DNA of 59,377 bases, the filler included, from Dugesia japonica (Eukaryota): the NCBI GenBank assembly GCA_001938525.1. It is 6 parts of 6 records of this genome, joined end to end, with 100 filler letters (N's around TTAATTAATTAA, not from the genome) between each part and the next. Parts side by side here need not be neighbours in the genome. Positions count along the whole stretch, not along the records: positions 19,764 to 29,772 come from MQRL01616891.1; 5 more parts are not named here. One strand, 5' to 3'. The position numbers and the translations under genes are program-made. The notes under the pieces are model-generated. The model saw only the letters and a program-made list of their open reading frames with translations, did not search any database and was not told the origin of the DNA. How positions within the stretch are numbered: the first letter of the stretch is position 1; each line of letters begins with the position of its first letter. This document shows positions 1-59,377 of the stretch, in pieces.

Positions 1-849
1 GGTATTTTTACAGTAATATTTAGTTATCTATATGGATAATTGTCAATCTCATAATATTATACACTCATAATTTGTATATTACTCATTTGTTATGTAAATA
101 ATACAAAGTATCTATGTAAAAATACGTGGTATATATGTAAATATTATAATTTAAATATATAAATAATACACTGTAAATATATAAATAATATAGTCATACA
201 AANNNTGTACTTATAAGTTTTATATATTCATTGAAGGTATTTTAACAATAATTTTAAGATAGATATGAACGTTTTCCACACTCATAAACCCTATACACTT
301 ATAAACCCTATATTAAACAGTTGTTATTTAAATATTACAAAGTAACTATGCAAATAATATATTCATAAACCCGATACACTCATAAAAATATTGTCTTATA
401 AGTTTCTTAGTTATATATGGAAAGGTTTCATGAATTTATGACAAAAGNNNNNNNNNNNNNNNNNNNNNNNNNNNNNNNNNNNNNNNNNNNNNNNNNNNNN
501 NNNNNNNNNNNNNNNNNNNNNNNNNNNNNNNNNNNNNNNNNNNNNNNNNNNNNNNNNNNNNNNNNNNNNNNNNNNNNNNNNNNNNNNNNNNNNNNNNNNN
601 NNNNNNNNNNNNNNNNNNNNNNNNNNNNNNNNNNNNNNNNNNNNNNNNNNNNNNNNNNNGTTCTATGTTTTTATCATCTTGTAAAAAGTTTTAATTTGAA
701 TATTTTATCCTGTAATTATCACAAAGACTTCTCTCTGAAGTTTTTATTTGAATATGTTATCACGTAAAGATCACAAAGACTCCCTTCTTTGAGGTTTTTT
801 GGTAAATATATTTTAACATGTAAATATCACAAATAAANAACTTTGAAAT

Positions 850-1550
850 TTTTGATAGATGCAACTCAGATGCAACACACATACACTGAAAATCACGCGT
901 CTGATTATTTTTAATAAATTTACCTACAAAATGAAATTTTTAAAACTCAGCATAGACGCCATTTTGAATTTTATTGATTTTTTAAAATAAATGTTTAATA
1001 AATGCAATAGGTATGCAACTCAGAAGCCACGAGAATGCAACACACATACGCTGAAAATCACGTGCCTGGGAATTTTTAATAATAAATGCAATAGGTATTC
1101 AACTCGATGTCATAAGAACGAAACACACATACACTGAAAATCATATGCCTTTTAATTTTAGACTGTCCCATTCCTTGCAAAATATCAAGACTGTCTTATC
1201 TTAAGCAAAAATATTTTTTTTTTAAATCAATAATGCCTTAATTTCTTAAAAATATAAAGACTTCCAAATATCCGGCAATAATATCAAAAGTGACTCATCT
1301 TAAGTAAAATATATTAAGAAAAATAATCAATAATGCTTCAATCAAGACAGTCCAATCTCTTACAAAAATATCAAGACTGGCCCATTGACTGCAAAATATC
1401 AAGTCCGTTCCATCCTATGCAAAATATAGAGACTACTCATACCATGTAAAATATCAAGACTGCCCATATCTTGTAATAATATTTTACAAAATATCAAGAG
1501 TGACCGATATCTTGTAATAATATAGAGAGTGATCATCCCATGCAAAATAT
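850..1550. repeat. Degenerate tandem repeats (long ATGCAAC...CACATACACTGAAAATCA units, then ~27-bp AAAATATCAAGACTG units)
   Basis: CACATAC(A/G)CTGAAAATCA recurs at ~880, ~1043 and ~1126. AAAATATCAAGAC-like units recur many times in 1160-1550. Confidence 0.75.
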
Positions 1551-2128
1551 AAAGTCTGTCAAAAAAAATTTAATTAAATTTCCAACCAAAAAAAATATCT
1601 TAAATTTTTTGCTAAAAAGTATTTTTTAAATTTCATGCCAAAAGATATTTTTTTGAATTTCTCACCAAAAAAATATCAAGACTCCTCTTCCTGGTTCGAA
1701 AAATATTAAAACCAATCTATCCATCTTCAAAAATACTCAAAAATACATCATTTTTACAAAAATACCATTACTTTCTATAAATTCGTCATTTTAAGCAAAA
1801 TACAGCATTTTTACACAAAAAACATTTCACATGTAGCTCTGGCGAGGGTAGCTCTGCTGGCAGCAAGGGCTTGAGCCCCATCATGATCATCACCACCAAT
1901 AAAAACAAGAACTCCAAAAAAAGATCATACCCACTCAGCAGCAAAGCTCAAAAGGCAAAAAAAGCCAAAATGCAAAACAAAATCACAATTGCTGTCCCTA
2001 AAACTAATGCTGCAACGGTCAAAAACGGCCTTAGCTATTCCGGCGCACTGAGCAGCCCCGCGAGACCTTCTAGTGCATGATGGTTTAGGTCCACAGTTGC
2101 TCCCACAATTGCTGCTGATGAGGCGACT

Positions 2129-2565
2129 GTGGATGGCCCAAGAATTGACCTCACACATGATGCATGGTTCTTTGACGAGTATATCAAAAAATACATGAAT
2201 GCGTACTCTGTTGATAGCGCTTTTGTTCACATTGACCCATGCATCATCCAAATTGTGGTTGCTCAAAGTAGCTCTTTTGCTTATCTTGGCTGTGATATAA
2301 GCAGACTGTCAACTGCTCGTCGCATAATCACCTCAGTGAATATTGACAATCAACACTGGGCTCTATTCTTTTACGACACACCCAATGGAATTGTATGCAA
2401 CATTGATCCCCTCAGATCTCCCTTCAGGCCGGATGTTGCTGCAAGACATGGCGAACACCTAACCAATGAGTTGGACGCAGCTCTTATTGAGCATGTTGTG
2501 TTTTCTTTGGCGTAATTTGACAGAGAAACACAACAGAATAGCTATGATTGTGGACCATTCGTTTA
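2129..2565 (+). pseudogene. Ulp1/C48 SUMO-protease-like domain of the non-LTR element
   Basis: IITSVNIDNQHWALFFYD...IDPL, then after a stop QQNSYDCGPF (2531-2560), giving the His/Asp/Gln/Cys catalytic set. Confidence 0.82.
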
Positions 2566-3621
2566 AAATTACGCCATGAAACAGTCCTGCGGTGAGCCAC
2601 TTAAGGAGCTCCACATCAAGAAGGTACGATACTTTGTTCGNNNNNNNNNNNNNNNNNNNNNNNNNNNNNNNNNNNNNNNNNNNNNNNNNNGCGCATTAAC
2701 TGAATACTCTCATGCTAATATCTTTCTCACAGATCTTGAAAGATATAATCTTTGCCCTCCCATAAAATCTGGCGAAGATGGATTCGAATTTCACTGTCCA
2801 GATGCATCTGCAATAAGACGCATACTTTATGATCTGTCTGTGTCAGCTCCTGATCTAAATAAAATCACATACTAGTATCTGAAGTCCGCAGACTTAAAGT
2901 GTGCTCTTATTCACCAAATTTTTAAGAAGATTCTATCTTCTGGTGTTACTTTGGACAGTTCGAAAACCTACTCGACACTGGTGATTTTAAAACCAAGCAA
3001 AGTCGGATCATACCATGAAGTTTAATAATGGAGACCAATAGCTTTACTAGACTCTCTTTACAAGCTCTTCATGGCTTGTCTGACATCTCAGTTTTCGAGT
3101 TGAGTGATGAGGTCTAAATTGATACATAACCTGCAGAAAAGTGCTGCCGAGTCGGAAGGCTGCTGTGAGCATAACTTTCCACTACGAGTGAGCATATTTA
3201 TCCTGCCTTGTAAATAGCAACCTTGTTCAAATTACAATCAAGGGATTACTGGTCCCTAAACTTCATCACCGAGATTCCTACGGGTACCTAGAAGTTGACT
3301 TTGGCCCCGATCATTTCCAAACTCCAACAAAAATGTTTGAAAGATCTGCCTAGGATTTAGAGAAGATAACAAACTCGGTTCTCTATCCCTGACATAAAAT
3401 CCACGCGTGCCGAACCTTCATTCATTCAAGATTCACGTTCGCGTTTCGGAATTTCAACATTCCTTTGGGGAAATTCAATTGTAGCGGCCACTCCGAAAAC
3501 GGCGTAATTTTCAGTGCCTAGGGTATCGACAAACGAATCCGCACCTCAAGCTGGCAAATACTTTCCTTTTCAGTGTGGTCACCCTCTGATTATCTTTATA
3601 GTGCCCAAAAATTAGAGGGAG

Positions 3622-4720
3622 TTGGCGATGGACGAGTACTCCGTACAATCTTTAGTAAAAGCATTCAAAATGCTTCTATGTCCAGATGAGATTGTACGAG
3701 ATGTGGCTAGCCATGATCTGATTATTGCTGCCACAAAACATTTAAAACGTTTCCGACTGTGCTCAATTGATGAAGCATTGAACTGGCTCTCCGTCAACAC
3801 CACTGATTCTAATCTCAAGTGTTGGTGGTTGAAGGTCTATGACGCAATCGCCTATCTTCATAAAATGGTTCACCTGCAGGAAAAGTTCAAGCGTAATGAG
3901 CTTGAAATTTGCATGCAAGTGATTGATTGCGTCGATGAAGGAAACTATTTGATTTCCATCAAAGACCATACAGCCATAACCAAACTGCTTCATCGTCTCC
4001 TCAATTGGGCTCATAAAAGAAAATGGAATGCCCTGACTAAAACTGGAGCAATTTCAACAGCTATCGGAGCGTCCACTTTATCTACAAAACCGCTATTCAA
4101 TGGCTCTTTTAAACCTGATGAATGGCGATTTATTCATAGAGCAAAGACTAGCACACTTCTGGTAGGTTGCAGCCATGGGATATCATTTAAATCCTGTCAG
4201 AAGTGTGGCTATCACTTGGAAACTCAGGCACATGTCCTGTGTCATTGCTCTCCTTTCTCGGCTTTTAATTCAGGACGACACAATGGTGTGCTTGAGTTGC
4301 TCGCCAGGTTTATTAGATCAAACACTTCCTTGAAAGTCATCGTAGATCAGGCCTGTGACCTGGTTAACATGACTGATCGCGTTGACTTGCAATTAATTAA
4401 TAGCGATGTCAAGCGCATTATATTACTGGATGTAAAAACTCCCTATGATACATCCAGTAATCTAAAATTAGCGAGGGACATTAATACCATAAAATACACG
4501 CCACTCAAAATGTACATTCAGAAAAACTAGCCAGCTTGAAAAGTCTCCCTTGAAACGATCTCAATTGGGTGTTTAGGATCGTGGTGTGTAGAGAATGAGC
4601 CTGTGCTCAAACAGGTTGGGCTCCGCCCTAGTACAATAAGAAAGTTTGCGCTTGTCTCGATCAGGAAATGCATATTCTGGTCGAGTAGAAATTGGAAATT
4701 CCACAACGGGAGGCTCGCAA
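3622..4720 (+). pseudogene. C-terminal CCHC zinc knuckle and restriction-like endonuclease of the non-LTR element
   Basis: ORF 3622-4530 contains WRFIHRAK, CxxC-ETxxHVLxHC, RHN and DVKTPYD; the terminal GCLGSW motif follows after a stop. Confidence 0.88.
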
Positions 4721-4989
4721 TCTGGAGATTGAAGAAATCGAAAACTCCAGAGCAGACATGTCTGACGTACATAAAGCCAATTAAGGTTTAAACAAAATCT
4801 GTCATTTCCTTACGACATCTTCTTATTCTTTTCTTTTTGTTTCTGTTAAATACCCAAGCTTCAAGCTGGCCGAACCAGGACATGATTAAACATGGAGAGG
4901 GTTTTCTAACCTGAAAGATTGTTTTATTTTTCTCGGCGTTTTATTACGTGTAGTCCCCCAAAATACAGCATTTTTACACAAAAAAAAGA

Positions 4990-5650
4990 TTTCAAAAGAT
5001 TAAGACGTCATAACCACCCTTCAGAAAAATTTCAAATACCCAATTAAATAAATCTTATAAAATCCGATAATTAATTCTCTTTCCACACATACCACTAATA
5101 CCCTCCCGAAATTTCTTTTATCCCTTTTATACTACTTTTTAAATATTAACCAATCGAATTCAAGCTCAACCAATTAAAAATTAAGTCACAATTGACATCC
5201 AAATTATTTTCCATCATATTTCCTTTCCCAAAAACATCAAACAACAAAATCCAACAACACAATACAAACATAAACCCCACAAAAAAACACTCCACGATAA
5301 TTCATAAGACTGTGACCGTGAGCTACAACACTTCTAGGACAAACCATTCATCCAACATCATAAGTCCTTTAGACAATATATTGACCAAATTTTTGTCCAA
5401 CCACAACCTAATCTTAAAGACTTTAGAAAAATTATTTCCAAGATCTCCACCTACCCTTCGAGTCCAAATTCCATCTTACATACACAACCACAAACACAAA
5501 CTCAACTTGACCTAATTTTTAAAAACCCCCTTAGCAACCCAAACACACACAAATTTTAAAATTTAAAGATACACACACATCAACAGGATCAAAAGAAAAT
5601 GATCCGATCAAAAATGTTTTGATCCCAAAAATCTTAGAAAAAAAAATTCA
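4990..5650 (+). repeat. C/A-rich dispersed repeat, copy 1 (homologous to ~13500-14080)
   Basis: Blocks shared in the same order with 13500-14080: CAGAAAAATT..TAAATCTTATAA, CATAAGTCCTT(T/C)AGACAATAT, AAATTTT(T)GTCC, CAGGATCAAA..TGATCC(C)GATCAAAA. Confidence 0.75.
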
Positions 5651-5832
5651 CATAAATTTGGTCACAATCGTAAGAAGTTGTCGAGCACACCCAAGAGGAT
5701 GGGGGTCCCCTCAAATTGGGACCGTGCGCTACTATCCCATACTTATATCGTAAAAAACAAGAAGATTATTATTTAAATGTGTATTGAAAATATTACAAAC
5801 AACTTAGGATTATTTGTCTATTTAATTAGAAG

Positions 5833-6159
5833 ATGAACTTTGAACGAAGTAAATCATTCTTTACAGCAATACTACATTCTTCTACTATAAAGAGAATGAA
5901 AATTCTGTAAGTATTTCCATCATTTGTAATTGATGATTTACTTGAGATTATTGTAAATATGGTTCGTGGTAATGTAACTTTAAACGAAGAGCAAAGAAAA
6001 GAAAAAAAACATAATATATTGGAAAAACATAGAAATTCTTTGTTGTCAATTGTAAATAACAAGAATAAGAAATTAATGAAAAAAGTATTTTACGGGAAAA
6101 ATGGTAACTTTATAAAAATAATACTTCCAATAGCACTAGATTTATTAAGTCTTGATTAA
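5833..6159 (+). pseudogene. Polinton/adintovirus small basic core-type protein homolog (one internal stop)
   Basis: MNFERSKSFFTAILHSSTIKRMKIL*...LLEIIVNMVRGNVTL...LEKHRNSLL...GKNGNFIKIILPI resembles the Polinton pattern E..LN.LKGNVPL...L.KHK..LR.L...QKGGFL..LL (recognised by eye). Confidence 0.6.
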
Positions 6160-6214
6160 TTTTAATAAAAATGGGTCTAAAGGCAGTTAGAAGAGCAGCA
6201 ATTTAAAAGGTTTG

Positions 6215-6220
6215 ATTATT

Positions 6221-6284
<64 letters not shown>

Positions 6285-6334
6285 NNNNNNNNNNNNNNNN
6301 NNNNNNNNNNNNNNNNNNNNNNNNNNNNNNNNNN

Positions 6335-6395
<61 letters not shown>

Positions 6396-6415
6396 CATTG
6401 TTGTTGTTATTATTC
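6215..6415. repeat. (ATT)n microsatellite spanning a gap
   Basis: Direct inspection. Confidence 0.95.
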
Positions 6416-7479
6416 AATTAAATTTAAATATTTTTAAATGCTTGTAAGCAATGAATTTCAAAAAAACATTTAATGTTTCATTTCATTAGAAAATTATGTA
6501 GTTAAAATTATTTAATTATGATTATAATTTTAATTATGATTAATTACCAATAAAAGCTAAGATACATTTTGATTGGTTGAATTTATCTATATGAAACATA
6601 TAAACTAAATTTAATTACTATTAATTCTTAGAAAATGTCAGATTACACTGAAGAAAATTTGACAGTCAGAAAGAAACAGATGTATCATACTGATGATGAA
6701 TCTTCATGAAAAGAACCATGTTTTGATATCCAAACAGATGATGACGAAGACGACATAGGAACAGAAGAAATTACTAGAGACTCAATAAAAATAGAGGATT
6801 AAATCTCTGATCAATATTTTGTAGAAAAATGTATTTTATTTAAATTATATTAAATAATTAGTTATAATTCATTAGATATGATTGTTGATATATTAGAAGA
6901 AGAATTCCTAAATCTTAAGAATGATTCCGTATATCGGGCACCAGAAGTAATACTGATACAAAATCATGCAGTATACAAGGTTTCATATTATTACGATAAT
7001 AAAATTATACTTGGATGAACCATTCAGTTGTACATCTATATTAAACTATTGTTTAAGATTAAAATTTAAAAGGATAGTCAAACGTTTCCTTAAATAAATA
7101 TTAGTTATTACTTTATTGTTTTGATGTCATTATGAATTATTTAATGGTCATCTTAATCTAAGTATCAAACATAATATCTAATATCCCTTAGAAAAGTCAC
7201 TTGATTCATTGGTTTTTATATGATTTTATAGTCATTCATTGTTTAAAGTCTTAATGTTTCTCTCTTAATCTCTTTATTTTGCCCAGTTTTTACCTGATTT
7301 TCTTTATTTCTCCATATTTTCTAAAATACATGAATAAGAGTGAGATGGATCAAGTGAGAAAGGGTAAGTGTGAGAGGCCAAGAATGAGGAGGTAAGAAAT
7401 AGCGAGATAGTATTATCTAATTTTCTTGAAGTCAGGAAATTTAATCTGAAATTTAAATTAACTTTTTTGATTCGATGAA

Positions 7480-7790
7480 ATATTACACAATTCTTTTAAT
7501 CATCACTGAAAATTGACAGGAACTTTCATAAAAATGGTTTAAATTTACTAGAACTTTTTAAAAGCTGGTTAAAATTTCTACAATCTTTTTAATCATCGTT
7601 GAAAATTTACACATATTTTTTAATTTTCAAAATTCCTGTGTAAAAGAATGAGCAAATATTTCAATAATTTACCAGATCTTTTTTGAAATCATTGAAAAAT
7701 GACAGGAACTTTCTTAATTACATTGAAAATTTACAGGAACTTATTATTAACTGTTGAAAATTTTCATAATCTTTTCAGTAATAGTGATTC
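7480..7790. repeat. Degenerate ~36-bp minisatellite (TTGAAAATTTACAGGAACTTTTTAATCATC-like)
   Basis: About eight recurring GAAAATT(T/G)AC..GAACTTT units. Confidence 0.7.
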
Positions 7791-9830
7791 TAATACTGTC
7801 AAGATTCTTGCCTTAACAATTCATTTGTATAATTACTTAGTAAATCATCTTGATTTTAAATGTTAATATTCACGGGTAGAGTATATAAACATACACAATT
7901 CTTGCTACCAATACATACACATATCTTGCTATCATCAAGCATTACCAATTACAATGCTTGCTATCAAAAATTATTAACCAAAAAAATCAATTATTAACAT
8001 ACAGAATACTCGTTATCATTCTTTACCTATTGATTGTTCAGTTAATGGTTTAATCTGTTCATCGATTATTTCATATAGTCAACTCTATAATTCACACTGA
8101 ATATATACTTTAGAACCATTAGCTGGTTAATTATTCACAGAGTTTCACCTTAATATAAAAGAATTTTTGAAAATAGATTTCTAATGTGTTTATTCACCTA
8201 TTAATCATCAACTTGTTATATAAATTTATTCTTTCATTCATTAAAATTCTAACCAATTAAACCTATTATTAGTCTTTCAAATTAATTAATTTATTCATTT
8301 AAATATTTTTTTAAATTAATTAGTTAAATCTTCAAAGAAATTTTATTTGAATACAATTATAATCAAATCAATAACTATTTGAGTAAGTAATTTGATTCAT
8401 AATTATTCTTATTTATTGTAATATCCTAATTGAAAATAAAAACTGTAATGTTTATTTTCCTCTTTATATTTGTAAAAGATTCAATTTAACTTATTATTTT
8501 AAAAAGTCTAAAGTGAGTGTATTTACACTTAAAATTATTGTTTTAGATACTTTTCTCATAATTATTTGCAAATTATTTATTCAATTAATTATTTTAGTTA
8601 TTTTCAATACATATTTCAAATTATATCAAATTATCTAGTTCTTAGAAAAAATTTCAATTTTTATCAATTAAAGTTTGAAATGAATTCTTTTCATTAATGT
8701 TAAAGACTGACGATTTTTAACCATGTTATTCTTACTTATCAAAAAAGTCTATATCTAATAGTTACTTTGATGATAAAATTTGAGTTTAGTTATTATTTTC
8801 ATTAATCCTCTATTCTAATTTAAAAAGCATAACTTTAACTATTTATTAAATATTTTTCTAAAATTAATGTGTTTTCACATAAATTCAAGTTGTGTGTACT
8901 TTTACTGAAAATTATTTAATCCATCATACTTAATCTATTTAATCAATTATATGAATTATTTCTAATAATTGTTTAGAAATTATTTTAATGAATCAACGCT
9001 TAATAAANATTTTCTATTATAAATTAAACATTAATTAAAAAATACATGCAAAATTTAATTTGATTAAAAAATATTTCAAAATTCCATCAATAATTAATAA
9101 ACATTTTCTATTATAATTTTAAAAAGTTTAAATTTAATCATAAAAATATATATTTGAAGTCTAATTTATTTTCAAAACACGATTAAACATTTACTTACAA
9201 AAATATCACATATTGAAAATTAATCAATTCATCATAATAAATTTTTTCAATTAATTATATAGATTGCTGTTTTCAATAAACTATTTCAATGAATCAATCA
9301 CAATAAAAAATTCATATTATAAATTAAATTTTAATTAAATTTTAACGATAAAAATAGAACACTAATTATAATAGTTGAATTAAAATAATCAAAATTTCAA
9401 GTAAAAATAAAGAACGGGTTAAAAAATTAAACATTGATTAAACAGTACACTTACCACTACGTAATAGTATCAAATAGCGAAANNNNNNNNNNNNNNNNNN
9501 NNNNNNNNNNNNAAAGAGTGAGAAAACCGTTGATAATTAATGATCAGTGCACTACTAGCAAAGTTTTTATGTCTGAAATCTAGTGGTCAGAGCAAAGAGC
9601 TTTGATAACTGAAGACTGGTAAATAGGGAACTTTCATTCAAATGTATTTAAAAAACTACCCAAAATTGACCTTACTGAACAAATTATCATGAACAGTTTG
9701 CCCGGATTCTTATAAAACAATCGCATAAATATTTTTAAAAACTTTTCAATTTAAACAAATTTGACTTTTATCATGAGTTTCCTTAAAATTCAACCCAAAC
9801 TTGTTAGCGCAAGAAAATTATCATTCAAAT

Positions 9831-9930
9831 NNNNNNNNNNNNNNNNNNNNNNNNNNNNNNNNNNNNNNNNNNNNTTAATTAATTAANNNNNNNNNNNNNN
9901 NNNNNNNNNNNNNNNNNNNNNNNNNNNNNN
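9831..9930. other. Artificial scaffold-joining spacer (44N-TTAATTAATTAA-44N)
   Basis: Exactly 100 nt with a six-frame stop cassette; identical to four other spacers. Confidence 0.97.
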
Positions 9931-10069
9931 CAGTAGAGCTGTTCCGTTTAAATCAAAGGGAACTAGAAAGAATAAACAATACTATGTATGGACATGAAAA
10001 CCAACTTGGATAAAAGCAACACAAATAGCCAATTAAGACGAACATTCAGATGAAATCAAATAATTTCTA

Positions 10070-10950
10070 ATCGCTTTTACCTAGTAATAGTAGTCGACAA
10101 TTTCATCCAAATAATACTGCTAGTTATTACATTGCTGAGCTTAAAAAATCCAATTTACATGAATGGTAGTTGGGAATTACCCATGATGGATTTTACCTTT
10201 TTATATTCAACCATGCCAATTTACATTTAATCTAGGATTGAATATTATATATTTAAACCAATTAAGAAAGAACTTATACTTGATGTTAAGATTTAAAAAA
10301 ATAAATTGCTTTAACTGTATATTCTCTAGATAAATATAAAATTAATACAGAAATAGATATAACATTTAAGAAAAATACGATAACCTTTAGTGGTGATATG
10401 ATATTCCACAGTCTATCATTTGATACTTTTGAAAACTTGGTAGGATTTACATATGGTACAGGGGAAGTTAAGAGAACGTATAATTAATATAATATTAAAA
10501 TTTAAATATTATTATGCAATTTTATCTAAACATTATTTTCAATTTCAATCCGATTTGTATATAAAGGATTTAAATCAACTAAATTATTATTTTAAGAAAG
10601 TTCTTTCAATGTTATTTCAAAGGTTTTCTTTAAAGCAAGATGAACGTTTTGGATTTACATTGTTAAGTAGGACTAAATGTGACAAATTCGATATAATTTT
10701 AACAAAATTATTATGATTAGAAGAATCACAATATAATCAAATACGTCTTGATGATGAACGACTACAATATGATAATCATATCACAACATATATATAGTAC
10801 AAAATATGGGATATTTGGACAAGAATTTGATTTGCAGAATAATACTTTAAGATTTTAAGGATAATTATCTCTTCTTTACATTTGTTCTTGAGCCAGAATT
10901 TGATATAAATCAGAGTCAATTACCTCAACAAAGAAATTTGAGATTGGAAA
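10070..10950 (+). pseudogene. Polinton/adintovirus minor capsid (penton)-like remnant
   Basis: SLLPSNSSRQFHPNNTASYYIAELKK(frameshift)PIYMNGSWELPMMDFTF matches the Polinton penton N-terminus LPSNSS..FP.NT.S.F...L...I.L.G.WEV.L; the downstream extent is approximate. Confidence 0.7.
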
Positions 10951-11049
10951 TCANNNNNNNNNNNNNNNNNNNNNNNNNNNNNNNNNNNNNNNNNNNNNNN
11001 NNNNNNNNNNNNNNNNNNNNNNNGGGACAGTATTGGTGTAAACAATGCC

Positions 11050-11345
11050 ATGTATTCCTGAAACAATAGCAATGAGGTAAGAGTTATTAAATTATTTATT
11101 GTTTAATTTATTAATTCTATTCAGATTGATTGGATTGCATCAATGTGGCTTGGATCAGCATGGCTAGGCTTCTATGCATTGGATAAACTTCCAAATTATG
11201 TTCCAGTAAACAATGTCTTAATCGTCAATGTTGGTGTCGCATTTATCAAAATTATCAAAACCAATTGTGTACAATAAAATTCGTTATCAAGATCCATTTT
11301 CAACTACCACACTGTTTATTATGGTTAAAACAACCAATAATACAG
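11050..11345 (+). pseudogene. Polinton adenain-like cysteine protease remnant, apparently with a 48-nt GT-AG intron (11077-11124)
   Basis: Spliced reading NSNE|IDWIASMWLGSAWLGFYALDKLPNYVPVNNVLIVN, then YNKIRYQDPFSTT..HCLLWL. The catalytic His and CG segments appear deleted. Confidence 0.6.
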
Positions 11346-13349
11346 ATGAAATATTTATTTGCCTGTATTTGTATTATACAAAATATATGCTTTATTGATA
11401 AAAATATCTTAATAACATTGTTTTGTGTAATCTGTTGTTATAATTAATTATTGTTTGGAAATGATTATCTTGAAATTTATTACATATAAATCAAAATAAT
11501 TTAAATCTTAATTTAAATGTCATTGATAAACTGAGTAATTTCTTTATTTTCTATGTTATTTTGAATGTCCAAAATTTAGGATGTTTGATATTTTTTTAAA
11601 TAACTATGCAATTATATTCTTGTAGAATCACAATATTTTAATCCTACAATATTAAAATCTTATAAAACTTATAAACACATACACTCATAAACTCCATAAA
11701 ATATATACTAAAATAAGGAAATATGATGAAGAATATATGAAAATTAAAGAAGAAATAGATTATATCGATATACTTAAACTAAAATCGAAAATGACTTTCA
11801 CTTTCAAATACAGTCAATATGAGATTTTAAATATGGCTACTCTCTATTTTCTCCTATTCTATTTTATTCATTTTCTTTTAGGAGCGTTAATAGATATGTT
11901 CTTAGAAAAAAGAAAGTCGGATGAAGATTATCATCCGATGATACCAGGAATCTTTATCAATGAATATATGGAAACAGAATGTTGTACAAATTTCTGTGAA
12001 TCTTGCTGTAGAGTAAACATACAAATATTTTTGGGGCAGTAGAAAATTATTTTTCATATTAGTGCTTTAAATATTTAGTTTTTTATTTCTAATTTATTTT
12101 GTAAAAAGAAAACACAATACAAATTAATAACATTATTTTGTATAATCTGATATTATAATGGAGGTCTGGAAATTATTGTTAGAAATTAGTATTTAGAAAT
12201 GTATTATATATAAAGCAATATAATTTAAATTTGAATTTAAATGTTATTGATTAACTGTAAAATTGAATTAATTGTAATTNNNNNNNNNNNNNNNNNNCCA
12301 AAATTTAGGATGTTTAATATATTTTTTAAAATAACTATAAAATTATATTCTTGTAGAGCCACAAGATTTGAACCCATATGATAATAAAACGCATAAACAC
12401 ATACATTCATTAGCCAATTAGTCTCCAATAAACCCATTAATTTTATTAATTCTAATAAAATAGACATAATTTGTTTTAACGGGTCAAATTAAATTAATTC
12501 CATCAAAACCCCAATGTTCCTCATTAATTCATTAATTATGTTATGAAAATGTTATTTTTTTTTATCACAATTTCAAAATTATTTTACAAAAACAATGAAT
12601 TATTAGAACAAAAAAGTAAATTTATTATTTTGTTTTTAAATTTTTAATTTTTTTGGTTTGTAAGATTATTATGATTGAAATTATTGCATGATTATTAATA
12701 AGTAACTATAAGTCTCAGTTGTCTCATTATTATCATCTCGGAAATATAGAAAATTTTAAAAACCTAATAAAGAAGAATTTGTTGGATACAATTACAGATC
12801 TATTATATAATCTGAATGATAAGAGTATAATTGGTTATAATTAATTGGTTACAGAAGCAACAGTATCAGAAAATAATCATTGAGTGCCCAATTTGAAGAA
12901 TTATTTATGACAATAAAGAAGAAATTATAGTATTAAATAAATCGCAATCTATTTTAGCAGAGCATTTTGCAAAATTAAATTATGATTTCATAGTTAATAA
13001 AGAAATACGGAAGAGAAGAAGAAGAAAAACTATATATTGAATTATTAGAAGTGATGACATTTTGACCTGATAATTATGAGACAATTAAAGATAAACAGAT
13101 AAAATATTTTATAGAAAACGAATTTAACAGAAATATGGAGAAAATATTTAACCGGCAATTATTAATTATAAACGATTGTAATATATTTAACAATTGTACA
13201 TGTGTTGCATTTAATGTAAATTTCTTTTTATTTGTTATTTTTTCTTCATTTATTTTAATAACATTAAGACAAAAACCATAAAAATTAACAAAATTACTTT
13301 TTTATAAAAAATAAACATATTTATTTCTTCAAGATGGTTAGTGAAAACT

Positions 13350-14080
13350 TTGTTTTCCTATAAACTCATGAAATCTATACACTCTTAAGCCCTATATTAC
13401 ACGGTTACTATGTAAATAATACATAGTAACTATGTGAATAATACAAAGTAACTATGTAAAAAATACACTCATAAACCATAAAACATCATATTTCAAAAAA
13501 TTATTACTCCCCCTTTACAGAAAAATTCATTTAAATCTTATAATTTCCTATCCAACAAAATATATTTCCATCCAAAGAAAATATTTTTAAACCTCCATAT
13601 ACTACTTACTAAAATTAACCAGTCAAACTATTGATCAAAAATATTCAATTTAACTCAACTCTCCCACCAACATATTTCCCATTACATTACCTCTTCAACA
13701 AGCCATCAATCATCAAAATCCAACATATACTTACTAAACTATAAGGATTCAAAGAAAATCGTGTGATAACTCATCAGCCCATAAGTCCTTCAGACAATAT
13801 GTATATATATAAATTTTGTCCTAACACGCCCATATCATAAAACCCCGAAAAAGTTAAAATCAATAACTCCACTGCCCATTCGAGACCACTTTCACACATA
13901 CACACATCTTTACACACACACAACCCTTCACCGCCAAACCTTCACCAAAACAGCCATCTCCACTATTCAAACACACATACATCATCAATATCTCAAATAC
14001 TTAACCCCATTCTCCCAGGATCAAATTTCTATGATCCCGATCAAAAATCTGATCATTCCTAAAATCTTTTTTAAAAATCC
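13350..14080 (+). repeat. C/A-rich dispersed repeat, copy 2 (matches 90-410 and 4990-5650)
   Basis: AATACAAAGTA(A/T)CTATGTAAAAA and CACTCATAAACC are shared with 90-410; the downstream blocks are shared with 4990-5650. Confidence 0.72.
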
Positions 14081-16307
14081 ATGATAACCAATACTTAATT
14101 TATAACACAGTGTTATGACTTTTTACTTGGGTGGGTGTTCCAGTGCGCTTTTTGCAACATCAAGGGTATGTGGATAATATAATTTCACATTTGTTTAATT
14201 TAATCGAGTGATTTTGCAGCATGTATGCAATATCAATTCAAGTAGAACAATGCATTTCTTTTTTTTATAAGTAGCTGTATTTTCATTGGTTGATTTTAAT
14301 TGCTCAGATTGTGTTAAATAAAAAATTGTACATAACTCATTACCTTTTTCATTTTAATCAGTTTAATTTTATAATTATGTTCAAAATAAGAAGAGAAGAA
14401 TTCCGCAAAAATCATATGTTGACCGAATCAAGGAAAGAGGAAGATTATATTCATGAAAAAGGTAGATATTTTAACCCCTAATAAATTTATTAAATTTTAT
14501 TTTTTGGATATTAAAACAATAATATCGCATGAATTGAGAGTAAACTTGAAAAAAGAAGATTTAGAAAAGATATTACAGCAGTACAACATTTTGCTTGAGA
14601 AGGCAAGAAATGCAGATATAACCTACTAAAAAGATTGATTATTAATTTAAACCAATAAATTTTGTTCTTAAAATCGTCTATTATTTTTATTTTTTAATAT
14701 TAGTTAATTTTTTTTATTTGTTAGTTACGTTTTATATCCGAGTTTTATTTTGCTAACTTGCAAAAGTAATGCAATACAAGTGCAATTCAATTGCAAGTAA
14801 AAGAAATCATTTCAATGTTTTTTTATTGGACAGATTGTGTTACATGAAATTTGTATATATTAAGCAATTTATTGTCTATTTAAATACAATTTTAAAGTGA
14901 TTCTAAAAATGGAGAAGAGATAAGTAAACATGGAAAAGAATTTTATATATTATTATTGTTTAAATTTATTTTCAGATCTTGCAAGAAAGATATTAAATGT
15001 ATCCAAAATCAGAAACAAAATCCAAACGATTCGAACAAGATGATTACTGGAACTATGTTTTAAGAACGAAATACTTTGATATCGAAGATGTATTATTCCT
15101 TTTTATCAAAACCTCTATTTGACAACCGAAAATGGTGACGATTTGTGTTCATACACGCTTATGAAGGAACTAATTCTAGAGTGGTTAACATGATTTAAAG
15201 TAATATTATTAAATAAATTTTAGTTCTTATATTGTTTTTAGTTTTTTTTAATTTTTAATGTAACACTCATTTCAATTTAAATAATTTTTCAAGAAAAAAT
15301 AAATAAAAGAAAAGTAAAATAATTAAGCTCAATTTTCACTCAGAAAGAAACATTTTAATATGTGTTCATATTACATTCCTATTTTACTTTTTTATTTCCT
15401 ATATTTCAAAAGAAATAAAATATTTACACACGATTTTCACCACGAAGGAAGCGTTTTACGGTACAACTTCATGAGACATTCCTATCTTACTTTTTAATTT
15501 AATATCCAACTAAACCTTGGTATTTTCAATAAAATAAAAAGTGGGCTGATGCGCCTTTTCAATAATTGTTCTTTAGACAATGTATAGGCAGTTTTTAATT
15601 CTAAGGTCAATGATATCATTTTCAAGTTGAAATTTTAAAGCTTCGCCCCTAAATTGAAAATCTTAAAATGTCAAATATCTCCAAAACCAAGCATTTTAAA
15701 GACACTGGGTATTATAAATGTAGGGAATTTAATTCTCTATCTTTTGCGTATAAAATTTTTGGCGCCATTTTTAAAAATGGCTACAGGCCGTTTTCAAATT
15801 TTCCAAAAGGCATATGTGTACCGCCGATTTACAAACCGAAAACTTGGAGATAACAGAAGTTCCTAAAATTAAATTCTGCATATATATGTTTAAAACTAAA
15901 TTTCCTATCACCTTTCCTTCGACGGCTAGGAAGGTGGGCTGATTCGCCAAACTTAATCTCCAAAACTAAGCATTTTTCGATATTAGTACTTTAGGAATGG
16001 AATCGGTCTGGACACAAAAAACTTAAAGTTTAAAAAATTAAAATTTGAAATAACCCTTTACGTTGACGTTAAACAAAATTTTTAATCCAATAATTAGATT
16101 TGTCACTCGTTCTTATTCCAACAATACCACATTTTACTTAATTAAAGCAAAAAATAACCACAGAAATAGTTTTTTAAAATTTTTTAAAAAAAGCAAAATG
16201 TAAAAAAAAGTTAAAATCTCTTAAGCTCAAATTTTCTCAGCTCACATGAAGAGAGCAATGGGCTGATGCACCACTATCTACCTACTCGAAATTAGTCTTT
16301 TTGAGAC

Positions 16308-16601
16308 TATTAGTTTTATTTGTTTTCTTCATTTTAATCAATATTTATTTAAAAATATATTTTACAAATATAAAACTTTCAAATTAAAAATAATAAAACG
16401 ATAAAATCTAATTATTAAACTTTTAACTAAATATTTACATTTAAAAACTTTTGTAAATAAATATTTTTATAAAGTCTTACAATTAAATTTCAAATATACA
16501 TTTAAAAGTGTAAACTAATAAACATTGATTTGCATATAGACATTAAAACATTATTGCATTAAATTTTAAAAATATTTACAAATTTTTAAAATAACCTAAC
16601 A
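16308..16601. mobile_element. Solo LTR (T[A]TTAG...CTAACA family), TSD GAGAC/GAGAT
   Basis: Same termini as 32274-32620 and 54406-54767; 5-bp flanks differ by one base. Confidence 0.7.
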
Positions 16602-17090
16602 GAGATATTCACTTATTGCAATGAACTTGAAGGCATCAACAAGTTGAATTTTCAAGTTTTGGAAACACTAAAAGATTTGCTAAAACCTATTACACTGGCA
16701 GTTGAAGTACTAAAATTCGAAGGTGCAACTTTATTAACAGCTCACACAACCATTAATTTTATGCTAAACAAATTAAGAGACCAAAATACAGACAATGACA
16801 TAGAATTGTACGAAAATTTGAAGCGCCGAACAGATGAAAGAACTAATACTGATGACTTAAACTTGCTCGATTTTTTAAAAAATTTCGAAAAATCTTCATC
16901 AAAAGGCACGATAGCGTATTCTGGTAGCTGGTTTCTCATTATTTTGGCACATTATCAGCTGAACATGGACATAATGGAGGTGAAGAATCATTTCAGCTCG
17001 ATTTTAATCCAATCGAAGAATTATCATTCCGTAATAAACTGAATATGCTGTTGCAAAAGTCTTCAGAGCCTAAAGCATCATTAGAGCTGT
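16602..17090 (+). pseudogene. hAT-like DNA transposase fragment
   Basis: LETLKDLLKPITLAVEVLKFEGATLLTAHTTINFMLNKL...LYENLKRRTDER resembles the hAT C-terminal helical region. Confidence 0.55.
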
Positions 17091-17749
17091 ACCATCTGAG
17101 TTTAAATGGATATTATTAAATGGAAAGTAAATATAGATGTAAAGCTTAATGTAAAAATTTCGAACATATGTTTTTATGTTGCTAAAGAAATTTCACCACC
17201 TGTTATTTTTGGAATAAAATCTATTGAATATAAAACTCACCACTAATAAAATATATAATGAAGAATGTTAATAAATTCAAACCAAAAGCATTAGAAATCG
17301 AAAATATTAAAGATGAAATGATATTCAAGATTTTTAATAAATATGAAAGCATTATAAAATATAATTGAAAATGGTGGTTATGAACTAAAAATTGAGTAAA
17401 TCCTTAGAGTTACTTTAAATGGTGAAAAGCATTTACATAATTGTGTTGGACCTGATATTAAATTAGACAAAAATCTTAATACTAAGATATTCATGTTTTG
17501 ACATTTTTACTTCTTTTTTTATTATTTATTTTGCAATTTACATTACTTTTTTAGATTTTATCAAATCAAATTGTTAAGAAAAACGTTAGTTAATAAATAT
17601 CCGGAAATTTACAAAATTCTAAAATTAATAAAACTTTATTATATAACAAAATTCATTAAAATATTGTGCAATCAATGTAACTTCGTTCATGTTGTGAAAT
17701 AATCTAATTACAATAAGCAAGATTAATTGTGCGACTCAACTTTGCAATA

Positions 17750-18844
17750 TTATTTTGTCATTCCTAAAAAATCCTGCATATGTCGTTTGAACTTTTTCAT
17801 TTGAAAGTAATATACAAAAATATTGACTGATTGTTGAATAAAAAAAAATTCCCAACCAATATCTGAAATATTGAATATTATAACTAAAGTATCTAAATAT
17901 TCTAGTGGTCGTTGATTAATTATTATTAAATACCATATATAAACTGAAATATGTGGAATGGATCCAAGAATGAATATGAATGATAAAATTAAAACAAAAA
18001 CAACAGATTTAATTTCTTTTCGTGTTTTATCAAAATTCGAGTTTTGAATTGATAAAATTAACAACCTTTTTGTGTTATGTTTAGATAGCCATAATTTGTA
18101 AATTAATAAAAAATTTGTTAAAATGATGCTAAATATCGGAACTAGTCCAGGTATAGTAAACGCTGTTCTTATAAATTGAACAATCTTTTCCAAATATGAA
18201 TTATTAAAATAATAATTACTACAGTCAAGCTTTCCACTAGTATTTTCTAATTTTGTAAAAATACAAATAAAACCAACAACTAATCCTGTAAAAATGTAAA
18301 TGAATCCCACTATTATTTTTGCGAAATTTCCTCCATATTTCATCATTTTGATTGGAAAAAATATTGCTAAACATCGATCAATACAAATTCCTAAAAATAT
18401 ATAAAATCCAACTGAAACTGTATACATATAAGCAAAGCGATATACGATACATGACGTGGTATTTATATATTTGATAAACAAATATAATTTCCCATTTGTA
18501 GCATATGGCAAGCCTTTGGCTACAAAACACCATAACCATCCATAAGACAATAAATACCCGATATCTGTAATTGATAACCCTATTAATAATATATTTTGTC
18601 TATTTCGTCGTTTATATTTTAATGAAAATATATAAATAATAATTACGTTGCTAAAAATGCCAAAAGTTCCAATAAATGGAAATGCATATGAAGACCAAAT
18701 ACCCATTATTTGACTAAGAATACATAGAGTATTAAACAAAGAAATATTCGTTTCGTTTTTAGTGGCTTCTTCACATGCATAAAGTAAATCATAAGGAGTG
18801 TCTAATAAAGGAAATTTGTCTCTAAGAACAGAAAATGAAAACAT
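17750..18844 (-). CDS. Intronless orphan rhodopsin-family (class A) GPCR, flatworm-expanded peptide-receptor-like type
   Basis: Intact 364-aa ORF with seven hydrophobic segments; GxxxN in TM1 (GIFSN), LSITD in TM2, DRC at the end of TM3 (CIDRCLAIFFP), IP in TM6, NIFVY in TM7; KGLPYATNG in ECL1. Confidence 0.92.
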   Translation of the reverse strand: MFSFSVLRDKFPLLDTPYDLLYACEEATKNETNISLFNTLCILSQIMGIWSSYAFPFIGTFGIFSNVIIIYIFSLKYKRRNRQNILLIGLSITDIGYLLSYGWLWCFVAKGLPYATNGKLYLFIKYINTTSCIVYRFAYMYTVSVGFYIFLGICIDRCLAIFFPIKMMKYGGNFAKIIVGFIYIFTGLVVGFICIFTKLENTSGKLDCSNYYFNNSYLEKIVQFIRTAFTIPGLVPIFSIILTNFLLIYKLWLSKHNTKRLLILSIQNSNFDKTRKEIKSVVFVLILSFIFILGSIPHISVYIWYLIIINQRPLEYLDTLVIIFNISDIGWEFFFIQQSVNIFVYYFQMKKFKRHMQDFLGMTK

Positions 18845-19663
18845 TATTAAATTTTAGCCAATTTAGCATTAAATTTATAATAAACTTAACCAAATAAAAT
18901 CATTTAAATTATTAACCAATGATAAAAGTGCTATAAAAATTGTCATATTATTAAAAATAGTGAAATATTACATTTTAAACAAAATAATACAAAATATTTT
19001 GCACAAAATTGTGATTTTTCTATACATAATTCAATTAAAATTTTATTAGTAATTAGTAAGATATCAAACAATTAAGTACTGAAAAATACATTTAAACCTT
19101 ACAAATTTATTAGTAGAAACTAATAAAATTTCACGAAATTTTCAATTATTTTAAATAAAGTCTTAACAGAATACAATACTGTAAAAACATTTTAAATTGG
19201 CAGAAAATAAGAAAACTAGATAATTTCCCTGAGAGATAATTCTCCTTAAGGAAAAATAACAAAATGTTTAAAACGAAATATGATAGCAGACCATTTTAAT
19301 GTGTAGTATTTTGGATAATGATAATTCATGCTACTCAGGAGCTACATTTTTAACCTTTTAACCATTTGGGAACTTTTATATAACATGTTTAATAAGGTTT
19401 TTGACATTTTCTGATTGAACTTTCATCTCATGTATATGATATCTTTTTTATGTTTTATTATATTTTCTAACAACAGATTAGACACCAATATTATACATTT
19501 CAGTAGAGGGAAGCATTCACCCTGGCTCACTTGTGAAATTTGGTTTCTTACATAATCAACACACACAATAAGCATGACATATAACCTATTACGTTATCAC
19601 CCTCATGGAACTTGGAATTACAAAATTACTATGTTACATAATATATTTTCGTTACTATTATTA

Positions 19664-19763
19664 NNNNNNNNNNNNNNNNNNNNNNNNNNNNNNNNNNNNN
19701 NNNNNNNTTAATTAATTAANNNNNNNNNNNNNNNNNNNNNNNNNNNNNNNNNNNNNNNNNNNN
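19664..19763. other. Artificial scaffold-joining spacer
   Basis: 44N-TTAATTAATTAA-44N. Confidence 0.97.
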
Positions 19764-19769
19764 TTAATG

Positions 19770-20961
19770 AAATTGCACTCCCAATACCCTAAGTTCGATT
19801 AGTTTTCGACACATAGGGCATTCATTTAAATTTTAAGCGCAGCTGTAACTGGTTTTGAAGTTTCCACATGGAAGAAAAATAACTTCGATAGTTTCCTCCA
19901 GGCATATGGCACAGTCGTTATCCAATAATGCCCGTTCTTGTTTGTATTATTTTTGCAGCTCTTCTAATTTGAGTGATCGTTGGTATAATTCGTGTGGTGT
20001 GATTAATTCAGTCCCTTTCTCTGTGACCGTTTGTTTTATTAGTTAGTTGATATTTCCTTTCTTTAGCTTTAGTGTATTATTCAGCCTACTTGCCTGCAGT
20101 TCTACTGCCATTTCTATTCGGTTGAAAGACATATTCCATTCAATTCTGCAAGCTGTTGCTATTAATTCTTCCTCACCGATTGGCTGTACTCTGGAACATT
20201 TTGGTTGATGGAACATCGCCTTTGATAACTTCTTTACTTCTTTTAATAACGTGGTTTCTCGTTTACAGGTAGTGTATTTAATTACTTTGTCGTTAGTTTG
20301 TTGAACGAGGTATAATCCGTCCATTGCTTTCTCTTTCAGGCCTGGTATTTCCTGGAAAGTTTTTTCTCTAGCTTCGACATTCCATTCAAGATCATCTGGT
20401 AATGTCACTTCTGCTAGATTCTTTATGATTTTGCAATATAATTTTTTCAGTTGCAGTGTTGTTTTCTCAGTTTCTGGGTTTCTACCTTTGGTTGGCTGAG
20501 TTTTATTATTCACTTCTAGGTTTTGCAAGAAAAGAACAGATAGGAAACCATTTCTTGTGGGCTCTATTGGGTTTCTAGTTTCTCCCCCATTTGCACAGGT
20601 TGCCTTGGCAGTATATGCATTTCACCTTGTCTAGACGTTCTTGAGTACCGGCGAAATAAAATCCAGATCTGGCTATACCCTCAATGAGTCTATGTAGATG
20701 CTTTGGTAACTCGAATAAGGATTTTCTTCGCATACCTTCATCACAATATNTATTGTCAAACACTTTCATCGCACTATACCACACTTTCCGTCGTATAAAA
20801 TTTTCAGGTGCTCCAACGCTATTATGATAATACATTATGTTTTGCACTATTCTGATTTGCTTAATTTCATCTCGTCCTTGGCTCATGCAATGTAATTCAA
20901 TATATGGGTCATTCATTTTGATTCTGGCCTCGCTTATTGATAGTTCCAGATTAAATTCCAT
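19770..20961 (-). pseudogene. IAP-like protein: BIR domain, helical/coiled linker and C-terminal RING
   Basis: BIR: EGMRRKSL...IARSGFYFAG...DKVKCIYCQGNLCKWGRN*KPNRAHKKWFPICSFL. RING (19805-19915): CAICLEETIEVIFLPCGNFKTSYSCA*NLNECPMCRK. Stops, one frameshift and two ligand substitutions. Confidence 0.9.
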
Positions 20962-21179
20962 TATCTACAATTATAGGTACGGTTGATTCTAGTTATAGTA
21001 TTATTTATTTACATTAATTTTAATTAGTCGTTTATTTACCGTTTTTTTAAAGATTACTTGCGTATATAAATAGTTCCTAGTAGATATTTATGTATATAGT
21101 TTATATATTTCAGTATATAGTTTTTATATATATTTTATTTTATCATATTTTTGTCATATATATATATTTTTTAACTTCT

Positions 21180-21815
21180 GCTCTCCCTTAGATTTCAGAC
21201 AAAGCTGACTTGGATGTGAGCACTCCGGGTCTTGAGTGTCTCAATTTCCCACTTTTGTGAGTTTAAGGTAGTTAAGTTCTCTCGACTGATCAGAGATCAG
21301 ATCGTGTTGTTTAGCTGTTAACTCCATTGCGTAATTTTGTTTTTCTGTGGTAATTTCCAACATTCGTCGATTTTCTATTATTTGTTGTCGACACATAAGG
21401 GTTTCTGCATATAAATTCTCGTTTTGAAGTTGTAGGATTTTATTTTTAAATTCCAGCTCGCACCAATCTAGGGGATTTATAGTTATTAGGGTTTGTATAA
21501 ATTGATTTTGACTGTGCTCCAGTTCTTCTAATCGTTGTTGAGTCCATTGAGTTTTGATTTTAGCGCTATTCCATAATTCTTTCATTTCCTCATTATGATT
21601 TCTCCATATTTCATTGATCGTCACTTGTGAACAGATAATGTTATATTATTTATTGATGTGATACTTCCTGCAGGACTACTACATATGTCGCCTTGTGAGT
21701 CCATTAACTCATTCTCACCCATACTGGAATAGTCATTTTCATTTTCGATCTGACTCATTTTGTCTGAATAAGAGAGCTTTATTAATACCACAATTATAAT
21801 TACACGTTTATACAT
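21180..21815 (-). pseudogene. Coiled-coil accessory protein of the retroelement (frameshifted at ~21622)
   Basis: ORFs 21621-21815 and 21241-21624 overlap by 4 nt; heptad-rich Q/E/L/K sequence. Confidence 0.5.
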
Positions 21816-21868
21816 TACATATTTATTTTCATCATGATTTACAGTATTTACACGGATTCGAGATTAGT

Positions 21869-22683
21869 TTAACAGGTCATTATCCCCGGTGCCTGATAGG
21901 GTCTAGGCACATATGTGGGTAATCCGTTTGATATCATCCCCAGTGGTAATAATTCGTAATTTTGTGGGGCTACTGGTAGGTGTCGTCTTTTCCCTTTCCG
22001 ACTATGTTTCTTTCGTTTGGGTTTTGTTTGCTTACAGAATTGCACATATAGTGTGATTAATATCAGTACCGCTATTAATACACTCCCTACTATCATTATA
22101 TGGTCTGTTCCTTTTTTGGTTGGTTTAATGGTAACGATTGGTTCTTTCATTGAAGTAGGCCCATCCCATATCATCATCTGATCTTCCTTTGGCTGGTAAT
22201 TCCTCAGGTTTAACATTAAATTGTTTAGGAAGTTTGTTTTTTTGTTTTTTTCCCTCATTGGCCGCCGTAGTTGGTTTTTGAGTTTCCGTTATTGTGGTTT
22301 TCTCTGTGGTAGTTGTAGTACTTATTTTAACCTTTGGTTTAGTATTGTTCAGTTTTATTCTTATATCCCGATTTATAACTGTGGTGAATTCCATTTCCCA
22401 CATTTCCGGTCCAAAGCTACCCATGTTCACTCCTTGTTCTTGTAATGCATTTTCTTTGAATCCTGATATTTTTTCATTATACGCCCATCCCCATTGAGCG
22501 AGTGAATAGTATTTCTGTGCCGTTAATTGTTCCTTTTTTTCGTTAATCCGTAATTGATATGTGTTGTTCATTTTTCTGATCCGTACAGGTCCTGGACCTT
22601 CCTGCCAACGAGAACCCCATTTTCCAAACGTGTATTCGGTTATCGAGTGGAATCCTTTTCCCCGATTAATGGCTATACTTTTT
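21869..22683 (-). pseudogene. Type-I membrane protein with Thr-rich mucin-like stalk, TM helix and basic cytoplasmic tail (5' part lost in the N gap)
   Basis: STTTTTEKTTITETQKPTT stalk; TM IMIVGSVLIAVLILITLYVQFC followed by KQTKPKRKKHSRKGKRR; tail motifs YELL and LPTY; frameshift near 22250. Confidence 0.65.
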
Positions 22684-22760
22684 NNNNNNNNNNNNNNNNN
22701 NNNNNNNNNNNNNNNNNNNNNNNNNNNNNNNNNNNNNNNNNNNNNNNNNNNNNNNNNNNN

Positions 22761-23230
22761 GCTTTTACTATTGCCATGATTTCGCGTTCGGTTGTGCTAT
22801 AATTTAGTTCAGCTCCTTGAAATTTCTTGCTGAAATAAGCGATCACTCTCTCTCTTCCCTGTTCATCCAATTGGCTTAATATGGCACCCATCGCGTATCC
22901 ACTAGCGTCAGTGGCTAATATAAATGGTTTCTTGAAATTCGGATGCACCAAAATTGGTGCAGTTAATAATTTTTCCCGTAATGTCTCAAATGATTGTTGT
23001 TGTTCCGGCCCCCATATAAAGGCAGTATCTTGTTTGACCAATTCTTGCATGGGTTTTGAGATTTTTGCGAAATCTTTGATAAATTTGAGGTAATAGTTTG
23101 CGAGTCCTAAAAACTCCTGTATTTTGAGTACACAATTACGGGGTTCTAGGTTTCTGATTTTCTCAGTGTTTCTTGGATCTGGCTCCTTCCCTTTATTTGA
23201 TATTAAATGACCTCAATATGTCACTTTTTT
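22761..23230 (-). pseudogene. Gypsy RT connection domain and RNase H (truncated by the N gap)
   Basis: QEFLGLANYYLKFIKDFAKI; WGPEQQQSFETLREKLLTAPILVHPNFKKPFILATDASGYAMGAILSQ...YSTTEREIMAIV. Confidence 0.95.
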
Positions 23231-23800
23231 CTAGGCCCATTTGCATTTGGTAGGTTTCACTTTCAAGTTCCATTTTTGTAACCTTATAAACACATTACGC
23301 AAGTCATTAAGATGTCCTTGAAATGTTGGCGAATAGATTAATAGATCATCAATATAGGCCATACATTGAGATATACCGTGAGTTACATAATTCATCATTC
23401 GTTGAAAAGAGGCTGGTGCATTAGTAAGCCCGAATGGCATACGGATAAATTGGTATAAGTCTTTGCCTGTGGAAAAGGCTGTTTTCTCTCTGTCTTCTGG
23501 TTTAATTTGTATTTGCCAATAACTGCTTCGCAAGTCCAGTGTGGTGAATATTTTGGCGTTACAGGGTAACTGTAATAATTCATTGATGTCCGGCAGCGGA
23601 TATGTATCTTTTTTAGTTTGTGCATTTAATCTTCTGTAATCGATACAGAATCGCTGTGTCCCATTTTTCTATCGACTATTACCACTGGTGACTGCCATGT
23701 AGAGCAGCTAGGTTCGATCACACCGATTTTCACTAATTTAGCCGTTTCTTTATTTGCAAACTCTTTTTTCTCCACTGTCATGGCATATGGCTTCTGTTTG
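23231..23800 (-). pseudogene. Ty3/Gypsy reverse transcriptase
   Basis: CIDYRRLN, YPLPDI, LDLRSSYWQI, KTAFST, MPFGLTNAPASFQR, YIDD (23345-23356), KCKW; frameshift near 23665 and a stop at 23231. Confidence 0.96.
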
Positions 23801-24009
23801 CTTGGGGTTTCGTCCGTTAGTTGATTTGTGTGCATTGTAGCTATGCACATACCTAGTTCTTCATCAGTCCATGCAAAATTATCTCTAAACTCCTCCAGCA
23901 TTTGTAGTATTGTCTGTTTCTGATCATCCGACAAAGTTTCTGTCTCTACTTTAAATGTTCTATCTATTTCCAGTTCGGCGATTGTTTCCTCTATCAAGTC
24001 AAGTTCTGG

Positions 24010-24270
24010 TTCAATGGGAGTTAGTGTACCTATTCTAGAATTTGGTTTGATTGTGATATCTTTTTCGGTGAAGTTGACTAAACTAACTGGTACTTCTCCA
24101 CTTTTGTTGACTGTGATTATTCCTCCTGCTGTAGGTAACTCGTACTGTTGTGCAAATCCATCGTACGGTTCAAAATAACAATCTCCTTCGTATGCACTTT
24201 TGGTACTGACTACACAATATGCTTGGCATCTATTAGGTACCAAGATTTCTTTCGTAGTGAATACTTCGTG
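24010..24270 (-). other. dUTPase-like beta fold between protease and RT (catalytic motifs absent)
   Basis: EILVPNRCQAYCVV...GGIITVNKSGEVPVSLVNFTEKDITIKPNSRIGTL follows the V.N...I.I..G.RIG.L dUTPase-fold pattern common in animal Gypsy pol. Confidence 0.55.
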
Positions 24271-24329
24271 ATCTTTCACATGGGTATACCCTTCCAAGGA
24301 TTGCAATTGTAATTTGGAGAAGTTAAATA

Positions 24330-24630
24330 TACCATTCTTCATCAAAATTGGAAGAATGTCCGTACCCAAAATGCGCTGTCCAGCCATTTCGACTATTATC
24401 ATTTTGTGTTTGATTTTGTTGTCCTGATATTCTACGTCACAAGCTAATTCCCCAAAAATTTTAAGACTGCTTCCGTTTGCCACATCGGCTGTAGTGTTAG
24501 TGGGTAATATGTTTTTATATTCTGTTATCGCGATTTCTTCTATTGATAACAATGAGATTGTTGCTCCTGTGTCTAATAAAGCTGTTGTGGGTCTACCATT
24601 GATTTTAACCATAATTGTTAATACGGGTCC
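24330..24630 (-). CDS. Retropepsin aspartic protease domain 2
   Basis: VKINGRPTTALLDTGATISLL...VANGSSLKIFG...RILGTDIL within ORF 23626-25437. Confidence 0.93.
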
Positions 24631-24949
24631 GCCGTTGAGACTTGCGCATACTAACTCCGAAAGGTCACAATTGGGGTTGAGTTGTTTTCTGTCTTTCCAC
24701 CTTAGTTTTCGTTCTTGGAATCTTATCCAATCGTTCGTTATCATGGAGGCTGTATTGGTAATTTTCCGACGAGCTTGATTTAAGTTATTTTGTTCACCTC
24801 TGCCTGATGAGAGTTGCTGCTGCTGGTTAGGTGTTGAATGATTCCACCGCTGTGGTCGTTTCTGTTTGGTTATTATTCGAGTTTTCTGATACCCTGCTGG
24901 TGCATATTCTTGATCGTAGTTTTCCCGTATTGTTAGTTTCCTCAAATAT

Positions 24950-25260
24950 AATATTCCATCCGGGCATAGGCGTGGTAAGAGGTCCAGTCCTAATAAGCAG
25001 TAAAATGTTAATTCATTCATTATTTGTAATTTATGCCAAAGACGGATTCCGTCGCTTTCTATCGCACATATTGCTTCCCTAACAGGTGAGATTTTTTCTC
25101 CAGAGGCCGTGATGATAACTCCTTTAGTTATTGTTATTCTGAGTAGTCGATAATCTTCTAATATTTTTTTGTGGACTAACGTCGTACTTGTTCCCGTATC
25201 GATAATGGCTATTACCCATCTTCCGTCTATTTTTATCCTTTTTTGTAATAGTTTCGCTCT
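24950..25260 (-). CDS. Retropepsin aspartic protease domain 1
   Basis: IKIDGRWVIAIIDTGTSTTLV...ITASGEKI...CLLGLDLL within ORF 23626-25437. Confidence 0.9.
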
Positions 25261-25449
25261 CTGAGAAATCATCATACATACGGTTTGGGTTTCTAACTTA
25301 TCAATTTCAGTGATCTGGTTATTCGGAGAGCACAAGTTTTGGTCAGTCACTCTTCGATCAATAGTCGATAAATTGCTCTCTGTTAATAATACCATATTAG
25401 GAGCTTGTGGTGGACTCATATATGGGTTGTTGTACATGGGGCCTGGTGC

Positions 25450-27765
25450 TCATACCTGTTGTGGTTGTGGATTCATGGGTTGCCACCCATGTTGTGGATA
25501 AGCATCATAATACATTTGTGCTGGTGCTGCTGTATTTTCGTTTCCTCCGAATTTTAACGCGTTTCTCAGTCGTTGCATTTTGCTGATTTTTTCGTATTGT
25601 TGTCTTTTATACTCCGCATTGTATTCCATGGCGGTTTTATAACTGGGTACATGTAGTGTTCCTCTGCTTTCTCCTCTATCTTCGTCGCTGCTGCTATTAC
25701 TTTCATCTTTGTTCTTAAATCTTTCTTTGAATTGGCTGAAATACGATATTTTCTGTTTAGCATTGCTCATTTCTTCACACAATAACCTAAGTTGCATTAT
25801 GACCTCCTTGTTCAATCCTCTTATTTGTCCTTTTTTCCATATAAATCGTTTTACCCTGTCAATGTCTTTGGAGTGGCTATTAAGCACCATGGTTTGGGCT
25901 GAGAATGGGAAGATACCGGTTACCATTTTCCAATTCACTTTTTTTTCTCTTTTATATATGTCAAAACATGCAAACAATTGAGTAATCACTACTCGTGTTA
26001 CTGAAATTATCAGCATCACTCCCAGTAATCCTGCCATTGCTTGGCCATATATTATGAATCTTCCCCCCATTTTCCGCATGACATTTTCAGTAGCTTTCTG
26101 GAAATGATCGACCGACAAGAGCGCATTGTAATTTACACGCCAGTCTATATTGGTTCCACTAGTTAATTACACTATATTTGATAGGATTTGCATCCTTCGG
26201 ACTGGAAACAGCATTTATTCCCTAGCCTTCTCTAGATCTTCCCTGCTATAGATTCCTCCTTTATTTATATCAATTGGGGTGAATTACATACCTCCATTTA
26301 ATTGTAACATTGAGAATTTCCGCGGTTTGACTCCCACTGCCATTCGTTGGGGAAATCTTATCCATGAACCATCTTTCATTATGTATTGTGATCCAAATAC
26401 ATTAGAGCAAATTTATGATATTTGGTCTATAACCCAAAGGGGATATTATTCGAGTAATTGGTTGTACGTAACGTTTCTCATTGTTATGTATGATTTCTAT
26501 TTCATTATAGCAAAGTTTTGGGTTAGATAAAAACTCTGCTTTGCATTTGTATAGGTACATTACTTCTCCTACGACTCGACCAAATTGACCTTTTTCCAGC
26601 TGAAGTAAGTGGGTGACACAATCTGGGTTCGTAACTGCCATTGCTAACTTTGTCTTTAGTATTTCCTTATTCAACGTACAGTCATTCTGGATCAGATCGT
26701 GGTACATTCGTCCGATGGTATCCTGCATTCGATGGAATAAATTGTCCATTTTATTATTGGCATTTAGATTTAGTTTGATATCTTGTGACATTACTGCTGC
26801 CTGCGCCGTTTTTATTCGATGTTTTGACACGAATATTCTTTTATAGTTCGTTTTATACACTATTTGTGCACATTTTGACATGGAATTTCCTTTGATTAAT
26901 CGGATGGTCTCATCCTAGCACCGTGGGGGTTGTATGCCATTGTTGGTAGTATGATTTTGGACCTGATCTTATCGTTTATTTAAAATTATTTATCCTATCT
27001 TTTAGATTACCCTCTTTTGGGGCTTGATCAATAGGTACTATAGCTCGTTGCCCTTGGTATTCATTGAACATAGCCTCTTTTAGATGCGCCAACTTGCAAT
27101 CCTTGTGATCTACTTTGTATGTCAATGTTGATGTAACTGTATTACATGATCCATCCGCTGCTTTGCAGTATGACCTTCCTTTCATGGTCACATCCTGAGC
27201 ATAAAAAAATGCTTCATATTCCTTGAGTTCTACGGTGTAGGTTTCGATTGCTACCGCATACTGCCATACTTTTCCTCGTATAGTGTATGTACCATATTCG
27301 CTGTTACCTTTGTGTGAGGATATACTTCCTGCTGCTTCTATTGGCTGGTCGACTATATATCCCTTTTTGGCGATAACTTGAGTCCCGTGTTTGATGGTAA
27401 TTTTACCTGTCGTAAATCTTTCGTCGCATTGTTGTCCCATTAGATGTACAGGATGTCTCACTGTTCCTGGATCAATTATCGAGGTATAACTGTGATAACC
27501 ACAATGAAATATAAATGTCTTTACCGTTACTGTACATTCACGTACTTGGGCCTTATAATAATCCGACTCCTGGTACAAGTGGTAAATAGAATTATTACGG
27601 GAGTGAGATTTTCTCCGGGTTCGCGTCTGGACATTCTTCAGTATCCACTAAGGAGAATACTTCTTTTCCTACTTGCATCTCATCGCAGTCATATGTCAAT
27701 ATGGCTTCACTTCTGCCCATCATTAAGAATAGTAAGAGTATTGTAGTTTTTAATGCTTGCCATGA
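25450..27765 (-). pseudogene. Chuvirus-type (class III) envelope fusion glycoprotein with signal peptide, TM anchor and long cytoplasmic tail
   Basis: Signal peptide QALKTTILLLFLMMGRSEA then ILTYDC...FSLVDTEEC; VRECTVTVKTFIFHCGYHS; MYHDLIQNDCTLNKEILKTKLAMAVTNPD; GEVMYLYKC; CYNEIEI..N.KRYVQPITRII; GIYSREDLEKARE*MLFP; TM FIIYGQAMAGLLGVMLIISV. Several frameshifts and stops. Confidence 0.85.
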
Positions 27766-27830
27766 ATTTCGGCGAGGCCCACGTGCCCATCCATTCTCGA
27801 TCTCATTTAACTGATCCCGAATAATCCTGA

Positions 27831-28925
27831 TTACTGATTTTCATAAGAAGGCTGAGGCTTAGGGCATATGGCCTCAATAAACTTTTTCCATCCCCCATGC
27901 TGCTTTATCAATGGCACTATTTTGCTCTGCATTAGATCCACTATCGGTAATTTACTGAGGATGAAGTTTTTTGACGGCTTGCTTCTAGCAATTGATAGAT
28001 GTGTTTGTTTAATCAAATGGGCTATGGATACTGCTATCCTCCCTTTCGTTGGCTGATCCTGTAACAATTCATCCCTTACCCCTTCCAGGTTATCCCTTGT
28101 GCCATGGCTAGTACCTTTAGTGGCAGGAAATTTCCTAATGGCTGCTTCTATTTCTTTTGCTAGTGGTCTGAGACNNNNNGATAGTTGAAATTTCCCAATC
28201 CATATTTTTAGTTCTGGATATAACATTAGCAATAACTGCCGTATTACCACTTCGGTTGGCATATCATCATCCGTTGAATTTTCGTGGTATTTCTCTTGTG
28301 ATACCGTTGCTAATCGCTTATTTTGATGGTTTATGGATGTTGCTAATCGTCTCTGTTTTAATGCTTCTTCTTCTTCCGGATTTCCTGGGGGTTTTGTTCT
28401 TGGTCGGCCTCTATTACGAGGTTCAGTAACTGTTTCTGCATCCACTGTGGTGCTTACTGGTTTTGGGGGCACTTCTTCCTCTTCTGTCTCTATAGGATTT
28501 TCCATTTCTAAGGGGTGGTTTGTATCCATTAAATCGTCTATGACTGAAGATGGCAATTCTTTTGCTATTCTACTCAATATTGGTGATAATGGTTGTTCCT
28601 CTAATACATCTTCTTCGTCTAAGTCTACCTTGCTAGGATCATATTTCTTGCTTCGGGTGGGCTCTTTAGCTTTCATTTCCTCGCTTTTTCTAGTTGGAGG
28701 TGAGTATCTTGTGATTTGTAATTCATTCTTATCTTCTGTTAACTCGTCTGCTGATGGAGATCCGAATATTTTACGTTCCCAATCTTGGCTTGTTTTAGGA
28801 GTTTCTTTTGTTTCTCGGGAAGCTTCTGTACTTTCTGATTGATCGGTTGTAGGTCTTAATATTTGGCTAGCCGCTAATTGTGTACGGTTTTTATATGCTT
28901 TTAACATACCTGAGGTCTCTCCCAT
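27831..28925 (-). CDS. Acidic low-complexity region with AT-hook, followed by a Bcl-2-like domain
   Basis: AT-hook RNRGRPR (~28397-28418); BH3-like LRPLAKEIE; BH1-like VRDELLQDQPTKGRIAV; BH2-like LIKQHGGWKKFIE. Confidence 0.78.
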   Translation of the reverse strand: MGETSGMLKAYKNRTQLAASQILRPTTDQSESTEASRETKETPKTSQDWERKIFGSPSADELTEDKNELQITRYSPPTRKSEEMKAKEPTRSKKYDPSKVDLDEEDVLEEQPLSPILSRIAKELPSSVIDDLMDTNHPLEMENPIETEEEEVPPKPVSTTVDAETVTEPRNRGRPRTKPPGNPEEEEALKQRRLATSINHQNKRLATVSQEKYHENSTDDDMPTEVVIRQLLLMLYPELKIWIGKFQLXXXLRPLAKEIEAAIRKFPATKGTSHGTRDNLEGVRDELLQDQPTKGRIAVSIAHLIKQTHLSIARSKPSKNFILSKLPIVDLMQSKIVPLIKQHGGWKKFIEAICPKPQPSYENQ

Positions 28926-28982
28926 TATTGGTCTTGTTTTGTCTGCTGCCTTATAAGGGCCTGCGTCTTTTCGAGTGAGGGT

Positions 28983-29197
28983 ACCTCCTAATTCTGCTAA
29001 AATCCATGGCGTATTAGGTTTAACTAAATCTATTTCATTAGTCCAATTGGGGTGGTATCTTCCACTATTTCATCTTCGTTCAAAAGTTTGTATGGTGGCT
29101 TAAATGGTAGCTTTTCTCGCAGGTGCTTTATTGTATTATATACTAGTATCTTAATCGTGATTTTGTCTCCCTCTGGATCGATTATTCTGAATTTGAC
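28983..29197 (-). pseudogene. Ubiquitin/SUMO-like domain ending in di-glycine
   Basis: VKFRIIDPEGDKITIKILVYNTIKHLREKL...YKLLNEDEIVEDTTPIGL(frameshift ~29040)NEIDLVKPNTPWILAELGG; the GG-bearing frame continues into ORF 27831-28925. Confidence 0.6.
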
Positions 29198-29637
29198 TTC
29201 TAATGGGGTGGTCTGTCCCATCTCCGCTTTTTGCCATTTAACCAGAATTTTATTAAACTGAATATGATCCCATACATGGCATACTTTGATGGCCAGGATT
29301 AACCGTCGCAACTTTCTGAGATCTTCTACTGCCAGATCTTGTTGTAAGACTATATTGCATCGTCATATGATTTCCGGATTTATTAACTTATCGCCTACTA
29401 ACAATTCGAATAATTTTAGCAAATTGTCTTCCGGCTTCTCACCTTTGATTGGGTTGTTAGTCAGAGCTACTACCATCTCTACTCGTTGTTTACTTTGTTC
29501 TTGTTTCGGGAGTTTGGCTCTGGCGAATACTAGTGGGTGTATCTCTTCTATGTAATATTCCACTACTTCTCTAGCTTCCTGCTTCCATTTCTCCTCCGAC
29601 ACCCGTAGTCGTCGTCTCTCCTCATCCTTTGCTGTTA

Positions 29638-29772
29638 TGTTGGGGTGAAACACCGGATTAAGGCAAATATTATGGCGTAGGTAAACACGAAATTTAAAAA
29701 ATCTACATAAAAAAAGAAAATGAAGAATTCGGATCCAAGAAGGGCATAGTCAAGTTAGAGAGAAGAATTACG
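29638..29772. mobile_element. LTR-like terminus TGTTGGGGTGAAACACC interrupting the polyprotein (nested insertion)
   Basis: The same 17-nt terminus occurs at 41471; coding potential stops abruptly at this point. Confidence 0.65.
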
Positions 29773-29872
29773 NNNNNNNNNNNNNNNNNNNNNNNNNNNN
29801 NNNNNNNNNNNNNNNNTTAATTAATTAANNNNNNNNNNNNNNNNNNNNNNNNNNNNNNNNNNNNNNNNNNNN
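29773..29872. other. Artificial scaffold-joining spacer
   Basis: 44N-TTAATTAATTAA-44N. Confidence 0.97.
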
Positions 29873-30534
29873 TGATCTTCTATGTTCAGTACTCTCTCTA
29901 AAATTATATCGGGATCCTTGATTATCTATGATTGTTTATTTGGTTGATTCGCAGATTGATTGGTTTATCTTGATTTATTTGATATTTGGAATATTGATTG
30001 TTTTGATTTCTGAAATTAAATAATATGGCCCTACGGCTTCTGCAAGCATTCAAATATTATTATCGCATTCATTAATTGACTACTTTTATCTACTTTTATC
30101 AACCGATTGATACCTCTATTGATTGATAATATCTACCAATTACTACACTATGATACATTACCATACTTTATTTCTATTACTTTAGCATCGCATTTACTTC
30201 ATTTGCTTTTATCACTCAATTGTTTATTATACATAAGCAGCAATTTTATTTATTTATGTCAACTGAAATACCATTTTCAATATTTTGCTGTTTTGAAAAA
30301 GTTCATCTCAGATTATTAATTCCTATTATAAATCGTATAATTTAACAGCTTAAAATGCTCTTGGACTCAAGTTCCACGAAATCATTAACCCTCAAATAGT
30401 GTAGATTTTCTGGATGTGTTTTTGACACATTACTCCAACAGACTCCATTAATTCATTTCGTATTTCATTACATTTGGTTCCTCCGTTGAGCTCATGACTC
30501 CTTTACTCATTAATAAATTTTATTCATTTCTCAT

Positions 30535-30960
30535 GGAACATTTCCGCCTGCTCCTGACAAACTTTCATCGATGAAAGCTCTTTAATTTACTGAAAGCCTC
30601 AAATATCTCACCATATAATTGATTAACTCATTGTTTTTACTTTTACTCGACATTTCGCATTATAATATTTCCGCCTAATCCCGACAATTTGTCTTTCGGA
30701 CAAATTTCACAATTAATCAATACTCACTTTATCTCCATTTCATTTCCCCTAATAGAACAATCCAGCCTGTTCCTGGCAATTCATCTTCCGAATTAACTTT
30801 TATAACTAATTGACGATCAATTTATTTCGACTTCATATCTTACGTTGGGACAATCTCACCTGTTCCTGGCAGTTTATCCTCCGGATAAACTTTTACTATT
30901 AATCAACAATCACTTTATTTTATTTCCCTTTTACGTTGAAACAATTCCGCCTGTTTATAC
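30535..30960. repeat. Degenerate ~90-125-bp tandem units with core CCGCCTGTTCCTG(A/G)CAA
   Basis: Cores at ~30544, 30671, 30762, 30856 and 30947. Confidence 0.7.
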
Positions 30961-32273
30961 CCCTGATTATTTTTTCACAACTAATCAATGAATAAATTAT
31001 CTCCACTTTGCATTGTTCATTTGTAGGACTATTTACTCAATTTCGACACTGTTCCTTTTTCCTTTAAATTATTTAAATTACTAATTTGTCGGCTATACCT
31101 TTCCCTTCACCACTTTACATTAGTACTCCTGAATTATCAACAATGGAACTCTTGCGCTGGTTCCTGGTGAATTCCCTTGTGACATGTTTTGTAAGTTCAA
31201 AGCTCCTCCTCCATAATAATTATCAATAAAATTCTCCTCAACTAATACGATTTAACTATACCTTCGGATAATTTTATTATTTCTTTCGATTTAACTATAC
31301 ACTTGGATAGTTTTATCATTTCCGACCAGGTTTTCCTTAGTTCTCTTCTCGGTGGCCAACCGACAAAGTATCCGGAACGAATTAGTGGTAATTAACTCAC
31401 TACTCCAATATTTGCTTCAATAAATTTGATTAAATTTCGTTATCATCTCTCCTTCAAATAAATTTCAACCTTTTTCTTGCTAGTATATTTGCTTTGAACA
31501 CTCTCTCTATGTAGCCGGTAGTCCATTTCAGCTCCAGATGGGCGACAATTTCGATCCTCAATTAACAATAATACTTTAATATCTCAATACTTGAGTTAGT
31601 TGACAGTCTATTTCAAATTCAGCTCTAACCAGGATGTTTTACCCTCAATCTAAAAGTCTGTATAGCTACGGGTAGTTAGCTGTAATGAGTGAGTGTCAAG
31701 GCGCACTCACGCCAACCGAACGCCATAAGTGGTCAGCTTAATAGATGCGATGCTCCCTCGTTTATTCCCCTGGAATTCCTGAGTTGATCTCGCTTGGACT
31801 AAACTCCATTCTCCCGGCGTAGAAGTCAGACAAAGTATCCAACTTCCGAGATCGTTACTCCTTATCCGAAGCGTCGAAGTCCGTTCCAGCATATCCACGG
31901 AAGATTTTCTACTCCACCAATACTTCGAAGATTTCTGTCCCTAGGTCAATAACAATTTCAATCATTTCAGTCATTAGACGATCATTGCAGCTGTCCCTTC
32001 AAAGCTGAACAGGCTTCTAGTTCTAGCTTCCTTATCGCGGACCCTATTTTCCAAAATGACATCCACCATTACGACATCGTTTCCTTGGGTTCTTTCACAT
32101 ATCTATGGTTACGCTAGAAATTTTCTTTCTTCTGATTACTATGATAAAACTCTCCCACAAAATTAGATCTAAATTCAAAATTAATTAACTCATATGAAAC
32201 TCTCTTTTCAAACACGATTGTCATCAATTACTTCCAAACATGTACTTATTATTTTCTCCAATATTATCCTCAT

Positions 32274-32620
32274 TGTTAGTTTTATTAGTTTTTTTCTTCA
32301 TTTAAATCAACTAAAACAAGACTTTTAATTCAATACTTTATTTCAATTACAATTAATTCTTCTTTGAAATTCTTCTTTTTTTTTGAATGTTTCTTTCAAA
32401 ATTTGCTTTTCCCAATTTATATTTTTAAATAATAATACATATAAACAAATTTATTATATTGACTAAAAATATATTTTACAAATATTTCGAATTTATATTT
32501 TAAAAATTTCAACGAATTAATATTAATTTTCAAATTTCATTAAAAAATTTAAACTAATAAATAAAAACCTTATTGAATTAAATTTTAAAAATATTTACAA
32601 ATTTTTAAAATGAGCTAACA
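32274..32620. mobile_element. Solo LTR, TGTTAG...CTAACA, perfect 5-bp TSD CTCAT
   Basis: TG...CA ends with a 6-bp terminal inverted repeat; CTCAT at 32269-32273 and 32621-32625; close homolog at 54406-54767. Confidence 0.88.
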
Positions 32621-32895
32621 CTCATTATTTTATTATTGTTTTATATGGCTCCGTAACCATAGAACCCAATTGTTACACCTCGTCCCCATCTCCGTTCATT
32701 TGTCTATCGAATTCTTGGTTACCACTCACCTGGCTGGCCTCCCTTTGTTGACTGTCCGATACCCATCCTGCACTTCTTGATCAGGTATAGCAATTTCTTC
32801 TCCAAATAAATTTCATTGATTAATCCCATTTTATTATTTCATCTCATTTGTTGCCTCTACTTCTCTATAAATTTATTAGTCTCTTGTTAGTATCA

Positions 32896-33400
32896 TGTTG
32901 GACTGAAACAGGCCAGTTGCTGAAACTTATGTTTGAAATAAAAAATGAACTAGCAAGTAGAAATGAGGAAATATAGAAAATGGGAGTAGTAAAAGAGATG
33001 ATAAAGAATAAAATACAGAAACAACTGCATTAAAATGATAAACTAAATNGAAATTGAATTAAATTAACAAGAAACAGAAGTAAATAAGAATAATAATTAG
33101 AATAAAGGGAAGTAATAATCAGTGCTCTGAAAGATAAAGAAGCATTAAAAGTGCTCAGGAAGAGAACGAATCCGATAGAAAGTTCAAATAAGAAATCCGA
33201 TAATAAAAGAAAGTCCTTTAATATAATATAGCTTACGATAAAAAAAACTAATTCAAATTAAATGCAAAATTATGCCAGGAAAGGATAAAATGAAGCAATA
33301 ATAGGAAGAAAATCGAAATCCGAAGCGGGATATGTTGCATATTATTATTTATAAATATATACATAATATAAAAGTATAATTATAATAAAAACATGAGTGG
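32896..33400. mobile_element. LTR-like terminus TGTTGGACTGAAACAGG followed by a purine-rich tract
   Basis: Resembles the termini at 29638, 41471, 41818 and 55554 (reverse); extent approximate. Confidence 0.5.
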
Positions 33401-34809
33401 AATATAATAAAATGATAAATATCATAAAGTAAGATTAAAGCAAAAGTAATTTATAGAAAAAGATTTTATTAAAGTCGAACGAGTCTACACAAAAATGGTT
33501 AAAAATTAAATTAGTAGTATTAATATAATAAGAACTGTATTAAAAGTATTGTAATGTCGATATAAACATGTATATTATTATAATAAAAGTATTTGAATTA
33601 TTAAAAATAATATTATTATTATTTTAGTTAAATATTATTATTTTAGAAGATGAAAACGGAATTTAGAAATCAGGCGTAAATTTAATGAAACATAATAGAA
33701 AATCAAATTAATATTTCAAACGAATATTGAATTAATTGTATTTATTCGCAAGGAAATCTCCATTTATATTATCGTGGCAAATTATCTAAGATTTATTATT
33801 ATAAGATAAATATTATTAAAATTATTATTATTGTATAAATATTATTATTTATCTGGAAAGAAATGGAATATTTAAATAAAAAATAGATGTCAAGAAAGGT
33901 AATAAAAAGATATATAATAATTAAAGATTAATATTAAATTATTTATATTTGCTTATGTTAATATTTATATTTATATCTGGACAACATGAAACCAGAAAAT
34001 TATTATTATTCTTAATAAAAATTATTATTATTTTATTTGAATTCGTGCCGGTCCGATGATCATAGATTTCATCGGCACCTTTGCACGTTAAAACAGGAAT
34101 TATCTATAAATTATATGTGACGGGTGAGCACCGCATATTGTGTTTTGAAGAAAATTTATATGCATCGGGTGAGCTCCGTGCATTGTTCAAAATAAGCTGT
34201 GTCGAGTAGGCACCGCATAGCAATCTGTTACAGCATATGAAGCCGAGTGAGCACCGGCGTTCATATGTAAAAAAATGATTTATACACAAAATGCGAGAAA
34301 GCAGATGAAAAATTATACATGTCTAAATTAAGGCATCGTAGAAGAATCAGCGAGTGAGCACCGCTCGNNNNNNNNNNNNNNNNNNNNNNNNNNNNNNNNN
34401 NNNNNNNNNNNNNNNNNAGAAAGCAGATGAAAAATTATACATGTCTAAATTAAGGCATCGTAGAAGAATCAGCGAGTGAGCACCGCTCGATAGCTGTCAA
34501 AATTTGACATAAAAAATAATTTAAAAGGAAACGCGAAAATCACAAAAAAATAATTTGGAAATCATAATTATCATCACGTAAAAATTATACTTGTTAATTT
34601 ATCGCTCAAAATTACAAGTGTACCATTCTTATCTTCAAGCAACAGACTACGAAGTAAATTTTATTTGTTATTTTAAATATGATCGGAAGACTGGGACGGT
34701 GTTCCTCGTTGACTGGCCACGCCGGCAACGATGGACATCTGTGCTCAGAGATCCGAGGTTAAATCTTGCATGAGATCATCCACCATTAAATGATTAAATT
34801 AGAATGAAA

Positions 34810-35515
34810 ATTATATGATGATGATTATGAAAGTGAACAATAATTACGAGAAGTTTATGANNNNNNNNNNNNNNNNNNNNNNNNNNNNNNNNNNNNNNNN
34901 NNNNNNNNNNNNNNNNNNNNNNNNNNNNNNNNNNNNNNNNNNNNNNNNNNNNNNNNNNNNNNNNNNNNNNNNNNNNNNNNNNNNNNNNNNNNNNNNNNNN
35001 NNNNNNNNNNNNNNNNNNNNNNNNNNNNNNNNNNNNNNNNNNNNNNNNNGATGATGATTATGAACGTGAACAATAATTATGAGAATTATATAATGATTAT
35101 GAAAGTGAACAATGATTATGAGAAGTGAATAATTATGATCAGAATTATATGCGGGTGATTATGAGAGGTGATCTATAATTATGAGATAGATATGCAAATG
35201 ATACTGAAAAGGAAAACGTTGTTTGTCATCAAGGGATGTCAAAGTGTATGAAAGACGATTATNNNNNNNNNNNNNNNNNNNNNNNNNNNNNNNNNNNNNN
35301 NNNNNNNNNNNNTGAAAGTGAACAATAATTACGAGAAGTTTATGATGATGATTATGAAAGTGAACAATAATTATGAGAAATGATGAGGATTCTGAGAAGA
35401 ACTATATGATGATGACTATGAGAAGCGAACAATTATTATTAGAATTAGATGATGATGATTATGAACGTGAACAATAATTATGAGAATTATATAATGATTA
35501 TGAAAGTGAACAATG
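34810..35515. repeat. ~42-bp minisatellite (ATGATGATTATGAAAGTGAACAATAATTATGAGAA...)
   Basis: Repeated units on both sides of several N gaps. Confidence 0.9.
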
Positions 35516-36425
35516 NNNNNNNNNNNNNNNNNNNNNNNNNNNNNNNNNNNNNNNNNNNNNNNNNNNNNNNNNNNNNNNNNNNNNNNNNNNNNNNNNNNNN
35601 NNNNNNNNNNNNNNNNNNNNNNNNNACGATTATTGTCAGGAGATAGAGTATTCATGAGTTAACAATGGGCATGAAAGTAGAAAGCGATTATGAGTTGATG
35701 GACGAGAAATGTGAGGGTGTGTGTTGTTGATAAAATGTAAAAGAAGAGACATCATTGATGGTTAGGGAAATACCATGGCTTATAGATATGTTGAGAAAGT
35801 TGTAGTTGATGGTGTGGAAGAGTGATTAATGAATAATAAAATGATTAGTGAACATGAATTGAACTGGGAAATAAAGTGATAATATGTTGATATAATTAGA
35901 TGAATATACTTATGAACAATGATAGGTTTAAACGAATCTACGATTAAAAATCGGTGTGGTGATTGAGTCCTAAGCTTTTAAATTCTATTTAGTAATTTTC
36001 GATAAATCGTTGTACATTATTATGTGTTGTATCTGTGATGAAAATATTACATTCATATTTAAATACCTANNNNNNNNNNNAGTCTCATTTATTGTAGACA
36101 TATTTTTCTATACATAAATCATTATAAAATACAATTAATATAGAATTTAGCAGATAAAGCAGGAGGACCATTCGTGATGATGAAGGAGATGGGTTTTTAG
36201 ATGATGACAGATAAATACTCACTATGAACACGGCTATTGATTAATAGATTTATGAATTGTATATGCAAAGTTTACGAAGAAGATCCAACTCCTTCTACTC
36301 ATGACGGATGATTAATGATCTGCGAGTAACCTTGTGTATTTTATTTAAATTATCTTAAACCATAATAATAAAATTTTATAATTATTAAATGTATGATAAT
36401 CTGGTAATGCTGTGATGAATTGTAG

Positions 36426-37447
36426 ATAATGTTTAAATCAATTACCAATGCAACAGCGGTCCAATCTCTAAAGCCAGAGGGATGTTATATGCAAACAAAT
36501 GAGATAAACTCTATGCAAACTTATGGGACTCGATTGGAGTTTATGGAACCGATGTCGATCCTTGGTGTATCACACAAGAGAAATTAAAACAAAAAGATAT
36601 ACAGATTACAGACTTGAGGAAACAACTTGCCAGTCAGGAGGACATACTACGACAGAAGCTGATAATTCTGGGAGAGTTGGAAGTCAGAGTTGATCAACAA
36701 GAGCAAAGATTTCAACGACAGCTCGCGGAACTCACCCAATATCAGGCTGAAGGGGAAAAAGAGTTAATTAAACTACTTATACGGACAACCGAGTTGGCTA
36801 ACAATCAGCAGCGAGTTATTACTTCAATGCGTGNGACCCAGTTGGAAGCAGAGGAGCACACGAAACTCAGTGAANGACTCTCCGGAAAAGTTGAGACTAT
36901 TTTGCNACAGGTCCTAGTACCACTCGATGATATTAACACTCTCGAATCTAATGTGTGAATTCAGTCGGGCTTTAATCGAATATAGTTTTATGTTTACGTT
37001 TTGCATTATTGAATCAACTAATTAAATCGAATTGCATAATTAGCCAAGACGAAACAAAAATGATTATATATTAATTATACCTTATACATTTTACTAACTG
37101 TCCAGATTTGACATTCATTATTATTTTCAGTGTCCAACCGTAGAAAATTAACCGACACATCGCTTACAGACATCAGGAAAAAGTGGGTTTCAATCCAGAG
37201 AAAGTTGCAGAATGAAATCGCAGAATTGCAGAAAAAGAACTCTGCTTAACGGGAGAAAAATACCAGGTTGCAGGAACGAGATCTAGCGCTTTCTCAGACA
37301 TGTCGGGCAATGGCTGACATCAATAAAGCTTACGCAGATAGAGAGAGCGTACTCATTGCTACCGTTCGAACTTTGACACAAACATCGAAGCCGGACAAAG
37401 AAATTGTGACGGATAAGCCAAAGGAAATCATTGATGTGGACGAATAA
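36426..37447 (+). pseudogene. Spliced coiled-coil gene of unknown family (copy A)
   Basis: Coiled-coil ORF 36614-36958; acceptor TTTTCAG at ~37130; last exon RKKWVSIQRKLQNEIAEL...MADINKAYADRESVLIATVRTL...IIDVDE*; AATAAA at ~37462. Confidence 0.55.
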
Positions 37448-39614
37448 CGACTATTATTTACAATAAAAGTTTCTAGCTAATGTGTTTCAGAGTTTTATTT
37501 TCGAAATAGAATATATAATGAATGAAATTTTCTTGAAAAGAGAGCCAGATGAAAAAGAAATTGGAAACTAAGACGGGATACTGTCATACTAGAGAGAGTA
37601 GCACAAATTTCTGTGGTTGCTAGGTGTCATCCCCCAGACAAAAAAGATATGTGAAAGAACATAGACGGTGAAAATGAGATTAAAAATTAAAGATCGAACT
37701 AAGTACAGATAAAAATACAACATCCAAAGCCTAGCAACCCAACAATCACATTTCGAAATTATTCTCTCATTATCTATTAATCTCACTGCTTTCAGTTACT
37801 TTTGCTTTACGGCTTGCATATCGTTATGACTACCCCAATTATTCGCTATGTATCAACAACGTTTGTACAATCCTGATTCTCCATTTCAAATATATCGTCA
37901 GTTGATTTCATCGTCACAATTTTAATCATCATTGTCATTTGTCATCCATTCTCGAATTACGTATCAATTATTATTTTGCCATCTCATCTTATCTGCTTTG
38001 AAATTATCTTAATTATTTTGCTTCATCATTACACTCTGTATTTCGATTAGTCATTTACTCCTTTGATCATTTCATCCCTTAACCTCTGCGTGCGTTTCTC
38101 GTTTTATTTTTAATTGTTTTCTACCATTGTTTATTTGAATGCGTGCTATGTTCCTACTTCTCTGTGTGCTCGTNNNNNNNNNNNNNNNNNNNNNNNNNNN
38201 NNNNNNNNNNNNNNNNNNNNNNNNNNNNNNNNNNNNNNNNNNNNNNNNNNNNTATCAACTATTATTATGCACCAAATTAACTCAATACTTCTACTGTACT
38301 TTGATTTTACTTGAAGAATGATTATTTACACGTTGATTTTAAATTATCTATATAATTATACAAATAATAATAAAAATAAAATATCAAATTATTTCAATTT
38401 TCACCTTGTTTTAATAATGTAATTTAAATCAATTATACCTAAGTCGATTTTAAAATATTTATATAATATTACGAATATATATCAATTAAAAAAATAAAAT
38501 ATCAAAGCATTTCCAGTGTTAAAATCATTACAAAAAATTCATCTTTAATCAAGATGTTTATTAAACCTTACTACAAATTTACTAAAATCATTTACTGAAA
38601 TTCTTTTATTAAAATTCACTGGACGAACATTATAATTATTAATTATATTGCGCATGTTAAAAAGTACATTAATAAAATGTTAATGCGCAAAATTAAGTAC
38701 ATTATTAAATAATGCACCAATTAATTAAAAACCTTACATGATCCGAGTGCCCTTTTTCCCATAAATTTTTAAAGAATTCATAAGTACTTAAGAAATAAAA
38801 TTTTCTCATTAAACCAAACCGATGATCGTGCTCCCAAAAACAATTCAAATCATAATTTATCACCTAAAACATTTCAATATTATCAAACTTTATCAATTCA
38901 CAAAATTTCGGCTTCTAAATCATCTAATTTTATTAATCCGATTTAATTCGGGCATAATTTTATCAATTCATCAAATTTCGACTTCTAAATATTCAATTAT
39001 TTTCATTGATCTGATTTCAAAACCATTAAGTGAACCATTTTGTCATTTTACTGCTCTTTTTCATAATTATATCGACTTGTTATATGGAAATTGTATCTAA
39101 TCAGAATTCGTTCAACCACAAATTTTGTATTAATACTCATTCATTATCACAACAATTCGTATTCAAATTTAGTTTCATTTATTTATCATGAATTCATTCG
39201 ATTATCGTCGTCAATTTTATTCAGTTGAAACAAATTTTATTTTGAAAAAATATACCGGCTGAGCCCCAAAAACACTTGTTGGGTTTATAGGATTTTGATA
39301 ATTTAATTTATTCTCTTCTCTCTCCAATCTCGTTTGCATATTTAAAATCTTCTCGACACGTCTAGGGGCATACCTAAAAACCACAAACATTTGAGTCACC
39401 TCTGTGACATGTCCCTCTTTCCACGGATTCAAAGCGACTTTGAGGTATCGCGTCTTACTCACTGAATTTATGAACCTTGACAGCAATCACTCTTACACGC
39501 TCAGCGAAAATTTAACATGATAATTTTACTTCACTAAATATAATTTAAAGAGAATCAAAATACTTCATCCACATTCATTAACATTTATTTTTATGTAATT
39601 TGCCTCATCTGACG

Positions 39615-40680
39615 TTAGGCATCCAGATCCGCGGTAGGTTCCATTTCTTCGGTTGATTCCTCTGGCGATCGGTAATTTAACCAGAGTGTTCTTAACGAAA
39701 CAAACATTGAGCTCTCGCGGTCGGCGTAAGTCTTGCTGACATCCGCCATGAGCCTGTTCGCGTGCTGAATTGACAGCTCTTTCTTTGATCTGATTTTATT
39801 TCGCCGCGGATTTCATTACCTATCCCTTCAGCATCAAAATTTCATTTTTTAATTCCTTACGTTCTTCTTTCCATCTTTGCTGCGTGGCGGTAGCATCTTT
39901 TTTCAGCATCTTTTCTTCAGTAGATCTATTCACTACAAAAAAATTTATTTAATCATAATTTAATTGAAGTAAGTTTAACGGCGGTAAGTGATTATAATCA
40001 ATGAAAATTAATAAACATTATAAGTAAATTGTTTCTCAACAACTGACAACTATTTGAGAACGAAAAATTCACTCCGCACTTGCGGATTTTTTACACCGAC
40101 CAAAAAAAATAATAAAATTTTATTTAAACTTATTACTGTCTCTGCAGATTTAGAATGTTCAACGACAAAGTGACATACATAGCACTTGAAATTTCTCATA
40201 GAACTTTAATAAAATCAAAACACAATTCTGTCACTCGCAAACATTTATTTCTCATTTTCTCCCAAGGACTCCACTTTTACGATGATGAGTTTCTGGGAAC
40301 TTGCAGGCTCCAAGCCAAACTTGAGCGACAGTCCCAGAACTTGGTCTTTGAGATAGTTCAACTGCATTCGACTCTCCGTTTGGTGCATAATCAATTTGGC
40401 TACACTTCCCTTAATTAACTCCACGCCTTGTCGAAGTTTTTCATTCTCTTGTTGACAGAGTTGAGGAGTGGCCTGGGTTTCGGCCAGCTGCTGCTTCAAA
40501 ATACGGAACTTTTCTACCTTTTTTCCGCCCTTGTATAGTAAGCCTGTTTTTTCCTTCTCATACTTCTATCGCTATTCCTCTAATAATTCCACTGTGTTTC
40601 TCCAAGGAACCCAGAATTTTCCTTCATCAACATCGTTGGTAAAGACCAACGGAATATGAGCTTTGCAGTATTCGGTCATG
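39615..40680 (-). pseudogene. Spliced coiled-coil gene of unknown family (copy B, paralog of copy A)
   Basis: Coiled-coil ORF 40245-40499; last exon QQRWKEERKELKNEILML...MADVSKTYADRESSMFVSLRTL; AATAAA downstream. Confidence 0.55.
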
Positions 40681-41470
40681 ATTCTATTGAATACAATTAT
40701 CAATTTTTTAAAACAATGCCAAATGAAATTCAAAGCAATAAAAAGTTTAATTAATGAAACGTCTCTTCGGCCTACGGCCTATCAGTTCTGATTCCCCGGC
40801 TTCTGTAGTATGAACCAGAGAAGATGTCTACCAAAGCGGCCATCTTTTCTAGTTCCCATTAATATGAAGTTCTACAAAGAACCTCCCTATCAGTTGCGAA
40901 TACGTAACTTATTATATGCGACTAAATATAATGCCGGTTTAATCGAATATTTTATTCAATTTACTTAAAATCTCGATTTATACTTTAATCAATTATGTTA
41001 CTCAGTTTAAGCTATTTAAATTACAAAAATTACGAATTTGCATATGATCAAAAATAAAGGAATAATAAAAATAGCAAAATTTTTATGTCTTATAAATAAA
41101 TTATTAGCCATAATAATCAAAAGAAAATATTATTAACATAGACCGAATGCGAAACAACATAAAGGAACCTTAAACATTTTAGCATAAATAAATTGAGCTC
41201 CCAGAATTACATCACACAACTTCTATCATTTNTATTTCTTCCAAATAACTTCCGAATTTCTGCCAAAATAACATTACCATATTTTCCTCTTTTTTTACCA
41301 AATACTTTTGAATTTATGCCAGATTAATTTTCGTTTATTCTTTCGTTTGTACTTTATCAATTTACGCCCTTGTTTTCATCGCTCGATTTTCATTCATTCT
41401 TTCATTTGTTTTTGCGAGTTTATTTTCTCGTGATTTCTCATTTCTGCCAAATAATTTTCTTTTATTCATT

Positions 41471-41934
41471 TGTTGGGGTGAAACACCCGGACTGTAAAGA
41501 AAAATCAAAGTCAAGGGCCCAAGTCAAAGAAATGATGAAGAAAGGATGGCTTAAAAAGAAGTTAATCAAGAACAAAGTATTTACGATGGGAAAGTTATTA
41601 CATCAATAAAAAGCTACAAGAAGGGTAATTAAGAATAATCGGTATGGCTAAATTATAAGAAATACGATGAATCAAAATACAAAGAAGATTAATATGAAGA
41701 CCTTAGGTGAACAAATCTGACCCACATCAATTACAATAATCAAAAGAAATTATAAAATTAATAATAAAAAGGCAAGAAAATTATTACCGAAAATAATTAG
41801 TGGAAAAATATTAATTATGTTGGGCTGAAATAGCCTATTGTGAAATATGAAAAACAGTGCAGGAAATAAATTAAAGGTTAATAAGAAAATGAATAAAAAA
41901 ATAATAAGAAATAAAAGAAATATTAATCTATGAA
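41471..41934. mobile_element. Two nested LTR-like termini (TGTTGGGGTGAAACACCC at 41471; TGTTGGGCTGAAATAGCC at 41818)
   Basis: Shared terminal motif and an abrupt switch from T-rich to A-rich sequence. Confidence 0.6.
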
Positions 41935-42034
41935 NNNNNNNNNNNNNNNNNNNNNNNNNNNNNNNNNNNNNNNNNNNNTTAATTAATTAANNNNNNNNNN
42001 NNNNNNNNNNNNNNNNNNNNNNNNNNNNNNNNNN
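41935..42034. other. Artificial scaffold-joining spacer
   Basis: 44N-TTAATTAATTAA-44N. Confidence 0.97.
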
Positions 42035-44050
42035 AACAAATTCCTAAAAAACTTCGCAATTTCTTCACGCCGTTTGGTTTGCCAAATGTTCTTATTGCTT
42101 CTATTTTAGACTTATCAGTTCTAACACCATCTTGGCTAATTATTTGCCCAAGAAATTTTATTTCGCCTTGAAGAAACTCACAATTTTAAGGATTGTTTCT
42201 TAAACCAGCCTTCATAATTTCTTTCAATTACTTCATAGTGTTGATCTTTATTGTTCGTAAATATTAGAATGTCGTCTAGATATACCATGGCTCCATTGAT
42301 TCCGCCAACCACTTTTGTCATCAACAAATGTACCTGGTGCCACTGCTATAAAAAATGTCAATATATTAAAACCATATGGTCCGTGGTTCATTGAAATCGC
42401 CGTTTCTTCTGGAGAATCTTCTTCGAGTTCTATCTACAAGTATGCCTCCCCCAAATCTATTGAACTAAATTATATATATTTTGCTGCATCAAACTTGTCC
42501 AGCATTTTATCGGCGTTAAGCATCGGAAATGCTTGTCACTTCGTTACAGCATTAATATTGTTTTAAATCTAAACATATTCTTATGTTCTTGCTTTCCTTT
42601 TTCCAAAGAAAAATCAATTGGGTATTCCATGGAGAGTTGCATTTACAAATAATATTATTCTCAAAAAGGTTTTGGATAGCTTCTTCAATTATAGCTTCTA
42701 AATTCATTGATTGCCTGTACGATTGTACGTTAAGTTACTTACCACTTTTGGCTATTTTGTTTTTTATGATGTAGGCGTCCTACAATCCCATTTATATGCC
42801 ATAAAATATCTTCTTTATTTTCAAATATTTTTAAATAGCTATTGATCAACTTTAATCTTTAGAGCATTTAAGACTCTCGACAATTTCTCTCCCTTTTTAA
42901 TTTGTCTCCCAAATTTTGCTTCAATATTACAAATGTAATTTTCGACTTTTTCATTAGTTTTATTGTCTACTTTCCTAACAAACTGGTATTCAAAGGTCGT
43001 CTGCATATTTATTCCTCCAATCAGATCTAGTGTCACTCTTTCTGCAACTAAGAAAGTAAACTCTTTGCAAACTTCATCAATAATCACTCCAGTTCTAACT
43101 TTCCTAATAAATTCCAATGTACTACCACTTGCACAACACAATTTTTCATCGCTCACTTCAAAATATAGTTCTTGTAATTTATTAAAACAACTCCAACTCA
43201 ACATTAATTCCACCATATTTTCTTGAATTGACACCGTATTACTTGGTCTGCCTTGCAATTTATGGTACAAAATATTTTCTCTCTGCTCTACATCAAATGT
43301 TCTACATTCATTCTATTTTTCCATCATCTCCAAACTTTTCCTTTTTTAAGAACCTCTATACTTTTTCTGTAATTTTGTCGATATCATTCCACATTTCGTC
43401 TCCTTGATTAAAATGAATCAATTCATTTAACAATGGATGGCTCCAACCAACTGCTCTACTGGCTACTACCACCTGAAATCCCTTTCATGCACTTTCTCAT
43501 ATCCATCATTTGTATAAAATTCTTCATCTGCAATCGCATTTATTCGATTATATTGGTTTCCTGGTCCTCCACCGGTAACAAATGTTTTCAGTTGTTTTCA
43601 TTTTTAAATTAGTGTAACAATTTCCACATCGTTAACATCTCACTTCTTGACATAACCTTTTAAAATAGCCCCATATTCACAACCAAAGCATTTTGTTGGG
43701 TTTTTTTATCTGGATAAACTCGACTTATATGTCCTTTTGTTTGACAAGTCTAACACTCTGGTACTTTTTTTTCGGATAATTTACTTTAGTATGACTGATC
43801 TTATGGCATAACCAACATTCTGTTTTTCGTTTTTCCTTTCCTTGATCTACATATCTAATAACTGTGTAATTTACAGATTTCTTATAATTTCGACTTGTAA
43901 TTGTTTCTTTAATTTCTTCTATATTCGGCAAAGTCACTTCTTTTTCAATCTTTCTGTAATCAACTATTTTGTTGCAATATACTAGCATCTTTGCTAACAT
44001 TTTTGACTCTACAAAATCTTTATTTTTAAATCATTTTTCCATTAAACCTT
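42035..44050 (-). mobile_element. Highly degenerate Ty3/Gypsy gag-pol fragment
   Basis: Decayed zinc knuckle ECWLCHKISH; RT pieces CNSPWNT, FSSIDLGEAY, AMVYLDDILIF, GEIKFLGQIISQDGVRTD. Confidence 0.85.
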
Positions 44051-44261
44051 TTATATTTTTAAAATAAACTTGAATTTTTTCACTTCCACGCCTGTAGTTA
44101 ATCAAAATTTAAAATTCTTTGATAACATCTTTCAGAAAAAAACTTATAGCCTGAAAGTAAACTTGTTAAAAAAATAATTTTGCGAGAGATTTAGTCTAAT
44201 AAAGTTATTTAATTAAATGTGTCTATATAGGTTCTATTAATGATATATCCTTATTGTTCAG

Positions 44262-47200
44262 GTTTCGAGTACTGTGTCACAGATTGATTAATCATTCATT
44301 AACCAAAAAAGTTTTGCTAGTTATTATTATTTTCAGTTGTATATTACTAGCGTTTAATGATCCTCTCAATCCACAATCAGACAAATCTCGAGTAAGTAAT
44401 TTTACAATTATTATTTGTTAGTTGCAGAAATAATTTATCTATATAAATAAAAATGTAAATGTTCGTTTGTTCAAAATCGAAAACCTCCGAAAATTTTTCA
44501 TCGATAGCCTTGAAATCTTGACGATTGCTTCTCACAAGGACAATTGTGTGTTGCGTGTTCTAGAGTCGGCAAACCAAGCAATATTTATATCTACACTTAT
44601 AATGGAACAACATAATATATTGTATATCAACAAGCATTATAAAATTCATTCTCTTTTCTTTTCTCTTTAATTCAAGCAAACTGAGTCACAGCAACGCGTG
44701 ACCGAGTATGGCTAGTTTATAATAATAATAGTAATTTATAATAATAATAATGATAATAATAATAATAATAATAATATTTTTTTCTAGATTTTGAATATAT
44801 TTGATTACATATTTACTTCTATTTTCATTTTGGAATTGCTTATAAATGTAATTTATAGAAATTTAATATGAAATATTTCATGTTTCTAATAGATAACTGT
44901 ATATGGCATTATTTTACATAAAGGAGCTTATTTGAGAAAGGCATTCAACTGGATTGACTTCTTTGTGGTATTAACTGCAATTTTGGATCCTTTTTTTCAA
45001 GGAATGTATGTAATACTAATAGTTCTGCATCTTTTTTTTGTCTATTTACAAGATTTCTCATTTATTTTGTTCTTTCATGCAATCCTCGTCAAAATTCATT
45101 TAATAATTTTCCAAATTAAATTAATCAATTAATTTAATTAATCAAAAAATAATGACAATTTTTTAATAAATAGTTTTCTAAGTAATTTCAAAATATATTT
45201 TATTACAACTTGTTTCGACAGATTGTCTGTTATTTTCAGGTATATTTTTTAAATCCATTTTAGAAGTTCATGTATATTAAAATTCTGATTATATAATCAA
45301 TTATGTAATCTCTTAAAGTATATTTAATTAAAGATATTCAATAAAGACCTTGACAAAATCTGTCTAAATATTAAATTTTGGATAAATCGGTTTATCCCCA
45401 ATACCACACACATAACTCTCACAATAATCTTTAACATTTCTGCACAACATTTTAAAATTATTAATACTAATAAGTGATTTACAACTAATAATATGTTCCG
45501 CACTATTACTTCAATTACCAATTCTAATATGCAGGAAGTCTTTCCAATGTATGTGATATTAAAACCATTACATTTATATTTATTTATGAACTCATATTTA
45601 TAATCCTATTTAATTATTGATGAAAATAAAAATAATTTAAGACAAACCACTTATTTATTTAAAAGTTTTCTAATCGGTCTCCTTTTACCTCAAATATGCG
45701 AACGAAATTAAGGTATCCGTTACAGTTACTTTGAGATATTATTGTCATATTGCTAACCCGCATCAATTCTTCTTCTGTATTTGAACAATAGTTTTTTAAA
45801 TGTAATTTAATTAATGTCCTTTTCAGTTACTATTCTTCTTACTTTGTCCAATTTGTGAATAGAAAAATTATTAAATATAATTTTCACGTTGATTAAGCTT
45901 CTGTCATACAGTATTATTAAAAGATTTCCAATGTAATGTACTTGAAATATTATTGGCCAAGTATCTCTTTTTCTTTTGCCAAATACTCATCAAACTCAAC
46001 GAAAAGCACTGCTTATATTTAGTATAGCATATACTTTAGATATAAAAGCTCCACTTTTTGCATTCAGTTCGAGCTCTTAAAAGATTGTTGTCTTTTATTT
46101 TAATCAAATTTTTAGCAGATGTGTGCACACTCATTGTTTGTTATTTTTTGTTTTCGGAGATAATTCAAAACAATTAACATTTAACAAATTCAAATTAATT
46201 AATTAGATGAATTTTGATGTGTATTAAATCCATTCTGAAAATAAGTAATTTCGTTCATGTATTAATTTCATTGATTTAATTAATTTTTAAAATAAATTTA
46301 ACAATTTTTTATTATACAAAAAGTTAAAGATTAATGAAAATCTTTTCATAAAAAACTTAACACAACATTTAGTTAAATATTTATTTGTCATATTCAAGCA
46401 AATTATATAAAACTAAGAACAGGGTATATATTCTAAAATTCCACTTCGATTATGTAACAGTCCAAATAAAATTCCAATTAATTAAAGACATGCAATAAAG
46501 ATTTTGAAGCAGCAGTTCGAACATTAATTTTTGGATAATATGATCCAATCATCAATACTTCGCACAGGATTCTTTGCCGGTAATCTTTAAAATATCTGCA
46601 AAAAATTTTGAAATTATTAATATTTATAACTGATGTACACGGAATATGATGTTTAGCAGTATTACTGCAACTTCCTAACCGACTTTGTTCCTGAATCCTT
46701 TTACAGAGATGATGGGAAGTCTCTCCGATGTAAGTGACATTACACCCATTACACTCATATTTATAAATAAGATTAGAAACCCATCCATAAAGAGTCTTAG
46801 ACTTATTATTGACCACACTTATAATTTTAAAAGACCGAGACACAATCTTAAAATTTGGAAGATTTACTGAATATTTTAGCAAATCATTTTTAAAATATTT
46901 TAAGCCCTCAGAATATGGAATATTTAAAACATAACAAATGTTATCAATTTTATTAGATTTATCTGGATCTGTAATAACATTTTCATCGTTTAAATTATTA
47001 TTCTTGTTCAGAATAATTTTATCAATCGTTTCGTACGTTAATCTTTCTACAATTTATTTAGAATATCCATTTTTATTTAACAAAGAACTGAAAGTTTGAA
47101 TATTTATACACTTTTATTTATACAGATTAGAAACCAATCCATAAGGAGTCTTAACTTATTACTGAACGCACTTATAATTTTAAAAGACCGGGACACAGTT

Positions 47201-47591
47201 TTAAAATTTTTTAAATCTTCCAAATTTTAAAATTGTGTCCCGATCTTTAAAAATTATAAGTGCGTTAAGTAATAAGTCTAAAACTCCTTAAAGATTGGTT
47301 TCTAATTTTAGTTTTAAACAGTTTGCCTGAAAATGACAGATATACTGTCGAAAACTTTTGTGATAAATAAATATTTAACTAAATGGCTTGTTAAATTTTT
47401 TATTAGTTTAAAAATTTATCCTTTATTTAAATTTCAATTGCTATTATTTCTATTTTCGTGTTTGCTTGAAGAAATACTAACATGCTTACTTGACGAAATT
47501 TCCATTTAGTTCATTATCAGCCCTGAAAACGTTGAGAGTCTTAAGAGTTATTAAAACTTTAAGAACTATAAAGAAAGCAAAGGAATTAAAG
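44262..47591 (+). CDS. Voltage-gated calcium channel alpha-1 subunit (Cav1/Cav2-like), domain III S1-S4; exons 44262-44391, 44788-44847, 44893-45005, 47510-47591
   Basis: All GT-AG junctions are phase-compatible. Spliced peptide: FRVLCHRLINHSLTKKVLLVIIIFSCILLAFNDPLNPQSDKSR / ILNIFDYIFTSIFILELLIN / ITVYGIILHKGAYLRKAFNWIDFFVVLTAILDPFFQG / ISLSALKTLRVLRVIKTLRTIKKAKELK. The 60-nt IIIS2 exon matches Cav gene structure. Confidence 0.9.
44438..44715 (+). mobile_element. Non-autonomous Helitron in a Cav intron
   Basis: Begins TC after A; ends CTAG before T; subterminal hairpin GTCAC-AGCAACGC-GTGAC (44685-44702). Confidence 0.85.
45190..46000 (-). mobile_element. Penelope-like element 3' fragment (older copy) with hammerhead-like tail
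   Basis: SNSAEHIISCKSLISINNFKMLCRNVKDY is homologous to the GIY-YIG C-terminus at 46478-46670; CTGAAAA-stem-GAAAC motif at 45205-45239. Confidence 0.65.
46300..47420 (-). mobile_element. Penelope-like element with GIY-YIG endonuclease and inverted partial terminal repeat
   Basis: SNLIYKYECNGCNVTYIGETSHHLCKRIQE (ORF 46478-46882); inverted arms 47124-47209 / 47215-47306; AAATAAATATTTAACTAAATG present inverted at ~46366-46386 and ~47366-47386. Confidence 0.85.
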
Positions 47592-47984
47592 GTAAATAAT
47601 TATTGTTTCAATTTGTTCTACTCTAATAAATTCTGTTTTTTGTTATTCACATAATTTTTTCCTACCGATTATAGTTGATCATTTATTATTATTTTTTTAA
47701 AGTTTTATTTTTAGAAAATTTACGTTACAATTTACGTTTACAACTTTTCAATTAAAATTGAAATAAATTTAACATCATTTTCTTTACATTCACTATTTCC
47801 ATGAACCACTGAGTAGATTAGAATGAAAGTTTTCATATTACAAATAAAAATTTATGAATTAAAAATATCTCTTAATATTTTATGTTCTAACTGCCATAAA
47901 TAATATACGACCTATTAATAACAATTATTAAATTTTGAATATTAATATTCAAAATGGGTATAAAATCAGTCAAGAAATTATTCT

Positions 47985-48009
47985 ATGATTATGATTATGA
48001 TTATTATTA

Positions 48010-48061
<52 letters not shown>

Positions 48062-48111
48062 NNNNNNNNNNNNNNNNNNNNNNNNNNNNNNNNNNNNNNN
48101 NNNNNNNNNNN

Positions 48112-48157
<46 letters not shown>

Positions 48158-48175
48158 GTTATTATTATTATTTAT
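47985..48175. repeat. (ATT)n microsatellite spanning a gap
   Basis: Direct inspection. Confidence 0.95.
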
Positions 48176-48278
48176 TTATTTATTTTTAATCATTATCCTT
48201 ATAAGTAGTAAATTGAGGGTTATTAAGTACAATTAAGTACAATTTATAGAAATATTGCAATGCAAATAATCAATTTAA

Positions 48279-48520
48279 CCCGTTAACGCCCAATCTAATT
48301 TACACAATTTAAATGTTTACAGAAGTTTAGAAGCGAATAACACAAACACTAAAATACGTCTTATAAAAACAATACATGCCAAGTGTAGGCATATTATTGT
48401 TTATTATTATTATTCTAAAATTAAAATGGAATAAGGTTTAGTTAGAGTACTAGACAAAATTAGAAAAACTAGAAAAATTATATAGCGTGTCCTCAAAAGA
48501 GGACGCTGGATACTAATGAG
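48279..48520. mobile_element. Possible piggyBac-like MITE remnant
   Basis: TTAA-CCC at the left, GAG-TTAA at the right, subterminal palindrome GTCCTCAAAAGAGGAC; TIR match is weak. Confidence 0.4.
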
Positions 48521-49644
48521 TTAATACAATCATAATCTATCTTAAAATCTACCTGTAAATATAAGTTATAGAAGTATTACGATACCAATGTTATAATTTT
48601 CAAAAACCTTTTTTTAAAATTTTTAATTAATTTAAGTTTTAAATTGTTTTAAATTTTAATGAAAGTTGAAAGCTTAATTTCAGTGAAATAATTTTTAAAT
48701 TTATTTTTAAAAAATTGTTAAATTACGATAGATTGTAAAATTTGCAAGCGTTTAAATTTGTAAGAATATTTGTTAAAATATTCGATAAAAGAAGATATCA
48801 AACTTGTTTTAATTAATAAATTTTAATAGAAACTTTATTGATTATATTGGATTAACTAATAAAAGTAAAGAGCTGTCCATAAATGACATCTCGCACTTAG
48901 TGTAAGGGAGGAGCAAACATATTTCTGATGATGTGTGACGATAACCGATGAAATTATTAGAAATCTGACGTCACATCAAAACTTTTTTTTGCTCAGCTTA
49001 ATAACTATATTATTAATCATTGTTATAATACCGAGAGAACTTATAAAACCCAGTTTCATTAATTAACAGTTTTTTAATTATTTACAATTTATTAAACTTG
49101 CCCTTATTGATTATTTACATTTTATATTATTTTAATCTTTTTTATCAATGCCAGTTCAATGAACGAGATCATTTATGAAACAGAAAGCGAATAAACATTG
49201 TTTTTTAACAGACTTTATTATAAAACGGTTCAGTTATCATGCATAATATTTTTAATTTACGCATATAAAAACGTAAGAGATCATTATTTCTGTATTAACA
49301 AGAAAGAAAATATAATTATTTTTTTGAACAATTTAAAAAGTATTTTAATTTGTCATTTTTTTCAAATTAGATAAAACATTTTAAAATATTTTACTTTAGT
49401 TTTTTAAATCTTACTAGTGAAAAATTCACTAAAGTTTAGTTTTTAATTATTAAAAATTTAAAAATATGCATATATAATTTTTTTTTTACTATTCTTTCAC
49501 TATTGTTATTTGATTTATTTAGAAATTTAATATATTATTATACATATTATTCTTTTTTACTTTTCTAGTTTCGTTAATTTAAAATAGAAACTTATTAGAT
49601 CCCAATTAATAGAATATAAATTTGCATTAATATTACTTTAGGAG

Positions 49645-50270
49645 ATGACTAAAATTAGTAATCCAAGTGAAAAAACAACGAATTTATCATTTTAACAAAG
49701 ATCGGAAAGAATACTTCTTTGTTATCGAAGCTGATGAGAAATATATATGCCTAATATGCAACAGTTTTGTGTCAGAGACAAAACAACAACGTTGTACGTC
49801 ATTACATAAACAATTAGTTCTTTTGAGGTCAATTATCTGCTTAAATCCGAGTTTATAAAAAAATAATCAATTGAAATCTTGGTTATCTACCTAGCAAGCA
49901 TTTTATATTATTGATTCTTTTAAAATTTCTCATTTGTTGGTAAAACGAAGAAAACAATTTTTAGAAAGTGAACTAATTAAGGAAGCATTTCTAGTTGAAG
50001 GTTGTTCGTATTTTTGAAGGATTTTCTAATAAGCGAGAAATTATTTCAGCAATATAAGATTTACTGTTATCAAATAACACAAATACAAGAAAAATCCAGG
50101 CAATTTCAACAGACTTTCAAAGTCAGTTGAAAACGGGTTTTAAAAGAATGTGAATATCTTTCATTAGAATTAGATGAGTCAGCAGATTTATCAGATACAG
50201 CGCAATTGATAGTAATGATAAAAATGATATACAATGAGAGGTATTTAGAAATGATTACCATAAGCACACT
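49645..50270 (+). pseudogene. hAT (Charlie/SPIN, GTF2IRD2-like) transposase fragment
   Basis: YFFVIEADEKYICLICN, FKISHLL, ELIKEAFL, LSNNTNTRKIQAIS, EYLSLELDESADLSDTAQL. Confidence 0.82.
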
Positions 50271-50642
50271 GCACTTTATAGAAAATGGGAAAAGTTTTAG
50301 ATTAGCCTTTTTACTGTTAAATTTTGATTTTTTTCTTGAGATTACCCAAGCTAAAAATATATATCATATTTATTCGAAGAAATAAAAGAGTCAAATTTGA
50401 AACATGTTTATTATATAATTGGAAAAATGTATTTTGGGAGGGGTAGGAGTTTTTTGAGGTCACATTTAAGAGGCTTCTGATTTTTATGATGATTTCATAG
50501 AATTCCAAAATCTGTTTAAGTTGTGAGACATGATTTATGAACGGTCTATAATAATAATAATAATTTTAATTGTTAGGTTAAGATACAACAACAATTTACT
50601 GCAAATATTTATTAGATATCAAAATAAACTGAATCACTTCTG

Positions 50643-50742
50643 NNNNNNNNNNNNNNNNNNNNNNNNNNNNNNNNNNNNNNNNNNNNTTAATTAATTAANN
50701 NNNNNNNNNNNNNNNNNNNNNNNNNNNNNNNNNNNNNNNNNN
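50643..50742. other. Artificial scaffold-joining spacer
   Basis: 44N-TTAATTAATTAA-44N. Confidence 0.97.
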
Positions 50743-50807
<65 letters not shown>

Positions 50808-53800
50808 ATGTTAATTTTAATTGTGATGTGATGTGTGGGAAAAACGAAATTTGACTCAAAAGGTGTTTGTGCGTGTTGTGTTAAATGCTGCTGGGACCGA
50901 GAAAGTTGTGAGCGCACTGTGTTATGGCAACGAGTTATCGCTCACTTGACTTAAAATCGGTATTAAGTATTTTTTTAATGATTAGTTTCAATTACATGTT
51001 GCTTTCGTAAATAAAATTATAGTTTTAAATTTAAAATAAAAAGATATGTGAAAATCATTGTGAAATGGAAAATCATTCAAAAATGCAACTAACATGGTCG
51101 TAGCGTAAATAACGATTCAATTAAAGATAGGTTATTAAATGTGGAGAAGATGATATTGAAAAATTCATAAAGCGTTGTGAATTGTATTTTGATACTAAAA
51201 CATAACCCAGAAGAAACAACAGGAGACATTAGAATATTGTTTATATTGATGATTTGTTGGAAGAATATGCGAAAACGTGGACAAATATAGAAAGGTTTTA
51301 ACCTCGTTAACGTTTGGCATTTAAGAAAGAGAAAGATGTTATCAAATTTTTTATTTAGAAAAATAAAATAAAATTTTTTTTTATTAAAATTTGATTATTT
51401 ACAGTCGTGTAAACGAAGAGACTCAAATTTATTATGGCGAAATTAGCTTTTGGACTTAACTGTTGATCGTATTTCAGATTTCATTAAAAGCATCAATCAA
51501 AATGGTATTTTTTGTGTTGTTTTGATTTTGTTATTAGTAATAACAGAATCAAGCAACATATAAAACAACATCTTGATCAAAGCTTTTATTTTAATAAAAA
51601 CTATTAATTAAACTATTTATTAAATACTTTTTACTTTCCAATATTTTATTTCTTAACTTTAATTGGAGTAATTTTATCAAGTTTTATTTTTATAATTTAA
51701 CCTAATATAATAAGTTTGATTATAATTTTAAAAATATTGATATTTAAAATTGATATTGACCAAATTGTGAAAATGAATGTTCTAAATAAATCTCTAATAT
51801 CTTATTTATTAGCATAAACACGCTAATTAATAAATCTTAAAAAAATTTTAAAAAAATGAATCTGAAATATGAATTCATAATTTTATTGATATTTCTATAT
51901 TTAGATGCGTGTCTAATAATGATAAATAAACATTTTAATTTCACATCCCAAAAATATCTATTCACATATCCTCAATTCATCATTGTCTAGATTTACCGTG
52001 TCATTTGAAATAATATTTCAAAATATAATAATAATATATTAATATTGTTTTTAAAATATGATTATTTGTTTTATTGAAAGAAAGTACTATATTTTTTACG
52101 CAACATAACTAATATATGATTGTTTATATTTCAGAATAATTTACTAAGTGAATTTAAATTAATTGTTCTAAAGATGATCGGAATGAAGTCCTTATAGTAT
52201 GAAGATGTCTAACGATCACACTTATGTCGAGAAACTACTAGAATAACAAACTAGAATGTAAATTCCAATTTTTTTCAACTGTTGCTATTTTGAGTTTTTT
52301 TAAAATTATTTTTCTGATTATAGCAAATTTAAGAATTAATCAATTTAAACAAAATAAATAATATTTCAAATATAAATCGATAAATTAAATTAAATAAAAC
52401 CAACAAATTAATTTAATAATAATAAACCAATTTATTTAATTAATTAAAATAAATAAAATATAATAATTAAAATAAATCAATAAATAAATTTCAGTAAAAA
52501 TAAAGTTTCACTTTATTAATTGAAATAAATCAGCAGATATATTTAATTAAATAAACTAAATATTATACTATTTAGTTACTATGAATAATTTGTAAGTAGT
52601 TAAATAACCAGACAAATATGACAAACAGTGAGACAATAAATGATTTATTTTCCGAGTAAAAATCTACGTGAACACTGTTAACCATAAACAAATATTTTCA
52701 ATCTCGCTTACTAAGCATCTCGGAATAATATACATTACAGTCACACAAAATATAAAAGATAATCGATGTCAAATTTTGAAATTAATAAATTCCTATTAAA
52801 TATTTATTTTTTAATTAGCCTATATTTCATTACTTTTGTTTTAGACACTTTAAAACGTAATGAAAATTCATGTGAAAATCAATTTAGTTTCAACATTTAT
52901 AATTGTAGTCAATTTCAACACGATAACGCAATAATTAATTTATCATAATCTGTTGTGATTATATAAATAACTCTAATTATCTAATGATAATCAACATACA
53001 TATTAGTCAGTAATACTAAAACAAATAAAAGAAATCAATTTATAATTTGAAAATTATTTTTTACAATAGATTTGTTTTAATCAATTCAGAGTGTAAAATA
53101 TTTGATTCTATTTTATTAAAATTTTCTACTTTCATAATAAAAAATTCAATTGTTTAAAAATGTTATTCATTTTTTAATTTTAATTGAATTAATTATGAAA
53201 ACAAAGGAATGTTAAATTGATAAAAAATAGATGGAAATACAAATCTTAAAGAAATTATTAACAAATTTAATTGGTATTCAATAAATCAAAAGGATTAATA
53301 TTATTTTAATAATTAATATTAATTTGTCAGCAAAATTTAATATTAAAAAATATGAATAATATTTAAAGACTGTTTTCAAAAAAATAAAAATTTAAAAATT
53401 TTAATGATAATGATGATGTAACAATGTTGTATTTTAGGTTCTCTCTATCACTTTAACAATCTTCTATGATAGTAGATGATCTCGCTATTTATTTGATAAT
53501 AAGGTTATTTAAAAGCATATATCAGTTTAATAATGAACGAAGATTACATTTCCTCCTTTAAAATTTTTCCGAGAGTTGATGTAACAAATAATATACTTCT
53601 TAAAATTATTAACGATAAATCACTAAGAGCGTTTAAAAATTTTTGAGATTATTTAGAATGATTTTGTGGCTCCTTTTACAGTTTTTTCTATCGTCAAAAT
53701 TTAACTAATACATAGAAGGCGACTACTTCATGATTGATCGTGTGTCATTAACTCGCAGATTGCATAGCAGATTCTTGAATGTTCGTCAACGCTAGCGATC

Positions 53801-54405
53801 TTTGCTACACATAATGATATGTTGCTCCATTAATTTGATCAAGCTTTTGTGTTGGTGCCTGCTATGTTTAAGCCTGTCACTCAAAATTTGAAACCACTGA
53901 AGTGGAATTAAACAAAAAAAAACGTTTTTCTTAAAGTAATAATTTTTATTTATTCGATTTTCTAAAAATCAAAACATAAATAGGAAATATTACACGAGCA
54001 AATATAAATATTTCAATAATAATAATATCAGAATATTACTTTAAATTATCTAATCTATCTCTACATATAAATTTATCTTCATAAATAATATAAATTTATC
54101 TTCATAAATTATATATATTTATTTATATATTTATTTATAATATATTTTTTTAATAATAATAATTTTAAATAAATGTAAAATAATAATAAATTACATTTTA
54201 AACATTTAATTAAATAATATAATAACAATATAAAATTTAATAATAATAACTATAATACTAATTACCATTTACTAGTGATTATAAGTTATTGTCAATATTC
54301 CTATAATAATAATTATTATTTTACTCTTATAATAATAATTTTATTTTCTAATAATAATTATTAAAAAATTATTTTGTTGTAATTTACATAAATTACTTTT
54401 GTAAT

Positions 54406-54767
54406 TGTTAGTTTTATTAGTTTTCTTCTTCATTTAAATCAACTAAAATAAGACTTTTGTTTCAATACTTTGTTTAAAATACAAATAATTTTTCTTTGAA
54501 ATTCTTCTTGCTTTTTTGAATGCTTCTTTATAAACTTACCTTTCCCAATTTATATTTTTGAATAAATAATAAATTTAAACAAATTTATAATATTTATTAA
54601 AAATATATTTTTTTAAATCTAAAACTTCGAATTTACAGTAATTCAAAAAATAAAGCAATAAATTTTAATAATTAAAATTTTTTACTAATTGTTTACATTA
54701 AAAAATTTAAACTAATAATAGTGCATTAAATTTTAAAATATTTGCAAATTTTTAAAATTACCTAACA
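54406..54767. mobile_element. Solo LTR (TGTTAG...CTAACA family)
   Basis: Colinear with 32274-32620; the flanks GTAAT/ATTAT do not form a clean TSD. Confidence 0.75.
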
Positions 54768-54789
54768 ATTATAATATCCCTTTATTATA

Positions 54790-55554
54790 CATCTACGGTT
54801 ATTACATCCATATAATTATTAATAACAAAATCTTTTTCGGTTTACTCAGGTACAGTTTTTATTTCAACATTTTATTTTAATTGGTCTTTTTCAAATTTTT
54901 CATTTTTATTAATTTCTTCGTTATTTTCTGTTATTTAATTTTATTTTAGTTAATTTATTCAATTTACCATTTTAAATTACACTTTATTAATTTAATTCTT
55001 TTCCTTTCTTCGACATTGGTATTAATTTAAATTTTTCTTACGTTTTATTTTGTTTATTTAATTTCGCTTTGAGTATTATTTATTTCTTTTGAGAAATATT
55101 TTTTCTCATTAATCTTTTCCTTTTTTCTCTTGAATTATTTTCACTATTGTTTCTTTTAATTTTCTCTCGAACCTTAATTTTCATTTCATTTCATTTTTGA
55201 TATTTATTTTTTACAATATTTATTATTTTATTCTTCATTTAAATACAATATAGTTATTTTATTATTACATTTCTTTATTTCGTTTTATTTTATTTCTGAT
55301 CAATGCTTTTACTATCATTTATTATTTCTTTTGAGTATTTAATTAATTATTTCGTTTAATTTTTTAATATTTATTTATGAGTATTTATTTGTATGTTTCT
55401 TTATATTTTATTTGTTTAGTTAATTTTTTCCTTTGAATATCATCATTTCTGCACCCAATTTATTTGATCATTTCATTCTCATTTTAATCATATGTTATTG
55501 CTTCTTTTATTAGTTAATTTCTATTTCTATGTTTGGAACGGTTCCAGCCCAACA
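54790..55554 (-). mobile_element. LTR-like terminus (TGTTGGGCTGGAACC on the minus strand) with purine-rich tract
   Basis: CCAGCCCAACA ends at 55554; same motif family as 41818. Confidence 0.5.
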
Positions 55555-55989
55555 AATATCTAATTTAATATAATAATAAAAAAATTAAAATTTGAAAATC
55601 TTCCATAAATATTTTGCAAAAAATATATTTTAAATTATAGTTTTAATCCATAATTTCAAAATTGTCATTTGACTAAATAATTTTAATTAGAATTTCAATT
55701 AGAATTTTAATAAATTTTAAAATTTTTGCTTGGCCGAAGCTTTGTCTTACATTCCCCTTCTTAAAAATCCTTTAAAATTGCTTCGACATTTCTTTCATTT
55801 ATTTTGTCTTCTGAATTTTTTAAAAAATATAGTCTTTCATAAATTTTCTTTATCACCTTGGATAGACCTACAAAGTTTTCTGTCTTTTCCTCTACCTTCT
55901 ACNTTGATTTGAACTTTGTCTCCAACTTGATAGTAAATCTTTGTTGGCGTCTTATCAAAAGATTATTATTTGTTACATTACTGAACCAT

Positions 55990-56500
55990 CATTCTCTCTG
56001 TTTTTTCCTCCCGAATATTACTTCCGCTGGACTTACTCCTAATGTATTGTGACTTGTTGTGTATATTCAATGCAGTGTATACACTAACTTTGCCTAATCT
56101 TTTTATTTATTAATGTTACATTTATGTAATCTCAAATCGTAGTAAATTGATGATCTACTATTCCATTTGTGTTATGATATGAACCTGAAAAGCAAATGGT
56201 TATATTCATTGAAGCTGTCATCTGTTTAAAGACTTTTGATTCGGAAATCTTACTACAATCGACACATATCTCATTTGAAGCACCAAATTGCAGGATCCAT
56301 TTTTACAAAATTGTTTTCTTTATTGATTCCAAATTTTGTTTAAATTTTATCTATTATGGCACGTATACGTCATTTCCTTTCTAAGGTTTCTTGGAATGGT
56401 CCATAAATATCTACATAAGTACTCCAAAAGGATTCATTAGTCCGTAACTTGTTTTCTCTTTTGTTATGATTTGTAGTTACTTTGTTCATTTGACACGCTG
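55990..56500 (-). pseudogene. Gypsy integrase remnant
   Basis: KWILQFGASNEICVDC, FSGSYHNTNGIVDHQFTTI, HNTLGVSPAEVIFGRK. Confidence 0.7.
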
Positions 56501-56744
56501 TACATTCTTAAATTACTTTTACCACTGTCTCTCTTAATTTTCCAATATAATATTCCTTTTTTAAATATTTATCACTTTTCCATACCCACGTGTACGATTA
56601 CTTTTACATTCTGAATTTTTATTTATGAAGAAATACTTATTTTGCCGCCTTTAGTTTTTATTATATTTTCATTAATCGTGTCCGAGAAAAATTAGAGTTT
56701 ATTGTGAAAGATCCTTTGATTTAAAACCAATGAAAAAACTTTCA

Positions 56745-57200
56745 GTTGAACATAGAATTACTCTCAAGTTTTCGAGTCCATATTATCATAACACAATCGG
56801 AAAAATCCAGAGGTAGTTAAGAACTATGCGGGATATGATAAATGCTACACTTAAAGAAAGGAAAACTTCAGATTAAGCCGATAAATTGCTAAAGATAGTA
56901 TTTACTTTAAATGTTACAAAACAGAAGACCACCGAGAAGAGCCATGTTGAAATCGTATTTGAAAAGAAAGTAAGCAGAGGAAAATCGTACGAAATAGATA
57001 CTTAAAAAGTGCACAAAAAGCAAGATAAAGGATACCTACCAAGAGATAATTCAAGATTAGTGAGAAGGCCTTAGTGAAAGTTTAAACAAGCACAATACCC
57101 AAGATCGATTTGACAAACTCTATAGAATCACGACATACGTTGTACCAAGGAAGATACAAGCGGAACAAATCTTGAAAGAAACGTACGGAAGATCAAAAAA
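56745..57200 (+). pseudogene. Gypsy integrase remnant (opposite orientation)
   Basis: ITLKFSSPYYHNTIGKIQR*LRTMRDMINATL...IVFTLNVTKQKTTEKSHVEIVF. Confidence 0.7.
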
Positions 57201-57842
57201 TTAATTTAATTAAAGGTTTTTCCTTTGTATTTGTTGTGTATAAAGTTTATTTATTTTTACTATGATATTCTAGGTAAGTAAAATATTTTGCGTTTAATGA
57301 TGTGTAGAAGATAAATATTAAATTTGACTTAATTTAAATAAAAAATCTCAAAAAAACTTTTAATTTTAATAAATTATTTCATTTCTATCAATTAAAACGA
57401 CAAATTTTAAGATTCTATAAATTTAAACAAAATATCATTAATTTTACTTAATCTAAACAGAAAATCATTGATTTCACTTAATATAAACATAACAATGAAT
57501 TTCCGGTGATTATGTAAAGGAAACGTGAGTATTATACTATACTATTCTGATTTTGTCGTCATCACACATCGGTAACGTAACGAATTATTCGAAAATCAAT
57601 TATGTCATCGGTTAAAAACATCTAATTAGCTAGTGAGGGAAGGGAAGTGACATTCGAACTCATCCACCTTCTAAAATAATTAAAAGAACTAAATGAAAAA
57701 TATTAAATTTATTTAATGAAAAAACATTTGAAAACATTTCCAGCTTGATGATTTAACAGCACAAAATTATACAAATCTTAACATCAATAAAAAAGAACAA
57801 AGTAAAATGTGTCAATTAGGATTTTTGAATTTATCTCTAATT

Positions 57843-57862
57843 GTAATAATAATAATAATAAC

Positions 57863-57912
<50 letters not shown>

Positions 57913-58150
57913 NNNNNNNNNNNNNNNNNNNNNNNNNNNNNNNNNNNNNNNNNNNNNNNNNNNNNNNNNNNNNNNNNNNNNNNNNNNNNNNNNNNNNNNN
58001 NNNNNNNNNNNNNNNNNNNNNNNNNNNNNNNNNNNNNNNNNNNNNNNNNNNNNNNNNNNNNNNNNNNNNNNNNNNNNNNNNNNNNNNNNNNNNNNNNNNN
58101 NNNNNNNNTATTAATGTTATTATTATTATTGTTATCATTATTATTATCAT
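57843..58150. repeat. (AAT)n/(ATT)n microsatellite spanning a gap
   Basis: Direct inspection. Confidence 0.95.
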
Positions 58151-58160
58151 AATTTTTCTA

Positions 58161-59377
58161 TTAGAAAACACTTTCTTCGTTGCATTTTTGACACTTGAGA
58201 ATGTTTGTATTATATGCTGAAATTTGATGGTAATGCGGAACCATGTTATCGTTATCGTTTGATTCATCTTTTGATAACGATTCATCCGACGAAATAACGT
58301 TTATAGGTTTGACACAATGAGGGTTTGAAATTTCATATGACCAATTTGAATCGGAATTTTTCTGGTATTTTAGACAATCCTTTGATTTTCTATTCGATGT
58401 CAATACGATGAACAATTGCATAAATAGTTCAAACATTTCTACAATACTAATCATAGTTAAACCAATCCAAATACTACACAGACCTCCGATTTGACTGAGA
58501 AATGATGTCAATGATAGAACTTCTTTTTCTTCGACTTTATGCAAATTGAAATTCGGTTTACTAATGAGAATAGCTAATAGATTTCTTTCGAGAATATTGG
58601 TTTGATCAAGAATCTTTGAAGCATCTCTTATTTTACCGTCCTTTATTAATTTTTTTATTTTTCTATATGGTTCAAATTCTGGTTTTTGTATCAATTTGTT
58701 TTCTTTGAAAACTTTATTTCCTAATAGAGATAATTGGTAAGATTTCGTTGGCCACATAGAGGTTGATCTATCACTTTCATAGGATAAAAATGAGCATGGC
58801 ATAGTACAATTTTCAATATAATCTCTATAATAGCGTCTCGTTATTTGTTCTTTACATCGCATATTTTTNACAATATTTTCTAAAATACTGACACAAGTGG
58901 AATTATTTGATGATGAATCCAGTAAACATTCGTTTTTATTAATAAATGATAAACCTGGACTACAAAATGGCAAGCGGCTTGTATTATATGGATATTCAAT
59001 AGCTACACATTTGCATTCTCGTTCAATATCGATTTGAATAGTTGCTTGCTTACATCCTTTTTCCGAATAAACAAATTCTTTATCGAACATTCGCAATCGT
59101 CTCGGAGTGTTTGATGAACAGCGCCCATAGGGTGGTGCTATTCTTATGTTCTCAAATGTCTTCAATCGTATCTCTGTTAAAGTTCCCGGCATTAAACTGA
59201 TGCTTTTTTCATTTATATTAGAAAATGTTTCCGGCCTATCGATGGCTAAGACTGCTCCTGACAATTGAGATTTTATATCATAACGATTACAATCAAGGCA
59301 ATTTATTTCATGCATATCTTCTTCCAAATATAAATACATTTCCATTGTTTTGGTTGTGTTTCGATATTCTGTTTTCA
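58161..59377 (-). CDS. DEG/ENaC (amiloride-sensitive sodium channel family) subunit, 3' part; the frame stays open beyond the window end
   Basis: ISLMPGTLTEI, PPYGRC, YSEKGC...CKC, Cys-rich thumb, CTMPC..LSY, WPT, TM2 LTSFLSQIGGLCSIWIGLTMISIVEMFE; no introns over ~1.2 kb. Confidence 0.93.
   Translation of the reverse strand, partial: KTEYRNTTKTMEMYLYLEEDMHEINCLDCNRYDIKSQLSGAVLAIDRPETFSNINEKSISLMPGTLTEIRLKTFENIRIAPPYGRCSSNTPRRLRMFDKEFVYSEKGCKQATIQIDIERECKCVAIEYPYNTSRLPFCSPGLSFINKNECLLDSSSNNSTCVSILENIXKNMRCKEQITRRYYRDYIENCTMPCSFLSYESDRSTSMWPTKSYQLSLLGNKVFKENKLIQKPEFEPYRKIKKLIKDGKIRDASKILDQTNILERNLLAILISKPNFNLHKVEEKEVLSLTSFLSQIGGLCSIWIGLTMISIVEMFELFMQLFIVLTSNRKSKDCLKYQKNSDSNWSYEISNPHCVKPINVISSDESLSKDESNDNDNMVPHYHQISAYNTNILKCQKCNEESVF

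Follow-up and report, generated by a model that had tools for sequence, protein, structure and literature searches.

A stretch of Dugesia japonica DNA (positions 19764-29772 of the window, by which we mean the whole 59,377 nucleotides presented) is best explained as an internal fragment, now decayed, of a giant Ty3/Gypsy element of Burro type with an envelope and with Bcl-2-like and BIR-RING modules, a reading to which we give a probability of about 0.8. Membership of the Burro type is argued from domain calls, collinear relatives, a tree group and the published Burro layout; it would be membership by architecture. That the IAP-like gene belongs to the element is argued from shared composition, the lack of an intron and its multi-copy nature. 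A preliminary description of this DNA had proposed a single enveloped Ty3/Gypsy element carrying both modules and had named Burro as the comparator: the first proposal is supported, for the join between Pol and IAP only indirectly, and the second is borne out by the fit of the published layout. Its further suggestion of a new system falls, since the architecture is that already described for Burro (PMC6431247, whose layout matches) and the IAP of Burro1 already has a reported function.

Architecture and decay

Scaffold gaps without a known size (19664-19763 and 29773-29872) lie at either end of the piece. Domain and profile searches across it place every domain on the minus strand and in the order originally claimed (Table 1): a weak Ubl, an AT-hook, a Bcl-2-like domain and a signal peptide with a Monjiviricetes-type fusion glycoprotein, followed by two proteases, a dUTPase-like segment, RT, the start of RNase H and a gap of 77 N, and then by a Thr-rich stalk with TM, a coiled coil and an intronless BIR-RING. 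The copy is as dead as it had been said to be, with 11 stops in the frames counted and approximately eight frame changes; it is unable to perform any of the steps proposed below.

Table 1. Features of the analysed piece, with positions counted along the window
Feature	Position	Strand	Remarks
Helical region ahead of Ubl	29213..29749	-	Stop at 29365; nothing in Pfam above cut-off
Ubiquitin/SUMO-like domain (weak)	28983..29212	-	Frame change near 29035; position and weak profile matches
AT-hook core (RGRP), in acidic linker	28401..28412	-	Motif
Bcl-2-like domain	27837..28271	-	BH3-like 28172-28146, BH1-like 28046, BH2 GGW near 27896
Internal signal peptide, fusion glycoprotein of class III (Monjiviricetes/gB type), TM	25950..27750	-	PF24664
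Aspartic protease 1	24964..25281	-	PF13975, DTG at 25200
Aspartic protease 2	24334..24645	-	PF13975, DTG at 24573
dUTPase-like segment	24022..24183	-	PF00692, E 1.9e-4, 21.7 bits (cut-off 22)
RT and first part of RNase H	22763..23900	-	YIDD 23356-23345; one frame change, two stops
77-N gap	22684..22760	.	Expected: rest of RNase H, integrase, start of C-terminal membrane module
Thr-rich stalk, TM, basic Pro/Tyr-rich tail	21872..22682	-	TM from 22099; relatives' C-termini profile
Predicted coiled-coil ORF	21244..21645	-	No family matched
Intronless IAP-like gene	19764..20961	-	BIR ~20739-20524; C-terminal RING 19913-19809

No LTR was found in the stretch, which has unsized gaps on both sides and no long direct repeat pair among the repeats listed. 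Gag, sought with a five-row profile, was not found in the window, the contig ending at an unsized gap before the expected place of Gag, MATH and ankyrin; the flank at 29873-32300 gave no Pfam match, and the other flanks were screened with tblastn and with Gag, integrase and protease profiles built here. The helical block has a counterpart at the corresponding place in relatives, where it comes after Gag-CCHC.

The Ubl call is weak, and is made from position ahead of the Bcl-2-like domain. The Ubl profile met the window at E 8.9 and with an hhalign probability of 1.7% (both non-significant) and matched ubiquitin-type PDB chains only at E 0.06-1.5, while the sequence alone had no PDB sequence match; named Atlas matches for the window's Ubl are PF11976/PF00240 at 0.85-0.87, and the Ubl of one relative (L002) matches PF00240 at E 1.1e-4. 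A GG stands at 28988-28983 in the window and is missing from all four relatives that carry a Ubl: the 'Ubl(GG)' of the preliminary description is not conserved, and a cleavable Ubl-GG was rejected. The AT-hook motif likewise precedes Env in P0008, P0013, P0015/P0158 and L002.

The mononegavirus-type fusion Env lies between the Bcl-2-like domain and protease 1. PF24664 is matched in four consecutive pieces covering positions 6-579 of 653 in the profile (E 3.5e-4, 2.7e-21, 1.2e-23 and 2.8e-20), with the TM at approximately 26037-25980, and the region contains three frame changes and three stops. Envelope-driven spread between cells is plausible, judging from Env only.

The Pol domains that follow are of Ty3/Gypsy type in the order PR-RT-RNase H (RT at E 1.3e-31, the RNase H start at E 2.7e-32), and the dUTPase-like segment, a moderate match, lies between PR and RT. 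In an RT-RNase H tree of 65 rows – a quick tree of relatives, without bootstrap and with its branch below 95 – the window falls inside a 12-row group (SH-aLRT 92) that holds all eight rows with Env before Pol. Repeated proteases are a family trait, with three in L001 and two in P0162. A homologue search with the PR-PR ORF gave, at longer lengths, only seven generic Gypsy Pols, and narrow phrase searches found no published account of the repetition, which, like the AT-hook and the C-terminal membrane module, may be covered in the figures and supplements of Grohme 2018 and Lee 2026.

Relatives and the 77-N gap

Evidence that the modules upstream of the gap form one unit comes from relatives. One (L001) encodes Ubl-Bcl2-Env, three proteases and RT-RH-IN-TM in a single frame of at least 3426 aa; another (L002) runs Gag-CCHC-Ubl-AT-hook-Bcl2 and, after one stop, Env; P0014 and P0024 carry Bcl2-Env, and P0162 carries Ubl-Env, two proteases and RT-RH-IN-TM. 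All five keep the window's order for the parts that they cover, and do so in long open frames; a chimeric origin of the Ubl-to-RNase H block is therefore rejected. Env shares one frame with Gag and/or Pol in L001, L003, P0008, P0158 and P0162. The Env, Gag and Pol frame of the present copy is broken by frame changes. Searches for related loci gave three from 593 pattern matches in metagenome contigs, and none in viral contigs or genome contigs.

At the 77-N gap the relatives have approximately 560-640 more residues (some 1.7-1.9 kb). Integrase, present in relatives of the same order, was not found in the stretch with a profile of nine relatives, its expected place being the gap. The stalk-TM piece beyond is matched (E 0.0086) by a profile built from the C-termini of seven relatives, and is likely to be the membrane module with which the polyprotein closes after integrase. 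The 'mucin/TM protein' of the preliminary description survives as a Thr-rich stalk with TM, most likely as a polyprotein tail and not a separate gene; a stand-alone mucin gene was rejected. Between the coiled-coil ORF here and that of L001 no similarity was found.

The mismatch between 77 N and the 1.7-1.9 kb that should stand there would also be expected if two things had been joined at the gap: a Burro-type Ubl-to-RNase H block and the IAP-bearing 3' end of another element or subfamily. On that reading, Bcl-2 and IAP would stand together in this one copy through a join made in assembly or through nesting. Over most of the 3' side the summed depth is lower by a factor of approximately 10-30 (depth here giving no copy number), no contig bridges the gap among those listed (15 joints out of 183 and 32 pieces out of 63,638), and the relatives collected have no BIR, all of which fits a join. 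Yet strand and composition are the same on both sides, the piece directly after the gap matches the relatives' post-integrase tail, as expected at that place, and BIR and BCL2 have both been reported in Burro elements (PMC6431247); even two joined copies would both be of Burro type. We consider a join unlikely, and continue to favour a single Burro-type element.

The IAP-like and Bcl-2-like modules

The IAP-like gene is recognised by its BIR (E 1.6e-13, with CxxC..H..C) and its RING (E 2.4e-10). It carries one frame change and four stops, and two of the eight RING ligand positions are not ligands. As a separate ORF some 0.9 kb beyond the TM module, from which an AT-rich spacer divides it, and with cellular NAIP/IAPs as its best PDB matches, it could be taken for a host IAP gene, or a retrocopy, beside which the element inserted. 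This we regard as very improbable: the gene has no intron and has decayed like the rest, and its composition and strand skew (GC 0.37, sense AT skew +0.27) are those of the element parts (GC 0.37-0.40, AT skew +0.21 to +0.37) and not of a host GPCR (0.25 and -0.09). It is, moreover, present in many diverged copies in DNA runs, with up to 25 contigs bearing differing letters at one place, and B-IAP is reported inside Burro1 in the account given by PMC13465017. No close RNA reads of the IAP were seen in four runs. The BIR motif was found in none of the relatives collected and in none of the three related loci; at that place L001, which ends at 12920, instead carries two ORFs, one for an exonuclease and one for a coiled coil.

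As a single sequence the Bcl-2 region has no Pfam or PDB sequence match, a protein homologue search with the region alone yielded none of 129 candidates, and a profile search among 3911 recovered only its own two members. A four-relative profile from which the window was left out matches 28073-27837 at E 3.5e-6, and all 60 PDB matches listed for a three-row profile are Bcl-xL/Bcl-2 (best E 5e-4). The two AlphaFold models are of low confidence (pLDDT 45 and 58), too weak to judge a BH3-binding groove; every Foldseek row listed for them is of the Bcl-2 family, yet at E>0.1.

Several poxviral Bcl-2-fold proteins (A46, A52, B14, K7) are binding scaffolds against innate signalling. A function of this kind, as such a scaffold or as an ER-tethered adaptor, with the IAP alone acting on death, is a tentative but real possibility for the domain described here, and is compatible with Burro membership. 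The first Atlas match for the region is a cluster named poxvirus Bcl-2-like (0.90), and the BH1 motif NWGR reads TKGR in the window and lacks its GR in all four relatives. In addition, the domain itself lacks a tail anchor and is placed approximately 50-80 residues ahead of the Env signal peptide, an arrangement that points to ER tethering. On the other side, the best profile and fold matches are to pro-survival Bcl-xL/Bcl-2, the BH2 motif GGWK is invariant in five of five, and the domain travels with an IAP. A death-blocking (anti-apoptotic) role for the domain is plausible.

Relation to Burro and meaning for the family

Burro1-4 and GYPSM1 are giant Gypsy-like LTR elements of planarians according to PMC6431247, which cites Jurka 2007 and Grohme 2018; it gives the planarian Burro layout as Ubl-BCL2-Env-PR-dUTPase-RT plus BIR, and notes that a third dugesiid genome contains Burro fragments in decay, interrupted by stops and frameshifts. 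The window shares with Burro a BCL2-like domain, a mononegavirus-type Env before PR and a dUTPase-like segment between PR and RT, and may share a Ubi2/SUMO-like domain ahead of these (PF11976; weak here) and a BIR inside the element, its link to Pol here crossing the gap. Section 7 of that paper makes no mention of two proteases, of an AT-hook or of a membrane module after integrase. Of the Burro features, the stretch does not show MATH or ankyrin, nor Gag, integrase or LTRs; Burro has long LTRs and a total length above 30 kb, and the window holds a gap-bounded internal piece. For Burro1, PMC13465017 – relaying Lee 2026 (Lee, Poulet, Allikka Parambil and van Wolfswinkel; Dev Cell) – states that the BIR-RING protein B-IAP protects stem cells from caspase-mediated apoptosis, and that the B-IAP family is expanded in Dugesiidae and Geoplanidae. 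B-IAP and the present gene are alike in domain content, BIR plus RING, which for B-IAP lies inside a planarian Gypsy element and here probably does so; the window's IAP is broken.

The Platyhelminthes GAG-ENV-POL errantiviruses of HSV/gB type (Chary and Hayashi, PMC13524379, in whose main text the words Bcl and Burro are absent) share with the window an Env before Ty3/Gypsy Pol and a gB-like class III fusogen; those elements are intact, whereas the present copy is broken. Nearest by eye is Smed_errantivirus_5, with approximately 79 of 178 ungapped Env positions identical (about 44%, by hand count), listed pairs of Smed elements having 27-38% Env identity except 1 versus 2 (64%); judged by this Env identity, the window's family is distinct from Smed_errantivirus_5. 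BEL/Pao (Anakin-type) elements carry a chuvirus-like glycoprotein of a related class (Dezordi 2020, as cited in PMC13524379); unlike these, the window has RT and RNase H of Ty3/Gypsy type and Env ahead of the protease.

The intact form would encode one polyprotein running from Gag through Ubl, AT-hook, Bcl-2-like domain, Env, proteases, dUTPase-like segment, RT, RNase H and integrase to a second membrane protein, with BIR-RING likely made separately by a gene further downstream. On topological grounds, the internal signal peptide would send Env to the ER and leave the Gag-Ubl-Bcl-2 part cytosolic, tied to the ER by the peptide; after the Env TM, Pol would be cytosolic and cut by the element's own proteases, and the second signal/TM pair, after integrase, would display a further surface protein. 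By extension from Burro1, as PMC13465017 reports it, BIR-RING would bind or ubiquitylate caspases or their regulators, the stem cell would survive, and its survival would favour persistence of the element.

It is conceivable, if doubtful, that Burro-type elements are true endogenous viruses of flatworms with two surface proteins, an expanded array of two to seven proteases of their own and a two-step block of death. Were this so, one surface protein would be a gB-like fusogen and the other, encoded after integrase, would serve attachment; the proteases might operate in pairs, tethered or specialised; and the two-step block would comprise an ER-tethered Bcl-2 and an IAP, the present family being a divergent lineage in which the two act together. 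Gypsy elements with an envelope and apoptosis modules have, by the accounts cited above, a published record going back to 2007-2019, to which a test of the IAP was added in 2026; what is new here is one more divergent, decayed, multi-copy family of the known Burro kind.

Domain layout and decay of the element

The element is an ordered, decayed and repeated sequence, and is a new, divergent and dead representative of an already known element type. It occupies a single contig within AT-rich, animal-like DNA carrying numerous N gaps. Published work and the element's architecture suggest that the host is a planarian. A Pfam scan of 14 pieces (stops written as X), together with motif positions and profiles, bore out the domain order that the preliminary description had placed on one strand of one scaffold (see table). 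Comparison of the BIR with PDB sequences gave 77 matches at E up to 0.01, the best 60 of which are all IAP-family, with NAIP at the top. The copy had also been called dead, and so it is: we counted 11 stops across five frames and about eight frame changes. In four RNA runs – labelled with the same species as one DNA run matching the element, and sampled at 6–25% of each – 44 reads aligned, all partially and none at ≥95%, giving no sign of transcription of the element family.

Features of the element and of the surrounding window
Feature	Coordinates (strand)	Evidence or detail
Element contig	19764-29772 (-)	flanked by unsized scaffold gaps 19664-19763 and 29773-29872
AT-hook core	28412	RGRP; motif position
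Monjiviricetes fusion glycoprotein (Env)		Pfam; 4 consecutive pieces, profile 6-49, 49-211, 259-422, 427-579 of 653
Aspartic proteases (two)		Pfam, motif positions; both with DTG
dUTPase-like segment		Pfam, slightly below cut-off
RT	23356 (YIDD)	Pfam, motif position
RNase H, start only		Pfam; profile positions 1-84 of 100
Inner gap	22684-22760	77 N
IAP ORF	ATG at 20961	1198 bases, intronless
BIR	20619-20536 (ligands)	Pfam E 1.6e-13
RING	19913-19809	Pfam E 2.4e-10
Regions of raised depth	29450-29772; 21100-21767	summed contig depth far above that of adjacent segments in each of the four runs; possibly also part of repeats of greater abundance
GPCR, rhodopsin family	17750-18853 (-)	intact, single-exon, 367 aa; 7tm_1 E 1.3e-13; host-like composition
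Ty3/Gypsy RT-RNase H fragment	42039-42770 (-)	separate, decayed; about 30-40% identical to relatives
Integrase-like pieces	56057-56969 (both)	decayed, on opposite strands
GC-richer ORFs	2081-4530 (+)	protease-like piece upstream; resembling a non-LTR element's end, with putative CCHC knuckle and restriction-like endonuclease motifs
GIY-YIG-like ORF (Penelope type)	46478-47053 (-)	judged by eye
hAT-transposase-like fragment	16590-17042 (+)	judged by eye

By itself the Bcl-2-like region matches nothing in Pfam or among PDB sequences. We assign it because four lines concur: a profile of four relatives, window left out, has its sole good match at this place (E 3.5e-6); the best 60 of 102 PDB matches to a three-row Bcl-2 profile are all Bcl-xL/Bcl-2; the Foldseek matches listed for two models of the region (pLDDT 45 and 58) are all Bcl-2-family chains, yet at E 0.13 or worse; and the Atlas of protein clusters returned Bcl-2-like clusters at 0.90, a recognition below its threshold. 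The role of the domain is less sure, because its BH1 motif (NWGR) is degenerate.

The Ubl assignment is weaker. The region scores E 8.9 with the relatives' profile (hhalign probability 1.7%), and Atlas placed unnamed clusters top, with PF11976/PF00240 clusters at 0.85–0.87; its place corresponds to that of a clearer Ubl in relatives (PF00240 E 1.1e-4 in the metagenome locus L002). The GG attributed to it is not conserved, occurring within 40 residues downstream of the Ubl in 0 of 4 relatives.

Relatives and repeated proteases

The top HMMER matches to the Env-to-dUTPase frame carry Env and protease in a single chain; 14 of 17 chosen proteins scanned against Pfam held the Env family, 12 of these with a protease match too. 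Tblastn showed the top relatives to be collinear with the element. Two proteins (P0014, P0024) have Bcl-2 then Env; P0013 has CCHC, Ubl, AT-hook, Env and proteases in order; P0162 has Ubl, Env, two proteases, RT, RNase H, integrase and TM. Three loci came from metagenome contigs: a single frame of L001, 3426 aa or longer, encodes Ubl-Bcl2-Env-three proteases-RT-RNase H-integrase-TM, while L002 reads Gag-CCHC-Ubl-AT-hook-Bcl2, one stop, then Env, and L003 reads Gag-Env-PR-RT-IN without Ubl or Bcl-2. These collinear long-frame relatives rule out a chimera of the Ubl-to-RNase H block.

An RT-RNase H region was found in 64 of 165 collected proteins. A quick tree of these plus the window (65 rows) puts the element, on a long branch and at most 56% identical to any row, in a group of 12 rows that includes every one of the 8 Env-before-Pol rows (SH-aLRT 92, below 95).

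Repeated proteases are a family trait. Pfam finds at least two stretches in P0008, P0012, P0013, P0015, P0018, P0025, P0158 (seven), P0160, P0162 and L001 (three), and a single stretch in P0009, P0010, P0011, P0028, P0050, P0083 and L003; our own profile, derived from those same proteins, agrees. Section 7 of PMC6431247 makes no mention of the repetition, and a narrow phrase search of the literature gave no match. P0158 also holds ankyrin and C2H2 within its 4844 aa. The Env-PR-RT-IN polyprotein P0009 (HBK71150.1) is assigned to a Flavobacteriaceae MAG, but probably stems from animal DNA that was sorted into a bacterial bin.

The region beyond the inner gap

Between the RNase H motif and the last TM lie 797–877 residues in five of six relatives, 1913 in P0158 and 234 in the window. 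About 1.7–1.9 kb, integrase included, is either deleted or concealed by a gap of the wrong size; the element stretch has no match to an integrase profile. Sequence past the gap fits a profile built from the tails that follow integrase in seven relatives (E 0.0086), so that what had been described as a mucin/TM protein is likely the polyprotein's end. The C-termini of P0158, L001, P0162, P0008, P0009, P0018 and P0023 comprise signal peptide, ectodomain, stalk and TM; the ectodomain, which we take to be FN3-like, repeats an L-x-P/D-D-T-x-Y-like motif and has no Pfam match.

The composition of the IAP is the same as the element's. Contigs from four public runs span all 30 bins of the element (in run X1, 1,363 of 17,794 aligned contigs are ≥99% alike), which makes the entire stretch, along with the IAP, a diverged repeat. 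Against the link, no contig among those shown spans the 77-N gap, contig depth is roughly 10–30 times lower across most of the 3' side, and the BIR motif occurs in 0 fetched relatives. In the IAP's position L001 has an exonuclease ORF and a coiled-coil ORF, the latter unrelated to the window's; the 3' accessory region therefore differs among families. On L001, an intact relative, these downstream ORFs lie at 10617-12104 (+) (DEDD exonuclease, PF00929 E 1.4e-5) and 12229-12663 (+) (coiled coil).

Known systems and a proposed mechanism

The reading as an enveloped Ty3/Gypsy element with Bcl-2-like and BIR-RING domains, in a dead copy, survives; the claim of a new system does not, the Burro layout being already in PMC6431247. 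Section 7 of that paper describes for Burro a BIR, a BCL2-like domain with Ubi2/SUMO-like PF11976 ahead of it, an Env between BCL2 and PR that matches mononegavirus fusion glycoproteins, and a dUTPase-like domain between PR and RT. PMC13465017 cites Lee et al. as reporting that the BIR-RING protein of Burro1 protects stem cells, PMC8532177 reports BURRO1 as controlled by PIWI, and passages of PMC11410931 and PMC13238120 mention Burro by name only. The catalogue of GAG-ENV-POL gB-type elements in PMC13524379 contains six from Schmidtea mediterranea; the Env of Smed_errantivirus_5, from its supplement, is about 44% identical to the window's by hand count.

Hydrophobic segments suggest a polyprotein threaded twice through the ER. 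The Gag-Ubl-AT-hook-Bcl-2 portion would be cytosolic and anchored by the Env signal peptide, which lies 49–82 residues past the BH2 motif; Env would face the lumen and Pol the cytosol, with another signal/TM module after integrase. Spread between cells is a less sure step, and section 11 of PMC13524379 calls it unknown for gB-bearing elements. By analogy with Burro1, the IAP may keep the expressing cell alive; for Burro, section 7 of PMC6431247 proposes integrated proviruses that interfere with apoptosis and ubiquitination.

Follow-up and report, generated by a model that had tools for sequence, protein, structure and literature searches.

The analysed window is a stretch of 59,377 nucleotides from the planarian Dugesia japonica, a string of short scaffolds joined through 100-base N linkers. 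Its DNA is AT-rich with a eukaryote-like composition, and an Rfam scan of the whole window gave no match. The scaffold studied here (positions 19764-29772, 10,009 bases) is bounded by such linkers and cut at both ends. The features identified on its minus strand are, in order, several ORFs, a weak Bcl-2-like domain, an envelope (env) gene, two protease-like domains, a dUTPase-like domain, a reverse transcriptase (RT), a partial RNase H, a 77-N gap, a membrane-protein-like ORF, a helical ORF and a gene of the inhibitor of apoptosis (IAP) family. Neither an LTR pair nor any internal repeat pair was found within this 10-kb scaffold, and none of the other scaffolds in the window shows a DNA or protein match to it.

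The env gene (25450..27830) encodes a Monjiviricetes-type fusion glycoprotein that is spread over several frames (PF24664; E 2.7e-21, 1.2e-23 and 8.8e-7). It is located upstream of the protease, whose ORF continues the frame of the last env piece after a single intervening stop. The following region (23626..25449) contains two aspartic-protease-like domains (approximately 25257-24967 and 24612-24352; PF13975, E 4.8e-15, two stretches) and, between protease and RT, a dUTPase-like domain (approximately 24183-24022; PF00692, E 1.3e-4, 22.2 bits against a cut-off of 22). The two protease-like domains (together 25257-24352) stand in tandem within one 607-aa open frame. The RT and partial RNase H (22763..23668) are interrupted by breaks (RVT_1, E 3.5e-30; RT_RNaseH_2, E 6.7e-33), and the order protease-RT-RNase H in the Pfam matches is that of Ty3/gypsy elements. 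The 77-N gap (22684..22760) lies at the expected position of the RNase H end and the integrase, and no integrase motif was found on the 10-kb scaffold. Gag CCHC knuckles, a MATH domain, a SUMO-like domain and ankyrin repeats were also not found on this scaffold, which is cut at both ends. Directly upstream of env lies a possible Bcl-2-like domain (27834..28178), the sole Pfam match there (PF00452, E 0.048, below the cut-off). A single-sequence model of this candidate gave Bcl-xL as the top Foldseek rows at E 0.62 or worse, and no Bcl-2 row occurred among the 50 VIA rows listed.

Two further ORFs, together with the gap, separate pol from the IAP gene. The first (21869..22683) is frame-broken and combines a stalk rich in Thr with a single hydrophobic segment and a basic tail. 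It has no significant Pfam match and likely encodes a type I membrane accessory protein, in addition to env. The second (21241..21645) is a 134-aa ORF that appears helical or coiled-coil by eye and matches no Pfam family above the cut-off. Its summed contig depth is very high, reaching 70,428 in contig run X1, whereas the flanking stretches have depths of a few hundred to a few thousand; this ORF is therefore shared with a far more abundant repeat.

The IAP gene (19764..20916) comprises about 383 codons and contains a first BIR (BIR1), a short BIR-like repeat, a helical linker and a RING. The most likely start codon is the ATG at 20916, with an alternative upstream ATG at 20961. Its stop codon is formed by the final three bases of the scaffold, so nothing is visible downstream of the gene. 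The intact relative P0155 (384 aa) aligns with the locus at E 1.2e-39, with residues 3-124 on 20907-20527 and residues 123-383 on 20531-19773. Because this alignment is colinear with a single frame change, the gene is intronless, as the first-pass annotation had proposed, and an intron-split host gene was rejected. The gene also lies on the same strand as pol, as had been noted, and on that of env, all three being on the minus strand.

The same annotation described the gene as complete, which the reading frame contradicts. The BIR and RING are in different frames owing to a single frameshift at about 20527-20531, four in-frame stops occur (codons starting at 20577, 20045, 19949 and 19835), one base is ambiguous (20751), and the RING has lost its His and one Cys ligand. 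An intact working gene was thus rejected on the four stops, the frameshift and the lost RING ligands. Judged from its reading frame, this copy is a decayed pseudogene that makes no full-length protein and is inactive. When each broken frame was used alone in word-index protein searches, 471 and 4 candidates were obtained, none of them significant. When stops were read as X, both domains were detected by Pfam (BIR PF00653, E 1.5e-13; RING PF13920, E 2.4e-10), and a chance motif was rejected.

The BIR1 (20527..20748; 51.5 bits) had been reported with four zinc ligands read through one stop, and this description is borne out. All four ligands are kept with the spacing C-x2-C-x16-H-x6-C, and one internal stop is present. 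The best solved-structure matches are the BIRs of NAIP, ML-IAP, XIAP and cIAP. A structure model of P0155 has a mean pLDDT of 43, with confident prediction limited to BIR1 and, in part, the helices at residues 270-309; its BIR1 matches XIAP BIR2 with a VIA Z of 10.1 (rmsd 3.2, 86 aligned). The columns before the zinc-binding His, which we take to form the peptide-binding groove, were compared with the third BIR of rodent XIAP (P0156). In contrast to this reference, the window copy, P0155 and P0003 have a basic and not an acidic segment here. Two tryptophans are kept in the window copy and absent in P0155 and P0003, and one column is unreadable in the window copy.

A second, shortened BIR-like repeat (20196..20384), in which His-x3-Cys replaces His-x6-Cys, was overlooked in the first-pass annotation. 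Scored against 74 canonical BIR segments from 44 proteins, this repeat reached an hhalign score of 26.8 (probability 74%), compared with a maximum of 12.4 in 30 column shuffles; taken alone, it has no BIR match in Pfam. Its first Cys is lost in the window copy and kept in all four aligned relatives, and the His-x3-Cys end is common to P0001, P0003, P0011 and P0155.

The linker (19971..20096) corresponds to a predicted three-helix bundle in the P0155 model (helices 270-309). It had been said to recall loosely the UBA region of cIAP. The P0155 helices match the CUE-like domain of N4BP1 with a VIA Z of 4.2 and the UBA of XIAP with a VIA Z of 3.5 (rmsd 5.3, 59 aligned), and both values fall within the range of chance arrangements. 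A profile comparison of the linker with 14 UBA-like segments scored 12.7, against a maximum of 13.6 in 40 shuffles. An atlas search with the P0155 linker returned BIR clusters at 0.79-0.85, which serves as a lead only.

The C-terminal domain (19794..19922) is an IAP-type C3HC4 RING, in agreement with the earlier description (PF13920, 40.5 bits). Its best solved matches are the RINGs of cIAP1 (E 2.6e-9), cIAP2 and XIAP. The window copy carries one internal stop in this domain and keeps six of the eight ligands, whereas all eight are kept in four distinct intact relatives.

A search against 1.84 billion representatives retrieved 855 matches at E 0.001 or better. Among the best 150 of these, most are RING-only, and the ENA proteins P0001, P0003 and P0011 match across the linker. 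A profile search, with 8 matches at E 1e-10 or better among 2099 candidates, added P0155. The intact intronless relatives are thus P0155, P0003 (with its near-copy P0151), P0011 and the partial P0001. None of the searches brought up a named Burro sequence. Trees were constructed for the RING (47 rows, 71 columns) and the BIR (48 rows, 78 columns) with near-copies excluded. In the RING tree the window copy and its relatives form a group with support of 97/95, with P0017 inside this group; in the BIR tree they group with an SH-aLRT of 98. In these trees, which have long branches and whose rows include no labelled planarian or viral IAP, the group stands apart from 41 and 44 other IAP rows, respectively. 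P0017 is a short RING protein (ENA, 142 aa) and may bridge the IAP family of the window copy to cellular IAPs. The segment before its RING is more UBA-like by eye. DNA around the relatives was searched for in viral_contigs (0, 2, 0 and 1 loci) and in metagenome_contigs (5 loci), and the loci retrieved were RING-only or 10-residue matches. No retroelement genes were seen on the inspected loci L001-L005.

To relate the IAP gene to its neighbours, codon use and contig depth were compared. The GC3 of the two IAP frames is 0.37 and 0.34, similar to that of six env/pol pieces (0.35-0.37), compared with 0.18 in the sole host comparison, a single host-like GPCR gene. This control is an intronless rhodopsin-family GPCR frame of 367 aa (17750-18853, minus strand; PF00001, E 1.3e-13) on the neighbouring scaffold. 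Codon log-likelihood ratios for the two IAP frames are +19 and +51, favouring the element.

Contigs covered the region 19764-20939 in 12 of 12 bins in all three contig runs. The summed depth over the IAP gene is 367-6521 in X1 (median about 1,200), compared with 10-29 for single contigs at joints. Tens of IAP copies are suggested by this difference, the summed depth not being a copy number in itself. Up to 27 separate contigs were found at one listed IAP site. In X8, which carries a second organism label, coverage of the gene is low but present. Most contigs differ from the window copy at some of the broken codons, so those breaks look private to this copy. A single-copy processed pseudogene of a host IAP was one of the outcomes against which the first-pass annotation had set its proposal. 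The IAP lies on many diverged contigs at multi-copy depth, and together with the element-like codon use this argues against such a pseudogene, which was rejected. RNA reads on partial IAP stretches numbered 35, 3 and 7 in three runs, essentially none, as counts read without a control gene, and no RNA dataset was listed as containing this stretch.

The depth over the IAP gene differs from that over the rest of the scaffold. In run X1 at 85% likeness, it is 1,126-2,363 (4 bins), compared with 3,818-104,099 over pol, env and the upstream ORFs (20 bins, median about 38,000), a difference of approximately 25-fold. Short depth peaks occur within the gene at the RING end and at the second BIR. The lower depth means that most env/pol relatives lack a close copy of this IAP. 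Either a sole subfamily carries this version of the IAP, or the cassette diverges much faster than pol.

This difference in depth bears on how the IAP gene came to lie beside pol. The drop occurs across the 77-N gap, which is placed exactly where RNase H ends early and integrase is missing, and none of the contigs listed bridges the gap between the IAP block and pol. These features would be expected if the block 19764-22683, comprising the membrane ORF, the coil ORF and the IAP, came from another element or subfamily and was brought beside pol by nested insertion, recombination or a scaffolding join across the gap. We consider this origin unlikely, since the strand, the A-rich coding strand and the codon use are alike on both sides of the gap, the gene order fits an element family known to carry an IAP, and the coil ORF inside the block itself reaches pol-like depth. 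Expansion of IAP families is common in many invertebrates, and the absence of introns would also be consistent with a set of retrocopies of a host gene, or with an intronless gene family that expanded in the host, neither having to do with element cargo. This explanation is highly improbable, as GC3 and codon use fit the element and not the host-like gene, the IAP stands in line with two other element-like ORFs, and it belongs to a long-branched clade apart from the other IAPs compared.

The reading we prefer is that the IAP gene, with real BIR and RING domains and a broken frame, is probably cargo of a Burro-type element. The proposal that the IAP belongs to the retroelement was made in the first-pass annotation, and it gains support from the shared strand, the codon use, the multi-copy state, the distinct clade and the published anatomy of Burro elements. 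Directly observed here are the domains and their breaks, the presence of many copies, a codon use like that of the element and neighbouring genes in a Burro-like order. Linkage of the IAP to pol across the 77-N gap is our inference.

Planarian Burro/GYPSM1 elements have been described with BIR, ankyrin and BCL2-like motifs (PMC6431247, section 7, after Jurka, 2007; Grohme, 2018). In the accessible text of the same source, env lies in frame between gag and pol, a dUTPase-like domain lies between protease and RT, and decaying Burro fragments are noted in another dugesiid. According to the available part of PMC13465017, Burro1 carries a BIR+RING protein named B-IAP, which protects planarian stem cells and is reported to block caspase-driven cell death (Lee et al., 2026, Dev Cell). 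Expression of BURRO1 on PIWI loss appears in the accessible part of PMC8532177, and the available portions of PMC11410931 and PMC13238120 merely mention Burro. The scaffold agrees with the Burro type in four features, namely the pol order, the position of env, the dUTPase-like domain and the BIR+RING cargo. Likened by described anatomy to Burro1/GYPSM1 of Schmidtea mediterranea, as far as the accessible descriptions go, it shares the gypsy-type pol, a mononegavirus-like env before the protease, the dUTPase-like domain between protease and RT, and the BIR+RING IAP. A probable Bcl-2-like domain before env in Burro1/GYPSM1 may also have a counterpart here in the weak candidate described above. 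Differences were observed as well. The copy here is dead and, over 10 kb, has no visible gag knuckles, integrase, ankyrin repeats or LTR, whereas Burro-type elements have an LTR pair and a total length of 25-30 kb against the 10,009 bases of this scaffold. The second short BIR-like repeat and the two protease-like domains are unmentioned in the accessible Burro descriptions.

An IAP on a Burro-type element is thus an arrangement already described for Burro1. A retrotransposon with an apoptosis inhibitor is striking, but because a BIR has been noted in Burro since 2007 and B-IAP was functionally tested in 2026, the main surprise is already spent. The present analysis adds a fuller domain map, including the second short BIR and a possible ubiquitin-binding bundle, as well as four intact relatives, and it hints at variation of the IAP cassette among subfamilies. 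Such details could be of use in studying the gene's mode of action and in learning whether its beneficial role extends beyond one species. No description of the short second BIR was found in the literature, which is weak evidence, as the figures and supplements of Grohme (2018) and Lee et al. (2026) may cover it and may also show where the gene lies with respect to the LTR.

Other known systems resemble the locus in part. GAG-ENV-POL elements have been reported in flatworms, and these errantiviruses of Platyhelminthes share a class III (gB-like) env before pol with the present element (PMC13524379); in the accessible text of this source, Burro and BIR each occur 0 times. Cellular IAPs of the cIAP1/2, XIAP and DIAP type share the BIR fold and the IAP-type RING. 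The present gene differs from them in having no introns, no CARD, an uncertain UBA, a basic BIR1 groove segment and a branch of its own. Baculoviral and nudiviral IAPs of the IAP-3 type have two BIRs and a RING. As the first-pass annotation pointed out, the layout is indeed parallel, since both are intronless and compact BIR-BIR-RING genes on a mobile genome, and in BFVD the P0155 model retrieved baculoviral/nudiviral IAPs first (18 rows, E 7.4e-6 to 7.4e-4). The parallel does not extend to the sequence, as identity in these 18 rows is 13-24% for a model with a mean pLDDT of 43, and the second BIR is shortened here. This likeness gives no evidence for common descent beyond shared IAP ancestry.

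Taken as cargo of a Burro-type element, the decayed intronless IAP likely rode as a downstream accessory gene of an env-bearing Ty3/gypsy element of this type in a planarian. The steps proposed for its action draw on IAP biology and on the Burro1 report, while the part observed here is the anatomy. An ancestral element would have captured a cellular IAP as a processed copy, which would have been kept as a downstream accessory gene and multiplied whenever the element transposed. The BIRs of an intact copy would serve to recruit caspases, or proteins regulating them, as substrates for the RING, which would act as a ubiquitin ligase. Ubiquitin ligation appears more likely than classic groove binding because the BIR1 groove segment is basic and not acidic. 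A cell transcribing the element would thereby escape apoptosis, to the benefit of the element and possibly also of host stem cells, as reported second-hand for Burro1. By analogy, the action of this IAP family may resemble that of Burro1 B-IAP. The window copy would have gathered its private mutations after insertion, like the rest of the element.

As a more tentative proposal, on balance somewhat doubtful, Burro-type elements may carry an IAP subfamily of their own with an undescribed design, consisting of a basic, groove-poor BIR1, a short second BIR with His-x3-Cys, a CUE/UBA-like bundle and a RING. Compared with env and pol, such a cassette would be replaced, or exchanged among subfamilies, at a far higher rate; this is the pattern expected of a death-blocking gene that is in an arms race with planarian stem cells or is being tamed by them.

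Features of other mobile elements were observed elsewhere in the window. On the plus strand at 2081-4530, a Ulp1-like protease motif is followed by a CCHC motif and a restriction-like endonuclease end, as judged by eye; Pfam gave nothing for 3616-4527. These features are presumably those of NeSL/R2-group non-LTR retrotransposons. Two coiled-coil-looking ORFs on another scaffold (36503-36958, plus strand; 40245-40565, minus strand) lack any match to the element scaffold at the DNA or protein level. Two GIY-YIG-like pieces were also seen by eye on the minus strand (46478-47053 and 45324-45605), which we take to be of the kind found in Penelope-like elements.

Follow-up and report, generated by a model that had tools for sequence, protein, structure and literature searches.

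A divergent Bcl-2-like domain, probably a pro-survival decoy in intact copies, within a decayed Burro-like retroelement of Dugesia japonica

The window analysed here is a stretch of 59,377 nucleotides of Dugesia japonica DNA, and one contig within it, with a GC content of 0.38 against 0.27 for the remainder, carries the remains of a retroelement with the following features:

19764-29772: contig with the element, about 10 kb, 100-base assembly spacers at both ends
29201-29749, minus strand: upstream coding segment of no known family, with an in-frame stop at 29363-29365
29033-29200, minus strand: possible SUMO/ubiquitin-like segment (by eye and by position in Burro only), joined to the linker across a frameshift
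28281-29069, minus strand: low-complexity linker (composition; no Pfam match), AT-hook core RGRP at 28412-28401
27864-28259, minus strand: Bcl-2-like domain, first helix from 28259, BH3-like from 28172, BH1-like from 28073, BH2-like at about 27896 (Pfam PF00452, ESM Atlas, Foldseek and VIA rows, third-position bias)
27831-27840, minus strand: stop and frameshift separating the Bcl-2-like domain from env in this copy (three-frame translation; length varies among copies)
27703-27780, minus strand: predicted internal env signal peptide (by eye and hydropathy: a short hydrophobic core follows a basic stretch, and small residues lead up to the first cysteine of the ectodomain)
25453-27702, minus strand: env, an HSV/gB-type fusion glycoprotein in several broken pieces (Pfam PF24664, hydropathy, hand comparison with Smed_errantivirus_5)
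23629-25449, minus strand: two tandem aspartyl-protease domains and a dUTPase-like domain (Pfam PF13975, E 4.8e-15, two stretches; PF00692, E 1.3e-4)
23234-23668, minus strand: reverse transcriptase, broken (Pfam PF00078, E 3.5e-30)
22761-23212, minus strand: RNase H, cut by an assembly gap (Pfam PF17919, E 4.4e-33)
20527-20694, minus strand: BIR (inhibitor of apoptosis) domain with one in-frame stop (Pfam PF00653, E 1.4e-13, X at the stop)
19794-19922, minus strand: RING finger at the end of an IAP-like gene, with one internal in-frame stop (Pfam PF13920, E 4e-11, X at stops)

Stops or frameshifts break every gene of the element. The env pieces match Pfam PF24664 with E values of 3.5e-4, 2.7e-21, 1.2e-23 and 3.7e-20, and hydropathy places a membrane helix at 26040-25984, followed by a cytoplasmic tail. 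The aspartyl proteases, each with a DTG motif, lie at about 25257-24967 and 24615-24352, and the dUTPase-like domain at 24183-24022. An IAP-like gene (19794-20964, minus strand) is found at the 3' side of the element, past the gap after RNase H, and comprises the BIR, a coiled segment and the RING finger, broken by stops and frame changes. No integrase was seen behind RNase H and the HHCC pattern is absent from the minus strand; gag, LTRs and integrase are likewise not visible on contig 19764-29772, in which self-BLAST gave no LTR pair. The element is a decayed copy of an envelope-carrying Ty3/gypsy retroelement with the gene order env, protease, dUTPase, reverse transcriptase and RNase H.

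Two further minus-strand stretches lie on the same contig. The one at 21872-22796 combines a Thr/Lys-rich part with a pronounced membrane helix (19-residue mean of 2.89 at 22099) and a basic tail, and may be the terminus of another surface protein; the other, at 21244-21645, is a coiled-coil-like frame of 134 residues between this membrane-protein piece and the IAP-like gene, with no convincing Pfam match. Past the spacer, the GC-richer, strongly skewed and non-coding stretch 30400-32200, in which an imperfect repeat of some 92 bases occupies 30673-30955, might be an LTR-like piece. Elsewhere in the window, an ORF of 300 amino acids at 3628-4530 (plus strand) has, by eye, a CCHC knuckle and the look of a restriction-like endonuclease, a combination typical of the ends of site-specific non-LTR elements, with no Pfam match. 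Host sequence is represented by an intronless rhodopsin-family GPCR gene of 364 amino acids at 17750-18844 (minus strand; PF00001, E 1.3e-13). The C-terminal part of a DEG/ENaC channel lies at 58161-59375 (minus strand; PF00858, E 1.1e-32), with FaNaC closest among solved structures, and an AT-rich dispersed repeat occurs at 32272-32636 and 54404-54788 (78.5% alike), with a third partial copy near 16350-16600.

Ahead of the Bcl-2-like domain, the sequence-only reading had placed an acidic disordered region with an AT-hook. The RGRP core is present at 28412, but acidity is limited to about 28710-28410 (11 D/E against 2-9 K/R per 40 residues) and Pfam returned no AT-hook match in the linker, of which hydrophobic residues make up 20.5% (28281-29069). 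Pfam and PDB searches gave no match for the SUMO-like candidate at 29033-29200. A death-effector-like reading of 29201-29749 (minus strand), made by eye, was unsupported by Pfam, PDB and Atlas.

The domain itself occupies the end of a stop-to-stop ORF of 412 amino acids (27834-29069, minus strand). The proposal that it holds correctly ordered and spaced BH3-, BH1- and BH2-like segments was borne out by translation, which places all of them in one minus-strand frame between 27864 and 28259 and in the order found in Bcl-2: LRPLAKEIE starts at 28172, the BH1-like segment DELLQDQPTKGRIAV at 28073 and, within IKQHGGWKKF, GGW at 27896, the first Gly of BH2 following the BH1 Gly at a distance of 49 residues. 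This spacing from BH1 Gly-Arg to BH2 GGW matches that of BH3-binding Bcl-2 members. The domain's own BH3-like segment is without Gly-Asp and has Ala-Lys at the position where the killer-type BH3 pattern carries Gly-Asp. BH4 gave no Pfam match, and the models predict a first helix at the place expected for it; the family order is BH4, BH3, BH1 and BH2 (PMC8998228). In BH1, NWGR is replaced by TKGR, so that Gly and Arg are kept and Asn and Trp are lost, and the viral parallel suggested for this change does exist, since ORFV125 of orf virus has SPGR (PMC9027176).

Pfam PF00452 was the best match of the domain (E 0.035-0.091, profile positions 15-100 of 100), but its 13.8-15.1 bits fall below the curated cut-off of 31.4 bits, and the domain is therefore classed as Bcl-2-like rather than as a Pfam member. 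The ESM Atlas also points to the Bcl-2 family (score 0.90), and Foldseek returned this family in 35 of the 35 matches listed, the rows being cellular Bcl-xL and Bcl-2 and none of them significant; indeed, no single similarity search for Bcl-2 kinship reached significance. A loosened BH1+BH2 pattern was found once in the 118,750 six-frame residues of the window. Shuffling the ORF 200,000 times and the domain 200,000 times never produced it, and it does not occur in unrelated viral loci totalling 273,140 residues; because the pattern was fitted to admit the domain's sequence, this chance test is tilted towards the Bcl-2 reading. Directly ahead of the BH3-like segment lies a short N run, which one of three contig pieces of other copies, among the matches listed, crosses without a gap. 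Pfam, ESM Atlas, Foldseek and the shuffle test are four weak lines, and with them we consider Bcl-2 ancestry very probable. The idea of a Bcl-2-like domain is supported as far as ancestry is concerned; a helical bundle around a central helix 5, as in the Bcl-2 family, is a putative fold, the models being of low confidence (pLDDT 46 and 50).

The element belongs to a many-copy family, with 17,057 and 4,030 contig pieces from public runs aligning to it, and 1,417, 1,944 and 479 pieces aligning to the 601 bases around the domain. Among the matches listed, differences in the domain's frame fall 19 times out of 26 on the third codon position, four times on the first and three times on the second (p 4e-5; the 26 come from the best 40 of 120 rows), a bias which indicates that purifying selection acted on this frame. 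Second-position differences at 28033 and 28075, near BH1, are carried by nearly all of the aligned depth, so the motifs of this copy hold private changes. At the domain/env junction, three of six bridging pieces among the matches listed keep the frames in register and three do not, and nearly all depth departs from this copy inside the env-protease stop. In this copy a stop at 27831-27833 closes the Bcl-2 frame, and env goes on in another one, with the frameshift near 27836. The sequence-only reading had spoken of a retroelement polyprotein: the retroelement setting was confirmed by Pfam, and the family as a whole may well encode a polyprotein, but the copy at hand is frameshifted. The comparison of copies fits a single ancestral polyprotein, short of proof. 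Three RNA runs yielded 35, 3 and 2 partial reads, none of them 95% alike, and thus no sign of expression of this copy.

Known planarian elements offer a close counterpart. Dugesiidae planarians harbour giant gypsy-like LTR retrotransposons known as Burro or GYPSM1 (Arkhipova and Yushenova 2019, PMC6431247). They exceed 30 kb and have long LTRs as well as MATH and ankyrin domains, and the sections of the review drawn on here describe one ORF of 4,873 amino acids encoding gag, MATH, Ubi2/SUMO-like, BCL2, env, protease, dUTPase, RT, RNase H and integrase, plus a BIR (PMC6431247). The BCL2-like motif is credited there to Grohme 2018, beside which Jurka 2007 is cited for Burro/GYPSM1, and the review also mentions decayed fragments in Dugesia japonica that carry stops and frameshifts (PMC6431247). 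Several features agree with this published description: a BCL2-like motif stands directly ahead of an env resembling mononegavirus fusion proteins, env lies between the gag side and pol, dUTPase lies between protease and RT, and BCL2-like, env, protease, dUTPase, RT and RNase H follow one another on one strand here, with a BIR domain that here is followed by a RING. Unlike the published element, the present copy is disrupted and truncated at the contig ends, its 10 kb show no gag, MATH, integrase, ankyrin repeats or LTRs, and two tandem proteases occur where one is named (PMC6431247). By comparison with the published description of Burro, the element can be assigned with good confidence to a Burro-like group.

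Smed_errantivirus_1-6 are six Schmidtea elements of the GAG-ENV-POL, HSV/gB type within the Platyhelminthes (eLife 2026, PMC13524379), which share with the present element a gB-type env ahead of pol; here, PF24664 pieces precede protease and RT. By hand count, 60 of 125 ungapped env residues are identical to Smed_errantivirus_5, with a 13-residue run, IETYTVELKEYEA, in common; as about half of the residues differ, the present element represents another family or species. The words 'Bcl', 'Burro' and 'apoptosis' are absent from the main text of that paper, and 'Bcl' from its seven supplementary files. The consulted parts of PMC11410931 and PMC11209288 hold nothing more on the domain. The SUMO-like/BCL2/env/protease/dUTPase/RT layout is already published for planarian Burro (PMC6431247), and the locus described here represents a further family of this kind, in a decayed copy.

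Planarians possess a Bak/Bcl-2/cytochrome c pathway (PMC8998228) on which such a domain could act, and the two residues kept in BH1, Gly and Arg, are those in contact with the Asp of BH3 ligands (PMC9027176). The best overall explanation of the locus, which we hold to be rather probable, is that a decayed Burro-like element carries a divergent Bcl-2-like domain which likely served as a pro-survival decoy in intact copies; there, the domain would probably bind the host's death-promoting Bcl-2 relatives. Intact copies would translate the domain, env and pol as a single polyprotein, an internal signal peptide would thread env into the ER and then be cut, and the Bcl-2 domain would stay cytosolic as the C-terminus of the upstream product, either tied to the membrane via the hydrophobic core of the signal or released by the element's protease. 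The retained BH1 Gly-Arg would grip the Asp of host BH3 motifs, and since Ala-Lys replaces the Gly-Asp of killers in its own BH3-like segment, the domain would soak up death signals and send none. Together with the BIR-RING gene, this would be a two-level block of apoptosis that protects the cells where the element replicates.

Divergent BH motifs on a Bcl-2 scaffold are likewise seen in viral Bcl-2 proteins such as ORFV125, KSHV KsBcl-2, ASFV A179L and the poxvirus M11L group (PMC9027176, PMC11209288, PMC5691641). ORFV125 also retains G-R with N-W replaced, and with its SPGR it binds the Puma BH3 about 250-fold more weakly, so a viral homologue left with G-R alone can still bind (PMC9027176). 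Viral Bcl-2 proteins are, however, free-standing genes of DNA viruses, many with demonstrated BH3 binding, whereas the present one is a polyprotein domain of a retroelement, known from sequence and without its own tail anchor. With the cellular family (PF00452; Bcl-xL, Bcl-2, Bax, Bak, schistosome and Hydra members) the domain shares the BH3-BH1-BH2 order, the helical pattern and GGW, but it scores below the cut-off, its NWGR is cut to GR, its BH3 is without Gly-Asp, and it has neither an intron at GGW nor an adjacent C-terminal membrane helix.

The main rival is that the Bcl-2 fold was kept and apoptosis control lost, the domain acting through another surface as an inhibitor of innate-immune or stress signalling like vaccinia A52, B14 and K7 (PMC5691641). 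Degenerate BH1 and BH3 motifs would suit such a role, as would the poxvirus Bcl-2-like clusters among the Atlas rows (PF06227 on 23% of one cluster, score 0.86) and the MATH/TRAF and ubiquitin-like domains that Burro also carries (PMC6431247), but BH1 Gly-Arg and BH2 GGW are retained and spaced as in members that bind BH3, Foldseek listed cellular proteins and a BIR-RING gene sits in the same element, and we regard this rival as unlikely. The same groove residues, which go beyond core residues alone, weigh against a Bcl-2-derived folded spacer or scaffold for polyprotein processing or particle assembly with no host target: deep sequence divergence agrees with it and selection on the frame is expected for any part of a single polyprotein, but the low-complexity flanking linker could already act as a spacer, and this reading appears improbable.

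The Ala-Lys of the BH3-like segment, in place of Gly-Asp, speaks against a pro-apoptotic or toxin-like addiction module, in which a Bax/Bak-like killer would be checked by the element's IAP or would give lytic aid to particle release, and such a module seems hardly probable. Finally, another helical domain with two short look-alike motifs might resemble Bcl-2 by chance, given that no single search was significant and that, of 120 phage loci retrieved with a pattern scan, 13 contain a bare WGR...GGW pair as a chance product. Since Pfam, Atlas, Foldseek and the literature on the Burro position nevertheless agree on one family and the motif pair appeared in 0 of 200,000 shuffles, chance is a very improbable source of the resemblance.

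Hydropathy revealed no hydrophobic C-terminal anchor in the domain's own frame (best 19-residue mean 1.26). As the sequence-only reading had suggested, the predicted env signal peptide is a tentative candidate for a membrane tether of the Bcl-2 domain. Its hydrophobic core is short (the best 9-residue mean is 2.88, at 27741, and the best 19-residue mean 1.35) and follows BH2 at a distance of about 45-50 residues, out of frame with the domain in this copy. A bolder and rather doubtful candidate is that the env signal peptide is reused as a tail anchor, yielding an ER-tethered viral Bcl-2 in one cut which, paired with the IAP, would impose a two-level apoptosis block in planarian stem or germ cells.

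The 2019 review judged the Burro BCL2-like motif worth experimental confirmation (PMC6431247), and in the openly readable literature we found no publication testing the motif's function. What is added here is that the frame was under purifying selection, that the family stands at roughly half divergence from the closest of the named Schmidtea elements, and that groove residues survive. Two putative anti-death modules, the Bcl-2-like domain and the IAP-like gene, occur in one element. If the proposed function is true, this would be a retroelement manipulating host cell death as DNA viruses do, in animals whose regeneration depends on controlled apoptosis. If the reading of an ER tether combined with the IAP is also true, the retroelement would possess the anti-death toolkit of large DNA viruses and may have a hand in the survival of host cells.
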